Below are positions 1 through 64,000 of a DNA stretch of 64,000 nucleotides, piece by piece. The notes under the pieces were generated by a model. The model saw only the letters and a program-made list of their open reading frames with translations, was not told where the DNA came from and made no database searches. Location: IMG/VR virus record IMGVR_UViG_3300028888_000117; one strand, 5' to 3'. Source of the stretch: an uncultured virus (IMG/VR IMGVR_UViG_3300028888_000117). Lineage: Duplodnaviria; Heunggongvirae; Uroviricota; Caudoviricetes. Position numbers and translations under genes: made by a program. Position 1 is the stretch's first letter. Each line of letters begins with the position of its first letter.

Positions 1-249
1 CATTATCCAATGCTTGCCTTTTCAGGAGCATGGCGTGGTGAAGATGCTACATATCAACTATTTGGACATGTACATACTTCACCTTATACTGATGAAGGAC
101 TTGACCAAGCACGTATGAAATATTTGTTTACATCTCAATATGATGTAGGCGTTGATAATAATGACTTTACTCCAGTGTCATGGAAAGAAGTTGATAAAAT
201 TATCAATAATCAAATGATGAGTTTAGGAATGTGTCGTAATACTTTATAA
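1..249 (+). CDS. C-terminal part of a calcineurin-like metallophosphoesterase (5'-truncated by window edge)
   Basis: Frame is open from base 1 (HYPMLAF...). Contains LFGHVH and YDVGVD motifs typical of phage phosphoesterases. Confidence 0.75.
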   Translation, partial: HYPMLAFSGAWRGEDATYQLFGHVHTSPYTDEGLDQARMKYLFTSQYDVGVDNNDFTPVSWKEVDKIINNQMMSLGMCRNTL

Positions 250-526
250 TATGACAGAAGAAGATATTAAAGATTGGTTTTTTGAAAGATATGAAAGTGA
301 TACTCCTTCTGAAGAATGGGATATGTTAGATATTTGGGAAGAAGTATGTAGACTTAGGTTAAATAATAGTATAGTAACAGAAATGGCATTATCATGTTTA
401 ATAGAAAATGAAATAATATAATTCTAAAATTATTATGGGACCAGGAGAATTTTTAGCTTATTGTTTTGGATTTGCATTAGTATGCATGGGTTTATCGTTA
501 TTAATAATATCATTTAAGAATTAATT

Positions 527-1117
527 ATGAGAAAATTGATTTATCCAACAGATTGTAAATTTCATGCCGATTGGAAAGAAATAGGATTGGAATCTCCATA
601 TACTTATGAGAATACTGATAAAGATACTATTGATTTTTTAAATAAAGAATGCTATGTAATATATGGTCCACATAGTACAAGATCTTCAAAATATCGTATT
701 TGCAAAGGATTTTTTCATAAGTCATCATTATATGGAATATGTTTTTCCGGTTATGAAGTAGATAAAAATGATAAAAGAATTAGTGTATGTGGTCCTGATT
801 CTTATTTTCCAAGATATGTATGGGGTGATTTTCATGAATTTTTAGGTCTTCCTATTACTTCTCGAAATAAATTAACTGCTTTAACATTCGATAATTACGA
901 AGAAGCAAAACAATGTCTTGATGATTTTTTAAAATTTATGCAAGATAAAAATAAAAAGGCATGGAAGAAATATATTAATTCTCCAGAATTAGTTCAAGAA
1001 TATAATGATAAAATAGATTCTATTATAAGTTGCTTAAATAAAATTTTAGATAAAACTGAAAATATACAAGTAATAAGAGATATTTATAATATTTTGAATA
1101 AATCTAAATTATTATGA
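527..1117 (+). CDS. hypothetical protein
   Basis: 196-aa ORF in a tightly packed + strand run; stop overlaps next start. Confidence 0.7.
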   Translation: MRKLIYPTDCKFHADWKEIGLESPYTYENTDKDTIDFLNKECYVIYGPHSTRSSKYRICKGFFHKSSLYGICFSGYEVDKNDKRISVCGPDSYFPRYVWGDFHEFLGLPITSRNKLTALTFDNYEEAKQCLDDFLKFMQDKNKKAWKKYINSPELVQEYNDKIDSIISCLNKILDKTENIQVIRDIYNILNKSKLL

Positions 1118-1320
1118 TTGAAGATTGGAGACCTGAAACGGATTTATCTCCTGAAAAGATTCATCGTTTAATTGTTAATCATAATTTGAATATAATGAAT
1201 CTTGATAAATTTAAAAGGTGGATAGTTGAAAGATATAAGGCATCTCAAATACATGATGAACCTGATGCAGTAAGTGTTTGGGAAGATGTAATTGATAAAT
1301 TTGAAGAATTATTTAAATGA
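1114..1320 (+). CDS. hypothetical protein
   Basis: 68 aa; ATGA overlaps at both ends. Confidence 0.6.
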   Translation: MIEDWRPETDLSPEKIHRLIVNHNLNIMNLDKFKRWIVERYKASQIHDEPDAVSVWEDVIDKFEELFK

Positions 1321-1697
1321 TTAAACTTATAGAGTATTCTCCAGAACCAAATTATTACAAAGGAGTCATATTAGAAATATGGTGGGACAATGATCCCGTT
1401 ATAGATTATAATGATCCTATATTAGTAGGTTATATTATCGATGAAAATGGAGATATAATTGAGAAAAGGAATTTTATTAAAACACCGGAAAATGCTGCTG
1501 ATTTTGATAAAATAAACTGGAAACTTTCACATGCACGAAACTATTTTATAAATAATAAATGTGCTAAGAAATATGGTTTTTATTCACTTCATAAGATTTG
1601 GACAAATAAGGAAGCATTAATTGAAATGTTTACTAAAAGGAATCAATATCAGAATGAAATATGGAGAGCAGAACTTTGGTCTAAACTAGATGATTAA
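1317..1697 (+). CDS. hypothetical protein
   Basis: 126 aa; overlaps neighbours. Confidence 0.65.
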   Translation: MIKLIEYSPEPNYYKGVILEIWWDNDPVIDYNDPILVGYIIDENGDIIEKRNFIKTPENAADFDKINWKLSHARNYFINNKCAKKYGFYSLHKIWTNKEALIEMFTKRNQYQNEIWRAELWSKLDD

Positions 1698-1998
1698 TAT
1701 TATGAAACTATACGTTGTAAAATATTGTGCAAACGAATTTGATGATTTAGGATATGATTCTCCTTATCCTATATATTATTCATTAGATCATGATGATGCT
1801 TATGGGCATTTTAGAGAGTTCATTAATTTAGATAAAAAGAATTTAACTGAATATTTATATAAGCATCCAGAATTAAAAGATAATGAAGATTATTCTATTG
1901 AAGTAGATAATGATAATGAATTTGAATATAATTTTGGAAAATGGTTTTATAAATATGTTTTTGAAGAAGCTGAATTAGAAAAAGATTTACGACATTGA
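1690..1998 (+). CDS. hypothetical protein
   Basis: 102-aa acidic ORF in operon. Confidence 0.65.
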   Translation: MINIMKLYVVKYCANEFDDLGYDSPYPIYYSLDHDDAYGHFREFINLDKKNLTEYLYKHPELKDNEDYSIEVDNDNEFEYNFGKWFYKYVFEEAELEKDLRH

Positions 1999-2202
1999 TA
2001 ATATGAAATTATTCAAAGGATGGAAATTGAATTTTCCAAATAATAGACATTTATATTTTCAGTTGATGTCACCATTGAATAAAAATGGTGAAGGTACTTG
2101 TTATAATTTTGGTTTAATGAAACGTAATTATAACTTCTCTTGGTTTACAAAGAAAAATTTTTATATGTATACAAAATTTAGTTATGATATAAATTCACCT
2201 AG

Positions 2203-2499
2203 TTGTTAATTATGAAGACTGAAACAAGAACAAAAATAATCGAACAAAAATATAATGTTTATATAGCTAAAGATGGTAAAGAATTTAATTCTGAAGATGA
2301 ATGTAAACATTATGAAATGATACTTGATGGCAAATGTATAATATGTCCTGAATGCCATGGTGAAGGAAAAATTGCTGTAATAGAGGAATACGATAATTAT
2401 CATACTGGTGCTCCAGAAAGAACAACAATATATCCAACATGTCCAAAATGTAATGGCAAAGGATTTTTAGAAAAGAAAATTAAAGAGGTTTGGGAATGA
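2203..2499 (+). CDS. small protein with DnaJ-type zinc-finger repeats
   Basis: CPECHGEG and CPKCNGKG (CxxCxGxG). True start is probably the ATG at 2212. Confidence 0.7.
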   Translation: MLIMKTETRTKIIEQKYNVYIAKDGKEFNSEDECKHYEMILDGKCIICPECHGEGKIAVIEEYDNYHTGAPERTTIYPTCPKCNGKGFLEKKIKEVWE

Positions 2500-2750
2500 G
2501 AAATAAATCAATAAATGAACTTAATTATGTTGAATTAAGGAATGGTAATGTAATATGTCTTGAAGATATTATTGATATGAATATATTTGGGGGACATAGT
2601 TATACAGATTATGTTTTAGATGTAGCTGGTGAATCTTATAAAATATCTTATGACGAATATAGTAAGATTAAAAATTTATTACAAAAAAATGCAAATAGCT
2701 ATATAATATTATAAGTATAATAGAGTTGAAATACATTTAAAAGAAAGAAA

Positions 2751-3026
2751 ATGATATTAAAAATTAATTATAAGACAAATAACCAAACGATTGTTATATT
2801 AAGTTCAGATACACTTAATGGTATATATTGGAATGCTGTTTATGATGCAAAAGCATTTTATGATCGTTATTATAAATCTGGTGAATCTGACAGTACAAGA
2901 CGTATTCATGAAGATATAATTGATACATATCTTAATACTGTTGCAGGTGTTCCATATACAAAGAAAGATCTTTTAGATAATACCAAATTGGATATTATTA
3001 ATCCAATAGTACATATTGAATTATGA
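2751..3026 (+). CDS. hypothetical protein
   Basis: 91 aa; ATGA overlap with the exonuclease gene. Confidence 0.6.
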   Translation: MILKINYKTNNQTIVILSSDTLNGIYWNAVYDAKAFYDRYYKSGESDSTRRIHEDIIDTYLNTVAGVPYTKKDLLDNTKLDIINPIVHIEL

Positions 3027-3601
3027 AAATATTTTTTGATACAGAATTTACTGGATTGCATAAAAATACAACATTGATATCAATTGGTTTAGTTGATGAA
3101 AATAATCGTTCATTTTATGCAGAATTTACTGATTATGATAAATCACAAGTTGATGATTGGATTCAGAAAAATGTAATCAATAATCTAATGTCTAATAATT
3201 TTTATATTAAAGGTGAATCAAATACAACATCAATATTTGGAGATCAAACATTATCAAAAGGAACTAAAAAATATATAAAAGATCAATTGGAAGAATGGTT
3301 GCTTCCTTATGATAAAGTAGAATTAGTTTCAGATGTATGTCATTATGATATGGTATTATTTATTGATATTTTTGGAACTGCTTGGGATTTACCACGATGC
3401 ATTAATCCAGCATGCCACGACATTAATCAAGATATTGCAAGATATTATGAATTAACTGAAATAGAAGCATTTGATTATTCAAGAGAACAGATATTAGATA
3501 ATTGCGATATCAAAATAGAAGGATATAAACATAATTCATTATATGATGCTAAAGTAATTAAAGAAATATATAACATAATTAAATCACACGGATTAATATG
3601 A
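3023..3601 (+). CDS. DEDDh 3'-5' exo(ribo)nuclease (Rv2179c/DUF5051-like)
   Basis: FFDTEFTG, LISIGLV, YD and HNSLYDA motifs. Confidence 0.8.
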   Translation: MKIFFDTEFTGLHKNTTLISIGLVDENNRSFYAEFTDYDKSQVDDWIQKNVINNLMSNNFYIKGESNTTSIFGDQTLSKGTKKYIKDQLEEWLLPYDKVELVSDVCHYDMVLFIDIFGTAWDLPRCINPACHDINQDIARYYELTEIEAFDYSREQILDNCDIKIEGYKHNSLYDAKVIKEIYNIIKSHGLI

Positions 3602-3731
3602 ATTACAAAAATATAATATTTGTATGTAGTGGTTTGGCTGCAGGTTTATTGGTTAGTTTATCAATAAAAAATCTTTATGATAAATTAACAAAATTGAATT
3701 TTGGAAATATAATTGATTATGAAAATTAATA

Positions 3732-3761
3732 AAATGGGTAGATAATATTATCTACCCATTT
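3732..3761. terminator. bidirectional intrinsic terminator
   Basis: AAATGGGTAGAT/ATCTACCCATTT hairpin between convergent genes. Confidence 0.75.
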
Positions 3762-3763
3762 GT

Positions 3764-5590
3764 TTATTTAATATTAAATTTAGAATCCGCTAATATATAA
3801 TTTAATTGTGTTGGATATTGCTTTGCTAAATTTTTCATCTCTGCAGAATCTTCATTTGTAACAAATTCTATCATACCATTTATGTTCTTAATGAATTTTG
3901 CAGTTTGTTGTTTATCAATACTAAATCCTGCATCAGTAATTATAATATTGATTAAATAATTATAAGTATTATCTTTAATGTATTCAAGAATTTTTTCAAA
4001 ATTCATTGTTCCACCACCTGCATTCTTTTCTTTACCATAAGGTACTTCAAACATTTGAGTATCGAAAGCATGCATCTTAAATGTTACTTCATCAACAACA
4101 GATTCTGATTTGAATTTTTTCTTTAATCCTTCAGCAATAGCATATGAAGCTTTCCAAACATCTTTAATACAACTACCCATAGAACCAGATATATCAATAT
4201 AGAATGCAACATTAATTGTTAATTTATTTTCTCTTATTTTTCTACCTGGTTTAATTGGCTTACCATATTCAACAAATCCTGAGCCACGTTTAGTTCTTGA
4301 ATATGTAGATTTATATTCACGTTTCTTTTGGAATACTTTCTTTTTAACAAACGCATTACAAGATGCATTTAATTGTTGATTCCAACCTGACATACCATTA
4401 TTAACTCCAGTAGATAAACCAGACTTTTTAAGTTCTACAGATTTCTTACATTTACTAATGAATGTTCCAAAATCTCCAGATAATTTATTTTTATAATTTT
4501 CAATTATCTCTTGAGCACGTTCTTTAATATCTTTTAAATCAGCTTCAGTTTCTTCGTGATCTGCAGTACCGTCACCTTGACCTTTGCCTTCTCCAGAATT
4601 CTTTTCTCCATTTGCTTCATTTGCTGCATTCTTAGCTTTATCAGCAGCATCTTGAGCTTCCTTAGCAGCTTTTTCTTCACCTTCTTTATCTCCTTTATCT
4701 TTTGCTTCTTTAGCTTTATCAGCAGCATCTTGAGCTTCCTTAGCAGCTTTCTTTGCTTCATCAGCTGCCTTTTGTTTTTTATCTGCATCTTTATCACCTG
4801 CTTTTATAGCTTTATCAGCAGCATCTTGAGCTTCCTTAGCAGCTTTCTTTGCTTCATCAGCAGATTTTTGAGCATCATCGGCTGTTTTATTTTCCTTTTT
4901 TTGCTGATTACCAGAACTATTTCCTTTACTTGATTTACTATCTGAACCTTGTCCTGAACTTTGCCCTTGGCTTTGTCCTTCATCGGGTTCATCCTGATAT
5001 TTTTTATCCTTTTGAATCTTTTCAAGCTCGGGAAGTAATTTAAGATATAAAGTGTATTGCGTATCTACTTTACGATCATATTCTACTTTAAATTTTTCTT
5101 TTATATATTCTGGTGTTATTAAATTTTCAGGTCTTTCTTTCTTACGATAATAATAAAGATAATCATTAATGACACAGTCAGACGCCCAGTTCAATAATTT
5201 ATGATTATACTTTTCTTCGCCAAGTTCCTCTTTAATTTTTTCTGCAACACCAAAAGTATCCCAAAGTTGGTGTAAGCATTCATGGTCAAATATAAAATCC
5301 CATTTACGAACACTTTTACCAATTGGGTTGCCACCACCACTTGGACAATTCAAATATATTAAATGTTCTGGAGTTGTATATGCAGTAGCATCATCATCAG
5401 GATCTAAGAATCTTACAAATTCAAGCATATCGTAAAAGAACTTATCATCCTTTTCATCAGAAGTATCATTGATATATTCCAATGCCTTAACTCTGAATTC
5501 TGTTTCATTATCCTTTTCAGATGCTTTAATAAGACTATTTTTAACGAATTCAAATTCGTCACTATTTATTAATGAACTTTTAATTTCCAT
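3764..5590 (-). CDS. metallopeptidase-like (HExxH) / VWA-like domain protein (DUF2201-type), MoxR partner
   Basis: N-terminal HECLH plus NWASDCVIN; Ala/Lys/Asp-rich repeat linker; C-terminal MIDAS DISGS...GGT...ITD. Confidence 0.8.
   Translation of the reverse strand: MEIKSSLINSDEFEFVKNSLIKASEKDNETEFRVKALEYINDTSDEKDDKFFYDMLEFVRFLDPDDDATAYTTPEHLIYLNCPSGGGNPIGKSVRKWDFIFDHECLHQLWDTFGVAEKIKEELGEEKYNHKLLNWASDCVINDYLYYYRKKERPENLITPEYIKEKFKVEYDRKVDTQYTLYLKLLPELEKIQKDKKYQDEPDEGQSQGQSSGQGSDSKSSKGNSSGNQQKKENKTADDAQKSADEAKKAAKEAQDAADKAIKAGDKDADKKQKAADEAKKAAKEAQDAADKAKEAKDKGDKEGEEKAAKEAQDAADKAKNAANEANGEKNSGEGKGQGDGTADHEETEADLKDIKERAQEIIENYKNKLSGDFGTFISKCKKSVELKKSGLSTGVNNGMSGWNQQLNASCNAFVKKKVFQKKREYKSTYSRTKRGSGFVEYGKPIKPGRKIRENKLTINVAFYIDISGSMGSCIKDVWKASYAIAEGLKKKFKSESVVDEVTFKMHAFDTQMFEVPYGKEKNAGGGTMNFEKILEYIKDNTYNYLINIIITDAGFSIDKQQTAKFIKNINGMIEFVTNEDSAEMKNLAKQYPTQLNYILADSKFNIK
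4635..4846. repeat. three ~39-bp intragenic repeats encoding KAAKEAQDAADKA
   Basis: AGCTTTATCAGCAGCATCTTGAGCTTCCTTAGCAGCTTT at about 4635, 4712 and 4808. Confidence 0.9.
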
Positions 5591-5891
5591 GATGTTTGAA
5601 TTCTCCGTAATATGATTTTAAATTTTTTATTGGTTTTGTAATAGTTCTATATGATACTGCTCCATGCTTATATATCTGAGAATTCTCATCTTTTATAACA
5701 AAATTCATTCCTTTCTTAACAGCATCATTATATGCATTAGTAAAATTAAAATCTGTATAATATGATGTCTTACCAGTTGAATCAATATATTCAACTGGAA
5801 CTAATTGAGGATATACACAAAACTGATAAAATTCTTCATCAGAATTAAAATACATCGTATTATCATTCTTATTTGATATCTTCTTAAACAT
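5580..5891 (-). CDS. hypothetical protein
   Basis: 103 aa between the AAA and VWA genes; overlaps the VWA gene start. Confidence 0.65.
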   Translation of the reverse strand: MFKKISNKNDNTMYFNSDEEFYQFCVYPQLVPVEYIDSTGKTSYYTDFNFTNAYNDAVKKGMNFVIKDENSQIYKHGAVSYRTITKPIKNLKSYYGEFKHHGN

Positions 5892-5976
5892 AACAATTTA
5901 AGTTATTTTTTAGTTTTTTCTTTCCATTCAGATGGATCTTTGGCTTCTAATTTTCCTTTTATATATTATTCATAAC

Positions 5977-7239
5977 TTAGTCTTCTTCAGGATCTTTATA
6001 TCCTTTCTTTTTCCATTCTTCGTTTTTCTTAAACTTAAATTCTATACCATCATTCTTAAATTTACTAATGATTCTGTTAAGCATTTCCCCATTACATTCA
6101 TCTTGATCTACAATTGCTGAAATATTTTCTTCAGATATACCATACTTAACGCCTTCCTGTTCAATATATCCAAATTTCATACCTTGTTTAATAGCAGTCT
6201 TAATATTTTCATCAACCATATTCATATCTTTACGTGAACTTCTTCCAACTGATTTCTTTTCTTCTTTATCTCCTTTATTATTCATAAATCCAAATATATC
6301 ATCAGCAAGTTCCTTAACATTCTTTTCTTGAGTTCTAGTTAAATCTTCTTTAACCAATCCTTCAAGACGGTCTAAATAGTCTTCTGCATCAAATTCATCA
6401 TAATCACCATCTTGTTTAAGTTCATATAAGAATTTAAGTACTTTATGTTCTAATTCACGAGGGTTATTAAATAATTCTGCATTTTCTTCAAATTTATCTA
6501 CTAAATCTTTACTTAACTTTTCATCCCAATTCTTATGTAAATATTTGAATGCATCTCTCCATGAATCACCTCCAGTTTCCCAAACAATAATTGGTTTGAA
6601 ACGTGACTTAAGAGGAACTGACATTTCACTTACTGCATCATTTTCAGATTCGTAGTTACCAGCAGCACCTACAATAAAATTCTTAAACTTATGTCCACAT
6701 ATTACATGTTCAAGTACAATAGGCATAAGAGCATTTTGAATACCTGGATCTGCTTGATTCATTTCATCAAAGAACAATAAGAATTGCTTGTCAGGATTTT
6801 CCATCATAACCTTTGCCCATGTTGGCATAGCTTTATCCTGTACAGCAGAACCATCTTTACCTTTAACTGGAACAGGAATACCACCTAAGTCTTCCTTTTC
6901 AGCTTTATCCAAATAAACTGTTACAATAGATCTCTTGAACTTTTTAGCAGTCTGCTTAATAATTGTTGTCTTACCCCATCCTGCTTCACCAAGAATAAAG
7001 AAATCTTCCTTAGCTTTAAACTTCATAAGAAGACGTTTCATATTCTTACTAAGTTCTTTCTTATCAACACCTTCAGAAGCTTCATTATCTACAGGTTCAT
7101 CAATGGCCCAGTCTACATCACAGTCTCCATAAGTATCTGGTTCTTTACCTTGTATTTGCTTAATATCTGGAGTTTTTTCTTCATTTACATTATTTTTTGA
7201 AGAAACATATTCAGTTAAAAAACTACCTAATTTTTTCAT
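5977..7239 (-). CDS. MoxR-like AAA+ ATPase
   Basis: Walker A GEAGWGKT, DLGGIP, Walker B LFFDEMN, AAGN, SRF. Confidence 0.85.
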   Translation of the reverse strand: MKKLGSFLTEYVSSKNNVNEEKTPDIKQIQGKEPDTYGDCDVDWAIDEPVDNEASEGVDKKELSKNMKRLLMKFKAKEDFFILGEAGWGKTTIIKQTAKKFKRSIVTVYLDKAEKEDLGGIPVPVKGKDGSAVQDKAMPTWAKVMMENPDKQFLLFFDEMNQADPGIQNALMPIVLEHVICGHKFKNFIVGAAGNYESENDAVSEMSVPLKSRFKPIIVWETGGDSWRDAFKYLHKNWDEKLSKDLVDKFEENAELFNNPRELEHKVLKFLYELKQDGDYDEFDAEDYLDRLEGLVKEDLTRTQEKNVKELADDIFGFMNNKGDKEEKKSVGRSSRKDMNMVDENIKTAIKQGMKFGYIEQEGVKYGISEENISAIVDQDECNGEMLNRIISKFKNDGIEFKFKKNEEWKKKGYKDPEED

Positions 7240-7260
7240 TTTATTTATATTATTTAAATT

Positions 7261-7767
7261 TTATATATCTTTGTAATATTGAATCCAATTTTCAGGTTCA
7301 TCTTCTACATTCTTAATAAATTCTTCTACTTTATCTAATGCTTTAACAATAGCAGTAGCAAATGATTCAGTTTCAAAATCACAATATGGATCATCATCAT
7401 AGTTTACTGCACCAATTTTACCTACCCATAATTTCCATGTATTTTGTTCTTTATCAAAACCTAATAAGAAATCAATGAATATATTCTTTTTCTTATCTTC
7501 ATGTTTATATTCTATCTTTTGATATTTATTGTTATCTTTTAACCAAGATACCTTCTTTTCAGGTTCTTCCCAGATAACAAATTTAATATTTCCACGTTGT
7601 GTTGATTTCTTTTTGTCTGAATCTTCTGAATCATCTTTATCTTCTGAATCATCTTTATCTTCTAAATTATTTGAGTCTTCTGAATTATCTTCATCTCCAC
7701 TAGTATCCATATCCATGTCTAATTCATCATCTTCAGCTTCAAGAATGTATTGTTTAAATGATTTCAT
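7261..7767 (-). CDS. acidic hypothetical protein, possible capsid-internal protein
   Basis: N-terminus MKSFKQYILE followed by EDKDDS repeats. Confidence 0.65.
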   Translation of the reverse strand: MKSFKQYILEAEDDELDMDMDTSGDEDNSEDSNNLEDKDDSEDKDDSEDSDKKKSTQRGNIKFVIWEEPEKKVSWLKDNNKYQKIEYKHEDKKKNIFIDFLLGFDKEQNTWKLWVGKIGAVNYDDDPYCDFETESFATAIVKALDKVEEFIKNVEDEPENWIQYYKDI

Positions 7768-7999
7768 TTTCTTTTAAACTAAATTGTATTTGGTAGCAAG
7801 GAGTACTGTCTTCTCTAATTGTACCTACTATATTTTTTGCACAATTGTTAAAGAGCTTGCCTGATATATAGTATTTGCAGTTGTTTTTGCAAGTTAATTT
7901 CATAATTTTAAATTAAAGGTATATATTTTTATAATCTTACATTAAGACATAATCTACCTTTTATAAAAATAAAAAAGTTGATAATAAAAATTACCAACT

Positions 8000-8431
8000 T
8001 TATTGAATATCTTCCATTAATTCTTGCATAGAAGATATTTTCTTTCCTTTAAATTTATTTTCTGCAATATCGTTACATAATCTTATTGTTGCATTTAAAG
8101 ATTTCAATTGACCTTTTGAAAATTTATTATCAGGGTCTAATATATAGAAATAAACTTTATTAACAGTTGTTCCATATACAACAGCCTGCCAGCATGAATT
8201 GATTATTTCAGCAATTGAATATACACCTTGCATTTCTGGTGTTATTACATAAAGATGAACATTACATTTATTATTCTTTTCATCTTCTTCAATTGCTTGA
8301 CATTCTGGTGTCCAATCTTTAACAATAGGATTAAAGTATTTTATATTGGCTTCATCCAATAACGGCATTAATTCATCACGCCATGTAGTTTCTGCACATG
8401 TTCCTCCTAAAAACCATTTTTCGTTATCCAT
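8000..8431 (-). CDS. nucleoside 2-deoxyribosyltransferase-like protein
   Basis: FLGGTC..TTWR, YFNP.V.DW and GVYSIAE motifs. Confidence 0.7.
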   Translation of the reverse strand: MDNEKWFLGGTCAETTWRDELMPLLDEANIKYFNPIVKDWTPECQAIEEDEKNNKCNVHLYVITPEMQGVYSIAEIINSCWQAVVYGTTVNKVYFYILDPDNKFSKGQLKSLNATIRLCNDIAENKFKGKKISSMQELMEDIQ

Positions 8432-8711
8432 TCATTAAGTCTCTAATATATTTTTCTGCATCATCATAGTTAATCCAATAACATTGATCATTAAGTGCTT
8501 TATCCATATATCCTTCAGGGTCTACTCTAATACCTGTTGGTTTATATTTAACTCCACTATTTGTAATAATAACTACAACAAATTTATTAACCAAATTATC
8601 CCATCTTATAATTATAGATTCTATTTGATCTTTATTGACAAATGTATATCTATAAAAATCATCCGATAACGTTGGTTGTATAAATTCGCAAAATTCTATA
8701 AAGTTTTTCAT
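8424..8711 (-). CDS. hypothetical protein
   Basis: 95 aa in minus-strand operon. Confidence 0.6.
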   Translation of the reverse strand: MKNFIEFCEFIQPTLSDDFYRYTFVNKDQIESIIIRWDNLVNKFVVVIITNSGVKYKPTGIRVDPEGYMDKALNDQCYWINYDDAEKYIRDLMNG

Positions 8712-8714
8712 ATT

Positions 8715-8897
8715 TTATCCGCATATCATAGATTCACCTGGTGCTAAGTTTTCATTAGCACGTTTACCTCCACATACTGGACAAACCAAAACTGATGGAG
8801 CAACAGCATTACCACATCTTGGGCATACCCATCCTTGTTCTGAATTTAAATCTATAGTTTGTCCGTTATCAATTATCATATCATATTTGTCTTCCAT
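8715..8897 (-). CDS. small zinc-ribbon protein
   Basis: GWVCPRCG...CPVCG. Confidence 0.65.
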   Translation of the reverse strand: MEDKYDMIIDNGQTIDLNSEQGWVCPRCGNAVAPSVLVCPVCGGKRANENLAPGESMICG

Positions 8898-8917
8898 ATA
8901 TTATAAAATAGATATAT

Positions 8918-9355
8918 TTATTTCTTTATATATAATTTTTCAAATTCTTCTGTAGGCCGAACATATTGTGGTTGTTGAACACCATCATAACTATATATGA
9001 CGCCATTACAATCATATCTACCAATTTCTTTTAATTTTACTTTATTATGAACTCTAAAATATGAATCATTTATTGGATCATAATATCTTGGGTGTTCTTC
9101 ATTATATTCATTAATCCATTTTTGAACTAATTTATCATATTCATCTTTTGATATTTCTTCGCCACGCCCATTCATTAATTCATCTAAAGCACCCCATATT
9201 CCATAATTATCTCTAAAATTATAAACAAGATGAGGATCTTTACCACGTTCATCAACTATAGTCAAAAGATCAGAATCATCAATTATTCCATAAAGATAAT
9301 GTTCATATTCTTTAACACCATTATCAAATATATATTTAGACCTTAGAACTTTCAT
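8918..9355 (-). CDS. hypothetical protein
   Basis: 145 aa in operon. Confidence 0.65.
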   Translation of the reverse strand: MKVLRSKYIFDNGVKEYEHYLYGIIDDSDLLTIVDERGKDPHLVYNFRDNYGIWGALDELMNGRGEEISKDEYDKLVQKWINEYNEEHPRYYDPINDSYFRVHNKVKLKEIGRYDCNGVIYSYDGVQQPQYVRPTEEFEKLYIKK

Positions 9356-9530
9356 AATTATTCTTTTTTATGTAATTCATTAAAAACAATTTCAATACCT
9401 TCTTTTATTTTTTCTTCTTGATATTGCATACCTAATTGAACTGCTGTTGCTATTATTGCTTTAAAATTTGGATTTTTTTCTTTACAAGCAACAAGCATAC
9501 CATTCATATATGTTTGTAATACTTTATCTG

Positions 9531-10172
9531 TCATTTCCAATCTTTAATATTTTTACCTAATCTTCTACTAATACTTAAAGTATATTTAATTTCATCTGCT
9601 ATCTTTGTTTTATCTGATAAGAACTTAAAATCTTCTTCATATAAATGTAAAGATCCTACATTCCAATATAAATGACCTGGATATATTTCTTTATCTAATT
9701 CAGTTATAAGTCTATTAACAATTTGTGTAAATATCTTTATTTGCCATAATGAATCCATTGAATATTCACAAACATTATTAGACCTCATATAAACAATATC
9801 GTCTAATCGTTTATTATCTTTGTTATATATGAACTGCATTCCTATTGTACATATCTTATCACCATTATGATATTTATCTGGGCATAACATTCCAATATAT
9901 GCTTGTCTTGTATCAGGATCTTCTTTAATTGATTCTACAACTTTATCAATTTGATCTCCTAATAATGGCTCATAATTATCAACATACCATTGTTCATCAG
10001 TAACATGGTGATCATGATAAACAATATATCCTGTTACGGAATCAAAATGAGCATTAACTATTTCAATAAATTTTTGATTAGTTCGTTTATCAAATTTGAA
10101 TTCTTTATTTTGATATTTACGTCTTAATTCCTTTTTAATATCTTCTTCAGTTAGTGTTTTCATTATTTTCAA
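9531..10172 (-). CDS. thymidylate synthase-fold enzyme, dCMP hydroxymethylase-like
   Basis: DTRQA, catalytic ICT, YMRSNN...SMD and GSLHLYE motifs. Confidence 0.75.
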   Translation of the reverse strand: MKIMKTLTEEDIKKELRRKYQNKEFKFDKRTNQKFIEIVNAHFDSVTGYIVYHDHHVTDEQWYVDNYEPLLGDQIDKVVESIKEDPDTRQAYIGMLCPDKYHNGDKICTIGMQFIYNKDNKRLDDIVYMRSNNVCEYSMDSLWQIKIFTQIVNRLITELDKEIYPGHLYWNVGSLHLYEEDFKFLSDKTKIADEIKYTLSISRRLGKNIKDWK

Positions 10173-11142
10173 ATACTTTAATTTTTTTATTTGAATCTTT
10201 TGTCATATATGCTTCTTTAATTATGTGATCTTCTGCAATATGATATATATGATTAATAAATTTTGTCCAAAACTTACTAAATTTATTATTTAATTCTTTA
10301 ATAATAGATTCATTAGATTTCTTATTATTATTTAATTCTCTATATACATCACAAAATTGTTCTTTATATTTTTTTGATTTTATTATATTATGATAATTTG
10401 CATAAATAGTTTTATAGTTAAAATATATTGATGTTTCAGATATATCTTTTATTGCATCTTTTATATTTTTATATTTTTTACTTTTTAATTCACCATTTAA
10501 TTGTCCTATATATGCTATTTGTTCATCTTTAAATAAATGATATATTATATCTTTACAATAATGTTTTATAAGATCTTCATTTTCTTCATGATTACTTATT
10601 ATCTTTGCATTTTGTTTATCTGCTCTATTAAATAAAGAATAATCAAATCCTGATTTTTTAATATGAATATAATCATCATAAGCATGTATTAACTCATGCA
10701 TAATAATAGAATATATATTATTTACATTATTTTTATCAAAATATAAATTAATTTCTATAAAATCAAATTTTTTACTATTAATATCATATCTTATTTCATT
10801 ATAATCATCATGGCCATCTGATGTTATATAACTACCTGCACCTTCTTTATATTTATCATTATATTTAATATGTAAATAACATTTATCAAAAAACTTATTT
10901 TGTATATTATCAGGAATACTAATAATCATATTATCATCTCCCAAATGTTCTTTTAAATAATCAAAAACATATTTTGTTGCTTCTTTACATCCATTAAATA
11001 TTCCTAATGATTCCAATAAATTTCCATATATTAATATGGGAGAATATTTATATCTTTCAATATTGCATTCTGTTATAATTAAATTATCAATATAATCAAA
11101 ATTATAATTTTGTTCAGATAAATATTCTTTTATTTTTTTCAC
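10147..11142 (-). CDS. putative zinc metallopeptidase (HExxH), paralog 1
   Basis: IMHELIHAY plus downstream E..AYI; similar to 13539-14525. Confidence 0.6.
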   Translation of the reverse strand: MKKIKEYLSEQNYNFDYIDNLIITECNIERYKYSPILIYGNLLESLGIFNGCKEATKYVFDYLKEHLGDDNMIISIPDNIQNKFFDKCYLHIKYNDKYKEGAGSYITSDGHDDYNEIRYDINSKKFDFIEINLYFDKNNVNNIYSIIMHELIHAYDDYIHIKKSGFDYSLFNRADKQNAKIISNHEENEDLIKHYCKDIIYHLFKDEQIAYIGQLNGELKSKKYKNIKDAIKDISETSIYFNYKTIYANYHNIIKSKKYKEQFCDVYRELNNNKKSNESIIKELNNKFSKFWTKFINHIYHIAEDHIIKEAYMTKDSNKKIKVFENNENTN

Positions 11143-11741
11143 ACAATTTTAGATATAATTTTATATTTCTTTGCTTGGTCAGATGTTATATACCAATCCT
11201 TTTTACATTTATATATTTCATCTAATTTATCAACAGGAATATCTGTATTTTCTTTATATATATTCCACATTAATTTATGTAGACGTTTAAGTTCTTCAGT
11301 ATTTTCTTCTACATCTTTCATTTTACCATAAACCCCACCAGCTAATGTATGATACATAAATGTTGTATTTGGATAAGCATATCTATGTTCATTATCAACT
11401 GCTAACATTATAATAGTGCCAGCACTCATAATTTTACCAACACAGAATATATTTACAACATAATCTTTATTTAATGTTTTTATCTCATCATATATAGCAA
11501 ACATTTCATGAATATATCCACCGAAAGTAGATAAATAAATATTAATAATAGGACGAGCTATTGTTACAGATAATCCTATTGATGCTAATGACGCAATATT
11601 TTGATCTATAATATCATTATCTTCACTTCTAATTTCATTAATATTATCTACTAACTTTTGCCACATTGTTTCATCTATATCACCATTTAAATAAATGTTA
11701 TGTATCTTTTCATTAAATGTCTTTATTGTAAAATCTGCCAT
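11139..11741 (-). CDS. clpP: ClpP-like serine protease
   Basis: IYLNGDI, STFGG, IMSAGT (catalytic Ser), FMYH (His), DWY (Asp). Confidence 0.85.
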   Translation of the reverse strand: MADFTIKTFNEKIHNIYLNGDIDETMWQKLVDNINEIRSEDNDIIDQNIASLASIGLSVTIARPIINIYLSTFGGYIHEMFAIYDEIKTLNKDYVVNIFCVGKIMSAGTIIMLAVDNEHRYAYPNTTFMYHTLAGGVYGKMKDVEENTEELKRLHKLMWNIYKENTDIPVDKLDEIYKCKKDWYITSDQAKKYKIISKIV

Positions 11742-11758
11742 CTATATGTTTTATATAT

Positions 11759-12073
11759 TTATTTTTTATCGTAATCAGTTTTATTGTCTCTGTTTTTTCC
11801 TATATGATAACCATCACAAAATAAACATTTATAATATGAGAAATGTGTATTATGTTTTTCTCCCATTTTTTCTGCAGACTTTTTTGCAGTCTCAACAGTA
11901 TTATACATCACTTTTGGTTTTCCTGTATGCTGGTTAATATGAGAGTTCAATGAAAATGCACCCCATGCATTACGAGTTATAAAAAAATTCGTTATAACTC
12001 TTCTTCGTTTAACTTGGTCAAGAAACCATATCTTAAAGTTTCTCCATTTTATTTTATCTAAATTGAGTATCAT
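11759..12073 (-). CDS. hypothetical protein with CxxC..H motif
   Basis: YKCLFCDGYHIG. Confidence 0.6.
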   Translation of the reverse strand: MILNLDKIKWRNFKIWFLDQVKRRRVITNFFITRNAWGAFSLNSHINQHTGKPKVMYNTVETAKKSAEKMGEKHNTHFSYYKCLFCDGYHIGKNRDNKTDYDKK

Positions 12074-12363
12074 AATTTATTTCCTTTCTTATCATATTTT
12101 TCTCCTTTACGATATATATTATTATTTTTCATATAATATATACCTAACCATTCACAAAGATCATAAAAATCTTCATTGCTAATCATATGACAACATCTAT
12201 TTTCCCAGTCATCATCAGATAATTTAAACATTAATTTAAACCAATAATCTAAACACCATCTACCACCTAGTTTTATTCCATAAAGATGATGTTCTCCACC
12301 CATACTTGCAGGTATATAATCTGATGACCAAATTTCATTACCTTGTATTTCAAACCAAGCCAT
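12070..12363 (-). CDS. hypothetical protein
   Basis: 97 aa in operon. Confidence 0.6.
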   Translation of the reverse strand: MAWFEIQGNEIWSSDYIPASMGGEHHLYGIKLGGRWCLDYWFKLMFKLSDDDWENRCCHMISNEDFYDLCEWLGIYYMKNNNIYRKGEKYDKKGNKL

Positions 12364-12390
12364 TTTATAATTTATTAATAATTTAATAAT

Positions 12391-13524
12391 TTATAATTTA
12401 ATGTAATCTTCTATATTTGGATATTTGTTTTTAATTTCATGATATTTATTAATATTAATTTGATCTTCTGAAATATAATTATTCTTCAAGAACTCTTCCA
12501 TTAATGGCCATGCAACTTCTTTTGCTGATGGTCTTGGTGCACCAGTTGTTCCTAAAGCTCTTAAATTAAAGAAATGACACCAATCAGATGCAAATGCTGT
12601 ATGAACAGAAGTTGTTTTTGTATCAAGAGGCAACATTAAAGAAGCTTTCTGTGCAGTCCAATTCTTTTTTCCAAATTTATTAGTATTCATCATATAAGCA
12701 TATTCACATACCATATTTGCAAATAACCAATAATCAACCTGTTCCATTGCAGGATAATCAGTTCCTCTTGCAACTAATTCACACATATCTTTAAGTGACA
12801 TATGATCTTTTTTACTATAAATTATTTCTTTTTCATCATCAGTAAACCAAACGGGTTCAATTATATTTAATTCTTTACCATACTTTTCTTTTGAATAATT
12901 ACAATATCTTGTTGATTCTTCTCCAACAGATTGAACTCTATGTCTATTAATATCTCGTGCCACTGCAAGATGATATGTAAATCTTACTGTATATCTTTTT
13001 TCATGTTCTTTTGTTGGTTCAGTCATCCATTGAAGAACAGAATCTTTTAATGATTCTTTGTCAATCTTATAATACCAAATATCTTTTATAATATTAAAAT
13101 CTTTATTTTCAAATATTACTCTCCAATTTGTAGTAATATAATAAAAATGTGCAGATGCTTGTGTTTGCATTCCGTAGCCTTTAATTTCAACATCAACTGT
13201 TTCATTAATCATTTTTTCTTTTACAACAGAATACTTGTTATTTTGAAAGAAAATTACAATATCCTGTTTCCACATATATTGAGGATCATCAACTGGTGTA
13301 CCTAACGGTATTGTCAAATACACTGTTCCATGTTCAAGCATTGCTCCATGATTTGCATCTTCAAGCATCTTAACAAATTTCTGATATGATGTATCTGTTA
13401 TCTTATCTTCAGATTTATAACAAGTACGACCACATATTTCAATATGTTTGAACATATCTTCAAGTAATGTTTCTTTATTATATTGTTGTTCTAATATTTC
13501 GTATTTTGGTTTGATTATATTCAT
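12391..13524 (-). CDS. thyX: FAD-dependent thymidylate synthase
   Basis: GRTCYKS, HGAMLEH, ThyX motif RHRVQSVGEESTRY, HFFNLR. Confidence 0.9.
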   Translation of the reverse strand: MNIIKPKYEILEQQYNKETLLEDMFKHIEICGRTCYKSEDKITDTSYQKFVKMLEDANHGAMLEHGTVYLTIPLGTPVDDPQYMWKQDIVIFFQNNKYSVVKEKMINETVDVEIKGYGMQTQASAHFYYITTNWRVIFENKDFNIIKDIWYYKIDKESLKDSVLQWMTEPTKEHEKRYTVRFTYHLAVARDINRHRVQSVGEESTRYCNYSKEKYGKELNIIEPVWFTDDEKEIIYSKKDHMSLKDMCELVARGTDYPAMEQVDYWLFANMVCEYAYMMNTNKFGKKNWTAQKASLMLPLDTKTTSVHTAFASDWCHFFNLRALGTTGAPRPSAKEVAWPLMEEFLKNNYISEDQININKYHEIKNKYPNIEDYIKL

Positions 13525-13538
13525 ATTTATTAATTCGC

Positions 13539-14525
13539 TTATATTTTAGTTTTCAAATAATCTTTAAAATTAATTATTTTCCTATGATGATCTTCTACAA
13601 TCTCTATTATATTATTTTCTAAAAAATGTAAACACATCTTAGGTATTATTTTTTCCACTTTAGAAATATATTTATCAATTTGATTAATAAGTTTTTTCTT
13701 TATTTTGTTATTTGTCCAATCACATTCATTAAGTTCTCTATATACATCATATATTTTATTTTGTAAATCTTCAGAATATGAATTATCAGTTAATCCATAT
13801 AATATTTCTTTTGATTGCATTATATTCTTATATGATATAGAATTCTTAACAATATTTAATGCTTCTTGTGGACCATGAATTTTATCTTTATTATTTTCTA
13901 ATTCAGATTGTAATTCTGAAATATAGGCATTTTGTTCAACCTTATTTATATGATATAAAACATCACTTAACACTCGTTTAACATTATCAAATGACATTTT
14001 ACCTTTAATAAATTTATCATAATGTTGATTATCTAATAAATCATAAAAACTTTTATTAGTTAAAAGCATACAATAATTTTGATATATATGTGTTAATTCA
14101 TGATATAATAATGATCGTAAATCACTTTCAAATTTATTCTTATTTATATCATAATGAATTTCAATATCATCAAATTTATTGTTCTTATTTAATTTCTTGT
14201 TTTTATCACTTATATAACCACCATTACTTACATTATTAGAAATTTTAATATTTATTATAAGTTTTTCAAAAAATACATTATTAAAATTATTAAAATCTTT
14301 TCCTAATATATCTAACTTAATTAAAACATATCCTTGTTTAAATTTTGATTTTGCCTTTTTAATTATATAATCTACTAATTCCTTGCATCCATCATATACT
14401 CCATATTTTTCAAATAATTCATATTGATGAGATTCTAATATATAATCAATTGCAATATGTGTTAATAATGAATCATTTATATCATTAATATTTGATTCAT
14501 TTATTTGTATCATTCGCATTATCAT
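13539..14525 (-). CDS. putative zinc metallopeptidase (HExxH), paralog 2
   Basis: LYHELTHIY plus EQNAYI; similar to 10147-11142. Confidence 0.6.
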   Translation of the reverse strand: MIMRMIQINESNINDINDSLLTHIAIDYILESHQYELFEKYGVYDGCKELVDYIIKKAKSKFKQGYVLIKLDILGKDFNNFNNVFFEKLIINIKISNNVSNGGYISDKNKKLNKNNKFDDIEIHYDINKNKFESDLRSLLYHELTHIYQNYCMLLTNKSFYDLLDNQHYDKFIKGKMSFDNVKRVLSDVLYHINKVEQNAYISELQSELENNKDKIHGPQEALNIVKNSISYKNIMQSKEILYGLTDNSYSEDLQNKIYDVYRELNECDWTNNKIKKKLINQIDKYISKVEKIIPKMCLHFLENNIIEIVEDHHRKIINFKDYLKTKI

Positions 14526-14948
14526 TATTTAAATTTATATCTTTTTACATTTTTTATGAAGTCCCATTTTTTCATAACACAGTATCTTGGAATGATAGGC
14601 TGATATTCCCACCAGTCCAAAAGATCATAATATGTAATACTATCTTTAGTAGTGTTTTCTACTATTATAGTTCTTCCTTTATATGTATATCTTGAATTAT
14701 TCTTTATTCTTCTAAAAGGATTTAACATTAATATGCAGATGATAATTTTTTAATTTGATCTATAAACTTAGCTGTAAACATAAACTTCCACCAATTTTCA
14801 GTTCTGAAATATGATCCGCGTTGCTCAGGAATCGTCTTTAAATAAACTTTTCTAAATAAATCTTGTTGCCAAATATGAACTCTTTGTCCATCATATTCAT
14901 AAATGTTATTAATCTTTGGAAATATCATAATCGTATTTAAATATTTAA

Positions 14949-15860
14949 TTAAAACATATCTTCTAAATTATTTTCTTCTTGTGGTGTTTCATGAACCGTT
15001 TTTTCATGTTCTTCTTTTTTCTTTTCAGATTCTAATATCATAAATTTCTGAATTGCAAAATTATAGAAATTTTTCATCATAACTTCATCATAAGGCATTG
15101 CTCCTTGATGTATTTGATAATTCATATTAATTTCAGGAATAATATGATCTGGCAAATTTACAATCATTACAACTATATCTTCAGGTTTTGTATCTTCAGG
15201 TAGATAACCAGAATTAAGTAATGCTTGCTTATAGAAATATAATTGTAATGTATAACGATACCAATTTAATTGAGGATACTTAAACATCGGGCCTAACATT
15301 TTCTTTGTCCATTTATCAGGAACTTTATCAATTGTTCCAGAAGATTTCCAATCAATTAATATATATTTGCCAGTACGTTTATTTCTAAATAAAGCATCAA
15401 AACGTCCATACATATACATATCTTCTTTTGTTATTGGATTCTTAACTTTAAGATAAAGATATTTTTCTCTTTCAATAAATTCGGTATCACCAGACTTACT
15501 TAATACTGAATAGAAATTATCGAAAGCATTGCAATGCGCTTTAAGACGTTCATCATAATCATATCCATTATCAAGTTTGAATAATCTTAAATCATTTTCA
15601 TTGCCTGTTAATATGCATCCAATATAATCATCAAGTAATGATCCATAATGCGTAGATGTTGCACCTTTTGCTGACCAAGCTTCACGAATCTGTTCAGCTG
15701 TCATATGATAATATTCGGATTGTGGATTATCATAATTTTTTTCATATGTTTTTTGTGCAACACCTTCAGAATCAAATGGTGTAAAAAGCATATCCAATGC
15801 ATTAGATATACTTATTTTCTTAATACTTTTATCAATGTTTAAATTTGAAAAATCTATCAT
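14949..15860 (-). CDS. PD-(D/E)XK nuclease (RecB/Cas4-like exonuclease)
   Basis: GRFDALF...IDWKS...QLYFY. Confidence 0.8.
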   Translation of the reverse strand: MIDFSNLNIDKSIKKISISNALDMLFTPFDSEGVAQKTYEKNYDNPQSEYYHMTAEQIREAWSAKGATSTHYGSLLDDYIGCILTGNENDLRLFKLDNGYDYDERLKAHCNAFDNFYSVLSKSGDTEFIEREKYLYLKVKNPITKEDMYMYGRFDALFRNKRTGKYILIDWKSSGTIDKVPDKWTKKMLGPMFKYPQLNWYRYTLQLYFYKQALLNSGYLPEDTKPEDIVVMIVNLPDHIIPEINMNYQIHQGAMPYDEVMMKNFYNFAIQKFMILESEKKKEEHEKTVHETPQEENNLEDMF

Positions 15861-15953
15861 ATATTTTAAATCATATAAATATATTAAAATATAGTTAAAT
15901 TAATTTTTGTTTACAATATATTTTTAAATTATTGTAAAGAAACTATATAATAT

Positions 15954-15981
15954 TTGAATTTTTTTATTAATGATCTATTTT
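15954..15981 (+). promoter_or_regulatory. recurring phage promoter motif TTGAAW-N16-TATWTT
   Basis: TTGAAT, 16-nt spacer ending in C, TATTTT. Lies in a divergent intergenic region; same motif recurs about 16 times. Confidence 0.65.
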
Positions 15982-16008
15982 ATATATATAATTTAAAAAC
16001 AAATAATA

Positions 16009-16332
16009 ATGAAAAAAGAAATTTGGAAACCAGTTCTTTATGAAAATTTTTGTAGTGAATACTGGATTAATTGTACAAATAGAAATTATGAAGTATCAAA
16101 TTTAGGTAGAATTCGTAACAGTAAGACAGGTAAAATTTTAAATCTTTTTGTTAAAGATAATGCCTTATATTGGACTATGCATTATAATAGACCTGATTAC
16201 TATCCTATTACTTTACAGTTTAGAGTTTCACATGTAGTATATGGGTCATTTGTAGGAAATTGTTATGATCATAAAATCTATCATAAAGATAATGACATTT
16301 TCAATAATTCTTTAGATAACCTTTATATGTAA
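16009..16332 (+). CDS. NUMOD4/HNH-type protein (possibly degenerate homing endonuclease)
   Basis: WKPV...YEVSNLGRIRN (NUMOD4) and HKDNDIFNNSLDNL (HNH-like). Confidence 0.7.
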   Translation: MKKEIWKPVLYENFCSEYWINCTNRNYEVSNLGRIRNSKTGKILNLFVKDNALYWTMHYNRPDYYPITLQFRVSHVVYGSFVGNCYDHKIYHKDNDIFNNSLDNLYM

Positions 16333-16585
16333 TTATATGACAAAAGAGAAATTTCTTAGATACGAGAATCTTCGTAAGAGCGGAAAGTATAATATGATCA
16401 TGAATATGAGTCATGTTCTTGTAGAGGCAGAACTTAATTATCATGATTATATTGATATCATTAAGAATTATTCAAAGTATTATAAAAAATATATTGGATG
16501 AATCTTCCAGAGGATATGTTTCCAGAAATAAAATGGGAAAATGAACCAATGAAAGTTGAAATAATTATTAGAAAAGAATAGAATT

Positions 16586-16945
16586 ATGGCAGCAATTAAA
16601 TCATGTACAGACATTCCTCAGTCAAAGAAGTTGGCAAAAGTATTGCCACTTGAAAGTGCGAATATGTATTATGATAGATATGGAACTCCAAGTTTTATCA
16701 ATGAATACGTATCTTTAAAGAATATTAAGAACGATAAATACAAACATCTTATTCCTTGTTGGAGTCTTGCAGCATTGTTAGATATTTTACCACCAATAGA
16801 AGGATTTCGTCCGATAATTGATTTAGACATCAACTTAATAAGATACGAAGGAAATTATCGTGATGAATTATGCTTTAATGGGAACAATCTTGTTGATGCT
16901 TGTGTGGCTATGATTGAGAAGTTACACGAAATTAAAATGATATGA
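16586..16945 (+). CDS. hypothetical protein
   Basis: 119 aa; PCWSLAALLDILP motif. Confidence 0.65.
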   Translation: MAAIKSCTDIPQSKKLAKVLPLESANMYYDRYGTPSFINEYVSLKNIKNDKYKHLIPCWSLAALLDILPPIEGFRPIIDLDINLIRYEGNYRDELCFNGNNLVDACVAMIEKLHEIKMI

Positions 16946-17188
16946 TTATGACACAAAAAGAAAAAGAACTTGTGATTATATTAGCAGCAGAATGGTTAGA
17001 ATTAAATCTTCCAGATGAAACAGATAAAAGATTTTGGATTGAAGATTTTGTTAATTATCTTGATATACAATTATGACACAAAAAGAAAAAGAATAGTTCT
17101 TAAAAATAATTTCATATATAATTGAATTTTTAATTATATTAACTATTTATAATATATAAAATCTAATAATGAAAAGTTAAATTAAAAT

Positions 17189-17617
17189 TTGATTAACATG
17201 TTTGAATATTTTAATCCAAATCCTACTTGTAAGTTTTTCAAGTCAGGTAAACCAAAAAATTGGTATGTTGATGATTCTGCTATAAGGTCAGTCGCAAAGG
17301 TTTTGAATATTTCTTGGGCTGATGCTTATGATAAGTTGTGTGAAATTGGTAAGAATCTTTTTGATATACCAACATCAAAAATTGCTTTAAATACTTTGCT
17401 TTTGAATAATGAGTTTGAATTTGTAACTTTGGGCAAACCTAAGAAAGGAAGCAGTCGTCCATTGGTTAAGGAATTCATAGAATCAATTAATCAGAATGAT
17501 ACATATGTATTAAATCTTGCTGATTATTTTGTAACTGTTGAAGATGGTAAGATTTATGATGTGTCTGATGAATGCCTTAAAAGTTCAGTTTATTCTTATT
17601 GGGTAAAGAAACAATAA
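17189..17617 (+). CDS. hypothetical protein
   Basis: 142 aa (likely start ATG 17198) downstream of promoter motif at 17122. Confidence 0.65.
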   Translation: MINMFEYFNPNPTCKFFKSGKPKNWYVDDSAIRSVAKVLNISWADAYDKLCEIGKNLFDIPTSKIALNTLLLNNEFEFVTLGKPKKGSSRPLVKEFIESINQNDTYVLNLADYFVTVEDGKIYDVSDECLKSSVYSYWVKKQ

Positions 17618-17686
17618 TTCTTATTGGGTAAAGAAACAATAATTCTTATTGGGTAAAGAAACAATAATTCTTATTGGGTAAAGAAA
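17592..17686. repeat. 25-bp tandem repeat, about 3.8 copies
   Basis: ATTCTTATTGGGTAAAGAAACAATA at 17592, 17617, 17642 and partial at 17667; no spacers. Confidence 0.95.
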
Positions 17687-17768
17687 AAATTAAATTGTAA
17701 TAATAGTAAAATTTGTTTGCATATAAGTTCTATTTTATATAAATATCAAATATATAGAATTATATGTA

Positions 17769-18296
17769 ATGACAGATACATTGGTTATTAATTTAATTGG
17801 TGGTCCTTGTAGTGGCAAGTCAACCGTTGCAGCTGAATTATTTGCAAGACTTAAGAAAATGGGTGTTCATTGTGAATTGGTTTCTGAATATATTAAAGAT
17901 AGAATTTATGAAGAAAACAAAACAATGCCAAGTAATCAGATTGCAATATTTGGAATGGAACATTATAATATTTCAACTAAAATTGGAAAGGTTGATGTAA
18001 TTGTGCATGATGGATCTTTTCTAAATAATGTTGTATACAAAGTTGAAGACAATAAAGAATTTGATGATCTTATTATAAGTGAATATAAGAAGTTTAAAAA
18101 TTTAGATTTTTTTATTAAACGTGGAAATATTGAATTTGAAGATTATGGAAGGATTCATAATTTGAAACAATCCAAAGAATTAGATAAGATCATTAAAGAA
18201 ACATACGAAAGATACGAATTATCATATATTGAGGTAGAAGCAAGAGATGCTGTAGATAAAATGATACCAATAATACTTAAAAAGTTAAATGAATGA
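17769..18296 (+). CDS. P-loop nucleotide kinase (NadR/AAA_28-like)
   Basis: INLIGGPCSGKST Walker A; VSEY; YGRIH. Confidence 0.75.
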   Translation: MTDTLVINLIGGPCSGKSTVAAELFARLKKMGVHCELVSEYIKDRIYEENKTMPSNQIAIFGMEHYNISTKIGKVDVIVHDGSFLNNVVYKVEDNKEFDDLIISEYKKFKNLDFFIKRGNIEFEDYGRIHNLKQSKELDKIIKETYERYELSYIEVEARDAVDKMIPIILKKLNE

Positions 18297-18587
18297 TTTG
18301 TGGAAGTTGGACAACAGGTGAATATTTCAATTATAGATTTACAGGGGATGATGTGGTTGAACTTTGGAATTTAACCACAGATTCTACATTTGTATCTTAT
18401 GAAAGATGGTTAGAAGAATATTATATTAAAGATAAATGGGGAAGTATTAAATGAAACAAGAATTAAAAAGATGAAATAAAAGAGATCATTATATACTTTA
18501 TAATTGGAACAATATTTATATTAGGATAGCTTTGGCATATAGGATATTTTAAAAATAAGTTATTAACATTTTAAATAAAATTAAATT

Positions 18588-19022
18588 ATGGAAAAAATTA
18601 CTCGTAAGACACTTGTAAAGAATTTGACAAATGTAAAGAACAAGATTGATGAGCTCCGTGAAAAGGAGTATGTATTTAACACAAAACGTGCAGTTCCTGG
18701 ATATGGGGATATTTCTGCAATTACTGGTGTTAAGGTTTTGATTAATACATATAATTATTTGCATCACCAAGTAAAGAAGAATGATGCCGCAATTACAGGG
18801 CTTGGTTTGGATAAGCTCGGTATTGATCTTGGAGAAGATTCAAAGATTTTGGGATATACAATTGAAGAGTGGGATGCAGATTTGAAGACTGCTGCAGAAC
18901 GTATTGCAGATGTACAAACATTAGCTAATCTTCAGAAGGCCCGTGATATTCTTGAGAAGAATCTTGGTGAGGACGAGAAGTTTGAAATGGATATGAATTC
19001 CGTAGCAGAATTGCTTGTGTAA
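18588..19022 (+). CDS. hypothetical protein
   Basis: 144 aa followed by a hairpin. Confidence 0.7.
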   Translation: MEKITRKTLVKNLTNVKNKIDELREKEYVFNTKRAVPGYGDISAITGVKVLINTYNYLHHQVKKNDAAITGLGLDKLGIDLGEDSKILGYTIEEWDADLKTAAERIADVQTLANLQKARDILEKNLGEDEKFEMDMNSVAELLV

Positions 19023-20454
19023 TATGAGTAAGAAGAATACTATTAATAAAGATGAGGGACAGATTATCCCTCATCTTTTAGATAGTACATCTGATTACAA
19101 TAATTTTTCTAATTTATCATATTTTATTGGTGAATATAAGAAAGCTGTTCAAATTATAAAACAATGTAATAATTTTTATTATCAGTTTTTAAGAACAAAA
19201 CTATATAGTTATGATCAATTAAAAGATATCAATATTAATCCTTATATTGTTAATATATATAAAGATGAATATTGTAAGCATTGCAGACAATTAGAAGAAT
19301 ATATTGTAAACAGATGGCTAGAAAAGGAAATTAATCGTTCATTGAAAACTTATAAGCTTGTTTTCAATGCAGAATGCTATATCAATAAAATTCAAGCTTC
19401 TTATTGGAACCCAAGATATAATGAATGGGAATTAATGCCTTCTGAAGATAGTTATATTAAAGATTTTAAATATTTACAAAAATTTAAATTTCATTTTACC
19501 AATGATATAGAACATAAAAAAGATCCACAATATACAAAAGATTCAGATATTGTGTTTGGTGAAAAAATATTATTGGAATATGTTAATCCAAAATTAATAG
19601 ATGAAAATGAAGTATTTGATCTAACATTATATCAGTGTGATTATGAGTTAAATAAGAAAACAAATAAATATGAAGATGTTTATACACCTTTGAAAAAAAC
19701 TGTTAAATGTACATTACTTAAATCTGAAGAAAACAAATTAATAAGTATCTTAAGAGAAGCAGCAGTACGTTTTGATAAATTATATGATAAGATTAAAAAG
19801 AATCCTGAAAAATATATTAAAGAATGGAATGAATACCGTGAATTTGTAAAAAATAATTACAAATATATTCATATCTATACGCATAATGGATATTATGTTA
19901 ATGAAGGATATGAAGGTGCTATAATTGATAAAGAAAAAGAACAACGTAGAGATGCAGTTGATGCATTATTCTTTCCATTAGAATTGATTATTGATAATGA
20001 TACATATCTTTTTGAAGGATATCATTACGTAAATGATAAAGGATTTAAAGAACGTTCTTTATTTGATGAAGACCAAAGATGCAATCCTATATATTATACA
20101 AAACTATTAAATGAATATCTTATACCAAATTATGGAGAGTATTATGAAAAGGAAAAGGAACGTTGGTTTGAAGAAAACAAAAAAGATTGGTATTATATAG
20201 TAATTGATAGTATTGCATATAGATTCACAAATTATATTGAAGGCGTTAAGATTCAACTTAAAGAAGAAGATAATATATTACAATGTGATTATGAAACTAA
20301 AGAACGTCATCAGAAGTGGAAATGGCCAAGTGATAGTCCTTATATAGTTACTAAGGAATCATATGATCTTCGTTTTAGTACATTAACAAATGAACCCGTT
20401 TATTATCATATGTATAAAGATACTTATGAAGAACAAACTAAAAGAAATTATTGA
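19015..20454 (+). CDS. hypothetical protein (start uncertain)
   Basis: 479-aa open frame; 5' end contains a terminator-like hairpin. Confidence 0.7.
   Translation: MCNMSKKNTINKDEGQIIPHLLDSTSDYNNFSNLSYFIGEYKKAVQIIKQCNNFYYQFLRTKLYSYDQLKDININPYIVNIYKDEYCKHCRQLEEYIVNRWLEKEINRSLKTYKLVFNAECYINKIQASYWNPRYNEWELMPSEDSYIKDFKYLQKFKFHFTNDIEHKKDPQYTKDSDIVFGEKILLEYVNPKLIDENEVFDLTLYQCDYELNKKTNKYEDVYTPLKKTVKCTLLKSEENKLISILREAAVRFDKLYDKIKKNPEKYIKEWNEYREFVKNNYKYIHIYTHNGYYVNEGYEGAIIDKEKEQRRDAVDALFFPLELIIDNDTYLFEGYHYVNDKGFKERSLFDEDQRCNPIYYTKLLNEYLIPNYGEYYEKEKERWFEENKKDWYYIVIDSIAYRFTNYIEGVKIQLKEEDNILQCDYETKERHQKWKWPSDSPYIVTKESYDLRFSTLTNEPVYYHMYKDTYEEQTKRNY
19048..19079 (+). terminator. intrinsic terminator-like hairpin
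   Basis: AAAGATGAGGGA/TCCCTCATCTTT. Lies inside the 5' end of the next ORF as called. Confidence 0.55.
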
Positions 20455-20828
20455 TTATGAATGATATATATTAAAGTAGTAAATTGTGAAACTAAAATAG
20501 GATTAATTGGATAAAATTTGAATATTATATAAAAATTACTATATTATTTATGTATTCAGTAATACAATAAACTGAATTAATATTGTAATTAAAAAAATAT
20601 ATAATATGACACTGAATGAATATATAAATAATCTTATAAAATTACGAGATGAAAACAATGCTGGTGATTTTATTGTAATGAATAATGAATTAGTTTATGA
20701 TGTAATTTGTGGAGAAATTGATAATGTATCAGGAGATCCTATTCCTATGGAAACTAATCATTATTATATTGATCTAAATAATAAAACATTACAAATAAAT
20801 TTTGTAGATAATAACAAATGCATATAAT

Positions 20829-22724
20829 ATGACAAGAGAAGATAAACTTAATCTGTATTATAAAGCTAAGGAAGCTTATTATAATGGTCAGGAGATTATG
20901 ACTGACTACGAATTTGATGCACTTGAAAAGGAACTTGGACTGGAGAATAAAGCCCAGGTTGGTGCTCGTCATAATCCTTCTTACACTCAGAAACATCCAT
21001 TCGTTATGGGTTCACTTTCAAAGGTACAGATTCATAAGGATAAGGAAGGAAATATTGATTGGAAGAAATATTTTACTGAGGCTGCTAAATATTTTGGTAA
21101 GCACGAGGTTATTATTACTCCTAAATTTGATGGATGTTCATTTGAATGTGAGATTAAAGATGGTAAGTTAATACAGATATCTTCTCGTGGTGATGGAGAA
21201 TATGGAAAGGATCTTACTCTTCATCTTGTACGATTTATTCCTGAATCTTTATATCAAATTCCAGGTCATAATGTTTTTCGTGGAGAAGTTCTTGTAAATA
21301 AGAAAACATATGCTGAAAAGTACGGAGAACAATTTACAAATCCACGTTCATTCGTATCTGGTGTATTAAATAGAGATTATTCTGAAGATGAAGATTTCTA
21401 TTCAATGCGAAATGATCTGTCAATTGTTATCTATGACTGGCGTCAAATTAGCGGGGGAATTGTTAAAGATCGTGAGTGGACTAAACTTAATGTTCTGATG
21501 TCTGAAGCTGATTATCATTTGGGTGTTACTCCACAATTCTTCAAGACTCGTTATATCTTGAATGAAAATGAATTTGCAAATATCTATAATGAGTTTGCTG
21601 AATATCGTCACAATTGCCCATATGCTCTTGATGGTATCGTTATTAAGCCAACTGAAGATTTCCGAATTAATAATACAACTGAGCATCGTCCATCTGACTG
21701 TGTTGCAATTAAGTTCATTCCAATGCTTGAGGAGACAGAGGTTGTAAACATTACGTGGAATCTTGGAAAGACTGGAGAATATACTCCGATTATTTGGGTT
21801 AATCCAGTCAATATGGATGGTCGAGATGTTCAGAAATGCTCAGGTCATAATTTTGGTTATCTTAAATCAAAGGGTGTAACTATTGGTTCAAAGGTTATTA
21901 TGTCGCTTGCTGGTGATATTATTCCTTTCCTTTATAAAGTTACACAGACTAATGATGGAGAAATTCCAATGCCTGAAGGCGAGACTTATGTAGATGATAT
22001 TCACTTGATGGCAGTTCTTACTGAAAAGGAACATGCAAGACTGATGTTTGTAAATTCTGCACAGACTCTCAATATTCCAAATATTGGAGTTGAAACTGCT
22101 CGTAAGATTTTTGATTACATTTCATTTAATGATCCTATGACAGATGAGTTCTTTGGAGAATCTAAGGAAGTAAAACTCCCGCACAATATTTTGGAATGCA
22201 CTAAGGAAGAAATCTATTTCGGTACAGGCTCAGGCAAGGCTGGAGATAAAGCAAAGAAATCATTTGATGAGACTATCAAATCACTTACTCTTACTGATGT
22301 AATTAAGTCATGTAATTTTAAGTTATGTGGAAATAAGGTTGCTGACCAATGTGCTACATATATGCTTACTGGAGATGCAGATTTTGAGCATCTTGCAACA
22401 GAAGGTTATTCTTGGGTAATGAATAAAGAATCTAATGAATATAAAACTGTTCTTAATGTTCTGAATTCAATTGGAAAATCTGTAGAAGATTTTAAAGCAG
22501 TTCATGAGGAGATTAAGAAAGCTACTTCAAATCAGATTCCTATTATTATGACTGGTGAACCTAATGATTACAAATCAAAAGGCGAGTTCCTTGCATGCCA
22601 TCCAGAATATAGAAACACTGGATCTTGGAAAGAAGTACAGATTGTGTTTACTAATTCTCTTGATTCAAATACTGGTAAGATGAAGAAAGCTCGTGAAAAG
22701 GGAATTGAAATTAGATTATATTAA
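20829..22724 (+). CDS. ligA: NAD-dependent DNA ligase
   Basis: YYNG..IMTD.EFD, MGSL.K, KFDG adenylation motif, RGE, DGIVIK, AIKF, BRCT-like C-terminus. Confidence 0.92.
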   Translation: MTREDKLNLYYKAKEAYYNGQEIMTDYEFDALEKELGLENKAQVGARHNPSYTQKHPFVMGSLSKVQIHKDKEGNIDWKKYFTEAAKYFGKHEVIITPKFDGCSFECEIKDGKLIQISSRGDGEYGKDLTLHLVRFIPESLYQIPGHNVFRGEVLVNKKTYAEKYGEQFTNPRSFVSGVLNRDYSEDEDFYSMRNDLSIVIYDWRQISGGIVKDREWTKLNVLMSEADYHLGVTPQFFKTRYILNENEFANIYNEFAEYRHNCPYALDGIVIKPTEDFRINNTTEHRPSDCVAIKFIPMLEETEVVNITWNLGKTGEYTPIIWVNPVNMDGRDVQKCSGHNFGYLKSKGVTIGSKVIMSLAGDIIPFLYKVTQTNDGEIPMPEGETYVDDIHLMAVLTEKEHARLMFVNSAQTLNIPNIGVETARKIFDYISFNDPMTDEFFGESKEVKLPHNILECTKEEIYFGTGSGKAGDKAKKSFDETIKSLTLTDVIKSCNFKLCGNKVADQCATYMLTGDADFEHLATEGYSWVMNKESNEYKTVLNVLNSIGKSVEDFKAVHEEIKKATSNQIPIIMTGEPNDYKSKGEFLACHPEYRNTGSWKEVQIVFTNSLDSNTGKMKKAREKGIEIRLY

Positions 22725-22799
22725 AATATATTAAGAATTTTAAATAATATTGAATTTTTAATATAATATACTATATTTATAATCAAATAAATATAAAAT

Positions 22800-23051
22800 A
22801 TGAAAGCAAAAGTAATTGAAACTGGTGAAATCGTAGATGTCAAATATTGGGGATCACCTTCATATGCAGTATTTGATTGTAATAGTAAAATCAAAGAAAT
22901 ATATGATGAAGATGAACTAGAATTTGAACCAGGTCCTAAAATGGTATCACTCGATGAAATTTGTGAATACTTAATTCCTAGATTAGAAGATACTTTAGGA
23001 TATTATGCAACTGGTGATTTTATAAATGATTTACGAAGAGAATTCGAATGA
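22800..23051 (+). CDS. hypothetical protein
   Basis: 83 aa directly after promoter motif at 22750. Confidence 0.6.
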   Translation: MKAKVIETGEIVDVKYWGSPSYAVFDCNSKIKEIYDEDELEFEPGPKMVSLDEICEYLIPRLEDTLGYYATGDFINDLRREFE

Positions 23052-23173
23052 TATGAAACCAAGTATTCGTACAAGAAAATTTATATCAAGATTAGGTACA
23101 TATATTAATAATCATAATGATAAGTTAGCTGAATTTATATATTATACATTATGTAATATTTATTTTAGATAAT

Positions 23174-23611
23174 ATGAGGCAAGCAATATTCAAAACAAAG
23201 ATGACTAATGAAGAGCTCCATGAATATTGGGAAAACTGGGCTGATGCATTTAGACCAGAAAATACATGGGATCGCGTCTATTTGTTAAATTCAAATATTT
23301 GCATAGAGGTATCTTCAAAAGATAATTATGAAGATAAGGTTATTATGAATGTTTATGGACATAATCATATTGAACTTGGAATATTTGAACCAGATAATGG
23401 ATGCATTTGGGGAGATCATGGAATTTATGCATATTATCCAACATTAACATTTTACAATAACTTGAATAGAGTTGGCATCAATTATAATGTTGGACGACCC
23501 AATAATACACGAATTGAAATGACTGAACAAGGAATGATCATCAACGAAGAGAATTTGCTAAAAGCAATTAGAGATAGTTTTTCATATATTAAAATTTTTG
23601 AAGATAGATAA
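23174..23611 (+). CDS. hypothetical protein
   Basis: 145-aa ORF. Confidence 0.65.
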   Translation: MRQAIFKTKMTNEELHEYWENWADAFRPENTWDRVYLLNSNICIEVSSKDNYEDKVIMNVYGHNHIELGIFEPDNGCIWGDHGIYAYYPTLTFYNNLNRVGINYNVGRPNNTRIEMTEQGMIINEENLLKAIRDSFSYIKIFEDR

Positions 23612-23684
23612 TAATTGAATATAACAAGTTTATAAATTTACTTGTGAATTTGTAATATTATTTAAATTGTAACTATATTATTAT

Positions 23685-24464
23685 ATGAAGTATAAATGGG
23701 ATATAAATGAGTACTCAAATATTTTTGGTGAAAGAAAATATAGAGCACATCAGATTCTAGAGGAATTTTGTAATAAGTATTATAATTGGGAAGTATATAA
23801 TATTCTTCTAGAACATGAGCATAATCTTAAAAGTTTCTTAAATGAATATATAGGAGAGTATGCAAGATTTTATAAGTCTCGTGGAACATTATCTATCTTT
23901 AATGACCAGATTGCAAAATTAGCAGAAGAATATGCTGCACGTTATTTTAATGTAGACGCAGAACCTAATGGGGCTATGCAATATCCTGATTATATTATTA
24001 ATTTAGGTTCATATGAAAATATTTATGTGGATGCTAAATGTGTAGCATATATCCCACGAAAGTCTAATGATACAGATAATCCTGTTATTGATTATAATAA
24101 TGGGTGTGGACAGATTAAGGAAGCTGCTGAAAATATTTGGAAGCATTATAAAGGTGAACATAATCCATTCTATAGATCATTTATACTTTATATGTACTAT
24201 AATGATAACGGTGGAATAGAAGATGTAATATTTATGCCAACTATATATGCAATCAATCTAAGAAAATATGATTGGAATGATTTAAGTACATTTATGTTTG
24301 GTGTAAAAGGAGCAACAAATTCAAATATTACATTATCATTACCATCATTTCTTAAGAAGATGGGTATGATGGACTTAGATGAAAAGGAATTAGCATTAGC
24401 AACTGCTACATATAATTATTTAAAATTACATAACTATTACGATGAAGACAATACAATTAACTGA
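23685..24464 (+). CDS. putative restriction-endonuclease-like PD-(D/E)XK nuclease
   Basis: E..A..YF, then YPDY...YVDAK. Confidence 0.5.
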   Translation: MKYKWDINEYSNIFGERKYRAHQILEEFCNKYYNWEVYNILLEHEHNLKSFLNEYIGEYARFYKSRGTLSIFNDQIAKLAEEYAARYFNVDAEPNGAMQYPDYIINLGSYENIYVDAKCVAYIPRKSNDTDNPVIDYNNGCGQIKEAAENIWKHYKGEHNPFYRSFILYMYYNDNGGIEDVIFMPTIYAINLRKYDWNDLSTFMFGVKGATNSNITLSLPSFLKKMGMMDLDEKELALATATYNYLKLHNYYDEDNTIN

Positions 24465-24569
24465 CGAAATGGTTCAAAGACTACAGAAGTTCTATAATAT
24501 GCCTGAATATTTTGATGATGAAGATGAAGGTACATTAATTCAGGATATATGCAAAGAAATATTTAAAAA

Positions 24570-24929
24570 GTGATTATGAAAAATTTTTGTGATAAAGAAT
24601 GCTGTTTAAATTGCTCGTATTTCTCATTTTGGGATGGTGATTATTGTTGTACAGCAGATATGACAATACATCAGTTTGGATTTGCTGATAATATATTCTT
24701 TAACGTAGATATTGATAATACAATGGAAACTCCAGATACATGTGGAGATTACGATGAAAGATATTCTAAAGAAATATCTGATATGTATATGGATGAATAT
24801 AAAAAATGGAAAGAATGGGATATTCTTTGTAATCAATTAAAAGAACATGTATCAGATAAGTCAGGTTATTATGAAAAAATAACTAAGCCAATATATTTTA
24901 ATGAATTTGATAAGTGGAATAAAAAATGA
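24570..24929 (+). CDS. Cys-rich hypothetical protein
   Basis: CCLNCSYF...YCC...C. Confidence 0.6.
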   Translation: MIMKNFCDKECCLNCSYFSFWDGDYCCTADMTIHQFGFADNIFFNVDIDNTMETPDTCGDYDERYSKEISDMYMDEYKKWKEWDILCNQLKEHVSDKSGYYEKITKPIYFNEFDKWNKK

Positions 24930-25579
24930 AAACTGCATTAAAGAAACGATTATCATTAAATGAACGTATCTATAAAGTATATGTTTATAATTTGAAAGGT
25001 ACATTATCTTATGATGAGCAATATGATATTAATGAATTCTTCAAAAATGAATATGAAGCAAATCACAAGAATTTCGCATATATGGTTGTTCATGTTAATG
25101 ATAAACTTAATCAATTTGAATTTGAATATTATAAGACTTATGATGATCTTTTGAAAGTATATAAGACATTTGATATGTTTACTAAGAAAGATCGTAGTTC
25201 ATTCAAATATTGGTTTGCTCATTGGTGCGGATTTCAGATAACTGCTCTTAATCTTGGAATATGGAAACCTAAATATCTGCTTCATGATATTGAAAAACCT
25301 TGGCTTAAGGTATTATGGAAAGGCGATTATAAAAAAGTTCAGAAGTGGCATCGTACTCACAATAGACATCATCTTGAATATGGACTTAAAAACGGCTGGG
25401 GTAAAATTGATTGGCCTGCATTAATGATTGATTGGGAATGCTGTGGATTATCTAAACAGGAAGCACAACTTGATGCACGTGAAACTCTTGAATATGAAAT
25501 CAATAAAGATAAATGGAAACCTTATGCAGAAGAAATTTCTAAATATTTAACGCCACTATTAAATAAATATAACTTATAA
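24926..25579 (+). CDS. HD-like phosphohydrolase domain protein
   Basis: H...LLHDIEK...HR..NRHH...MIDWE. Confidence 0.6.
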   Translation: MKTALKKRLSLNERIYKVYVYNLKGTLSYDEQYDINEFFKNEYEANHKNFAYMVVHVNDKLNQFEFEYYKTYDDLLKVYKTFDMFTKKDRSSFKYWFAHWCGFQITALNLGIWKPKYLLHDIEKPWLKVLWKGDYKKVQKWHRTHNRHHLEYGLKNGWGKIDWPALMIDWECCGLSKQEAQLDARETLEYEINKDKWKPYAEEISKYLTPLLNKYNL

Positions 25580-25610
25580 ATGTTCTCTAATTAATTAGGG
25601 AACATTTTTT
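25578..25610 (+). terminator. intrinsic terminator
   Basis: AAATGTTCTCTAATT/AATTAGGGAACATTT plus T-run. Confidence 0.7.
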
Positions 25611-25669
25611 ATATTGTTTGAATTTTTTAAATATTATTCTATTTTTATAAATAAATAAAATAGAACATT

Positions 25670-25852
25670 ATGGAGATTATAGGATTAATTGTTTTGATTA
25701 TCATTTGTGTAATCATTTTCGGTTTACTTGGTAAAGTAATTGGTGTTCTTTGGGCCATTTTTGAGTGGCTTCTTGGTGGAATTGGAAACTGTTTAGGATG
25801 CTGTTTTTGGGTTTTCTTAATTATAGCTTTCTTAATTGCATTAGGATTATAA
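25670..25852 (+). CDS. small membrane protein
   Basis: 60 aa, almost entirely hydrophobic; follows promoter motif at 25618. Confidence 0.65.
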   Translation: MEIIGLIVLIIICVIIFGLLGKVIGVLWAIFEWLLGGIGNCLGCCFWVFLIIAFLIALGL

Positions 25853-25915
25853 AAATACAATATATGACTATTAAAGAACTTATTAAGGAATTAGTTAAAT
25901 ATTAAATAAATTAAT

Positions 25916-26203
25916 ATGAAGCATTATAAAATTACAAAGAAAACATTTTATGGTATTAATAATAATGGTGATTTTACTGAACAGGTGAAGTTTAAACCAT
26001 ACAAAAGAGTCTTGTGGTTTTTTTGGTCACAATTGAAAACTGCAGAAATGTATCATGATGCCTCTAAATTTGTTAGTAGTATAGATGTAGCATATAATAG
26101 TATTAAAGAGGCAGAAAACTTTATTCATAAATATCATAAAATCCGTGATAAGGTAAATAATTATACAATTGAAACTGTTGAAAAAATCAATCTTAAAGAT
26201 TAA
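25916..26203 (+). CDS. hypothetical protein
   Basis: 95 aa in operon. Confidence 0.6.
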   Translation: MKHYKITKKTFYGINNNGDFTEQVKFKPYKRVLWFFWSQLKTAEMYHDASKFVSSIDVAYNSIKEAENFIHKYHKIRDKVNNYTIETVEKINLKD

Positions 26204-26218
26204 TAAATTTATAAAATA

Positions 26219-26473
26219 ATGAATGATGTATTTGTAATAGATAAGACTATTTCTAAATTGAATAATTCTGATAGATTCAATATGAATTTTTGTGGTTTTG
26301 ATCTTAAAATTATTGAGCAAGGTCTAACTCTTTTACGGAATGAAAGATTAAAGCATACTCCATGGATTAATCGTAATCCTAATGGTTACCCACCACAATA
26401 CGGTTACGATATTAATGATAAAGGAGTTCGACAAGTTGATAGTGTTTTGGAATATATTAGAAAGCATATATAA
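26219..26473 (+). CDS. hypothetical protein
   Basis: 84 aa; TAATG junction with next gene. Confidence 0.6.
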   Translation: MNDVFVIDKTISKLNNSDRFNMNFCGFDLKIIEQGLTLLRNERLKHTPWINRNPNGYPPQYGYDINDKGVRQVDSVLEYIRKHI

Positions 26474-26787
26474 TGAAACGAAGAATCTTAAATAAAAAAC
26501 TTAAAAAAGATGTATTGATTAATCTTTGGATTAAAAACTTTAATCATACATTTGATTCTTTGCAATCCCATATGTTTAAGATCAATCAAAAAGATTATAA
26601 AGACAAAACATCATTATGGTATTGTCAGTTTAAAATCTTTAATTGGATTATACAATATGAATTCAGACAGGCAATTAAGATTGGATCAAAAAAGTATAAT
26701 GCTAAAGAAAGATATATTTATGATTATTTAATTCCTGGGCATTTCTTAACATATAAGCAATATAAAGATTTATTTAATTTGGATTAA
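26473..26787 (+). CDS. hypothetical protein
   Basis: 104 aa in operon. Confidence 0.6.
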   Translation: MKRRILNKKLKKDVLINLWIKNFNHTFDSLQSHMFKINQKDYKDKTSLWYCQFKIFNWIIQYEFRQAIKIGSKKYNAKERYIYDYLIPGHFLTYKQYKDLFNLD

Positions 26788-26789
26788 AT

Positions 26790-27200
26790 ATGAATAAAAC
26801 AAATTTTGTATTTGGAAGTTTAATTACAATTTGTATTGGTATAATTATATATTTGATAATTGGTTGTATAGTTCAAAATAAGGATGTTTTAGTCAAGGAA
26901 GATACTGAATATCTTTATTATAAAGAATATACATTATATAATAATGATTCTGCCATTTACAAATATCATAAGCCAATTATTTATGATTGTGTAGTTGTAA
27001 ACAAACGCAAAAGTCATAGATTTGTTGGGGTTCCTGGTAAAGGAGGTCATCCCGTAACAAATTATTATACTACATTTAAATATAATGGGAAAAATGTAGA
27101 AGAAAGTGGAAGTGAATATTATAATCATTTTAATGTTGGGGACAATCTTAAAGTAAAAGAAATTTTCTATCCTCATTATAGAACTGAATACATTTATTAA
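26790..27200 (+). CDS. membrane-anchored hypothetical protein
   Basis: N-terminal transmembrane segment, 136 aa. Confidence 0.65.
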   Translation: MNKTNFVFGSLITICIGIIIYLIIGCIVQNKDVLVKEDTEYLYYKEYTLYNNDSAIYKYHKPIIYDCVVVNKRKSHRFVGVPGKGGHPVTNYYTTFKYNGKNVEESGSEYYNHFNVGDNLKVKEIFYPHYRTEYIY

Positions 27201-27266
27201 TTATAAAAATTGAATATTATATAAAAAATACTATATTATATTTGTAAAATCAAACAAATAAATATA

Positions 27267-28601
27267 ATGGAAGAAACATTACACATGAAGGTTGGACCAT
27301 TAATTGGTGAACAGTTACTTGAAATTGCACAGACAAATATTTCAAAGGGAAATGTTGAATATGCAATGTCAATATATCCGCAGGCATTTGGTATGACAAA
27401 TGAACATGCGCTTATGATTCTTAAGAACCAGGCAGTTGTCGTTACTGATGAAGATGGTGAAGGTGTTTCTCTTTGTGATGATGAAAGTCTCCGTATTGAT
27501 AATGCTCATAATATTCTTGATTGGGAGCTTATCATTTGTAATAGAATTAAAGATCTTTTAGAAATCATTACAAATATTCATAAGACAGCCAATGATTTTA
27601 TGAAGCTGTATAATGGTGATATTGAAAATTATTCTATTATTGAAATGATGAAACGTTATTTCAATGATGATGACCTTAAAATTATTGGTAAGCATACTAT
27701 TGCAGCTCGTATTATCGGTTCTCCTGATTGTAAGATTTGTGACCGAGGAAATTCAAATCCTACTTCAGTTTGGGAGCATATTGAGAATAGAATGCAATAT
27801 GGAGAAGGTAAAGATTTATCAAAGTGGGAAAAAATTCTATATTATACTGTACATTATAATAAATTGATTAGAATTCTTCATAAGGACTATATTAAATTTG
27901 AAAAAACATATATGTTCCTTATTGAGAATGGATTTATTAATCATCCTTCTCGTGTCGAGCATATGATTGAAATGGCTGTAGAGATTCTTTGGAAGTTCTC
28001 AGATACATCAAAGGGTTATTATCATCCACTTTGCAACACAGGTCTTTACGATTATAAAGAAAAACTTTCTGATGATCTTATTAAGACTCATTTTGGAAAA
28101 GAATTTGCAAAGAATGGCATTATTGAAAAGGATATCATGGATGGATATGACGCAGGTTGGCTTTCTCCAGATGGTGAATTCTATGGAGCTGATGGTGAGA
28201 CGTCTACAATGATTCATATGAATTTAGCAGAACAGATCTTTAATTCATCAGCAAATAAATATGCTATTAAGATGATGAAAGATGGTGTGTCTTCTTTCGG
28301 TGGTATTGAATCTCCTGATTATTGGCTTGAGAAACATGGCTGGGTAAAGATTCATCATAATGACTGTTATGGATCATTTATTGGAAGAAGAGATGAAGAA
28401 CCAACACCAGATTATCCTTATCCATATATTCCAACAGATATTCAGTTAAAAAAGATATGTAATTATGTAGATAAATATTATGGAGGAAGATTCTATACTG
28501 AAGCAAATGCATTAGGTAGAATTACTCATACTGAGCCTTATACTACATATGCAGTAAGACAGATGGATGATATTAAGTTACATGAAATTTTTGGAAGATA
28601 A
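27267..28601 (+). CDS. hypothetical protein
   Basis: 444 aa after promoter motif at 27210; GWLSPDGEFY...H motif. Confidence 0.75.
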   Translation: MEETLHMKVGPLIGEQLLEIAQTNISKGNVEYAMSIYPQAFGMTNEHALMILKNQAVVVTDEDGEGVSLCDDESLRIDNAHNILDWELIICNRIKDLLEIITNIHKTANDFMKLYNGDIENYSIIEMMKRYFNDDDLKIIGKHTIAARIIGSPDCKICDRGNSNPTSVWEHIENRMQYGEGKDLSKWEKILYYTVHYNKLIRILHKDYIKFEKTYMFLIENGFINHPSRVEHMIEMAVEILWKFSDTSKGYYHPLCNTGLYDYKEKLSDDLIKTHFGKEFAKNGIIEKDIMDGYDAGWLSPDGEFYGADGETSTMIHMNLAEQIFNSSANKYAIKMMKDGVSSFGGIESPDYWLEKHGWVKIHHNDCYGSFIGRRDEEPTPDYPYPYIPTDIQLKKICNYVDKYYGGRFYTEANALGRITHTEPYTTYAVRQMDDIKLHEIFGR

Positions 28602-28606
28602 ACAAT

Positions 28607-28915
28607 ATGAATACAAAAGAAATTTTAGTAGAGATTAATAATCTACAATGTCATGTAAATAATTTAAGAGAATACATTAATAAGGGAGTTTATAACTATC
28701 TTAAAGATGTTATCGGGATTGGAAGCAGTGAAAGTGCTGCTTTAGATTCTCGCGTCGGCAAAGTTGTTGCTGAAGAAATTGGTTGGTATTGGAATAGAGA
28801 AATGGATCTTATTACTATTACTTATTGTGTATTTAGAAATAAGTGGGGAGATTTTAGTGATGAAAAAGAAACTAATGTAGATTTCTCTGTTATTGATAAA
28901 TATATTAATGTATAA
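28607..28915 (+). CDS. hypothetical protein
   Basis: 102 aa in operon. Confidence 0.6.
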   Translation: MNTKEILVEINNLQCHVNNLREYINKGVYNYLKDVIGIGSSESAALDSRVGKVVAEEIGWYWNREMDLITITYCVFRNKWGDFSDEKETNVDFSVIDKYINV

Positions 28916-28926
28916 ATAAACATAAT

Positions 28927-29217
28927 ATGAACGTATTTGAAAAATACATCAATAATGTAAAGGAAAACGAAAATTTAACAGATATTATAAATGATCTGTG
29001 CAATATTTATTTCTTACATTGTAAAGATTCACTTCAACGTATATTTGAAATAGAATTCATTAAATTTCTAAAATGGGAAATAGATATTAGAATGTGTCCG
29101 CCATCTTCAATAACAACGTATTATATTGGCAAAGATGTTAATACTGGTGAAGAAAAAGAATACACAAAAACTTTTGAATGGAAAAATCTTTTAATTAAAC
29201 TTGATGGATATGAATAG
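28927..29217 (+). CDS. hypothetical protein
   Basis: 96 aa in operon. Confidence 0.6.
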   Translation: MNVFEKYINNVKENENLTDIINDLCNIYFLHCKDSLQRIFEIEFIKFLKWEIDIRMCPPSSITTYYIGKDVNTGEEKEYTKTFEWKNLLIKLDGYE

Positions 29218-29566
29218 TATAGATATGTCACATGATATTATGAATGAATATATTGATATCATGAAACGTGGTCATTTACTTAATGATATTATGAATATGG
29301 CTGCATATAGATGGATTAGAGATAATATAGGAATTCTTGACATGGAAAAATTTCATGAGCAAGGTTCTAAAGCATATATTAATAAAGCATATTGTCAGAT
29401 TATACCTGATGATGAGTTATTGGGGTTTGATTGGAAATTTGACAGTTATAAAGATCCTAAATTCATTATCATAACGTATACAACAATTATGAATGAATCT
29501 GGAGAATATAAAACAGATAATGAAGTAACTTTATCATTAAAAGAATTTGAAGATTACATTTATTAA
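29201..29566 (+). CDS. hypothetical protein
   Basis: 121 aa in operon. Confidence 0.6.
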   Translation: MMDMNSIDMSHDIMNEYIDIMKRGHLLNDIMNMAAYRWIRDNIGILDMEKFHEQGSKAYINKAYCQIIPDDELLGFDWKFDSYKDPKFIIITYTTIMNESGEYKTDNEVTLSLKEFEDYIY

Positions 29567-29568
29567 AT

Positions 29569-30060
29569 ATGGGAGATTATGCAGATTTTGTTAATGAAAG
29601 ATTAATTGATGATCATTTTAATGATATAGATAATCCAGACCCAGAAGATACTTTGGTTGATGGACAAACTATTTATACTTCAAATAAAAAAGAATCATCA
29701 TTTCCTCTTGAACAAAATTTTGATTATATTAAGTTTCCAATTGAACAATTTAAAATTGGAGATGAATGGCTAATGCGAAAAGATATTGTGCAAAGGAGCA
29801 CATTGAATCAAACTGTATTTATTAAAAAGATAACAGAAAAAGCTGTATTATTTGAATTTAGTGAAGAATGGATCAATATATATAATTGGCAAATGAAAGG
29901 AAAACAATTTTGGTTGCCAATATCTATTCTTTATAAGCATAAGAAACATATTAAAGTAATATACATTCCGAAATGGGCGTCTATTAAAATAATTAATAAT
30001 AGACCTGATGAAAAAAGAATTAGAGTATATAAAGGGGCTATATTGGAAGATAAAATTTAA
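29569..30060 (+). CDS. hypothetical protein
   Basis: 163 aa; TEKAVLF...FWLPIS motif. Confidence 0.65.
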   Translation: MGDYADFVNERLIDDHFNDIDNPDPEDTLVDGQTIYTSNKKESSFPLEQNFDYIKFPIEQFKIGDEWLMRKDIVQRSTLNQTVFIKKITEKAVLFEFSEEWINIYNWQMKGKQFWLPISILYKHKKHIKVIYIPKWASIKIINNRPDEKRIRVYKGAILEDKI

Positions 30061-30089
30061 ATAATATATAAATTAAATATATAAGTAAA

Positions 30090-30731
30090 ATGAGTACTTG
30101 GACATGGACATTTATTAAACCAGAGCATTTATCTAAAAAACAGATTCAAAGTTTATTAGAAGATGCTATTAAATATACTGGTGGTGTTTATTATAGTAAT
30201 TATAAGAAATATGGGTGGGATTATGAGTTAAAAGACTGGCTTGATATGCATCATGAAGAATATGATTATTTTGTTAATGAATGCGGTGTACCACCAGAAG
30301 AAATGACTGAAGAATATCTTACCAAAGAATTAAAGAAAAAAATTGAAATTTGTGATAAAAAGATTAAATGTTATCAACTAGTTTTAGATAATAAGATGAC
30401 ATTTAAAGAAATGTTAGAAAATACTAAAGAAGGAAATCTTAAGTATAATGCAGGACATAATCATGATTTTTATGTTATTAAACGTAATAATGAAATTTAT
30501 GTAAACATCAAATTTGAATGGTGGAGAAATCAACGAGACTCAGATGGAGAAGAATTTAATACAGTTGATAGCTTAATTGAAGAAGTTAAGAAATCTCATC
30601 TTTTAAGTTATTATGATGAAGATATAAAAGATTGGGTTAAAGAAGATAAGTTGACTCCTAAACTTGAACAAAAGCTTCGTGATTATTATGGAGCAATCGG
30701 TGATGGTAATTTTTATGTTCATTTTGGTTAA
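30090..30731 (+). CDS. hypothetical protein
   Basis: 213 aa. Confidence 0.7.
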   Translation: MSTWTWTFIKPEHLSKKQIQSLLEDAIKYTGGVYYSNYKKYGWDYELKDWLDMHHEEYDYFVNECGVPPEEMTEEYLTKELKKKIEICDKKIKCYQLVLDNKMTFKEMLENTKEGNLKYNAGHNHDFYVIKRNNEIYVNIKFEWWRNQRDSDGEEFNTVDSLIEEVKKSHLLSYYDEDIKDWVKEDKLTPKLEQKLRDYYGAIGDGNFYVHFG

Positions 30732-31049
30732 ATGAGAAAAGGAATTATAAGACATACTCGTGTAATCTGTCTTGAAGAAATAAAAGACTATTATAATAAG
30801 TATTTAGAATATTTTACGAATAAGTATCGAATGAGGGATGTTATGGGTCCTAAGATGCTTATTCGTAATACAACTAATGAAGCTGGAGTATTGCCATCTG
30901 ATAATTACATTTATGAATTTCTTATAAATGAAAGATTATTAGGATTCGTATATTTTAGACGTAATAGTTTTAATAATTGCGAAGTCGTTATGGTTGACTT
31001 AAATATACGAATCCCTAAAAAATATTATAAAAAATCAAAGAAAATATAA
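30732..31049 (+). CDS. hypothetical protein
   Basis: 105 aa abutting previous stop. Confidence 0.6.
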   Translation: MRKGIIRHTRVICLEEIKDYYNKYLEYFTNKYRMRDVMGPKMLIRNTTNEAGVLPSDNYIYEFLINERLLGFVYFRRNSFNNCEVVMVDLNIRIPKKYYKKSKKI

Positions 31050-31171
31050 TATGATTTGAAAATATTTTTGCAAATATTCTATTTTTAAATATTAATAAGT
31101 CTTTTAATTCAAATAAAGATTTTATATTTATATATAAGAATATAATAAAAATATATAGAAGCATATTATAA

Positions 31172-32266
31172 ATGATGTCAGATGAAGAATTAATGGAGCA
31201 AGCATTAAAAGATCAAATTCCTGAAGCTCCAGAAACTCCTGTTGAAGAAAAACAACAAGAGGAAGAACCTAAGTCAGAAGCTGCTCAATATCTTGGAAAG
31301 AAAATTGGTTATGATCCTTCAAAGAATCCATTAGAAGATAAAGAAGGTGATAAGCAAATGGTTAAAGAAAAGAATCTTTCAAGAATTGGAGAAAATCTTT
31401 TTGAAAAGAATGAAATAAGAGAGGGGTGGATTCCTGTTGATAAAATATTATTAGGTAAACGTGAATACTACTATCCAGAAAATTGGCAATTTAGAATACG
31501 TCCTGCAACAGTTGAAGCAATTCGTAACTGGTCAAATATTGATGATGAAAACGTTAATAATGTAGATGATGTATTTAATGAAATTATTAAATCATGTCTT
31601 TCTATTTACTCAGAAGATGGTAAGTTAATATCTTGGGGTAATTTATCATCTTGGGATAGATTCTTCTTCTTATTACTTATTCAAGAATACACATTCCGTC
31701 AGGGTGAACAGAAAATCAAATATACAGATTTCTGTCCAGAGTGTGATAATGAAATTGAATTTGAATTGACATCACAATCATTAATGTATGATTTCCCTGA
31801 TGAAGAAGTAATGAAGTATTATGACCGTGATACTAGAACATGGAATATTGATCCTGCTGAGTTCGGTCTTGACGGGTATGAACCAATTCAATTATATATT
31901 CCAACTATTGAAAAGGATGCAAATATAAAACAATGGGTTATTAGTTCATTACAAGAAAATCGTAATAAGAAGATTGATCAAACATTCTTGAAGTTTGCAA
32001 ACTGGTTAGCTCCAAAGATTTCTAAGGATGAAACAATTGCTAAACGTCAAATTCGTGAAATTGAAATGAAGTATAAGTCATGGGATACAAATATGTTCTC
32101 ATTTATGGATGATGTAATTCGTAACATTATTGTTACACCATCTAATAAATTGACGATACAATGTCCTGTTTGTGGAGAGGAGGTAACATCACCTATCCGA
32201 TTTCCAAATTCAATTAGGGATCTATTCAAAATACAGGGTCAATACAGAAAATTCGGTAAGAAATAA
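31172..32266 (+). CDS. putative baseplate hub / tail assembly chaperone (T4 gp26-like, two CxxC)
   Basis: IRPATVE..., DRFFFLL, CPECDNE and C-terminal CPVCGEE. Confidence 0.55.
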   Translation: MMSDEELMEQALKDQIPEAPETPVEEKQQEEEPKSEAAQYLGKKIGYDPSKNPLEDKEGDKQMVKEKNLSRIGENLFEKNEIREGWIPVDKILLGKREYYYPENWQFRIRPATVEAIRNWSNIDDENVNNVDDVFNEIIKSCLSIYSEDGKLISWGNLSSWDRFFFLLLIQEYTFRQGEQKIKYTDFCPECDNEIEFELTSQSLMYDFPDEEVMKYYDRDTRTWNIDPAEFGLDGYEPIQLYIPTIEKDANIKQWVISSLQENRNKKIDQTFLKFANWLAPKISKDETIAKRQIREIEMKYKSWDTNMFSFMDDVIRNIIVTPSNKLTIQCPVCGEEVTSPIRFPNSIRDLFKIQGQYRKFGKK

Positions 32267-32315
32267 TTTATATATTTGTAAAGAATATAACTTACAGCCT
32301 TCTGAGATTCTTCGA

Positions 32316-32501
32316 ATGCCTTATTATGAATATGAAATCATTTTGGAAGAAATAAAGATTATTCAAAAGGAGCAAGAAGATCAACGAAAACAACAAGAGG
32401 CAGAACAAAATAAAATGAAGCATGATTATAACCCATCTTCAATGATGAGAGGAATGCAGAATAATATGCAAATGCCTAAGGTAAGTATACCGAAATTTTA
32501 A
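32316..32501 (+). CDS. gp51-like/chaperone extension, possibly reached by +1 frameshift from the upstream gene
   Basis: Frame open from 32187 with no ATG until 32316; reads YNLQPSEILRMPYYEYE. Confidence 0.55.
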   Translation: MPYYEYEIILEEIKIIQKEQEDQRKQQEAEQNKMKHDYNPSSMMRGMQNNMQMPKVSIPKF

Positions 32502-32507
32502 AATAAC

Positions 32508-32540
32508 AAAGGAACCAAATATTTGGTTCCTTTTATTTTT
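32508..32540 (+). terminator. intrinsic terminator
   Basis: AAAGGAACCAAAT/ATTTGGTTCCTTT plus T-rich tail. Confidence 0.75.
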
Positions 32541-32684
32541 TATATACTTAATTTATATATTATTTGAATTTTTAAAATATTATTCTATTTTATTAATATA
32601 ATTAAAAAATTAATTAAATTATGACAAACGTAGTAATTGGAATCATTTTTGGATTTATTGGTTTAATGTGGATGAAAATGGATT

Positions 32685-33002
32685 TTGATTGCGGAAAGAA
32701 GAATCCATCAACATGGAAAGAGTTTTTCACATATACTTGGAAGAATTGCTAATATGAGTACTTTATTTGATACATATTACGATAGCTTTGGTCATGAACT
32801 TCAATTAGGTTCTCCAGTTTTCTTTAGATGTGCTGGACAGATTCTTTTTGGAACTCTTGTTAAGTTCGGAAGAAATAAAAAAGGAGAACTTCTATATAAC
32901 ATTGTGCCAAGTGTTAAGTATAAAGAAAATGGTATAGAACTTCGTAGAAACTATAATATATCTGATAAGAATGTATTTTTAGCAATAATTAAAAAGAAAT
33001 AA
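32685..33002 (+). CDS. hypothetical protein (start probably ATG 32754)
   Basis: YDSFGHELQLGSPV, SH3/KOW-like start. Confidence 0.55.
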   Translation: MIAERRIHQHGKSFSHILGRIANMSTLFDTYYDSFGHELQLGSPVFFRCAGQILFGTLVKFGRNKKGELLYNIVPSVKYKENGIELRRNYNISDKNVFLAIIKKK

Positions 33003-33004
33003 TT

Positions 33005-33247
33005 ATGAAAAGTTTTATAAATTCACAAGATGCCCTTTTATATTTAATGACTAACCGTTTTACTCATCATCTTATGGATGAGTATGGCAATTCATATTAT
33101 CATGGTAAAAGTAATACTATTGAAATTGAAAGATGGGGTGATAATGGGGAAGGCATTTGGGAATGCTATGATATTGAAACTATTTCTTATGATGAATTCG
33201 TACAAGATTATGATGGTGTAGAATTATTTGAATCAAAAAATATTTAA
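33005..33247 (+). CDS. hypothetical protein
   Basis: 80 aa in operon. Confidence 0.6.
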   Translation: MKSFINSQDALLYLMTNRFTHHLMDEYGNSYYHGKSNTIEIERWGDNGEGIWECYDIETISYDEFVQDYDGVELFESKNI

Positions 33248-33250
33248 ATT

Positions 33251-34036
33251 ATGTTTTACAAAATTATTACTGAAATTAAAGGAGAGTATTCTTGGGATAA
33301 AAAGATATTAGATGTTCCTGAAGTTACACATAATATTCCAGAATCTTATATTGTTAATATTGATGATCTTCGTATTTCAACAATTGAAATAGGTTCATGG
33401 ATGACTCATACATATAAAGTTATTTCCAAAGAGAAATTTGAAGAAATTATTGATAAGATTATTTGGCCTTCTGAAATTAATAGTAGTGACCGATATAAAG
33501 GTGCTATTCTTATTCGTACAAAGAACTTTGGAGATATTCTAACATATATTAATATTAAAACAAATAAAGATGATAAAGAATACTATTGCCTGACTTCTTC
33601 ATTTGATTTGTATGATAATGATTGGTATTCAAAGTGTAAACTACCAAAACGTAATATTAAGATCTTTATAACTCGTGAAGAATATGAGAATGATAAAAAT
33701 GAAAAGTCTAAGAAGTCACGAGAAAAAGTTTTAAATGAAAAGGAAAAACAGAATAGTATTAAATCAAAAATTCCTTCATTTGAATTTAAGACTCCAAAAT
33801 TCAAGATTATAAAGATCATTAAAGAAACTGAAAAGACATCAGCAAAGGTTGGTGATATTATCCAGGGTGTTCTTCCAGTTATTGACAGTAAACAGAAACC
33901 ATGTTTAAAGGGAATTGGAACAAATACAAACTGGGTACATGTTTACATTAATGATAAATTTGATAAAGTAATTAGCCCTCTTACTTTTCAGGAGTTGTTC
34001 TTTAAGCATTATGTAGTTGAACAAGTTAAAGATTAA
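33251..34036 (+). CDS. hypothetical protein
   Basis: 261 aa. Confidence 0.7.
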   Translation: MFYKIITEIKGEYSWDKKILDVPEVTHNIPESYIVNIDDLRISTIEIGSWMTHTYKVISKEKFEEIIDKIIWPSEINSSDRYKGAILIRTKNFGDILTYINIKTNKDDKEYYCLTSSFDLYDNDWYSKCKLPKRNIKIFITREEYENDKNEKSKKSREKVLNEKEKQNSIKSKIPSFEFKTPKFKIIKIIKETEKTSAKVGDIIQGVLPVIDSKQKPCLKGIGTNTNWVHVYINDKFDKVISPLTFQELFFKHYVVEQVKD

Positions 34037-34041
34037 TAATT

Positions 34042-34401
34042 ATGAATAAAAAGACAGAAGATAAGATTGCTCAAATTATTGGTATATTAGTTTCAATTAT
34101 TATTTGTGGATTTATTATATTTTTTATTGGCATGTGTACAAAAGATATTTCTGAGCAGAATATGAATACGTCTTATGAATTCGAAGTTATTGAAAAATAT
34201 GATAAGATTGCTCCACGATTTTTAAGTGGTGGTGAAACTGAATATCATGTCATATATAAACGTAGATCATTATATAAAAATGAAGTAAATGAAGACTGGA
34301 AAACATTTGATGAAGCTATTCCATATTATAAATATAGAAATATTAAAGAAAAACAACGTTTCAATGGAGATTTAAGACTGTTTCGTCAATATGAATTTTA
34401 A
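34042..34401 (+). CDS. membrane-anchored hypothetical protein
   Basis: N-terminal transmembrane segment. Confidence 0.65.
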   Translation: MNKKTEDKIAQIIGILVSIIICGFIIFFIGMCTKDISEQNMNTSYEFEVIEKYDKIAPRFLSGGETEYHVIYKRRSLYKNEVNEDWKTFDEAIPYYKYRNIKEKQRFNGDLRLFRQYEF

Positions 34402-34499
34402 AAATTATTAAAATGCGTTTACTAAAAATTAAATTTAAATATTATTTGAATTTTATCTATAAGTATTCTATATTGATATAAATCAAATAAATAAAATAT

Positions 34500-34979
34500 A
34501 TGAAACAGAATAAACAAAACATAACGCCGCTTTCAAAATTTCCTACAGAGGTAATATTACATTTTTATCGTAAGAATAGATTATGTCGTACTGACCATAG
34601 GATGTATAAAGAAATTTATAATTGGAATACTAAAAAGAATGAATTTTGGATTCCATTCTATGGGTCATTTGAAAAGGATGGAGTAATTTATAATCCAGTA
34701 TGTTTAGGTTATACAAAATCAACTGGAGAAGAATGTCATAAAAAGTTCACAACTGTTACAAGCAAACAGGATGCTCACTGGGATGACGATGGCTATTATT
34801 ATGGATATAATGAATGGCAATTTGGAGATAAAATAAATTTTAGATTTGAAGGATTATATTGGGAAGGTAGAATTCAGGATATTAAAAATGAACTTTCTAA
34901 ACGTGAACATGTAGGTATCTTTAATAAAAAAGATTATCGTAAATGGTTGATTAAATATAGAAAAGCTAAGAAAAACTAA
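34500..34979 (+). CDS. hypothetical protein
   Basis: 159 aa after promoter motif at 34446. Confidence 0.65.
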   Translation: MKQNKQNITPLSKFPTEVILHFYRKNRLCRTDHRMYKEIYNWNTKKNEFWIPFYGSFEKDGVIYNPVCLGYTKSTGEECHKKFTTVTSKQDAHWDDDGYYYGYNEWQFGDKINFRFEGLYWEGRIQDIKNELSKREHVGIFNKKDYRKWLIKYRKAKKN

Positions 34980-35049
34980 ATATACTTAACAAATGCCATA
35001 GTTTTGAATTTTAATTAAAATGACAGTACATATGTACTGGCATTGTTGT

Positions 35050-36753
35050 TTAAAATATCTGTTCATATTTAGATGCTTGTACAATAACGTCTTCTCCCTT
35101 CTTTTCAGATGCAGATACAATCTTTTTCTTTTCAAGATGAACTCTTATTTTATGGCTAAATAAATCATCTCCCATTTCAGCATGATTAATAATAAATATT
35201 GTTTTATCATCATCCATATTTTCCTTAAGAAGAGATATCATAATATTTCTTGCATTAACATCCATGTTACTAAATAATTCGTCCAAGAACAATATATTAA
35301 GATCAACATTAGCAATAATATTTTGAAGAACACCAAATATGATTGCAAGATCTAATGACTTACGTTGTCCTGTTGATAAATTATTATAAGCAATTTCTCT
35401 ATCCCACCCATCTACGTAAATATGAGCCTTGAATTCTTGATCATATTCAATCTTATAGTTTTGTTCAAGCTTATTAATAAAGAACTGAATTGAACGATTA
35501 ATATGTGGTATTAATGTCTCAAGAAGATTATAACGTAATGACTTAGAAAATAATTCATTCATTTCATTCCATTCGGCTATTTCTAAATCACACTTATTAA
35601 TCTGTTCTTTTAAAGCTTTAGATTTATTTTCAAGTTCTTTAATAAGTTCTTCATAATTATCATTTAATAACTGTACAGAATCATTATAAGATTTCAATTC
35701 AGCATCTATAGCAGATATCTTTTTACGAAGAATATCCATTTCTTCATCACATTTAATCATAGGATTGTGATATGAATCATGAACATTTTGTTTTTCTTCT
35801 TCTAATTTTTTCTTTTCTGCTTCATTTTCTCTATAGATCTTTGCATATTCTTCCATTTTGTTTTTATATTCATCAATATGATTTTGATCTATAGGCTGAC
35901 CACAGGTAGGACATATTCCTGACTTAAACGTATTATAATGATTCTTAGCTTGCTTACCTAATGTAGCAGCTTCAGTCATCTTATTCTGAAATTCTTTAAT
36001 CTTTAAATCATATTCTACATCTTTCTGTTCACGTTCTTTCTTAAGATCTGCTTTATGATTTTTTGTTTCAATGCCTTTGTTAACTAATTCTTCCCTATTC
36101 TTTTTTAATTCATTAACATTTAGTGATTCTTGTAATTGAATAGTCTGTGTTGCTTGTTTTTCTTTTAAATGCTCTATCTGTTCTAAATTTTCATCATATA
36201 CAGATTGAAGACGAATAGATTCATTCTGTTCAGTCTTACGTTCAATTATTACTTCATTATTATAATCTGTAAATAACTTAAAACCAAAGATATCATCAAG
36301 GAATTGTTTTGTTTCTCCAACATTCATTGATGCAAGACTATTAAATGCATTAAATGATATAATACACATTTTAGTTACAGCAAGCTTTGGAATATCATAA
36401 AGTTCATCTTCCAATATTGCTTGTGTATCTTTTTTGTTAGAAGCATTTAAAGTCTTACCGTTGACCTCAACAATCAATGGCTCTCTTATATTACGAATAA
36501 TATGTATTTCTTTATCCTTTGATGTTATGTTTAATTCTACTTCACATGCTTTACAGTTCCATGCAACCAATCCTGGATTTGTCTGACCTTTTACATTTCC
36601 ATATAATCCCCAAATTAATGCTTCTCCAATTGATGTCTTACCTGCGCCTATAGGACCAGATAATTTGACCAATCCTTTCATTTTATCAAAGTCAAATTCA
36701 TGTGATCCATAAAGACTTTTAAAATTTATAATCTTAACATTATGTATTATCAT
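35050..36753 (-). CDS. Rad50/SbcC-like recombination ATPase (T4 gp46-like)
   Basis: NFKS, GPIGAGKT, coiled coil with CPTC zinc hook, LSTGQ signature, FLDELF, INH. Confidence 0.92.
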   Translation of the reverse strand: MIIHNVKIINFKSLYGSHEFDFDKMKGLVKLSGPIGAGKTSIGEALIWGLYGNVKGQTNPGLVAWNCKACEVELNITSKDKEIHIIRNIREPLIVEVNGKTLNASNKKDTQAILEDELYDIPKLAVTKMCIISFNAFNSLASMNVGETKQFLDDIFGFKLFTDYNNEVIIERKTEQNESIRLQSVYDENLEQIEHLKEKQATQTIQLQESLNVNELKKNREELVNKGIETKNHKADLKKEREQKDVEYDLKIKEFQNKMTEAATLGKQAKNHYNTFKSGICPTCGQPIDQNHIDEYKNKMEEYAKIYRENEAEKKKLEEEKQNVHDSYHNPMIKCDEEMDILRKKISAIDAELKSYNDSVQLLNDNYEELIKELENKSKALKEQINKCDLEIAEWNEMNELFSKSLRYNLLETLIPHINRSIQFFINKLEQNYKIEYDQEFKAHIYVDGWDREIAYNNLSTGQRKSLDLAIIFGVLQNIIANVDLNILFLDELFSNMDVNARNIMISLLKENMDDDKTIFIINHAEMGDDLFSHKIRVHLEKKKIVSASEKKGEDVIVQASKYEQIF

Positions 36754-37772
36754 TGTTCTTTAATCTTCTTTTTTATTAATTCATATTTATCTCCTAAATG
36801 CTCAGGTATATTCTGTTCAATATAACTTTCAAGATTAGTATTGAATCCATCAACATTTAATGTTTCTAAGTTTGTATTATCATCAATAATATGAATACGA
36901 ATTGTAGAATTAATATATGTTGATTTCAGATAACTAAGTTGTTCTACATATTTTGCTTTATTTACATTGGTTGTAGATATGCATAACTGAACATATGAAT
37001 TTTCAAAATAATCATCTCCTAAATCAAAAATCTGTTCATTATATGCTCTCCTAAATTGTGGAGTTGTAATATTCTTAATTTTTTCAACGATTTCATAATT
37101 ATCTAATAAATAAATATATCTATCCTGATTAACATCATTAAAAGTCAAAGGTAATGCTGCTCCAATATTATGAAGGTTACATAATTGATCTTCAACTATA
37201 AAATGAATATGGCCTGAATATATAGGTGTATTCTTAAAAGAAGCTATACGAGCACCAGGCCATGTTGTTAAATCAGTATGACAGAATATTGCTTTAATGT
37301 CATTACTAAAATCGTAATTATAAAGAAGCTCATCAATATGATCTGGGTTTTCAGTCCAATACCATGGAAGCATTAAGCATCCATCATCTGTCAATAATGG
37401 ATCATTATTGACTATTACTAAATTTTTATGTATCTGTAAGAATTCTTCTGAAAATATCATTTCATATACATTATATTGAGCAAATTCTTCAAGAGGTGAA
37501 TAATAATCATGGTTTCCTGCAACAATATAAAACATTATATCAGGAAACTTATTTACCATTTCCCTAAATTTCTTTTGCAGTTCAATACCTACTTGTTGAT
37601 TAATTGAATAACGTATATCACTGACATCCCCTAAAAAGATTACACGTTTTACTTCTTTTTCTTCAATAGTTTTAAAAATTTGTTTATCAAAAAATTCCAA
37701 TTGAGACTCAAGCCACGTTACCGAATTACTTTTGATACCGAAGTGTAAGTCTCCTATTATCAAGTCTCTCAT
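36750..37772 (-). CDS. Mre11/SbcD-like recombination nuclease (T4 gp47-like)
   Basis: GDLHFG, LGD, GNHD, SGHIH; overlaps the gp46-like gene. Confidence 0.92.
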   Translation of the reverse strand: MRDLIIGDLHFGIKSNSVTWLESQLEFFDKQIFKTIEEKEVKRVIFLGDVSDIRYSINQQVGIELQKKFREMVNKFPDIMFYIVAGNHDYYSPLEEFAQYNVYEMIFSEEFLQIHKNLVIVNNDPLLTDDGCLMLPWYWTENPDHIDELLYNYDFSNDIKAIFCHTDLTTWPGARIASFKNTPIYSGHIHFIVEDQLCNLHNIGAALPLTFNDVNQDRYIYLLDNYEIVEKIKNITTPQFRRAYNEQIFDLGDDYFENSYVQLCISTTNVNKAKYVEQLSYLKSTYINSTIRIHIIDDNTNLETLNVDGFNTNLESYIEQNIPEHLGDKYELIKKKIKEQ

Positions 37773-38405
37773 CTATTTCGCCTAATATGACATATATTTA
37801 GTAGGCGTTATTTATATAAAAATAGTAAATTTTTTTTATTTGTCAATATTTATAACATTGAATTTTCATAATTAAATTTATAAATAGTATTTAAATTTAT
37901 TTGAAATATTTCTATATTTTACTATATTATATTAACAAATAAATTTGAATATGAAGGATTTTAAAAAGAATTGTATTTGTAATGAACTTCGTAAGAATAA
38001 AACAAAGCGTATAGATATTGCAGATTTTCAAGAGTTTAACACTGGATTATATCTTGTGTATGGTGGTATTGAAGCTTCTGATGAAGGGTCTGCTTCATGT
38101 TCAATAAGATTTTGTCCATTCTGTGGTAGAGAATTTAAGTTTAATAAATAATTTTTAGAATATGAGTTGGCATTTAATTTTAATGATTGTGTTTTCAATC
38201 TTATATCTTGCATGGAAAATTTACGTATATTCTACTAGTATTAAATTCAATTATTATAAACAGAAACATACTGAACATACAAAATGGGAGTGGTTTTGGA
38301 TTAATTTCAGACGTCGTATTAAGGAATTCAAATTTATAATCAAAGGATACTGGGGATGGTATAAGTTAAAGCATACATATCCAATTATTATTTCTTGGCT
38401 TATTT

Positions 38406-38852
38406 ATGGTGGGATTTTTATTTGGTAATATGAAATATAGAGTTAAGTATACTGATTCATCTTGGTTGTTCTTTACACCATTTGCTTTTTTAAATATGGG
38501 TGGAACAGATCAATGGACGATACAATCTAAAAAAGGATTATTTGGCAAATGGAAAAATATTAAAACTTATTCACAGCCAGAAGAATGTTATATTGAATAT
38601 TTCAAATTAAAATATGACATTAATATTGAAAAAAGAAAAAAATTTAAACATAATAGAAAGAAAGATAAAACTGTATGGTGTTATCTGGAATTTCATTTTA
38701 ATAATTATTCAACTGAATATAAATATTGTGTAGGATATAAGCCTACTAATTATGCAAGATATTATCATTGTTGTTATTCAAGTGAATCTTATGAAGATGC
38801 ATTAATGAGACTTTATACAGAACTTCAAGTAAAAGAATTAATTAATAAATAA
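38406..38852 (+). CDS. hypothetical protein (start probably ATG 38430)
   Basis: Open frame in operon. Confidence 0.6.
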   Translation: MVGFLFGNMKYRVKYTDSSWLFFTPFAFLNMGGTDQWTIQSKKGLFGKWKNIKTYSQPEECYIEYFKLKYDINIEKRKKFKHNRKKDKTVWCYLEFHFNNYSTEYKYCVGYKPTNYARYYHCCYSSESYEDALMRLYTELQVKELINK

Positions 38853-38867
38853 ATTTAAAAAATAATT

Positions 38868-39089
38868 ATGAGTTATTATGATACTTCATCAAGTGTTATA
38901 GGATGTCTATTTATTCTTATCCTATGTGTTATTTTAGGTGCATTTAGTGGTTGGATTTTCATGCTGCTTTGGAATTGGCTTGCTCCACTATTTTGGTCTA
39001 CTGCTCCTATTCTTACTTTCTGGCAGGCATGTGGAGTTTGCATTCTTGTTTCATGGATTGGTAGTTTTTCTTTTAGGAATAAATATTAA
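38868..39089 (+). CDS. small membrane protein
   Basis: Hydrophobic; LLWNWLAP...LTFWQA motif. Confidence 0.7.
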   Translation: MSYYDTSSSVIGCLFILILCVILGAFSGWIFMLLWNWLAPLFWSTAPILTFWQACGVCILVSWIGSFSFRNKY

Positions 39090-39211
39090 TATGAGGTTTT
39101 ATAAGTTTGCCCGCAAGATACAAAAGTTTATTGATAAAATTATTTATTTCTTTGAATAATGAGTTGGTTGTATTTTTGGATTGTTTATTGATAACATTAT
39201 AAGAAAGTAAT

Positions 39212-39532
39212 ATGGAAGAAGTAATAATTAAAGATTTTATGGGTAATGAAATTAATGTTGGAGATAATGTTGTTATTTCAGATTCAACATATTCAAAAAC
39301 CCCATATTTAGTTTTAGGGACAGTAACTGAAATTGCTGAACCAAGGTATTTTAAAAATGGTAATATTGATTATATTCCAATATATATAAATATAATAGGA
39401 CGTTCATGTCATTACCGTTCAACTCTTGAAATGGATAATTATGAACATACATTAGATCATAAATCAGGTTTTTTAAAGACTAGATTTAAATATAGTGATA
39501 AATGTTATATTAATATATTGAAATTAAGTTAA
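39212..39532 (+). CDS. hypothetical protein, SH3/KOW-like start
   Basis: KDFMGNEINVGDNV. Confidence 0.6.
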   Translation: MEEVIIKDFMGNEINVGDNVVISDSTYSKTPYLVLGTVTEIAEPRYFKNGNIDYIPIYINIIGRSCHYRSTLEMDNYEHTLDHKSGFLKTRFKYSDKCYINILKLS

Positions 39533-39662
39533 TGTTAGTTTGGGAAGTATTGTTTGGAGAAAAATGTCCAAATAAATGTGAATATAAAGCAAAAAGAGAT
39601 ATTTGTAATAAATGCAAATATAAACAAGATATATATTGTAATTATGTTATATGTGAAAATAT

Positions 39663-39977
39663 ATGAAAATTTGGAATGATATAAAACTTAATGATTACAT
39701 ATATGTATTAGTATATCATAAAAATAATTATATTGAAATTAGACGATGTAAAGTTATTGATGTAAAAAATTTAACGAAAGAATATATTAAAATATGGTAT
39801 ACACATCCATTAAATAAAGATTTAGATTTTTTAAAATTAGAAACTCGTAATTTATTAGTACATAAAAAACAATATGTTTCTGAAAATGATTGGAAAAATA
39901 AAAAATATAAGTTTTTAATTATAACAGAATTTAATGAAAATATAATTAAAGAATTTGAAACAATACATGGAATATAA
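39663..39977 (+). CDS. hypothetical protein
   Basis: 104 aa. Confidence 0.6.
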   Translation: MKIWNDIKLNDYIYVLVYHKNNYIEIRRCKVIDVKNLTKEYIKIWYTHPLNKDLDFLKLETRNLLVHKKQYVSENDWKNKKYKFLIITEFNENIIKEFETIHGI

Positions 39978-40204
39978 AAGAGAAGAATTATCGAAGAAAC
40001 TTTTAGAAAGATGCCAGGTATGTATTAATGGTGGTCAGAATATATTTCCTAAATGTTTAGATTTTGATCCAACAAAGGATTGTTATTATTTTGATGACAT
40101 TAATGATGATGATCCTCGGGAAGAAGATTATGACTGTGGTGCTTATATGCATGTAGATGATTATATTGAATTAAAAAATTCAATGATTAATAAAAATATT
40201 AAAT

Positions 40205-40247
40205 AATTTAATATGACGTTTGCTATAACTTGTTTTATTATATTTTT
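40205..40247. repeat. 43-bp direct repeat, left copy (right copy 42001-42043)
   Basis: AATTTAATATGAC(G/A)TTTGCTATAACTTGTTTTATTATATTTTT, one mismatch; the two copies flank the lipoprotein cassette. Confidence 0.9.
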
Positions 40248-40483
40248 ATGTACTATTATTTTATAAAGCATTTTTATGGTTAAAAATTATCATAAATTAA
40301 AAAATGACCAAAAAAATGAAAATATTTTCGTTTTTCTTAATTTTAATATAAATTTTTATTAATTTTTTATTGAAATTAACAAATATTTATCTATTTTAAT
40401 ATCAAATTAAATTTGTATAAGAAATTATATATACAAACAAAAACTTAAAAATAAAAAATATAATTTAAAAAATTTAAAGAGTT

Positions 40484-41908
40484 ATGATGAGAAAATTTAT
40501 TTTAAAGACACTTATGATTGCATTGTTTGTTGCATTCATAGGAGTAGGTATGTCATCATGTAAGAATTATGATGATGACATTAATGGTTTGAAGGATCGT
40601 GTAGAAACTGTTGAAAATGCTTCTAAGACTTTCGCATTACAAACTGCACTTGATGAAGTTAAGACCGTTGCTGAATCAGCAATGCAAACTGCTAATTTAA
40701 ATGCAAGTCAATTGACTACAATTAATGAAGCTGCTACATCAGTAGGTAAGACATCTGCACAAGCAATTATTGATGGAGTTAATGCTAATAAGGCAGTTGA
40801 AGAAATGATTGCTAATAAGACAGGTCGTATTGATTCAATTGTTAATGATTTAGGTTTGACAGATGATGAGATCGCAACAGCATATATTAATGCTCTTGTT
40901 GATTATGTAACAGCTGATGAACTTTCTGTTTATATTAAAACTTTGGTTTTATCTGATGAAGCTATAATTAAATTGTTTGATAATGCAATTACTGCATTGT
41001 GGGGTAGCGTAACTAATATTACATTGAGACCAGATACAAATACTCCATATAATACAATTGCTTATACTTATTACAATACAACTATTCCTGCAGATTATGT
41101 ATTTGGTTCTATTACTGATAGTCCAGTTACTTATGTGAAAGGTGCTGCAATTGGTTCTACTGATGATATCCTTATACAAGTAAATCCTGCTAATGCTGTA
41201 ATTACTGCAGATAATATTAAGTTAGTTGATTCTAAGGGTCGTACACTTGATGACTATGTAGATGTTACTGTTAAGAAGTCTAATAAGGTTATTACTCGTG
41301 GATCTGATTTAGATTTCGGACTTTATACAGTTAACTTTACTTTAAAGAATGGTATTGATGGTGCTAAATTCGATAATGTAGTTAAGGATGGTGCTAATAA
41401 TATTGCGTATGCTATTGCAATTAATAATGCTCCTGTTTATGCCGAATCTCGTTATGTATTTTCTCCATTTATTATAACACAATCAAGATCTACAGTATTT
41501 ACTCCAGCTACTGTATTTACATATGCTGATTTGAAGTACTACAAGGGAAATACTAATTTGGTTGATGCTACTCATGATGGTACTGCAGCTAATCCTATTG
41601 ATATTGTTAATACATATGCTTTAACACTTAGTATTGATGATGCTGTAGCAAATTATTCAAGTATGGATTACTTCTATATTGATTTTGATAATGAAGCTGC
41701 TGCTGCAGATCTTACTGCTTGGAAGAAATTTAATATTAGCGGTTTGAAGAAAATGACTAAGGCTACTGAAAAACTTACTGTTACAGTAAATGATGTTAAT
41801 GCAATTAATAAGACAATGTCATTTAAGATTTACATTGTTAATAAGAATGGTAATGTTGTAGTTGCTGACGGTTCTAAGTTCTATATTAGAGTTAAGAATA
41901 ATGCTTAA
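40484..41908 (+). CDS. Bacteroidales-type surface lipoprotein
   Basis: Signal peptide II ending MSSC, then KNYDDDI, a coiled coil and a beta-rich C-terminus. Has its own promoter motif (40370) and terminator. Confidence 0.8.
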   Translation: MMRKFILKTLMIALFVAFIGVGMSSCKNYDDDINGLKDRVETVENASKTFALQTALDEVKTVAESAMQTANLNASQLTTINEAATSVGKTSAQAIIDGVNANKAVEEMIANKTGRIDSIVNDLGLTDDEIATAYINALVDYVTADELSVYIKTLVLSDEAIIKLFDNAITALWGSVTNITLRPDTNTPYNTIAYTYYNTTIPADYVFGSITDSPVTYVKGAAIGSTDDILIQVNPANAVITADNIKLVDSKGRTLDDYVDVTVKKSNKVITRGSDLDFGLYTVNFTLKNGIDGAKFDNVVKDGANNIAYAIAINNAPVYAESRYVFSPFIITQSRSTVFTPATVFTYADLKYYKGNTNLVDATHDGTAANPIDIVNTYALTLSIDDAVANYSSMDYFYIDFDNEAAAADLTAWKKFNISGLKKMTKATEKLTVTVNDVNAINKTMSFKIYIVNKNGNVVVADGSKFYIRVKNNA

Positions 41909-41929
41909 TTATTAAACTTTATAAATAAT

Positions 41930-41959
41930 AATAGGTTGGTTATTAACCAACCTATTTTT
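41930..41959 (+). terminator. intrinsic terminator
   Basis: AATAGGTTGGTT/AACCAACCTATT plus T-run. Confidence 0.75.
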
Positions 41960-42008
41960 GAATTAAAACGTTTGTTAACTATTTTTATTTAAAATATTTT
42001 AATTTAAT

Positions 42009-42191
42009 ATGACATTTGCTATAACTTGTTTTATTATATTTTTGCTTACTGCTATATTCTTTATATGCGCTGGATATGCATCATATAAAAGAACAAGAAT
42101 GATTAATGAATTTTGGATTGGATGTTTTTGGGCTACAATAGCATCTATGGGTTGTATAATTAGTGGAATAAGAATATATATGTGTTATTAG
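42009..42191 (+). CDS. small membrane protein
   Basis: Two hydrophobic segments; its 5' end is duplicated at 40213. Confidence 0.6.
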   Translation: MTFAITCFIIFLLTAIFFICAGYASYKRTRMINEFWIGCFWATIASMGCIISGIRIYMCY

Positions 42192-42490
42192 ATATTATGG
42201 ATTGTAGAGATAATGTAGGAAATATTATTAAAGTTGGTGATGAAGTTTTAGTTAAAGTTCCTAAGACATATACAACATATAGAAAAGCAATCATTAGAGA
42301 TTTTAAAGATATTCGTGATTCTGGTTATTGTCAAGTTTTAATTGAATATGACGACGGAAGACTTTATTCTAATATAGAGTATTTTTATCAAGAAAAATGT
42401 CATAAATTAAAGTTTACATCAAAACCAACAAAAGCATGGAGATATAGTTCAGATATAGTTAAATGTAAACCTGAATATTTTGATATATAG
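42182..42490 (+). CDS. hypothetical protein, SH3/KOW-like start
   Basis: RDNVGNIIKVGDEV (likely start ATG 42198 region). Confidence 0.6.
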   Translation: MLLDIMDCRDNVGNIIKVGDEVLVKVPKTYTTYRKAIIRDFKDIRDSGYCQVLIEYDDGRLYSNIEYFYQEKCHKLKFTSKPTKAWRYSSDIVKCKPEYFDI

Positions 42491-42578
42491 GAATATATGT
42501 ATATTCCTATTTATTTTTTTAATAATATTTGAATTTTTATATATAATGTCTATATTATTTATATAAAATTTAAAATTA

Positions 42579-42881
42579 TTGATTATGTATATTGTTATTA
42601 ATGGCCCAGGAATGTTATTCGGAATTTTTAGTTCAAAGAAATACATGAGAATTGCTATTGAACAGAAAATTAAGGATGCACGTGAAACAAATGGTGAGCC
42701 ATGTGGTAATTTTCATTTTAGATATATTAAGGTAAAATTAAATGAGCCTTGGTTTTCTGAAGACGGAAAATATCATTCTGAAGTTGGTAAAGCATTATTC
42801 AGTTTGAGCACAATGCATACTGAAGCATTTCCTAATGAAGTAGAAACAGATTGGACTACAGGTAAAATCATTAAGTTATGA
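42579..42881 (+). CDS. hypothetical protein
   Basis: 100 aa after promoter motif at 42529. Confidence 0.6.
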   Translation: MIMYIVINGPGMLFGIFSSKKYMRIAIEQKIKDARETNGEPCGNFHFRYIKVKLNEPWFSEDGKYHSEVGKALFSLSTMHTEAFPNEVETDWTTGKIIKL

Positions 42882-43080
42882 AAAGATTAAAGGCCATTTG
42901 GAAAATATTAACATGTGATAATTTTTTCTTAGCATCATATAATGACGGGTGTTATACTAAAGAATATTATGATTATGATACAATTAATTATATTCACCCT
43001 AAATTCAATAAATATTTTGCAGATGCTATTAATGAATGGATCAAAGGTATTTATAATGAACTTCCAAAATTTAAATAAAT

Positions 43081-43419
43081 ATGAAATATACAATTTATCA
43101 AATTCCCAGTGTTCGTAGAGGTACTCCAGAAGATATCTATCGTAAGTATTGTTTTGCTCCACTTCGTTGGATTGATGAAGTTAATCTGAAGCATTATGTA
43201 CAGGTTTATTCTGATGAAGTTGAATATAGTGATACTGTTGAGATGTTTCTTGAGTATTTATTTAAGAAGTTCAATTTGGATCATCCTGTTGATTTCGGTG
43301 GTCATCGTATGTCAATCAGTGATATTGTAAAGGTTGACGGAAAATATTATTTCTGTGATTCTATTGGATGGAAACATATTGAATTTGATAATAACAATAT
43401 TTATAAAGTAAAGAAGTAA
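43081..43419 (+). CDS. YodL-like protein
   Basis: YTIYQI...LEYLFKKFNLDHPVDFGGHRMSISDIV...YFCDSIGW. Confidence 0.75.
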   Translation: MKYTIYQIPSVRRGTPEDIYRKYCFAPLRWIDEVNLKHYVQVYSDEVEYSDTVEMFLEYLFKKFNLDHPVDFGGHRMSISDIVKVDGKYYFCDSIGWKHIEFDNNNIYKVKK

Positions 43420-43421
43420 TT

Positions 43422-43745
43422 ATGACAATTTTATTTGATTCTTCAAAATTTGAAATTAAGGAATTTTATAGATATCCTACTACTGTCGTTCATCGTATTG
43501 TAGAATGGGATGAAGGATTCCATAAGAATTCCCCAGATAATGTAGAAGATGTTAAAGATTTATTTGAAGATTTATTTAATATTGTTGAAAAGAAACTTAA
43601 TAAAGATCTTAGAGACAATAAGATTGCAATGAAAGTTATTTATAAACCAACAAATACAGAATTCTATATAGGTTATAAAGATTGGAATTGGTCTATTGGT
43701 TTAGGTTTAAATCCATATCAGACAGGTGAAAAAATTATCATTTAA
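43422..43745 (+). CDS. hypothetical protein
   Basis: 107 aa in operon. Confidence 0.6.
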   Translation: MTILFDSSKFEIKEFYRYPTTVVHRIVEWDEGFHKNSPDNVEDVKDLFEDLFNIVEKKLNKDLRDNKIAMKVIYKPTNTEFYIGYKDWNWSIGLGLNPYQTGEKIII

Positions 43746-43750
43746 TAAAT

Positions 43751-44011
43751 ATGTTAAGTAAGACAAATTCTTGTAGACGTGGCCCCTACATATTTCAACC
43801 AACGAAATATGATGAGAACGGAGATCTTTATTGTATGATTGTAAAAAGACATACATATAAGAAATTTGTTAATGATAAATGCAAATTGACAGGACTATAT
43901 CATTTTGATACTAATACGTTTGATATTATATATGAATCTCCAGGATTTATGAATCATAACCATAATAAGATGCTTAATTGGTTTTTGAAACAATATGATT
44001 GGATTGACTAG
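43751..44011 (+). CDS. hypothetical protein
   Basis: 86 aa in operon. Confidence 0.55.
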   Translation: MLSKTNSCRRGPYIFQPTKYDENGDLYCMIVKRHTYKKFVNDKCKLTGLYHFDTNTFDIIYESPGFMNHNHNKMLNWFLKQYDWID

Positions 44012-44064
44012 ATTTATATAAATCTAATACTATTTTAATAAATTAATTTTAATAATTTAATATC

Positions 44065-44754
44065 ATGAAATTTTGTGCTATTTCTGATTTACACGGAATA
44101 TTATATTCATATGATCTTGCTGATAAGATTAAAGATGTAGATGTCTTACTTATAGCAGGAGATACAGTTGATTTATGGTCTCAGAAAAGTATGAAGTTAT
44201 CAAAAGAATGGTATGAAGAAGATTTTATTCCATGGACAAAAGAAATAAATTGTAAACATATTGTTATGATAGGTGGAAATCATGATTTTTATCTTGAAAA
44301 GAACTCAAATGAATTTCGTGAGTTAATAAAAGGAACAAATATCATATATTTAGAAAATGAATGGATAACTATTGATGGAATAACTATTTATGGGACACCA
44401 TTATGTCATAAGTTCTTTAATTGGGCATTTATGCCAGATGAAAAAGAACAAAAAAGAATAATTAAAAACACTGTTCTTAAAGATAGGCATATTGATATAT
44501 TGCTTTCTCATGATGCTCCTTATGGATGCAGTGATCAATGTTTTGAAACTAATAGACCAAATGAGCATTTAGGTAGTTATGTAATACGAGAAGTTATTAA
44601 GAAATATAATCCTACATATTGCATACATGGTCATCTTCATACATCAAATCATAATGAAGAAATTTTATATGATACAAAAGTATATAATGTGTCAATATTA
44701 AATGAAGATTATAGAACAATGTTTAATCCATTATATTTTGAAATTAATAAATAA
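44065..44754 (+). CDS. calcineurin-like metallophosphoesterase
   Basis: ISDLHG, AGD, GGNHD, SHDAP, HGHLH. Confidence 0.9.
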   Translation: MKFCAISDLHGILYSYDLADKIKDVDVLLIAGDTVDLWSQKSMKLSKEWYEEDFIPWTKEINCKHIVMIGGNHDFYLEKNSNEFRELIKGTNIIYLENEWITIDGITIYGTPLCHKFFNWAFMPDEKEQKRIIKNTVLKDRHIDILLSHDAPYGCSDQCFETNRPNEHLGSYVIREVIKKYNPTYCIHGHLHTSNHNEEILYDTKVYNVSILNEDYRTMFNPLYFEINK

Positions 44755-44765
44755 TATATTATATT

Positions 44766-45143
44766 ATGGAAAAGGAAATTAGAGATACGTCAAAAAATTC
44801 ACCAAGATTTAAAGCACTTAAGGATGCTATTGATAAATGGGTAGATGAATATAGTGAATCTGAAGAACATGGAATTGATTTAGTAATGCTTGGATTTGAT
44901 ACTCAATATAAACATGCTATTAAGTTTTCATTAGGAAGCAAACGTGATCCTATTGAATCTATTATACAGGCATTTAATCATAGTCTAGGTAATCTTAAAG
45001 AACAATTAGAAGTTGATATATTTAATGGTATGTGTGAATATCTTGGGAGAGTATTTGCAACATATCCTGAGATATATGATAGATTTAAAGAAAATGTTGA
45101 AGATATTAAAAGAAACTATGAAGAAAATATAAAGGATAAATAA
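44766..45143 (+). CDS. hypothetical protein
   Basis: 125 aa. Confidence 0.65.
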   Translation: MEKEIRDTSKNSPRFKALKDAIDKWVDEYSESEEHGIDLVMLGFDTQYKHAIKFSLGSKRDPIESIIQAFNHSLGNLKEQLEVDIFNGMCEYLGRVFATYPEIYDRFKENVEDIKRNYEENIKDK

Positions 45144-45213
45144 TAAATTAAATATTTAGAATTAATTTATCAATATATACTATTTTGAAAATAAATTTAT
45201 TTTACATAATATC

Positions 45214-45789
45214 GTGAGAGATTCTTTAGTAGCAATTAATATAATTAATGAAGATAAACTATTAAACATCAATGGAAATGGTGTTCCTTTGTTGTTTTAT
45301 TGGAATGGAGAAGATAATATTTTGGAATCAATATTTAATGTTCAACATTTTAATTTAAATATATGTAATTTAATTAATAATATTGAAAATTATGCAAGTT
45401 CTAAAATAGCTTTATTTTATTTTAAGTATGATGAAAATAATAAAGAGCAATACAATGAAATATCTGTTCTTATACAAGATTATATCAAATTAAAAGATTT
45501 TCCAGAAGATAAGATAGATTTTTATAAAGAATATATTTGGCAGCATTTTGCATATCTTTATAAAAGTGTATATCAAGAAGACTATAATAAGGATGTCAAT
45601 ATGTTATCTATTGAAGATAGTATATTAGACATATATGATAAGATTAAAGAAAAGCATCCTAAACGTGTAATGAAATCAACAGTATTAAATTACGTAAGAT
45701 CTGAATTAATGAAAACAAACCATTTAAACATGGATAATACTGATTGGATCATTAACAAGTTAGATAGTCTTTTAAATGAAAGAGAATAA
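45214..45789 (+). CDS. hypothetical protein
   Basis: 191 aa, GTG start. Confidence 0.6.
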   Translation: MRDSLVAINIINEDKLLNINGNGVPLLFYWNGEDNILESIFNVQHFNLNICNLINNIENYASSKIALFYFKYDENNKEQYNEISVLIQDYIKLKDFPEDKIDFYKEYIWQHFAYLYKSVYQEDYNKDVNMLSIEDSILDIYDKIKEKHPKRVMKSTVLNYVRSELMKTNHLNMDNTDWIINKLDSLLNERE

Positions 45790-45807
45790 AAATATACATT
45801 TATATAT

Positions 45808-46392
45808 ATGAACAATTATGAAATTGATTTGGCTATAAACTATTGTACTTTTGAAAATTTTAAACAAAAATCTGCATATATACTTAATGCTTTATTTGCA
45901 GGTGGACGCATGATTGATTATGCAAAGTTTTCCTGTTTTGGAATTATAACACCATTAAATGATAAAAATAATCGAATTCAAATTGAAGAAGTAGATAAAT
46001 TTAATCGTGCACGAGTTAATTGTATTATTTATGATTTGACTTATAATAAATACAATGAAGGTAAGTATGATAAAATGTTTATTTACTATTCTACTGTGAC
46101 AAGAGATACTAATTGGTATGGGTATGTATTTTATAATACAAAGACAGGAAAAACACTACATAAGTATTGTATTGATTATTTAGATGATAAATTATATCAA
46201 TATATATATAAATCAATATTATTTTTATCTGAGGACAAATTGTGGAATCATTATTCTGAAAAATATGATGCATTAAAAGCTCATGATTTAAAAGGAATTA
46301 AAACAATACAACAATGGAGAGAGATGCATCAATATTATGAAGAATTACCTAAGAAACCATTTGATCCTAATTATAAATTTATAAATGATTAA
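45808..46392 (+). CDS. hypothetical protein
   Basis: 194 aa. Confidence 0.65.
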   Translation: MNNYEIDLAINYCTFENFKQKSAYILNALFAGGRMIDYAKFSCFGIITPLNDKNNRIQIEEVDKFNRARVNCIIYDLTYNKYNEGKYDKMFIYYSTVTRDTNWYGYVFYNTKTGKTLHKYCIDYLDDKLYQYIYKSILFLSEDKLWNHYSEKYDALKAHDLKGIKTIQQWREMHQYYEELPKKPFDPNYKFIND

Positions 46393-46557
46393 CGATGACT
46401 ACAGAAGATAAGAAATTAGTTAAGGAATGCGCGATACAATTATATGTACTTGCATTAGAAAAGAATAATTCATCAGCAAGTGATGAATTCTTAGTAAAGG
46501 AATCTATTAAGAAAGCAAATAAAATTGTTGAAATGCTAAATAAGGAATTAAATTAAT

Positions 46558-47088
46558 ATGAAAAAGTATTTTATAACATTTATTATTTGTTTATGTATGA
46601 TGCTCACACTAAGTTCATGTGAAACAGGTTCATATGTAACAACACAAGATGATATATATGTTGAAAATGAAGTTAATATTGTTTCATCAGATATTGATTT
46701 TAATGTTGTAGTTCAATTTGGAACTCCATATTATTATAATGGTAGAATCATTTATTATTTTTATAATGATTTATATTATTATCCTTATTATTATAATAAC
46801 TATTGGTATGTAAGAACATATACTAAACCATTTAGAACATTACATCATAGACCATATTTTAGACCACATAAATATGATCATAGATTTTTAAGAAGAAATG
46901 GTATATATGAAAGACCTCGTTATTATAATAGGACATATAATAAACCATTTAACAGATCTAGGATTAATGATAAACCTAATCATAATGTACATGGTAATAG
47001 TAGACCTAATGTTAATAATAGACCAAATAATGTTAGACCAAACAATGGACAACATGGGCATTCCGGTAGATTAGGAGGAAGACGATAA
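46558..47088 (+). CDS. lipoprotein with Tyr-rich core and Arg/Pro/Asn-rich tail
   Basis: Signal peptide ending LSSC; PYYY repeats; NNRP repeats. Confidence 0.7.
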   Translation: MKKYFITFIICLCMMLTLSSCETGSYVTTQDDIYVENEVNIVSSDIDFNVVVQFGTPYYYNGRIIYYFYNDLYYYPYYYNNYWYVRTYTKPFRTLHHRPYFRPHKYDHRFLRRNGIYERPRYYNRTYNKPFNRSRINDKPNHNVHGNSRPNVNNRPNNVRPNNGQHGHSGRLGGRR

Positions 47089-47196
47089 TTATTAATAATT
47101 TGATTATATATATTAAAAAAATATTTATTATTTATAGAATATGCTATACTTAGTATAGTCTATTCATTTGTAAAATATATTAAAGTAATTTGTAAA

Positions 47197-47382
47197 ATGA
47201 AGAAATTTATTTTTGGATTTATTTTTGCAACCATGCTTACTATGTCAATCACAAGCTGTAATTGTGGTTCTAATAGCACAGCAGTAGATAGCACAGCAAC
47301 AGATACTGTACTTGTTGATAGCTTCGCAGTTGATTCTGCAGTTATTGATTCAGTTGCAATTGATTCTATCGTTGCTGAATAA
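47197..47382 (+). CDS. small acidic lipoprotein
   Basis: Signal peptide ending ITSC; (A/V)DS repeats; followed by a terminator. Confidence 0.75.
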   Translation: MKKFIFGFIFATMLTMSITSCNCGSNSTAVDSTATDTVLVDSFAVDSAVIDSVAIDSIVAE

Positions 47383-47412
47383 TTTAGAAGATTAACAACG
47401 TTAGTATATTAT

Positions 47413-47447
47413 AGGTAGATTCATATGAATCTACCTTTTTATTTTTT
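47413..47447 (+). terminator. intrinsic terminator
   Basis: AGGTAGATTCA/TGAATCTACCT plus T-run. Confidence 0.75.
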
Positions 47448-47523
47448 GAATTTTTTTAAAGTTATACTATATTATTTATATAATATTTAAAATTTATAAG
47501 TTATAAGATTAATAATAGTAAAT

Positions 47524-47730
47524 ATGAAAGATCGTAAAGGAAATCCGGTTAAAGTTGGAGATATAATTTTAATGACTGTTTATCGTACTGAAGGTGGTTG
47601 GGCTGAGCCAATTCAAGAAGAATGTAAAGTACTTAAAATTGATGGTCATTATTTTGATGCTGAAGTTCTTTCTACAGGATATGTTAATCATGATATTTCT
47701 GAACGTAGTATTAAAAAAGTTATTAAATAA
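47524..47730 (+). CDS. small SH3/KOW-like protein
   Basis: KDRKGNPVKVGDII; after promoter motif at 47446. Confidence 0.6.
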   Translation: MKDRKGNPVKVGDIILMTVYRTEGGWAEPIQEECKVLKIDGHYFDAEVLSTGYVNHDISERSIKKVIK

Positions 47731-47733
47731 TTT

Positions 47734-48108
47734 ATGAGTAAGCTTCCATACAATTGTTATATTGACCACAAAGGTTATGTAATGCCAAAGAGCGCAGTAA
47801 TCAAACTTACTCCAGATCTTATTGAATGGCTTAGTACAAATGATGCTGTACGTTTTCTTTTTAATGATAAACCAAATTCTTTAAAGTTAAATAAAGAGTG
47901 GCTTACTGTAGGAATTGGTCATTCTTGGGTTGGAAATATTTATGCATATGCTGCTGATGAATCACAGGAAGTAATTGATAAATATTTTATTGATAATCCT
48001 TACATTAAAATTTTTGATGAAAATGACGAGGCATTTATGAAATATATGAAGTGGGTTGCAAAACTTGGTCCATGGTTTACTAAACAAAAATTTAAGAAAG
48101 ATAAATAA
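47734..48108 (+). CDS. hypothetical protein
   Basis: 124 aa. Confidence 0.65.
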   Translation: MSKLPYNCYIDHKGYVMPKSAVIKLTPDLIEWLSTNDAVRFLFNDKPNSLKLNKEWLTVGIGHSWVGNIYAYAADESQEVIDKYFIDNPYIKIFDENDEAFMKYMKWVAKLGPWFTKQKFKKDK

Positions 48109-48125
48109 ATAAATTTTAATAAGAT

Positions 48126-48377
48126 ATGGAAAATATTAATATTGAAGATTTTAAGAAAGCATTGCATAATGGTGTTGTAGAGTTTAAGTATAAGAAAAAG
48201 AATGGTGACGAACGTGTAGCCAAAGGAACATTGAATGTTGAAGTCATGGGAAAAGAGAATTCTCCTAAAGGAACTGGTTATGATATCATAGATTCTAATA
48301 TTCGTTATTATGATTTGAATTCTGAAGGCTGGCGTTCGTTTGTTACAGAAAATCTTATTGAATGGAAAGTTAATTAA
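48126..48377 (+). CDS. WYL_2/DUF2693-like SH3 beta-barrel protein
   Basis: VEFKYKKKNGDER.AKGTL...YYDL...GWRSF. Confidence 0.75.
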   Translation: MENINIEDFKKALHNGVVEFKYKKKNGDERVAKGTLNVEVMGKENSPKGTGYDIIDSNIRYYDLNSEGWRSFVTENLIEWKVN

Positions 48378-48427
48378 TAATTTTTTACAAAGTACTATAT
48401 TTATATAAATATATGATGTAATTAATT

Positions 48428-49486
48428 ATGCCAAAAAGTAAGTTAACATTAATTGTTGATGGTAACTGGCTATTAATGAGTAGATTATCAGTTTTGAACA
48501 ATAGATTCGCAGATGATTATGAATTAAACCAGGAACTTAAACTTTTAATGATTAAATCAATTAACATCGTTTTAAAGAATTTTCCAGATATAGATAATGT
48601 AATTTTTGTAGCGGACGGTGGTTCTTGGCGAAGTAATGTAGAAATACCTGATTATTTAGTAAGAGAATGTGAAGAAGAAGGTGAACCTGTAGGATATAAA
48701 GAAAATCGTGTTAAATCAGACGATATTAACTGGGAACTTTTATTTCAGTCTTATGGAGAATTTATTTCTAATCTTAAAGAATGCGGTATAACTGCGTGTC
48801 AAGAAAATAATGTAGAAGGAGATGACTGGTGCTATCATTGGTCAACATATTTGAATTCACAAGGCACAAACTGTATTATTTGGACAAAGGATAACGACTT
48901 AAAACAGTTAGTAAAAATAGATTCTAATAAATGCTTTACAGCTTGGTGGAATGTAGATAATGGATTATATATTGAAGATTTTCCTGAAGAAGACTTTAAT
49001 TTCTTGTTCAATAATGAATTTAATATAAATGAAGAATTATTAGAACATATAAAATCTAAATCAAAAGAAATCAACAAAATTAATCCTAAAAATATTGTTA
49101 TTGATAAGATAATTCGTGGAGATGCTGGTGATAACATTTATCCAATTATTCTAAAGAAATCAAAAACAAGAAAATATCGTGTTTCACCAAAAGAAATAGA
49201 TTTTAATTTAGATTATAAGAATAAAACTGCCGTACATAATTATATCTATAATTTGATTAATTCTAAAAAATATGCAGGTAATATAAATAAATCAATTGAA
49301 GAAATAGAAAAACATTTTGATTATAATCGTAAATTAGTTGCATTAGAAAAAGAATCTTATCCTCAGGACATTATAGATATCTTTGAACAGAATCATGATT
49401 ATACAATGTCTAAAGATACAAAATTAGCAGAAAATAAAATACAAGCTGAAAGCAATAAACTTAAAGGAATTTTGGATATCATTTAA
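48428..49486 (+). CDS. 5'-3' exonuclease / T4 RNase H-like flap endonuclease
   Basis: LIVDGN, SWR, YKENR, EGDD, D.DLKQL, GDAGDNI. Confidence 0.88.
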   Translation: MPKSKLTLIVDGNWLLMSRLSVLNNRFADDYELNQELKLLMIKSINIVLKNFPDIDNVIFVADGGSWRSNVEIPDYLVRECEEEGEPVGYKENRVKSDDINWELLFQSYGEFISNLKECGITACQENNVEGDDWCYHWSTYLNSQGTNCIIWTKDNDLKQLVKIDSNKCFTAWWNVDNGLYIEDFPEEDFNFLFNNEFNINEELLEHIKSKSKEINKINPKNIVIDKIIRGDAGDNIYPIILKKSKTRKYRVSPKEIDFNLDYKNKTAVHNYIYNLINSKKYAGNINKSIEEIEKHFDYNRKLVALEKESYPQDIIDIFEQNHDYTMSKDTKLAENKIQAESNKLKGILDII

Positions 49487-49511
49487 ATTGTTAATTTGTA
49501 AAAAATAATTT

Positions 49512-49545
49512 ATAGCCAGAGATATATAAAAACATCTCTGGCTAT
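49512..49545. terminator. terminator hairpin between convergent genes
   Basis: ATAGCCAGAGAT/ATCTCTGGCTAT. Confidence 0.65.
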
Positions 49546-49638
49546 TCTTTATTTTACATTCTAAGCCTTGTAATTATAAAGTAATATAATTTATAGTAAA
49601 CAAAATTTTACCGCATTAGATGAACATTCTAAGACTTT

Positions 49639-49887
49639 TTATTGTTTCATCCCATAAATTACATTAACAAATTCTTCTCCAATTTCTTCAGTAACATATT
49701 CTTTCGCAGCAGCAAGATTTAAACTTTCATTTACATTTTTTGACCAAATATACAATAAATCATTTTCAGAATCATATTCAGAGTCAATATGATAGTTTTC
49801 TTTTATATATGCTTGTGCTTTCGAAATATTACCAGTTAAATTCAAAAGTTGCTCAGTAAATTCCTTTTCATTAGAGTGATTATCCAT
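49639..49887 (-). CDS. hypothetical protein
   Basis: 82 aa. Confidence 0.6.
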   Translation of the reverse strand: MDNHSNEKEFTEQLLNLTGNISKAQAYIKENYHIDSEYDSENDLLYIWSKNVNESLNLAAAKEYVTEEIGEEFVNVIYGMKQ

Positions 49888-49917
49888 TGTTACTCAATAT
49901 GTTATATTTAGTATAAA

Positions 49918-50496
49918 TTATTTGCCTAATCGTTCTTCTAACATTTTAGAAATTGATTCTGCAAGTTTATCTTCATTTAAATAATTCTTTAATATGTATT
50001 TAGATATTGAATCTAAATCTATATCCAAGAAATCTGTTAATGTTTTAAGTTGAGCTTCTGGAAAATCATCCCATTTAATGTCTATTACTGCTTCAGGATA
50101 TGTTGATAATTTATCAAATATCTTTTTGATTATTTTTTCATTAGGATCTTCCTGAGGTGCAGGCGGCGCAGGAGGTGTATCAGCATATTGTTGATAATTG
50201 AATTCTGCTGATTGTGGATAATTAATTTCTTGAGCTGTAAATTCCTCTTGTCCTATTACCTGTCCTTGTTCATTATATATCTCATTAGATCCTTGAATAT
50301 AATCCCTTGAAAACACATCCATAGGAATTTGTCCTTTATCTGAAATAATAATCATTTGATTGCCATCTTGTACTGCGTTACGAACATTAATCGTCTGTCC
50401 AGTTCTTTTATTAATCCATTGACCTTTAATTCCCATTCCGTCAGATTCTTCTGGCATTATTTCCCTTCCACTAACTCCTATATTATCATTATTCAT
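49918..50496 (-). CDS. hypothetical protein
   Basis: 192 aa with Pro-rich linker. Confidence 0.7.
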   Translation of the reverse strand: MNNDNIGVSGREIMPEESDGMGIKGQWINKRTGQTINVRNAVQDGNQMIIISDKGQIPMDVFSRDYIQGSNEIYNEQGQVIGQEEFTAQEINYPQSAEFNYQQYADTPPAPPAPQEDPNEKIIKKIFDKLSTYPEAVIDIKWDDFPEAQLKTLTDFLDIDLDSISKYILKNYLNEDKLAESISKMLEERLGK

Positions 50497-50586
50497 TTAA
50501 CTCGTCTCTAATATATTTATATTTCTATCTATAATATTTGAAAATAGATAATATAAAAAATTTAATTCAATTTATTTTACAATTTG

Positions 50587-51126
50587 TTAAACATTTTCTT
50601 TTAATAAATTCAAACGATCTTCTTCTTCTTCAGCATTAATATATTTATTAATGACGTCATATATAGTTGTATCATCATTTAAAAAATACATATAATCATT
50701 ATTTTTTATTCTTTCATTAAAATATTTCAATTCAATATTCATTTTATGATCTAAAAACATATGTTGTTTAAAATCAACCCATATTGTCAATATATTATAT
50801 TTTTCAAATATGACGTCTGAAATATTGTTATATTCTTCAATATTCATAAAAGCAATATCATTATTATAAAAATCATCTAAAGTAATTCCATAAGAAATAT
50901 AATTATCTGTAATAACATATAATAATGAATTATTCTTATATGAAAGATTAACAATATTTACATTTAAATAATATGTATAAAAATCATTAATTTCATCTTT
51001 ATACGTAGTATCAGTTGAAAATATTGGAATTATTGATAGATCATCATTTTTCTCAATGATTTTCTTTGAAATATCTAATGATACATTTTTATCAATTGAC
51101 ACTATAAATATCTTTGTATTATTCAT
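50587..51126 (-). CDS. hypothetical protein
   Basis: 179 aa; weak guanylate-kinase-like look but no intact P-loop. Confidence 0.6.
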   Translation of the reverse strand: MNNTKIFIVSIDKNVSLDISKKIIEKNDDLSIIPIFSTDTTYKDEINDFYTYYLNVNIVNLSYKNNSLLYVITDNYISYGITLDDFYNNDIAFMNIEEYNNISDVIFEKYNILTIWVDFKQHMFLDHKMNIELKYFNERIKNNDYMYFLNDDTTIYDVINKYINAEEEEDRLNLLKENV

Positions 51127-51143
51127 TAGCTATTTTAATTTAT

Positions 51144-54100
51144 TTATTCTAATGTGTAAAATAAGCTCCATTGATACAATTGTTCTGGTCTTAATGATTG
51201 ATATATATTATAGAAGTGACCTCTAATTTCAATTGGATTCTGATTAATCTTTTGAACCTGTTCACTGCCAAATATATCAACAGAAACAACTCCTAATGGC
51301 AATATTAAGTAATATGTTCTCTTGTCTTCATTATTTATACCAAGTGGTATATTAAAGCCACTATAACACCAAACAACATATCCATGATCACTGTTTTCAA
51401 TAGTTTGACCAATATATCTCCAACCAACATTATCGTCTTCTTCTAATATAAATGGATTATTAGGATCTTCTTCATTAGCAGCAGTTATCATACTATTATC
51501 AATTAATGGATTAGTAAGACCAACCCACCAATAATATCCAAGATCTTCTTCTGGTGGAATTTCTGATTCAACAACAGCACCATATATTTCTGGAGCATCC
51601 CAAATTACTTCTACATCATCCCCATTATCATAATTATACTTATCAAATTTACACATTATTTGCAAAACATCTGTATCTAAAACATCTTCACTTGTTGCGG
51701 TTGTACAACATATCATATCAACAGTATCTGTAGAAGATATAACGCCATCAGTATTATCGAATTCTTTAGTAAGCTTATCATTAACAATCATAAAGAACAT
51801 TGGTGTTTTATATGATAATCCATAATATTTGATTGCAAATAATTTATTCTGTCCAACATTGATCTTAATCTTATTATATTTATCCATGTCAATATTGAAA
51901 GTATTCTTACATATTGTATTCAAACATACTGCGTAAACCGGTTTATTAACACCTGCAACTATATTTGATATCTTAAGAGGAATATTACTAAAATCAGTAT
52001 TTCTAATATCACCTATAATAGCAGTTGTCTTTTTAGTATCACTTAATGTAGATATCTTATCATATGTTATAATAGGATCAATACTTTTTCCAAATATCCA
52101 AGTTTTACCCATCTTATATTTGATATCATCAATAGTCTTTTCAATAACATAAGGTTGATTACCACCAAATTGTTCAGTAGTATTCATAAACAAATTTTTA
52201 AAGTCTATTGATAATTTATCATGTGTAATAAAATTGTCTCTATCAATTTCATTTATAAGTGAGTTTGATCCTAAGTTAATGTTCTTTTCTAATGTGCCAA
52301 GATGCAATGTAGATTTACTTGGGTCATCATATGAAGTACCCAAGAATGCGTAATATGGATTTCCTTGAGCATCTAATGATATAATGTTTAATCTATTAAG
52401 ATTGTTTGTATTTCTTAAGAATATTTCCTTAAAATCAAATGTTGGAACATTCGTATTAAATACATATTCATCATAGTTTTCTTCAGTATCTTTAATGGTC
52501 TTATATACTACATCAATAGGTCTTATTTCTTCATTTGGTACTAATATATTAGCAGCAACATCCCTAAGTTCATCAGAAATAATAATATTGTCATGATTAT
52601 CAATATTAATTTCTATTATTTCATTTTCTTGTAAAGCTTTTTGAAGTATTTCATTAACTTGAGTTGTTTCAGCAGACCTTGTTATTCTATTAATTTGATA
52701 TTTTGGATATAAAATATTTGTAGTCTTAATATTTGAAAAATCATTAATATACTTTTCAGTCTTTTCATTAATGACGGTATCACTAATATTCTTTAAATCA
52801 TCAGTATATTCAATAACTGCATTTAAATCATTAAAATATTTAAATGTATCTTCTGCTTCTTTATTAGGAGCATATTCATATGCAGACTTATTTTTAAATA
52901 TTCCCCAGTTTAATGAAACAGTACCTAATGTTTCTTGTGCTAATTTAGATATGTTTGCTCTAAGTATAATCATATCTTGTGAATTCATATTATACTTAGC
53001 ATTCGATAAAGCATTTGAAATATTTACTGTTGCTCCTAATGGTAAAGCATAATCAGTTCCATCTTCTTTTACTAATATGAATTGATATTGTTTCTTATCA
53101 TATCCATAATACCATAAAGTAATTATATTAGAACCAATATAATAGCTCTTATAAAGTTCATCATCTAAACATTCTAAATCACAAATATTAATAATTATAC
53201 TATTTTCTAATGCTGTTCTATTAAGATTATCAATGATTGGAACATAAGCATAACAGTATATTTTCTTATCATCTAAATGTTCAAATAATTTATTGTCTAC
53301 TAAGAATTTTTTACGTTCAAAACCAGATCTTAATATAACATTTTTATCTTTTACTGCATTAAGTAAAGAATAACTATCTAATTCATTATTTTTATTCTTT
53401 GAATATATAAGAACAATATTTGGATTACCTGCATCTTTACCTACAGCTCTTATCTTAGTATTTTCGCCGTTTATATTCCAATTTTCCTCATCATTAATAT
53501 AAGGCATTGTATATACTTCTTTAATATATACATTATTAATAATATCTTTAAGATAATAATTATATTCTACTTCAAACTTATATGATTTTAAGATATCTAT
53601 ATCTTTATAATCATAAATTAAATATCTATTATTAGAAAGATATGCCTCTCTGTCATACTTTTCTTCTAAGTTAGTTAATAAAACATATATGTCTGTTGAA
53701 TAATAAATGTTTAATTCATCATTACTGTTACAGATATAACTAATTACATAATTAATAGGAATATATAATCTACCGTTAGAATTATCACTATTTAATTCTT
53801 CATATAATTTACATAATATTCTTTCAAAAAATCTTACACGATTTTCTATGTAAAATTTTTCATTATAATATGCAAACATATTACGATACATTTCACTGAT
53901 ATCATCATTAAAGTTATATATTTCTTCTTCAATATTAACAAAATGATATTCATTCTTATAAAGACTTATTACATCTTCATAATTTTCTGAAACACAGAAA
54001 AATTCATTTTTATTAGAATCATATTCTAACTTTAATGTTGATTTATTAAAATAGTTTGTATTTTCAATGTTATTTATTATAATACTTATTGGTGAGTTAG

Positions 54101-54935
54101 AATCAAAATTATTAGTTTTATCAGGATTATAAGATGTGGTTCCTTCTAATACATCAATATCAATAAATTCTGGACGTAAGAATGCAAATCCCATGTCAGC
54201 AGAATTTTCATAATTTGAATACTGAAATAAATCTCTAAATGAATTCTTATATAAATCACCAAGAATATTTGCATTAAATATTTGAATATCCAAGTTAAAC
54301 TTATTTATATAAGTATTATTGTCTTCATCCTTATCCCTATAAAGTCTAAGTAAAATATAATAAGATGAATTATTATCACTATAAACATGATGAACTTTTG
54401 CAATATAAATTACTTTATTTGATGAAGTATCATATTTATAATATAAAAGAATTGCATTGTCTAAATCAGTATCATCATATCCAATAATCTTACCTACAGC
54501 AATTATAGTCAATATATTATTTTCATTTGATATGATTGTTCCTTTACAATATTTTTCAATTCCACTTATAGGAATTGTAAAACTAAATTCATTATCAAAA
54601 TATAATAAGTTATTTACTGATTTAGTAGTTAATGAATCGATAATCTTATCAGTATTGGTCTTTATATTATTTAGACCAAATATTGCTACAGGATCATCAT
54701 TTTCATCTTTCTTATAATCAATATATCCTATATAATCATTTAATGAATATTCATCTTCACTGCTATTTATTAAATCTAAAAAACTGAATGATCTATATGC
54801 AAGTCCATCTCCTTTTATACCCATTCTTTGACCTAGATTTGCTAATGCCTGAAGAATATATTCTTTTTGGGCTTTATTGAATATATCGGTACTTAAGTCT
54901 GTTTCTGACTGTAATAAATTTATATTTCTTTTCAT
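51144..54935 (-). CDS. large hypothetical protein, probable virion structural component
   Basis: 1263-aa open frame; Asn/Asp/Tyr-rich. Function inferred from size and composition only. Confidence 0.7.
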   Translation of the reverse strand: MKRNINLLQSETDLSTDIFNKAQKEYILQALANLGQRMGIKGDGLAYRSFSFLDLINSSEDEYSLNDYIGYIDYKKDENDDPVAIFGLNNIKTNTDKIIDSLTTKSVNNLLYFDNEFSFTIPISGIEKYCKGTIISNENNILTIIAVGKIIGYDDTDLDNAILLYYKYDTSSNKVIYIAKVHHVYSDNNSSYYILLRLYRDKDEDNNTYINKFNLDIQIFNANILGDLYKNSFRDLFQYSNYENSADMGFAFLRPEFIDIDVLEGTTSYNPDKTNNFDSNSPISIIINNIENTNYFNKSTLKLEYDSNKNEFFCVSENYEDVISLYKNEYHFVNIEEEIYNFNDDISEMYRNMFAYYNEKFYIENRVRFFERILCKLYEELNSDNSNGRLYIPINYVISYICNSNDELNIYYSTDIYVLLTNLEEKYDREAYLSNNRYLIYDYKDIDILKSYKFEVEYNYYLKDIINNVYIKEVYTMPYINDEENWNINGENTKIRAVGKDAGNPNIVLIYSKNKNNELDSYSLLNAVKDKNVILRSGFERKKFLVDNKLFEHLDDKKIYCYAYVPIIDNLNRTALENSIIINICDLECLDDELYKSYYIGSNIITLWYYGYDKKQYQFILVKEDGTDYALPLGATVNISNALSNAKYNMNSQDMIILRANISKLAQETLGTVSLNWGIFKNKSAYEYAPNKEAEDTFKYFNDLNAVIEYTDDLKNISDTVINEKTEKYINDFSNIKTTNILYPKYQINRITRSAETTQVNEILQKALQENEIIEINIDNHDNIIISDELRDVAANILVPNEEIRPIDVVYKTIKDTEENYDEYVFNTNVPTFDFKEIFLRNTNNLNRLNIISLDAQGNPYYAFLGTSYDDPSKSTLHLGTLEKNINLGSNSLINEIDRDNFITHDKLSIDFKNLFMNTTEQFGGNQPYVIEKTIDDIKYKMGKTWIFGKSIDPIITYDKISTLSDTKKTTAIIGDIRNTDFSNIPLKISNIVAGVNKPVYAVCLNTICKNTFNIDMDKYNKIKINVGQNKLFAIKYYGLSYKTPMFFMIVNDKLTKEFDNTDGVISSTDTVDMICCTTATSEDVLDTDVLQIMCKFDKYNYDNGDDVEVIWDAPEIYGAVVESEIPPEEDLGYYWWVGLTNPLIDNSMITAANEEDPNNPFILEEDDNVGWRYIGQTIENSDHGYVVWCYSGFNIPLGINNEDKRTYYLILPLGVVSVDIFGSEQVQKINQNPIEIRGHFYNIYQSLRPEQLYQWSLFYTLE

Positions 54936-54936
54936 T

Positions 54937-57900
54937 TTACTTTAATGTGAATTTATAGGATATCTTATATAATTTTTTAGTTTTTTCAGAATTCAATTTA
55001 TGTATATCTGATTGATAGCTAACAACATATTTATTAAATAAAAATAAAATAATATTAATATTTAACTGTTTTTTAGTTATTCTATTTACATATTTTTTAA
55101 ATAAATATAATGCTTTTTCTTCTGTTTCATATTCATTCACTAATTGGTCATAATCAATAATATCTTTTAATGAAATTATAAACTCTTCTTCTAAATTATA
55201 TAATGAATTATCATTAAAATGTTTATATTCATATTGATACACAAAATCGTGTTCTGTATCATTATTAATAACATCATCATATTTATTTACTACATACAAT
55301 GGGTTATACTTATATATGTTGACTGGAGTATTATACAAAATATTATATTTTTGCGTATCTGTATTATTTTCTTTATATATGTATTTGTTTTCCCAAACAT
55401 TTTCAATAATAGTTTTCTTTTGAATCAATGGTGTTATATAATTAAAATATCTTAATAACTTAATTCTACGTTCTTTCGTATATTTTATGATATCTTCATA
55501 TAAAGTATCTGTTTCAGATTTTTTAAGCATAACATATTTAGATTCATCATCAGGATTAATCTTACGAGTAACATAATTGATATTAATATCCATTTCATTA
55601 GGGAATACAATAACATTTTTAATATCTGTTACAAAGCTCTTAAATATATTAACTTTTAAGAATGGATTAATAATTCTAAATATTGATTTAATATAATCTG
55701 AACCATATAATGATTGAATATTTAATGGAGAACTATTACTTTCACCAGTCATTATATGCTTATTATTTATATACTTAAATGCTGTAGATACATCATATGA
55801 ATTATTGATGTTAAATGTATTATTAGTATTATCTAATAAAACATCTATAAAATAGAAACCGTATTTAGTACCATTTTCATCAGTTAATATATTAATGATA
55901 TTATCTTTACCTTTATGTACTTCATATTTATCACTTTCAAAATTATTATATGATAAGTGATTAATATTGTATATACTATATAATGTCAATCCCAATGAAG
56001 GTATATATGTTTCATGAAAATATTCATCATGTTCTTTAATCTTATTAATAACTTCAAATTTGTTTAAATCATTAATTTCTTCATAAGGTTCTTCACCAAG
56101 TTCAATTAATGCATTATTTAATGATTCTTGCGTTGATAATTCAAATACATATGAATCAACATTAATTTCTTTAAAATAGTTTTCATTATTTACATATGTA
56201 TCTATATAGATTTTATTATTATGAATCATACTATATATGACATCAACATCAACATCATTAATATATACATTATTGAATAATGGCATTAAGAAATCGTCTA
56301 ATTCATTAATACGTGTAGTTCTTGGTTTTTGAGTATCAACAAAATAATTTGAACCATCAGAAACTTCATTACCATTTGCAATAAATATGTTTGACTTACC
56401 AGTAATAGAATCTTTTCCAGTTTTTGATTTATAATAAGTTTCACCAAGAATTAATGATTCTCCAGAACGTACTGCTTCAAAATCTTTTTCATAGTATATT
56501 TTCCAAGTATCAGCATTTTCTTTATATTGACTTCTATAATATAAGTATAAATAACATCTATCATCATTAAGCATCATATTATATAAGTCATTATTAAGTT
56601 GTATGAATTCTTTATAGAATACTAAATCAAGTTCAATCTTAAAATCATCATCCAAGAATATTTCAAATTTATCATTTACATTACGTTTCTTACTTATCAT
56701 ATTAATAAGTAAATTATTTGCAGTATCATATCCCCAATGATGCCTTATATGTAATAAATTTTCAACATAAGTTAATTCTCTTGTTTTATTATCAACAACA
56801 TTTTTAAAATATTCATATAATTGAATGTATCTATCTTTAATAGTTATTTTTTCATTTTTATCAATATACCATACTCTTTCCTTTACATATAAATTATCTA
56901 AAAGACTGAAATTAATATTATTAGTATCTATACCATCTTCACTAAATGCATTTTCTGCTTTTATTAATTGTTCGCAATATTTTGAAATGTGTGTTCTATC
57001 TATAAGACGTGCAAAGAATGATTTTCTAATATATCCATCATTTTTATCAGCTCTTAAATAAGGTATTTTATATTCTTTATCTTTATTATATAATTCAATG
57101 TATTTATTTAAATTATATGTATCTACATAAACATGATGGTCATCATTAACTTTATTCTTTACAAAGAAATTAAACATTCGTAATCCATCTTCATATTCAT
57201 AAGGACAGAAATTATATGTATCTAATTTTTCAATATCACCATATATACTTGGCAATAATGGCGCAGTATCCATATAAATATTTTTCTCATTATGATATAA
57301 AGAAACATCTAAACGTGTAACCTCGCCATTTATAATTGCATCATAATATAAAGAATTTAATGCATTATGTTTGAAAGTATTATATCTTTCTATAATAGCT
57401 TCTTCATTCAAATCATCATATTTTTCTAATGTCTTATTATTTGCATTAGTCAATATTTCATTTAATGTATCAGCTGTAACGAATTGACCTAATTTTAATT
57501 CTGGATGCCAAGAAGTTCTCCAAACAGATTTCTTAATTAATATTGAATTTAAGAAATATAAAAGATCTGCTTCATTAATAAAGTCATATTCTATATATAT
57601 TCTAAAATTATCATAATAATTAACATTATCTTTAATCTTAGAATATATTTCAGTTAAAGGTATCTTTTCATTATTATATGAAGATGCAATATACCAAGCA
57701 TTATCATTATACCAAGAATTTGCTATGAATTCATTCGTTTCTGTTATTGATCTATAATGTCTAACATTATCATTCGTATAATAAATGTTAAATAAATTAA
57801 TTGGTTTATATATATCTATCTTTTCATATCCATGTATTCTAAACTTATTAATTTCATTTTCAAGATCTAATACATTATACTTATTTTGTCCAATTTGATT

Positions 57901-59868
57901 AATTATTATTCTTTTAATTTCTTTAAGATTATAATACTTATTTTCATTATAATAATTATTTATAAGTACATATGAACCATATTTGTCTCTTTTCATTTTT
58001 TCATTATAAAGTAAATATGATACATATGATGAACTAGATTTATATAAATTAGACTTATATGATATTTCTTTATGCGTAATATCTCCTGGTGTAAAACTTG
58101 TATAAAGACTATCATTTTGAATACGTGGCAAATATGCATTAATATCTTTCACACCATAAAATGTATTACCATTATAATTAAATTCTAATCTATATCTTTG
58201 AGGCCACTTAGATAATTCTGAATCAATCTGGAGAACACCATTAATATCAAAAGTATAAGTTATGTCTTTACATATGTTAGAATCAAAAGTAAATTGATCA
58301 ATTACGATACTATTTTTTTGCTTTTCATTTGTCAATACATATTTTGCTCCTAATATATCATTAATAGCTGTGTCATTATCTATATAACTCATATTGATAT
58401 TAAGGAATACACCAAATCTATCAATATTTTCTCCAATGATATCTTTTGAAGTCTTATATAATACTCCTCTAAAATATGAATATTCATTATCTACGGTTGA
58501 CCATAATGTAGAATCTTTAAACATATCACTGTCATCATAGTATATATTATACCATGTTGAATAGAAGTTTGACATTAATTTTACATACTTATCAATATTA
58601 GACTTATTTGAATCATATTCATTTATTTTAGATTCTCCAATAGGAAGATACATATTTTCATTCTTAACGACTGCTTTAGGAAATATGTCTTTAAACATTG
58701 TTGGAAATTCTCCATACTTCTTATTTGGTGTTTCTAATTCAGAAAATGCATAACTCATATTAGTTATATAAGGAGTATCATCTGATGAATTCGCTAACTT
58801 AAATCTACAATATGTTGGAGTTATCTTATTAGTAAATCTATACTTCGCATATTTAGATTCATTAAGTGATGGATAACCAACATTCATTATATTGATTTTA
58901 TTATCATTAGAATCATATCCGAAGTCTTGTTTGTATTCACCAGTTTCTTCATCATATTTTAAATACTTTTCATATAAGTCTGTATAGTCTATTGAAAAGT
59001 CATAGAAATCTTGACGGATATTTTCTTTATCATAATAATATCCTGTTATGTTTAATTTCCAAAACGAGAAGAATTTCTTTTCATGATAATTAAATATGTC
59101 ATTAATATTTATTAAGAAACTTAAAGGTATGATCTGACGCATGATTAAACCATTTCGTTCAAAACCATTGCATATCATATAATCAAAATTATTTATAGTA
59201 TTCTGATTATTATATAAGTTTCCAAATACATTATCAACATATTTTACTAAACCACCCTTCTTTACATCAATTCCAAAATATGCAGCTTGTTTAGATTCTG
59301 GTAAGCAGAATATAACTCTATTGTCTATATGTTTAACATATTTCTTTAAATATGATCTTAAATAATTTGATGTATTTTCTTTATCAATATATATTTTAAC
59401 ATGCTTAACAAGATTATCGTTCAATCTAATATTAAGCATAAAATATTCTGGTAAATCGTCAACATCATCAATATAGAATGGAGCATAAAAACTAAATTGA
59501 TATTCTTGTTGCTTATAATACAATCTTTTGCATCCAAATTCATAATCTTTATTACGTCCATTATTTAATGATTTACTTTCATATTCATCTATCTCTGCGA
59601 AATTATTCTTATTGTATGAATAATTTGCTTTATAAAACATATTAGAATATACATTATAGAATTTTCTTACTACATATTCATGTTGATCTTTTACAAGGTT
59701 CAATTCAATGTTCTTTGTAAAAAGACTATTTTGCAAAGGCATGAGGCATCCTTCTCTTACATATGTTTCATATTCATTAGAAGTTATTTGATTGAAATCG
59801 TTTAATTTACATCCTATTGTAAAATTGCCACTTAATGATGGAATAGTTCTTAATAAAGATTTAAACAT
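54937..59868 (-). CDS. very large hypothetical protein, probable virion structural component
   Basis: 1643-aa open frame, coupled to the next gene. Function inferred only. Confidence 0.7.
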   Translation of the reverse strand: MFKSLLRTIPSLSGNFTIGCKLNDFNQITSNEYETYVREGCLMPLQNSLFTKNIELNLVKDQHEYVVRKFYNVYSNMFYKANYSYNKNNFAEIDEYESKSLNNGRNKDYEFGCKRLYYKQQEYQFSFYAPFYIDDVDDLPEYFMLNIRLNDNLVKHVKIYIDKENTSNYLRSYLKKYVKHIDNRVIFCLPESKQAAYFGIDVKKGGLVKYVDNVFGNLYNNQNTINNFDYMICNGFERNGLIMRQIIPLSFLININDIFNYHEKKFFSFWKLNITGYYYDKENIRQDFYDFSIDYTDLYEKYLKYDEETGEYKQDFGYDSNDNKINIMNVGYPSLNESKYAKYRFTNKITPTYCRFKLANSSDDTPYITNMSYAFSELETPNKKYGEFPTMFKDIFPKAVVKNENMYLPIGESKINEYDSNKSNIDKYVKLMSNFYSTWYNIYYDDSDMFKDSTLWSTVDNEYSYFRGVLYKTSKDIIGENIDRFGVFLNINMSYIDNDTAINDILGAKYVLTNEKQKNSIVIDQFTFDSNICKDITYTFDINGVLQIDSELSKWPQRYRLEFNYNGNTFYGVKDINAYLPRIQNDSLYTSFTPGDITHKEISYKSNLYKSSSSYVSYLLYNEKMKRDKYGSYVLINNYYNENKYYNLKEIKRIIINQIGQNKYNVLDLENEINKFRIHGYEKIDIYKPINLFNIYYTNDNVRHYRSITETNEFIANSWYNDNAWYIASSYNNEKIPLTEIYSKIKDNVNYYDNFRIYIEYDFINEADLLYFLNSILIKKSVWRTSWHPELKLGQFVTADTLNEILTNANNKTLEKYDDLNEEAIIERYNTFKHNALNSLYYDAIINGEVTRLDVSLYHNEKNIYMDTAPLLPSIYGDIEKLDTYNFCPYEYEDGLRMFNFFVKNKVNDDHHVYVDTYNLNKYIELYNKDKEYKIPYLRADKNDGYIRKSFFARLIDRTHISKYCEQLIKAENAFSEDGIDTNNINFSLLDNLYVKERVWYIDKNEKITIKDRYIQLYEYFKNVVDNKTRELTYVENLLHIRHHWGYDTANNLLINMISKKRNVNDKFEIFLDDDFKIELDLVFYKEFIQLNNDLYNMMLNDDRCYLYLYYRSQYKENADTWKIYYEKDFEAVRSGESLILGETYYKSKTGKDSITGKSNIFIANGNEVSDGSNYFVDTQKPRTTRINELDDFLMPLFNNVYINDVDVDVIYSMIHNNKIYIDTYVNNENYFKEINVDSYVFELSTQESLNNALIELGEEPYEEINDLNKFEVINKIKEHDEYFHETYIPSLGLTLYSIYNINHLSYNNFESDKYEVHKGKDNIINILTDENGTKYGFYFIDVLLDNTNNTFNINNSYDVSTAFKYINNKHIMTGESNSSPLNIQSLYGSDYIKSIFRIINPFLKVNIFKSFVTDIKNVIVFPNEMDININYVTRKINPDDESKYVMLKKSETDTLYEDIIKYTKERRIKLLRYFNYITPLIQKKTIIENVWENKYIYKENNTDTQKYNILYNTPVNIYKYNPLYVVNKYDDVINNDTEHDFVYQYEYKHFNDNSLYNLEEEFIISLKDIIDYDQLVNEYETEEKALYLFKKYVNRITKKQLNINIILFLFNKYVVSYQSDIHKLNSEKTKKLYKISYKFTLK

Positions 59869-60050
59869 TATTTATTGTATTGTTTTTATGTATTTTCTAT
59901 ATATAAATAAAAATAAATTTCTTAATTATATGGTTAAGAAAAAAATTTAGAAAAAAAATTGAATTTTTTTGACCATTTTACAATTTTATTATTATAATTA
60001 TTTAAATTTAGAAAACATTAGAAAATAATATTAAGTAAACAGAAATTATT

Positions 60051-60155
60051 ATGATGCAACTCAGTCAACATATTGAATTTATTTTTGGATCATCTTTTTC
60101 AGGTGAACCTTGTGGATTGGGTGTAAATAAAGTTTCTGGTTATACTGAAATATAA
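60051..60155 (+). CDS. 34-aa ORF, possible leader peptide upstream of the tRNA array
   Basis: ATG..TAA, MMQLSQHIEFIFGSSFSGEPCGLGVNKVSGYTEI; followed by a terminator. Confidence 0.4.
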   Translation: MMQLSQHIEFIFGSSFSGEPCGLGVNKVSGYTEI

Positions 60156-60190
60156 ATTTTGAATATACAGTACTTATAATATAAAGTAAG

Positions 60191-60228
60191 ATCTCCAGAA
60201 ACAAAATTCTGGAGATTGTTTGTTTTTT
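60191..60228 (+). terminator. intrinsic terminator
   Basis: ATCTCCAGAA/TTCTGGAGAT then TGTTTGTTTTTT. Confidence 0.7.
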
Positions 60229-60281
60229 ATAAAGCGTTATAAAAATTCTTTAAAAAATTCTTAAAAAAATTCTTAAAATAT

Positions 60282-60309
60282 TTGAAATTAATTTTTAAGT
60301 TACTATATT
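60282..60309 (+). promoter_or_regulatory. promoter motif preceding the tRNA array
   Basis: TTGAAA-N16-TATATT, 45 nt before the first tRNA. Confidence 0.65.
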
Positions 60310-60354
60310 ATTAATATAATATTTGAATACTAATATTATTTAAAATACAAACTT

Positions 60355-60426
60355 GGCCCGTTCGTCTATCGGTAAGGACTACAGGTTTTCAACCTGCCAA
60401 GAGGGGTCCGACTCCCCTACGGGCTA
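60355..60426 (+). tRNA. tRNA-Glu(TTC)
   Basis: GGCCCGT/ACGGGCT acceptor; CAGG-TT TTC AA-CCTG; T-arm AGGGG/CCCCT. Confidence 0.92.
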
Positions 60427-60462
60427 CTGAAACATAATTTGATTAAGTTCAATAATGTTAAA

Positions 60463-60474
60463 CGTTCTTTGACA
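60463..60474 (+). promoter_or_regulatory. boxA-like antitermination signal
   Basis: CGTTCTTTGACA resembles rrn boxA (TGCTCTTTAACA); sits near the 5' end of the RNA array. Confidence 0.45.
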
Positions 60475-60576
60475 TGTTGGTACAATTAAGATATTTATAA
60501 AGTTAAACGTTGCTGTGAAAGCAATGACTAATCAGTTTCCATTAAAGATTACTAATACTTTTGAGAGTGGATGTTC

Positions 60577-60669
60577 GGAGGTTTACCCAAGTTGGTGAAG
60601 GGGGCACACTGCTAACGTGCTAGGTCGGTGTAACCCATCGGCGCGGGGGTTCAAGTCCCTCAGCCTCCG
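60577..60669 (+). tRNA. tRNA-Ser(GCT)
   Basis: GGAGGTT/AGCCTCC acceptor, CT GCT AA loop, long variable arm, G73. Confidence 0.92.
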
Positions 60670-60672
60670 CTA

Positions 60673-60773
60673 AATATTCAAATATATCCGTAAGGAGTCA
60701 GAAGTTTAAATCTTTCCCTGGGTTTGAACTGCCTGGGTGGCAGAATGTTGAATGATTGCAATATTTGAATATT
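60673..60773 (+). ncRNA. unknown structured RNA cassette
   Basis: 13-bp closing stem AATATTCAAATAT/ATATTTGAATATT with internal hairpins. Confidence 0.5.
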
Positions 60774-60774
60774 A

Positions 60775-60897
60775 AAATAGATATATGTCTGTATCACTGG
60801 TGTGATTAATAATTTGAAGCGTGGTTCGAAACCGCAACTAGGATAGTTCAATTCTTGACTGGGCATGGGTGCAATATAATTATTCTTATATCTATTT
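60775..60897 (+). ncRNA. unknown structured RNA with T-loop-like hairpin
   Basis: 11-bp closing stem AAATAGATATA/TATATCTATTT; internal GGTTCGAAACC. Confidence 0.5.
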
Positions 60898-60902
60898 AAA
60901 TT

Positions 60903-60988
60903 GGAGAATGAACTGCGGCGGCCCGCAGGACTGTCTTGAAAACAGCTCGTTCGGTGAAACGGATTGGGATCGACACCTACTTTCTCCG
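60903..60988 (+). tRNA. tRNA-Ser(TGA) with 8/4 fold and Sec-like D arm
   Basis: 8-position acceptor, 4-bp T stem, 6-bp D stem with 4-nt loop, CT TGA AA loop, long variable arm, G73. Confidence 0.8.
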
Positions 60989-60993
60989 CAAAC

Positions 60994-61169
60994 AAATCTA
61001 CTAGTGTAGGATAGAGTTACTTCATAAGAAAGCTGATAACTTCTCAAAATTTTTCCAGTAAATGGAATACGGGTTCGAGTCCCGTCCATGGCATCGTGCC
61101 GCGGTGGTGAAATTGGTATACACGAAATTTTTATCTAATAATTACTTTATTCATTAATTCTGTAGATTT
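60994..61169 (+). ncRNA. AGAGTTACTTC scaffold RNA copy A with circularly permuted tRNA-Leu-like domain (Yrl/Y RNA-like)
   Basis: Outer stem AAATCTAC/GTAGATTT; inner GGATAGAGT/ACTTTATTC; cargo order V-arm, T-arm, looped acceptor, D-arm. Confidence 0.75.
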
Positions 61170-61176
61170 TATATTT

Positions 61177-61263
61177 GGTCAGGTGCCCGAGTCTGGTTGA
61201 TGAGAGTAGTCTGCAAAACTATTGGAAGAAATTCCCGCGTGGGTTCAAATCCCACCCTGGCCT
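61177..61263 (+). tRNA. tRNA-Cys(GCA) with long variable arm
   Basis: GGTCAGG/CCTGGCC, GTAGT-CT GCA AA-ACTAT, extra arm GGAA-GAAA-TTCC, U73. Confidence 0.85.
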
Positions 61264-61264
61264 C

Positions 61265-61405
61265 AAAATTATCTGGTGTATATAAGAGTTACTTCACGAT
61301 TTTTAATTAAGTGGTTTTAATGCAATTTTTCCAGAATTGAATCCTTGGTTCGAATCCAAGAGAATCGATATTTATTTATACTTTTATAGCTGTTCCGATA
61401 ATTTT
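61265..61405 (+). ncRNA. AGAGTTACTTC scaffold RNA copy B enclosing a full cloverleaf
   Basis: Outer AAAATTATC/GATAATTTT; inner TATAAGAGT/ACTTTTATA. Confidence 0.75.
61297..61368 (+). tRNA. tRNA-like cloverleaf with TCC (Gly) anticodon and non-Gly acceptor, embedded in copy B
   Basis: CGATTTT/AGAATCG, ATTA/TAAT, CAATT-TT TCC AG-AATTG, CTTGG-TTCGAAT-CCAAG, A73. Confidence 0.65.
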
Positions 61406-61410
61406 ATTTT

Positions 61411-61485
61411 GGGTCTGTGGTGTAGGTGGTTGTCGCTCGTCGGACTGAAAATCCGAAGGCACTTGTTCAACTCAAGTCGGACCCA
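61411..61485 (+). tRNA. tRNA-Phe(GAA)
   Basis: GGGTCTG/CGGACCC; TCGGA-CT GAA AA-TCCGA. Confidence 0.88.
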
Positions 61486-61773
61486 CAATATAGATTACAG
61501 CCAAAAATGCTATGGAAAATATGTTGTAATTTATATTATAAAGACTTAGAGTAAATTTAGTAAAAGTCCCAGACGTGTATCTAAGTCTAAAACTATTTAA
61601 GCTCAACATTGGTTGAGTAAGCTCTGAAAACAATTATTTTAATTTAACACGTGTCCTATAGTTGTTTTCATTATCTTAGAGCTATCTTGTACTTAAGGCG
61701 CCAAGAAGTACCTCGCCTACGCGGAATGTAGAGGAAATATTAAGTATGAGGATTTGGAAAGATTTATATTAAT

Positions 61774-61853
61774 CAGGGTGTAGCCGGTAATAGGTGACCG
61801 ACTCGCTTTGGAAGCGAGATTAAGTTATGCAGGTTCGAGTCCTGTCTCCCTGA
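61774..61853 (+). tRNA. tRNA-Pro(TGG), enlarged variable loop
   Basis: CAGGGTG/CTCCCTG; CTCGC-TT TGG AA-GCGAG; 10-nt variable region. Confidence 0.85.
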
Positions 61854-61855
61854 CC

Positions 61856-61998
61856 TAATTGTAATTTTCAAGACCTGCGGACAAACGTTAAAGCAGCTGC
61901 AAGTCCAGCTCCAATATGGTATAGGACTCGGTAAGACCTATGTGGTCGATAGCTACGAACCCCATAGTGAGACGAGGAAAGTGAGAAGATTACAATTA
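61856..61998 (+). ncRNA. unknown structured RNA cassette
   Basis: 14-bp closing stem TAATTGTAATTTTC/GAAGATTACAATTA; GC-richer interior. Confidence 0.55.
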
Positions 61999-62003
61999 TC
62001 TTA

Positions 62004-62075
62004 TATACGGAGATACGTGGTGAGACACCTAGTATGGCCCGCAAGGTTTGATAGTTTAAGATAGAATACCGTATA
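62004..62075 (+). ncRNA. unknown small structured RNA
   Basis: TATACGG/CCGTATA closing stem; internal GGTG-AGA-CACC and GCAA hairpins. Confidence 0.4.
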
Positions 62076-62218
62076 ACAAATAAATGTTAGGAAATTGCCC
62101 ACCGAGATTTAAGGTAGCTCCTTAAACAGCTGAATGGGAAACATGCAAGCTATGTTATGATATTGAATATCGGCCGTAAAATATCAATAACTTGAAGAGA
62201 AATAGTTAACATTTATTT

Positions 62219-62247
62219 TTGAAAAATATAATGATAATATCTATTTA
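62219..62247 (+). promoter_or_regulatory. internal promoter motif of the RNA array
   Basis: TTGAAA-N17-TATTTA, with C before the -10, in an AT-rich gap. Confidence 0.5.
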
Positions 62248-62313
62248 TTATTATATAATCGGAATGTAGTAATTATTAATGATAGAAAAAATTAATAAGT
62301 TTCTTGAATATTT

Positions 62314-62397
62314 AGGGGTGTAACCGGTAATTGGTACCCGCCCGCATTTGGGATGCGGAAGCTTCGGCCTATGCGCGTTCGAGTCGCGTCGCCCCTA
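62314..62397 (+). tRNA. tRNA-Pro(TGG), long variable arm
   Basis: AGGGGTG/CGCCCCT; CCGCA-TT TGG GA-TGCGG; variable region AAGCTTCGGCCTAT. Confidence 0.85.
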
Positions 62398-62419
62398 CGA
62401 TCTCAATCTTGGCAAATTT

Positions 62420-62488
62420 AATTGATTAGTGTAGTAGAGAGTTACTTCTAGGAATGCTTAAATACTTTCTACGATTATTCTATCAATT
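62420..62488 (+). ncRNA. AGAGTTACTTC scaffold RNA copy C (minimal)
   Basis: Outer AATTGAT/ATCAATT; inner GTAGAGAGT/ACTTTCTAC. Confidence 0.7.
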
Positions 62489-62491
62489 TAT

Positions 62492-62563
62492 GCTCGGTTC
62501 ATCTAAGGGTTAGGATTCAAGATTTTCATTCTTGCCATACGAGTTCGAATCTCGTACCGAGTA
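62492..62563 (+). tRNA. tRNA-Glu(TTC)
   Basis: GCTCGGT/ACCGAGT; CAAGA-TT TTC AT-TCTTG. Confidence 0.9.
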
Positions 62564-62564
62564 C

Positions 62565-62638
62565 AATTCCTTGTTGAAGAATAGAGTTACTTCAAGAATG
62601 GGTCTTTAAAAATACTTTATTCGCTTATTACAGGAATT
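62565..62638 (+). ncRNA. AGAGTTACTTC scaffold RNA copy D (minimal)
   Basis: Outer AATTCCT/AGGAATT; inner GAATAGAGT/ACTTTATTC. Confidence 0.7.
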
Positions 62639-62645
62639 TTAATAT

Positions 62646-62717
62646 GGGGCTGTCATCTAACGGTCAGGATCTCAGGTTTTCAACCTGGTCATCGGAGTTC
62701 GAGTCTCCGTGGCCCTA
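62646..62717 (+). tRNA. tRNA-Glu(TTC)
   Basis: GGGGCTG/TGGCCCT; TCAGG-TT TTC AA-CCTGG. Confidence 0.88.
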
Positions 62718-62718
62718 C

Positions 62719-62885
62719 AAAAGTTCATTATCCTAGACGATAGGTAAAGTTGGCATTAGAGATATGGGTTATCCGGAAATTTACCACATATCACTTGCCG
62801 GAGTTGTCATAATCGAGTGTACATAAGTAAAGAACTCCCAAAGGCTTGAGCTTTAATACATTGGGCGAGATGGAACAGAACTTTT
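62719..62885 (+). ncRNA. unknown multibranch RNA cassette
   Basis: AAAAGTTC/GAACTTTT closing stem; GGCA..GATATG/CATATC..TGCC, GGAGTT/AACTCC and AAAGGC/GCTTT arms. Confidence 0.55.
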
Positions 62886-62944
62886 ATTTAAGTCGCTTAC
62901 TAAAACGCTGCGGGTTTTTGAGGTTATCCATAAACCTCAAATTT

Positions 62945-63017
62945 AGGGCTGTCGTCTAACTGGTAAGGATTTATCCCTGATAAGGATAAGATCCCGGATC
63001 ATACCCGGGTGGCCCCA
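62945..63017 (+). tRNA. atypical tRNA with GAT (Ile) anticodon on a Glu-like body
   Basis: AGGGCTG/TGGCCCC (A1:C72 mismatch); TATCC-CT GAT AA-GGATA; T-loop ATCATAC. Confidence 0.7.
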
Positions 63018-63027
63018 CAAATTAAAT

Positions 63028-63101
63028 TGGGATATACAGTATAATGGTTAGTACAGCGGACTCTGACTCCGCAGGTTTCGGTTCGAATCCGGATATCCCA
63101 A
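63028..63101 (+). tRNA. tRNA-Gln(CTG)
   Basis: TGGGATA/TATCCCA; GCGGA-CT CTG AC-TCCGC. Confidence 0.9.
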
Positions 63102-63102
63102 C

Positions 63103-63173
63103 AATATAAGGTGACGAATTGGTGTCAGGTAGTCCGAAAGTACAAGCCCACATTACGGGAAGAGCCTTATATT
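63103..63173 (+). ncRNA. unknown small structured RNA
   Basis: AATATAAGGT/GCCTTATATT closing stem with three short internal hairpins. Confidence 0.45.
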
Positions 63174-63179
63174 TATAAT

Positions 63180-63253
63180 TGGGCTATGCTGTGTAACGGT
63201 TAGCACGTCAGCCTTTGAAGCTGAAGGTCTGGGTTCGAATCCCGGTAGCCCAA
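63180..63253 (+). tRNA. tRNA-Gln(TTG)
   Basis: TGGGCTA/TAGCCCA; TCAGC-CT TTG AA-GCTGA. Confidence 0.9.
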
Positions 63254-63255
63254 CT

Positions 63256-63353
63256 AAGTAAGTAATATTTGAAGAGGATAGGTTCGACTCCTTAGTGTAA
63301 CGGTAGCACACTTCGTATATATTTAATGCATTAATATATAAAATTACTTACTT
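63256..63353 (+). ncRNA. permuted T-arm/D-arm tRNA elbow mimic
   Basis: AAGTAAGTAAT/ATTACTTACTT closing stem; GAAG..AGG-TTCGACT-CCT-TA-GTG-TAACGGTAG-CAC-A-CTTC. Confidence 0.65.
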
Positions 63354-63359
63354 TTTAAT

Positions 63360-63433
63360 TGGGGCATAACTCAGTTGGTTAGAGTGTCAATCTGATACGT
63401 TGAAAGTCCCGTGTTCGAGTCACGGTGCCCCAA
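63360..63433 (+). tRNA. tRNA-Ile(GAT)
   Basis: TGGGGCA/TGCCCCA; TCAAT-CT GAT AC-GTTGA. Confidence 0.88.
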
Positions 63434-63437
63434 CTTT

Positions 63438-63662
63438 GGGAATTAGCAAAATGATTCGTATGAAAGTTATTATTTATAAATATTTGCGTAAGGCCGCAAT
63501 TAGACTGAAAGTTCTCGAGATCAATAATATTTATAATAATGATAAGTAATGACAGAAAGATAAAGTAATAAGAATAGCTAACTTACGAAATTGAATTTGA
63601 AAATGCGAACATACTGCGCTACCCGTGGGTGGGTAGAGGTCCTGTGAAAGTCAGTGGTTCCC
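63438..63662 (+). ncRNA. unknown ~225-nt structured RNA
   Basis: GGGAATTA/TGGTTCCC ends; TTCGTA/TACGAA; TTATAAATATT/AATATTTATAA; CTACCC/GGGTAG. Confidence 0.5.
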
Positions 63663-63668
63663 GACCAT

Positions 63669-63744
63669 GCCGAGGTATACCCTCGCTCTCATAAGGCGTT
63701 GAAAGGTTAGTTGGTTCACGTGAGTTCGACCCTCACCCTCGGTA
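63669..63744 (+). tRNA. rearranged tRNA-like RNA with CAT anticodon lacking a canonical D arm
   Basis: GCCGAGG/CCTCGGT; CGCT-CT CAT AA-GGCG; GTGAG-TTCGACC-CTCAC; only 8 nt between acceptor and anticodon arm. Confidence 0.7.
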
Positions 63745-63772
63745 CATTTATATTAATATAAAGATATTATAT

Positions 63773-63845
63773 GCGGCTGTCGTATAACGGTTTATTATAC
63801 TCGCCTTCCAAGCCAGTGACGTGGGTTCGACTCCCATCAGCCGCT
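63773..63845 (+). tRNA. tRNA-Gly(TCC)
   Basis: GCGGCTG/CAGCCGC, CT TCC AA loop, U73. Confidence 0.9.
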
Positions 63846-64000
63846 CGCATTAGTAATGGAGTTTGGTAACGAAGGGTGCTCCCAAGGTTCTCCACGTTAA
63901 ATCCTTCATAGGAGTTTGAATGATTAATTTCATCAAATATTAAAAACTGTCTTTAATGTGGGCACCGTTTTATATTAAAATTTAAATTATATTAATGATA

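What the first reader, a model, noticed from the sequence alone, without database searches (positions are those of the whole stretch)
61297..61368. Complete TCC cloverleaf with the wrong acceptor identity, caged inside the scaffold
Seen: a fully paired, very AU-rich 72-nt cloverleaf with anticodon TCC, acceptor C1-G72, G2-C71, A3-U70 and discriminator A73. It is enclosed by scaffold copy B and followed by TAT, whereas all 15 stand-alone tRNA genes here are followed by C. A normal tRNA-Gly(TCC) (GCG/CGC, U73) exists at 63773. Known: GlyRS identity needs U73 and G1-C72/C2-G71/G3-C70. Inference: this is unlikely to be glycylated. It may be a decoy or mimic, or a mischarged tRNA if excised.
Basis: partly seen in the sequence, partly recalled or inferred. 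Interest (0 to 1): 0.7.

Follow-up and report, generated by a model that had tools for sequence, protein, structure and literature searches.

The report
Whole tRNA carried by phage Y RNA
The odd glycine-type tRNA sits in the tip of a hairpin that turns out to be the stem of a Y RNA, the small RNA partner of the Ro60 protein, so it is most likely a tRNA look-alike carried by that RNA and not an ordinary tRNA.

Summary
A 72-nt cloverleaf with anticodon TCC lies at 61297-61368 (ARAGORN; Rfam tRNA 52.6 bits). It has C1-G72, G2-C71, A3-U70 and A73, 32% G+C, and T after the discriminator where all 15 stand-alone tRNAs have C.

The "scaffold" is a conserved hairpin with four copies in this rumen jumbo-phage tRNA array; 11 of its 18 pairs show compensatory changes. 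It is the stem module of a Y-RNA class. The same stem lies within 1.3 kb of a Ro60 (TROVE) gene, on the same strand, in 16 of 19 TROVE-positive phage records, in 12 cellular loci and in Xanthomonas phage Tabio. Its usual cargo is a circularly permuted tRNA-like domain (YrlA type), as in copy A here.

Copy B instead carries a complete tRNA in normal order. Orthologues keep all four stems through compensatory changes. The acceptor pairs and the discriminator vary, and the anticodon toggles (TCC 8, TTC 12 of 20 metagenome copies). All 13 neighbouring tRNAs keep their anticodons.

I read it as a non-decoding tRNA mimic on a Y RNA, a new variant of a known kind. Release as a working tRNA is not excluded. 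No Ro60 gene was found in this lineage.

The parts
61265..61406 (+). Scaffold copy B as a whole: a Y-RNA-like unit that fills the spacer between the GCA tRNA (ends 61264) and tRNA-Phe (starts 61411)
   Evidence: CM R1, built from 14 empty scaffolds, matches model positions 1-83 of 83 at 42.4 bits, E 1.4e-6; fold; arms found.
61265..61273 (+). Copy B terminal helix, 5' strand (AAAATTATC). It pairs with 61397-61405. It is followed by bulged T61274 and G75-G76, which pair with C95-C96.
   Evidence: The same helix covaries among copies and relatives (11 of 18 pairs have changes on both sides).
61277..61280 (+). Conserved 5'-strand internal-loop motif (T-G-W-A class; here GTGTA within TGGTGTAT)
   Evidence: Alignment A2. 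The same UGGUGWAG motif is seen in TROVE-adjacent Y RNAs.
61281..61289 (+). Copy B inner helix, 5' strand (TATAAGAGT). It pairs with 61380-61388 (ACTTTTATA).
   Evidence: 9 of 9 pairs; this helix is predicted by RNAalifold on the family.
61290..61296 (+). 5' linker TACTTCA. TACTTC is the family's invariant motif at the start of the apical loop.
61297..61368 (+). The cloverleaf itself: 7-bp open acceptor stem, D arm, anticodon arm with loop TTTCCAG, 4-nt variable region, T arm, A73
   Evidence: Orthologues.
61369..61379 (+). 3' linker TATTTATTTAT. Its sequence varies among orthologues and it lacks the C that follows every other tRNA here.
61380..61405 (+). Copy B 3' arm: inner helix 3' strand, conserved GCTGTTCC loop strand, terminal helix 3' strand
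   Evidence: 87% identical to L045 by the alignment; the gapless alignment shows the arm itself unchanged and the differences only beyond it.
60995..61169 (+). Scaffold copy A. Same stem, with a circularly permuted tRNA-like cargo: extra hairpin 61053-61067, T arm 61069-61085, closed 7-bp acceptor hairpin 61086-61104, D arm 61107-61123. This is the YrlA order.
   Evidence: (Rfam YrlA 17.5 bits, E 0.24, below the gathering score). Orthologues in L153, L189 and L209 show compensatory changes in the acceptor hairpin.
62420..62489 (+). Scaffold copy C: stem only, 21-nt apical loop, ends 2 nt before tRNA-Glu
   Evidence: CM 77.3 bits (this copy was part of the model's seed).
62565..62639 (+). Scaffold copy D: stem only. 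It starts right after tRNA-Glu (62564) and ends 6 nt before the next tRNA-Glu.
   Evidence: CM 85.8 bits (this copy was part of the model's seed).
63773..63845 (+). Canonical tRNA-Gly(TCC) of the same array, for comparison

Best explanation
The window is part of a low-G+C jumbo phage from ruminant gut. Its tRNA array is interleaved with four copies of a hairpin that is the stem (Ro60/Rsr-binding) module of a widespread class of bacterial and phage Y RNAs. The stem has a terminal helix, a bulged U, two more pairs, a conserved internal loop, a 9-bp inner helix, and an apical loop that starts with UACUUC. The tip of this stem normally carries an 'effector' module that mimics tRNA. That module is most often a circularly permuted tRNA without an anticodon loop or free ends (YrlA type; copy A here), and sometimes nothing (copies C and D). 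Copy B carries the most tRNA-like cargo found: a complete cloverleaf in normal order, joined to the stem by two A/U-rich linkers. I propose that the array is transcribed as one precursor, and that RNase P and RNase Z cuts at the flanking tRNAs release each Y RNA, since the hairpins fill the spacers almost exactly. I further propose that copy B then acts as a Y RNA whose cloverleaf is a non-decoding tRNA mimic. It would present a tRNA body to a tRNA-binding factor while the stem binds Ro60/Rsr. That Rsr would have to come from the host or from an unsampled part of the phage genome. Shown here: the cloverleaf, the hairpin and its covariation, the family link to Ro60 genes, and the pattern of change among orthologues. 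Inferred: transcription as one unit, release by tRNA-processing enzymes, Ro60 binding in this lineage, and the lack of a decoding role. My confidence that the scaffold is a Y-RNA stem is about 0.85. The figure given for this explanation covers the whole statement, including the non-decoding role.
For: (1) The stem is a real, conserved RNA structure. RNAalifold on 14 empty copies predicts 18 pairs, 11 of them with compensatory double changes and almost none broken. (2) It is the same family as Ro60-linked Y RNAs. A covariance model built only from tRNA-array copies finds full-length matches in 14 of 14 TROVE-adjacent loci searched (E 1e-10 to 2e-3), and in the window only copies B, C and D. (3) TROVE (PF05731) is present in 19 of 24 phage records that carry the stem, and in 9 of 9 records that are at least 90% complete. 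From the coordinates, the stem lies within 1.3 kb on the same strand in 16 of those 19. (4) 12 of 73 cellular loci of at least 3 kb that match the 5'-arm pattern have a TROVE ORF within 2.5 kb. Cultured Xanthomonas phage Tabio has about five such RNAs, one of them empty, directly upstream of its TROVE protein. (5) Cargo-bearing members hit Rfam YrlA in 12 of 12 loci tested, at 30-45 bits and E 3e-7 to 7e-3. (6) Among 150 distinct stems scored by my script, 54 are empty, 45 carry cargo in permuted order and 12 carry cargo in normal order. Only the TCC/TTC group has a 7/7 acceptor stem; the other nested calls have 5/7. (7) Orthologues of the cloverleaf keep the acceptor stem (CGAUUUU, CGGUUUU, ACUUUUU or GCUUUUU with matching partners) and the T stem (CUUGG, CUCGG or CCUGG with partners) by compensatory change. 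The discriminator is A, U or C. The anticodon is TCC in 8 and TTC in 12 of 20 metagenome copies, on shared backbones. (8) 13 of 13 syntenic canonical tRNAs keep their anticodon between the window and L045 at 60-100% identity; the cloverleaf alone differs. (9) The cloverleaf is redundant with canonical Gly(TCC) and Glu(TTC) genes in the same arrays. It lacks their C after the discriminator and is far more A/U-rich. It has no close paralogue among 783 tRNAs of the fetched loci.
Against: No TROVE gene was found in the window or in its closest relatives G021 (83% complete), G001 and G022, so Ro60 binding in this lineage rests on homology of the stem alone. The literal YrlA motif GNCGAAN0-1G is absent. 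Rfam YrlA does not reach its gathering score on any member, and it does not hit copy B at all. The cloverleaf has everything RNase P and RNase Z need: a 7-bp open acceptor stem, a T arm and single-stranded flanks. M. smegmatis YrlA, which also has a 7-bp acceptor stem, is cut by RNase P and receives CCA in vivo (PMC4201824, passages read), so release or nicking is likely. Positions 34 and 36 are invariant in 20 of 20 copies and only position 35 toggles. That could equally reflect a working tRNA switching between two codon boxes. The search pattern fixed positions 32, 33, 37 and 38 and the anticodon stem, so their constancy carries no information.
Confidence: 0.5

Rival explanations
1. It is a working tRNA. 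The Y-type hairpin is only its precursor context. RNase P and RNase Z excise the cloverleaf, CCA is added, and it decodes GGA/GGG, or GAA/GAG in the TTC allele. Identity is set mainly by the anticodon.
For: It is a complete cloverleaf with all tertiary-pair positions, U33 and a purine at 37. The open 7-bp acceptor stem is kept at 7 bp by compensatory changes. Positions 34 and 36 are invariant in 20 of 20 copies. Both alleles give sense anticodons of neighbouring boxes. RNase P cuts a Y RNA that has a 7-bp acceptor stem (PMC4201824, passages read).
Against: The same acceptor stem and discriminator occur with both TCC and TTC, and acceptor pairs 1-3 and position 73 vary freely. By recalled identity rules (U73 and G1-C72, C2-G71, G3-C70 for GlyRS) this is hard to square with one amino-acid identity. 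The cloverleaf is redundant with canonical Gly(TCC) and three Glu(TTC) genes. It is the only one of 14 syntenic cloverleaves whose anticodon differs between the window and L045. It lacks the C after the discriminator that 15 of 15 siblings have, and it is much weaker thermodynamically. The other nested cargoes in this family are clearly not tRNAs.
Confidence: 0.3
2. In this lineage the hairpins no longer have anything to do with Ro60. They are spacer or punctuation hairpins of the tRNA precursor, serving as processing or stability elements, and the cloverleaf is a passenger.
For: No TROVE gene was found in the window or in G021, G001 or G022. All four copies sit exactly between tRNAs. The array copies have A/U-rich variants of the loop motifs.
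Against: The loop and apical motifs that are not needed for a plain hairpin stay conserved. Copy B's 5' arm is 97% identical to L045, where the neighbouring tRNA-Phe is 71%. G024 and G025 carry array-type copies and a TROVE gene elsewhere in the genome, with no Y RNA beside it. The model built from array copies recognises the TROVE-adjacent RNAs. All lineage records are incomplete.
Confidence: 0.12
3. It is a decaying pseudo-tRNA that happened to be inserted into a hairpin.
For: Low G+C, weak folding energy (z -0.77), and unusual acceptor pairs.
Against: The window and G021 are identical over 150 nt although the adjoining genes are only 67-76% identical in DNA. Three acceptor pairs and one T-stem pair change on both sides with pairing kept. 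The D arm and anticodon arm are invariant in every copy recovered. No frame of decay is visible.
Confidence: 0.03

Closest known systems
YrlA (Y RNA-like A; Rfam RF02553; Salmonella Typhimurium, Mycobacterium smegmatis, mycobacteriophages; Chen et al. 2014, PMC4201824, passages read; Wang et al. 2018 preprint 10.1101/312249, passages read)
   Same: The 5' and 3' ends pair into a long stem with an internal loop. The tip carries a tRNA-like module. The genes lie next to Ro60 (TROVE) genes on the same strand, often in tandem sets. Copy A and 45 relatives have the same order: variable arm, T arm, closed acceptor hairpin, D arm. Rfam YrlA detects them at E 3e-7 to 7e-3.
   Different: No member reaches the Rfam gathering score of 69 bits. 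The literal GNCGAAN0-1G motif is replaced by UGGUGWAG, plus an invariant GUUACUUC at the start of the apical loop. Copy B's cargo is in normal order with an open acceptor stem and a 7-nt anticodon loop, both of which the papers say YrlA lacks. Here the RNAs lie inside a tRNA array with no Ro60 gene in reach.
Deinococcus radiodurans Yrn1 (described in PMC4201824, passages read)
   Same: A Y RNA whose tRNA-like part is in the other orientation. A stem-loop occupies the anticodon-arm position and the Ro60-binding stem sits at the acceptor end. That is the topology of copy B.
   Different: According to the paper, Yrn1 has a 6-nt 'anticodon' loop, no full D arm and no acceptor stem of its own. Copy B has a full cloverleaf. 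I made no sequence comparison with Yrn1.
Phage Ro60 with Y-RNA-like RNAs
   Same: Phage-encoded Y RNAs lie upstream of a phage Ro60 gene. Tabio carries the very same stem class, including an empty copy.
   Different: Those RNAs sit beside the Ro60 gene. None was seen carrying a complete cloverleaf. The Tabio RNAs and its TROVE protein are unannotated in the record.
Ordinary phage tRNA-Gly(TCC)
   Same: Cloverleaf, anticodon, tertiary-pair positions and Rfam score.
   Different: Acceptor pairs and discriminator differ from the recalled identity set. The anticodon is not conserved among orthologues. It has no C after the discriminator, sits nested in a Y-RNA stem, and has 32% G+C.

Membership tests
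tRNA-Gly (decoding, GlyRS-charged) | Cloverleaf with anticodon NCC | tested here: met
   ARAGORN Gly(tcc); Rfam tRNA 52.6 bits.
tRNA-Gly (decoding, GlyRS-charged) | Bacterial GlyRS identity set: U73, G1-C72, C2-G71, G3-C70 (recalled from the literature, not read here) | tested here: not met
   The window has A73, C1-G72, G2-C71 and A3-U70. The canonical gene at 63773 has the full set.
tRNA-Gly (decoding, GlyRS-charged) | Anticodon conserved among orthologues | tested here: not met
   TCC in 8 and TTC in 12 of 20 metagenome copies. In IMG/VR, TCC in G021 and G022 and TTC in G001. 13 of 13 neighbouring tRNAs keep theirs.
tRNA-Gly (decoding, GlyRS-charged) | Same 3' context as the other tRNAs of the array | tested here: not met
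   T follows the discriminator here; C follows it in 15 of 15 others.
tRNA-Gly (decoding, GlyRS-charged) | Processed to a CCA end and aminoacylated | not testable with these tools
   Only assembled contigs of RNA libraries were available.
Y RNA / YrlA class | 5' and 3' ends pair into a long stem with an internal loop, conserved by covariation | tested here: met
   18 pairs, 11 with changes on both sides. Copy B is spanned by the model.
Y RNA / YrlA class | GNCGAAN0-1G motif near the 5' end (PMC4201824) | tested here: not met
   The motif is absent from all four copies. A different conserved 5'-strand motif, UGGUGWAG, sits at the junction of the terminal helix and the internal loop. TROVE-adjacent members have the same motif.
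Y RNA / YrlA class | tRNA-like module in permuted order with a closed acceptor hairpin and no anticodon loop | tested here: not met
   Copy B is in normal order with an open acceptor stem and an anticodon loop. Copy A and 45 of 150 relatives do meet this feature.
Y RNA / YrlA class | Encoded within about 4 kb of a Ro60 (TROVE) gene on the same strand | tested here: not met
   None in the 64-kb window or in G021, G001 or G022. For the stem family at large the feature is met: 16 of 19 TROVE-positive phage records, 12 cellular loci and phage Tabio.
Y RNA / YrlA class | Rfam RF02553 gathering score (69 bits) | tested here: not met
   Copy A scores 17.5 bits and copy B gets no hit. Relatives score 30-45 bits.
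Y RNA / YrlA class | Bound by Ro60/Rsr | not testable with these tools
   No RNA-protein tool was available. This needs a gel-shift or pull-down experiment.

The most novel reading that the evidence does not exclude
The Y-RNA stem presents a complete, anticodon-bearing tRNA body as bait. It would be a phage decoy or sensor for a host nuclease or defence factor that attacks the anticodon loops of the UCC/UUC tRNAs, tethered through Ro60 to a nuclease or a repair activity. The recurrent C/U toggle at position 35 on otherwise frozen backbones would then be the trace of an arms race. The series from empty stem, through partial and permuted cargoes, to whole tRNA would show directly how Y RNAs arise by capturing tRNAs into a Ro60-binding hairpin.
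Probability: 0.15. Interest if true: 0.85.

Novelty: new variant of a known kind. Interest (0 to 1): 0.6.

Why it matters
Y RNAs are known as Ro60 partners whose tRNA-like part lacks an anticodon loop and free ends. What that part binds is still unknown.

This phage lineage places Y-RNA stems between tRNA genes, where tRNA-processing enzymes would release them. One of them carries a complete cloverleaf whose body is frozen while anticodon position 35 flips between C and U.

That gives three things:
- a natural intermediate between tRNA and Y RNA, which bears on the suggestion in Chen et al. 2014 that Y RNAs came from tRNAs;
- a handle on the unknown effector, since something must read the anticodon arm;
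- a stem class (UGGUGWAG ... GUUACUUC ... UGUUCC) that Rfam's YrlA model misses at its threshold, although it is widespread in phages, bacteria and at least one archaeal MAG. It includes a cultured Xanthomonas phage in which binding could be tested.

Tried and rejected
- **Permuted or split tRNA gene, two-piece tmRNA (copy A).** ARAGORN finds no tmRNA. The acceptor hairpin loop is 5 nt with no CCA and there is no tag frame. The design is YrlA's.
- **Dimeric-tRNA artefact for copy A** (the caveat raised in PMC4201824). Neither half has a partner acceptor strand, and the 7-nt strands pair at 6 of 7 positions (read).
- **GOLLD, ROOL or any other Rfam family.** Nothing beyond tRNA at gathering score. 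At E up to 10 only weak YrlA and noise.
- **RNase III-type hairpin, integron attC-like site, MITE with inverted repeats, Bacteroidota promoter.** I considered these from the sequence. The conserved G-U pairs and the covariation argue for RNA on the + strand, and the link to TROVE supersedes them.
- **First pattern scan.** Only about 10 were tRNA-array copies.
- **Genome scan.** I estimate several hundred chance matches for this pattern in 596 Gb. Only the 12 TROVE-adjacent loci were used.
- **blastn of copy B against GenBank phages.** No match.
- **TROVE in the lineage.** None found with Pfam, with a phage TROVE protein, or with my own HMM. The 289.7-kb metagenome contig that carries the window-type copy could not be searched.
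- **RNA-library contigs.** They cover the array, including the cloverleaf, but contigs cannot show ends or prove transcription. Two runs show a joint from 61296 to 61378 that skips the cloverleaf, with sides of only 22-23 nt lying in motifs shared by all copies. I take this as cross-mapping of empty copies and not as evidence of excision.
- **Folding energy alone.** It does not support the cloverleaf or the hairpins (z -0.8 to -2.1). The support comes from covariation.
- **Literature searches.** They found no report of a Y RNA carrying a complete tRNA or of Y RNAs inside phage tRNA arrays. The library lacks most subscription journals, and the 2020 Annual Review on bacterial Ro60 was not held.
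Full report
**What is at the coordinates**

ARAGORN calls a 72-nt tRNA-Gly(tcc) at 61297-61368. Rfam's tRNA model gives 52.6 bits (E 1.9e-8) over its full length, inside the 41.9-64.3 bit range of the other tRNAs in the array.

Read from the sequence:
- The acceptor stem is CGAUUUU/AGAAUCG, seven pairs beginning C1-G72, G2-C71, A3-U70.
- The discriminator is A73 and the anticodon loop is UUUCCAG.
- The usual tertiary positions are all present (U8, G18G19, G15:C48, G53-C61, UUCGAAU).

The isolated 72-mer folds into the cloverleaf as its minimum-energy structure, but weakly: -12.9 kcal/mol against -21.9 for the canonical Gly tRNA at 63773. Its G+C is 0.32 against 0.43-0.62 for the others.

**The setting**

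The window has 26% G+C and encodes phage functions: a T4-type baseplate protein, ThyX, an NAD-dependent ligase, ClpP and SbcCD-like proteins. Relatives in IMG/VR are fragments of genomes estimated at roughly 280-290 kb. Near-identical words occur in sheep, goat and bovine gut runs. From 60355 to the end of the window there is an array of tRNA genes on the + strand.

**The scaffold**

Direct-repeat search finds four copies of a two-part element. Each folds into a long hairpin with these parts:
- a terminal helix of 7-9 bp whose four central pairs differ and covary between copies (AATCTAC/GTAGATT, AATTATC/GATAATT, AATTGAT/ATCAATT, AATTCCT/AGGAATT);
- a bulged T and two further pairs;
- an internal loop with conserved strands;
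- a 9-bp inner helix ending in AGAGT/ACTTT;
- an apical loop that always begins TACTTC.

The 11-mer AGAGTTACTTC occurs four times exactly in the window, all in the array. Allowing one mismatch there are 5 matches against 0.94 expected.

Copies C (62420-62489) and D (62565-62639) have short loops. Copy B holds the cloverleaf. Copy A (60995-61169) holds, in this order, a small hairpin, a T arm, a closed 7-bp acceptor hairpin and a D arm. That is a circularly permuted tRNA.

Each copy fills the spacer between two tRNAs. Three of the four start within 6 nt of the upstream tRNA, and all four end 2-7 nt before the next one.

**The family**

A pattern made from the two arms retrieved tRNA-array copies in other phage contigs. 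One of them, L045, has an array syntenic with the window's. RNAalifold on 14 empty copies from 10 loci predicted the same structure without guidance: 18 pairs, 11 with changes on both sides, almost none broken.

A more specific 5'-arm pattern gave 116 viral loci. My script, which requires both helices, found 150 distinct stems in them, the four window copies included. They break down as follows:
- 54 empty (loop under 60 nt);
- 45 with a T arm early in the loop (permuted order);
- 12 with the T arm last (normal order);
- 23 with cargo but no strict T arm;
- 16 long and doubtful.

Some of the 116 loci may be chance matches.

**What the family is**

The permuted cargo is the architecture of YrlA, the bacterial Y RNA that partners the Ro60 orthologue Rsr. 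YrlA has a stem, variable arm, T arm, closed acceptor hairpin and D arm (PMC4201824 and preprint 10.1101/312249, passages read; Rfam consensus). Four independent tests support the link.

- **Rfam.** YrlA hits 6 of 6 phage loci (32-42 bits) and 6 of 6 cellular loci (30-45 bits). E-values run from 3e-7 to 7e-3, all below the gathering score of 69.
- **Gene neighbourhood.** I chose 24 stem-bearing phage records without regard to their genes. 19 encode a TROVE domain, including 9 of 9 records that are at least 90% complete. Comparing coordinates, the stem lies within 1.3 kb of the TROVE gene on the same strand in 16 of the 19 (15 upstream, 1 downstream).
- **Cellular genomes and a cultured phage.** Most pattern matches in cellular genomes must be chance. 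Even so, 12 of 73 loci of at least 3 kb have a TROVE ORF within 2.5 kb. These include Acidobacteriota, Clostridia, Acetivibrio, Saprospiraceae, a Bacteroidales MAG and a DHVE2 archaeon. In Xanthomonas phage Tabio, about five tandem RNAs of this design, one of them empty, precede a 'hypothetical protein' that matches my TROVE profile at E 1e-155.
- **Covariance model.** A model built only from the 14 tRNA-array empty copies finds full-length matches in 14 of 14 TROVE-adjacent loci searched (E 1e-10 to 2e-3). It finds none in two TROVE loci that lack an adjacent RNA. In the 64-kb window it finds only D, C and B (B: 61265-61406, 42.4 bits, E 1.4e-6). Copy A, with its 126-nt insert, was not found by this model.

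The scaffold is therefore the stem module of a Ro60-linked Y-RNA class. It differs from described YrlA in lacking the literal GNCGAAN0-1G motif. In its place, at the junction of the terminal helix and the internal loop, stands UGGUGWAG. The class also has an invariant GUUACUUC and a UGUUCC-like 3' strand.

**The missing partner**

No TROVE gene was found in the window. None was found in the closest relatives G021 (83% complete), G001 and G022, whether with Pfam or with a phage TROVE protein as query.

Two other large phages, G024 and G025, have array-type stems and a TROVE gene 34 kb and 214 kb away, with no Y RNA beside it. A gene elsewhere in this genome, or use of the host's Rsr, both remain open. 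The control shows that Bacteroides thetaiotaomicron has TROVE.

**The cloverleaf among its orthologues**

IMG/VR holds three distinct orthologues. G021 is identical to the window over 150 nt, although the adjoining genes are only 67-76% identical in DNA. G022 has TCC. G001 (locus L045) has TTC.

A metagenome scan left the three anticodon positions free and gave 50 matches. Of these, 20 have the stem's 5' arm and a T arm; the other 30 were unrelated and were dropped. The 20 comprise 8 distinct cloverleaf sequences.

| Feature | Variants seen |
|---|---|
| Anticodon | TCC in 8 copies (5 distinct sequences), TTC in 12 (3 distinct) |
| Acceptor stem | CGAUUUU/AGAAUCG, CGGUUUU/GAAACUG, ACUUUUU/AGAAAGU, GCUUUUU/AGAAAGU; always seven pairs |
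| T stem | CUUGG/CCAAG, CUCGG/CCGAG, CCUGG/CCAGG |
| Discriminator | A, U or C |

- Positions 34 and 36 never vary.
- Both alleles occur on the ACUUUUU/CUCGG backbone and on the ACUUUUU/CCUGG backbone, so position 35 changed at least twice, or was exchanged by recombination.
- Positions 32, 33, 37 and 38 and the anticodon stem were fixed by my search pattern, so their constancy says nothing.
- Some of the 20 copies are the same contigs as the IMG/VR records.

Between the window and L045, all 13 syntenic canonical tRNAs keep their anticodon although they are only 60-100% identical. The nested cloverleaf is 85% identical and alone differs. Copy B's arms are 97% and 87% identical. The cloverleaf has no close paralogue among 783 tRNAs of the fetched loci.

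Among the nested modules that ARAGORN calls in 60-160-nt loops (11 calls), only the TCC/TTC group has a 7/7 acceptor stem. The 'Cys', 'Ser' and other modules have 5/7 and are visibly mimics, and their anticodon triplets also drift (GCA/ACA; TGA/TTT).

**How I read it**

The cloverleaf is under purifying selection for its shape and for the sequence of its D and anticodon arms, so it is not decaying. It does not behave like a decoding tRNA of fixed identity. It sits in an RNA family whose normal cargo is a non-chargeable tRNA mimic.

The topology, with the Ro60 stem at the acceptor end and an anticodon-type arm present, is the one described for Deinococcus Yrn1 (PMC4201824, passages read). Here it comes with a complete cloverleaf.

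My best explanation (confidence about 0.5) is a Y RNA whose effector module is a whole tRNA body. It would be released from the array transcript by the tRNA-processing cuts at its neighbours and would act as a tethered tRNA mimic.

The main rival (0.3) is that RNase P and RNase Z also excise it and it works as a tRNA. The 7-bp open acceptor stem makes at least RNase P cleavage likely, as shown for M. smegmatis YrlA. The two readings are not fully exclusive, because a nicked RNA could stay held together by the stem.

**Expression**

Contigs from four ruminant-gut RNA libraries cover the array, cloverleaf included. Contigs cannot show ends, strand or transcription, so this settles nothing.

**Comparison with what is known**

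The searches found YrlA papers, a Thermus phage Ro60/Yrl study, and a jumbo-phage survey that notes TROVE 'with a tRNA-like partner' in some jumbo phages (PMC7824862, passage read). None reports a Y RNA carrying a complete tRNA or Y RNAs interleaved in a tRNA array.

Chen et al. state that they discarded candidates overlapping tandem tRNA genes, which would have hidden such cases. Supplementary tables of that paper were not opened.

Earlier notes of this scan report orphan YrlA-like RNAs in phages without Ro60, one of them inside a tRNA array. I did not check those notes.

**Verdict**

The scaffold is identified as a Y-RNA stem, which is a known kind of RNA in a class that Rfam under-detects. 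The nested cloverleaf is a new variant within that kind. Its function as a mimic is inferred, not shown.

Noticed in passing
window 63435-63666: A 232-nt non-tRNA element fills the gap between tRNA-Ile and a weak tRNA-like gene. It is about 94% identical to L045, with conservation starting and stopping sharply at its borders while the flanking tRNA is 67% identical. Its ends pair in the predicted fold. It is among the most deeply covered parts in RNA-library contigs. One contig in run X21 joins 63666 back to 63435, which means either a circular molecule or a tandem copy.
   Followed up: partly
window 62719-62944 (peak 62780-62903): This spacer between tRNA-Glu and tRNA-Ile has the highest contig depth of the array in three of four RNA libraries (348, 353 and 890). 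It has no Rfam match and its nature is unknown.
   Followed up: no
window 61438-62271: This is the stretch best conserved with G001 (88% over 834 nt). It includes two long non-tRNA gaps (61487-61773 and 61856-62313) that are richer in G+C than the genome. They are probably further structured RNAs.
   Followed up: no
window 61177-61264; 61774-61855; 62314-62398: A tRNA with anticodon GCA is 88 nt long with a long variable arm (class II shape), while its L045 counterpart is 73 nt. Two tRNA-Pro(TGG) genes are 82 and 85 nt long, with insertions in the variable region, against 75 nt in L045.
   Followed up: no
window 60355-63846, all tRNA 3' ends: No tRNA encodes CCA, but 15 of 15 have C right after the discriminator, mostly as CA or CAA. 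This suggests a particular 3'-end processing rule in this phage or its host.
   Followed up: partly
window 60902-60988: A tRNA-like gene missed by ARAGORN. It scores best on Rfam's tRNA-Sec model (43.8 bits, below the gathering score of 47). By my reading its anticodon loop gives TGA (Ser), and it has a long variable arm. It is 98% identical to L045.
   Followed up: partly
window 60464-60552: A weak, non-significant match to Rfam DUF2693 RNA (22.8 bits against a gathering score of 81.3). A 2026 preprint abstract reports a related DUF2693-FD RNA as a tRNA mimic.
   Followed up: no
L538 (Xanthomonas phage Tabio LR743528.1) 1990-3979: About five tandem Y RNAs and the TROVE protein they precede (CAA2393627.1, labelled hypothetical) are unannotated in the GenBank record. 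Related Xanthomonas and Xylella phages gave the same blastn hit.
   Followed up: partly
window, whole: Among ORFs of at least 150 codons, 27 end in TAA, 9 in TGA and none in TAG. Reading TAG through lengthens the ORFs only modestly.
   Followed up: no
window 51144-59868 (- strand): Two very large ORFs (1263 and 1643 aa) next to the array have no Pfam match at E up to 0.001.
   Followed up: no
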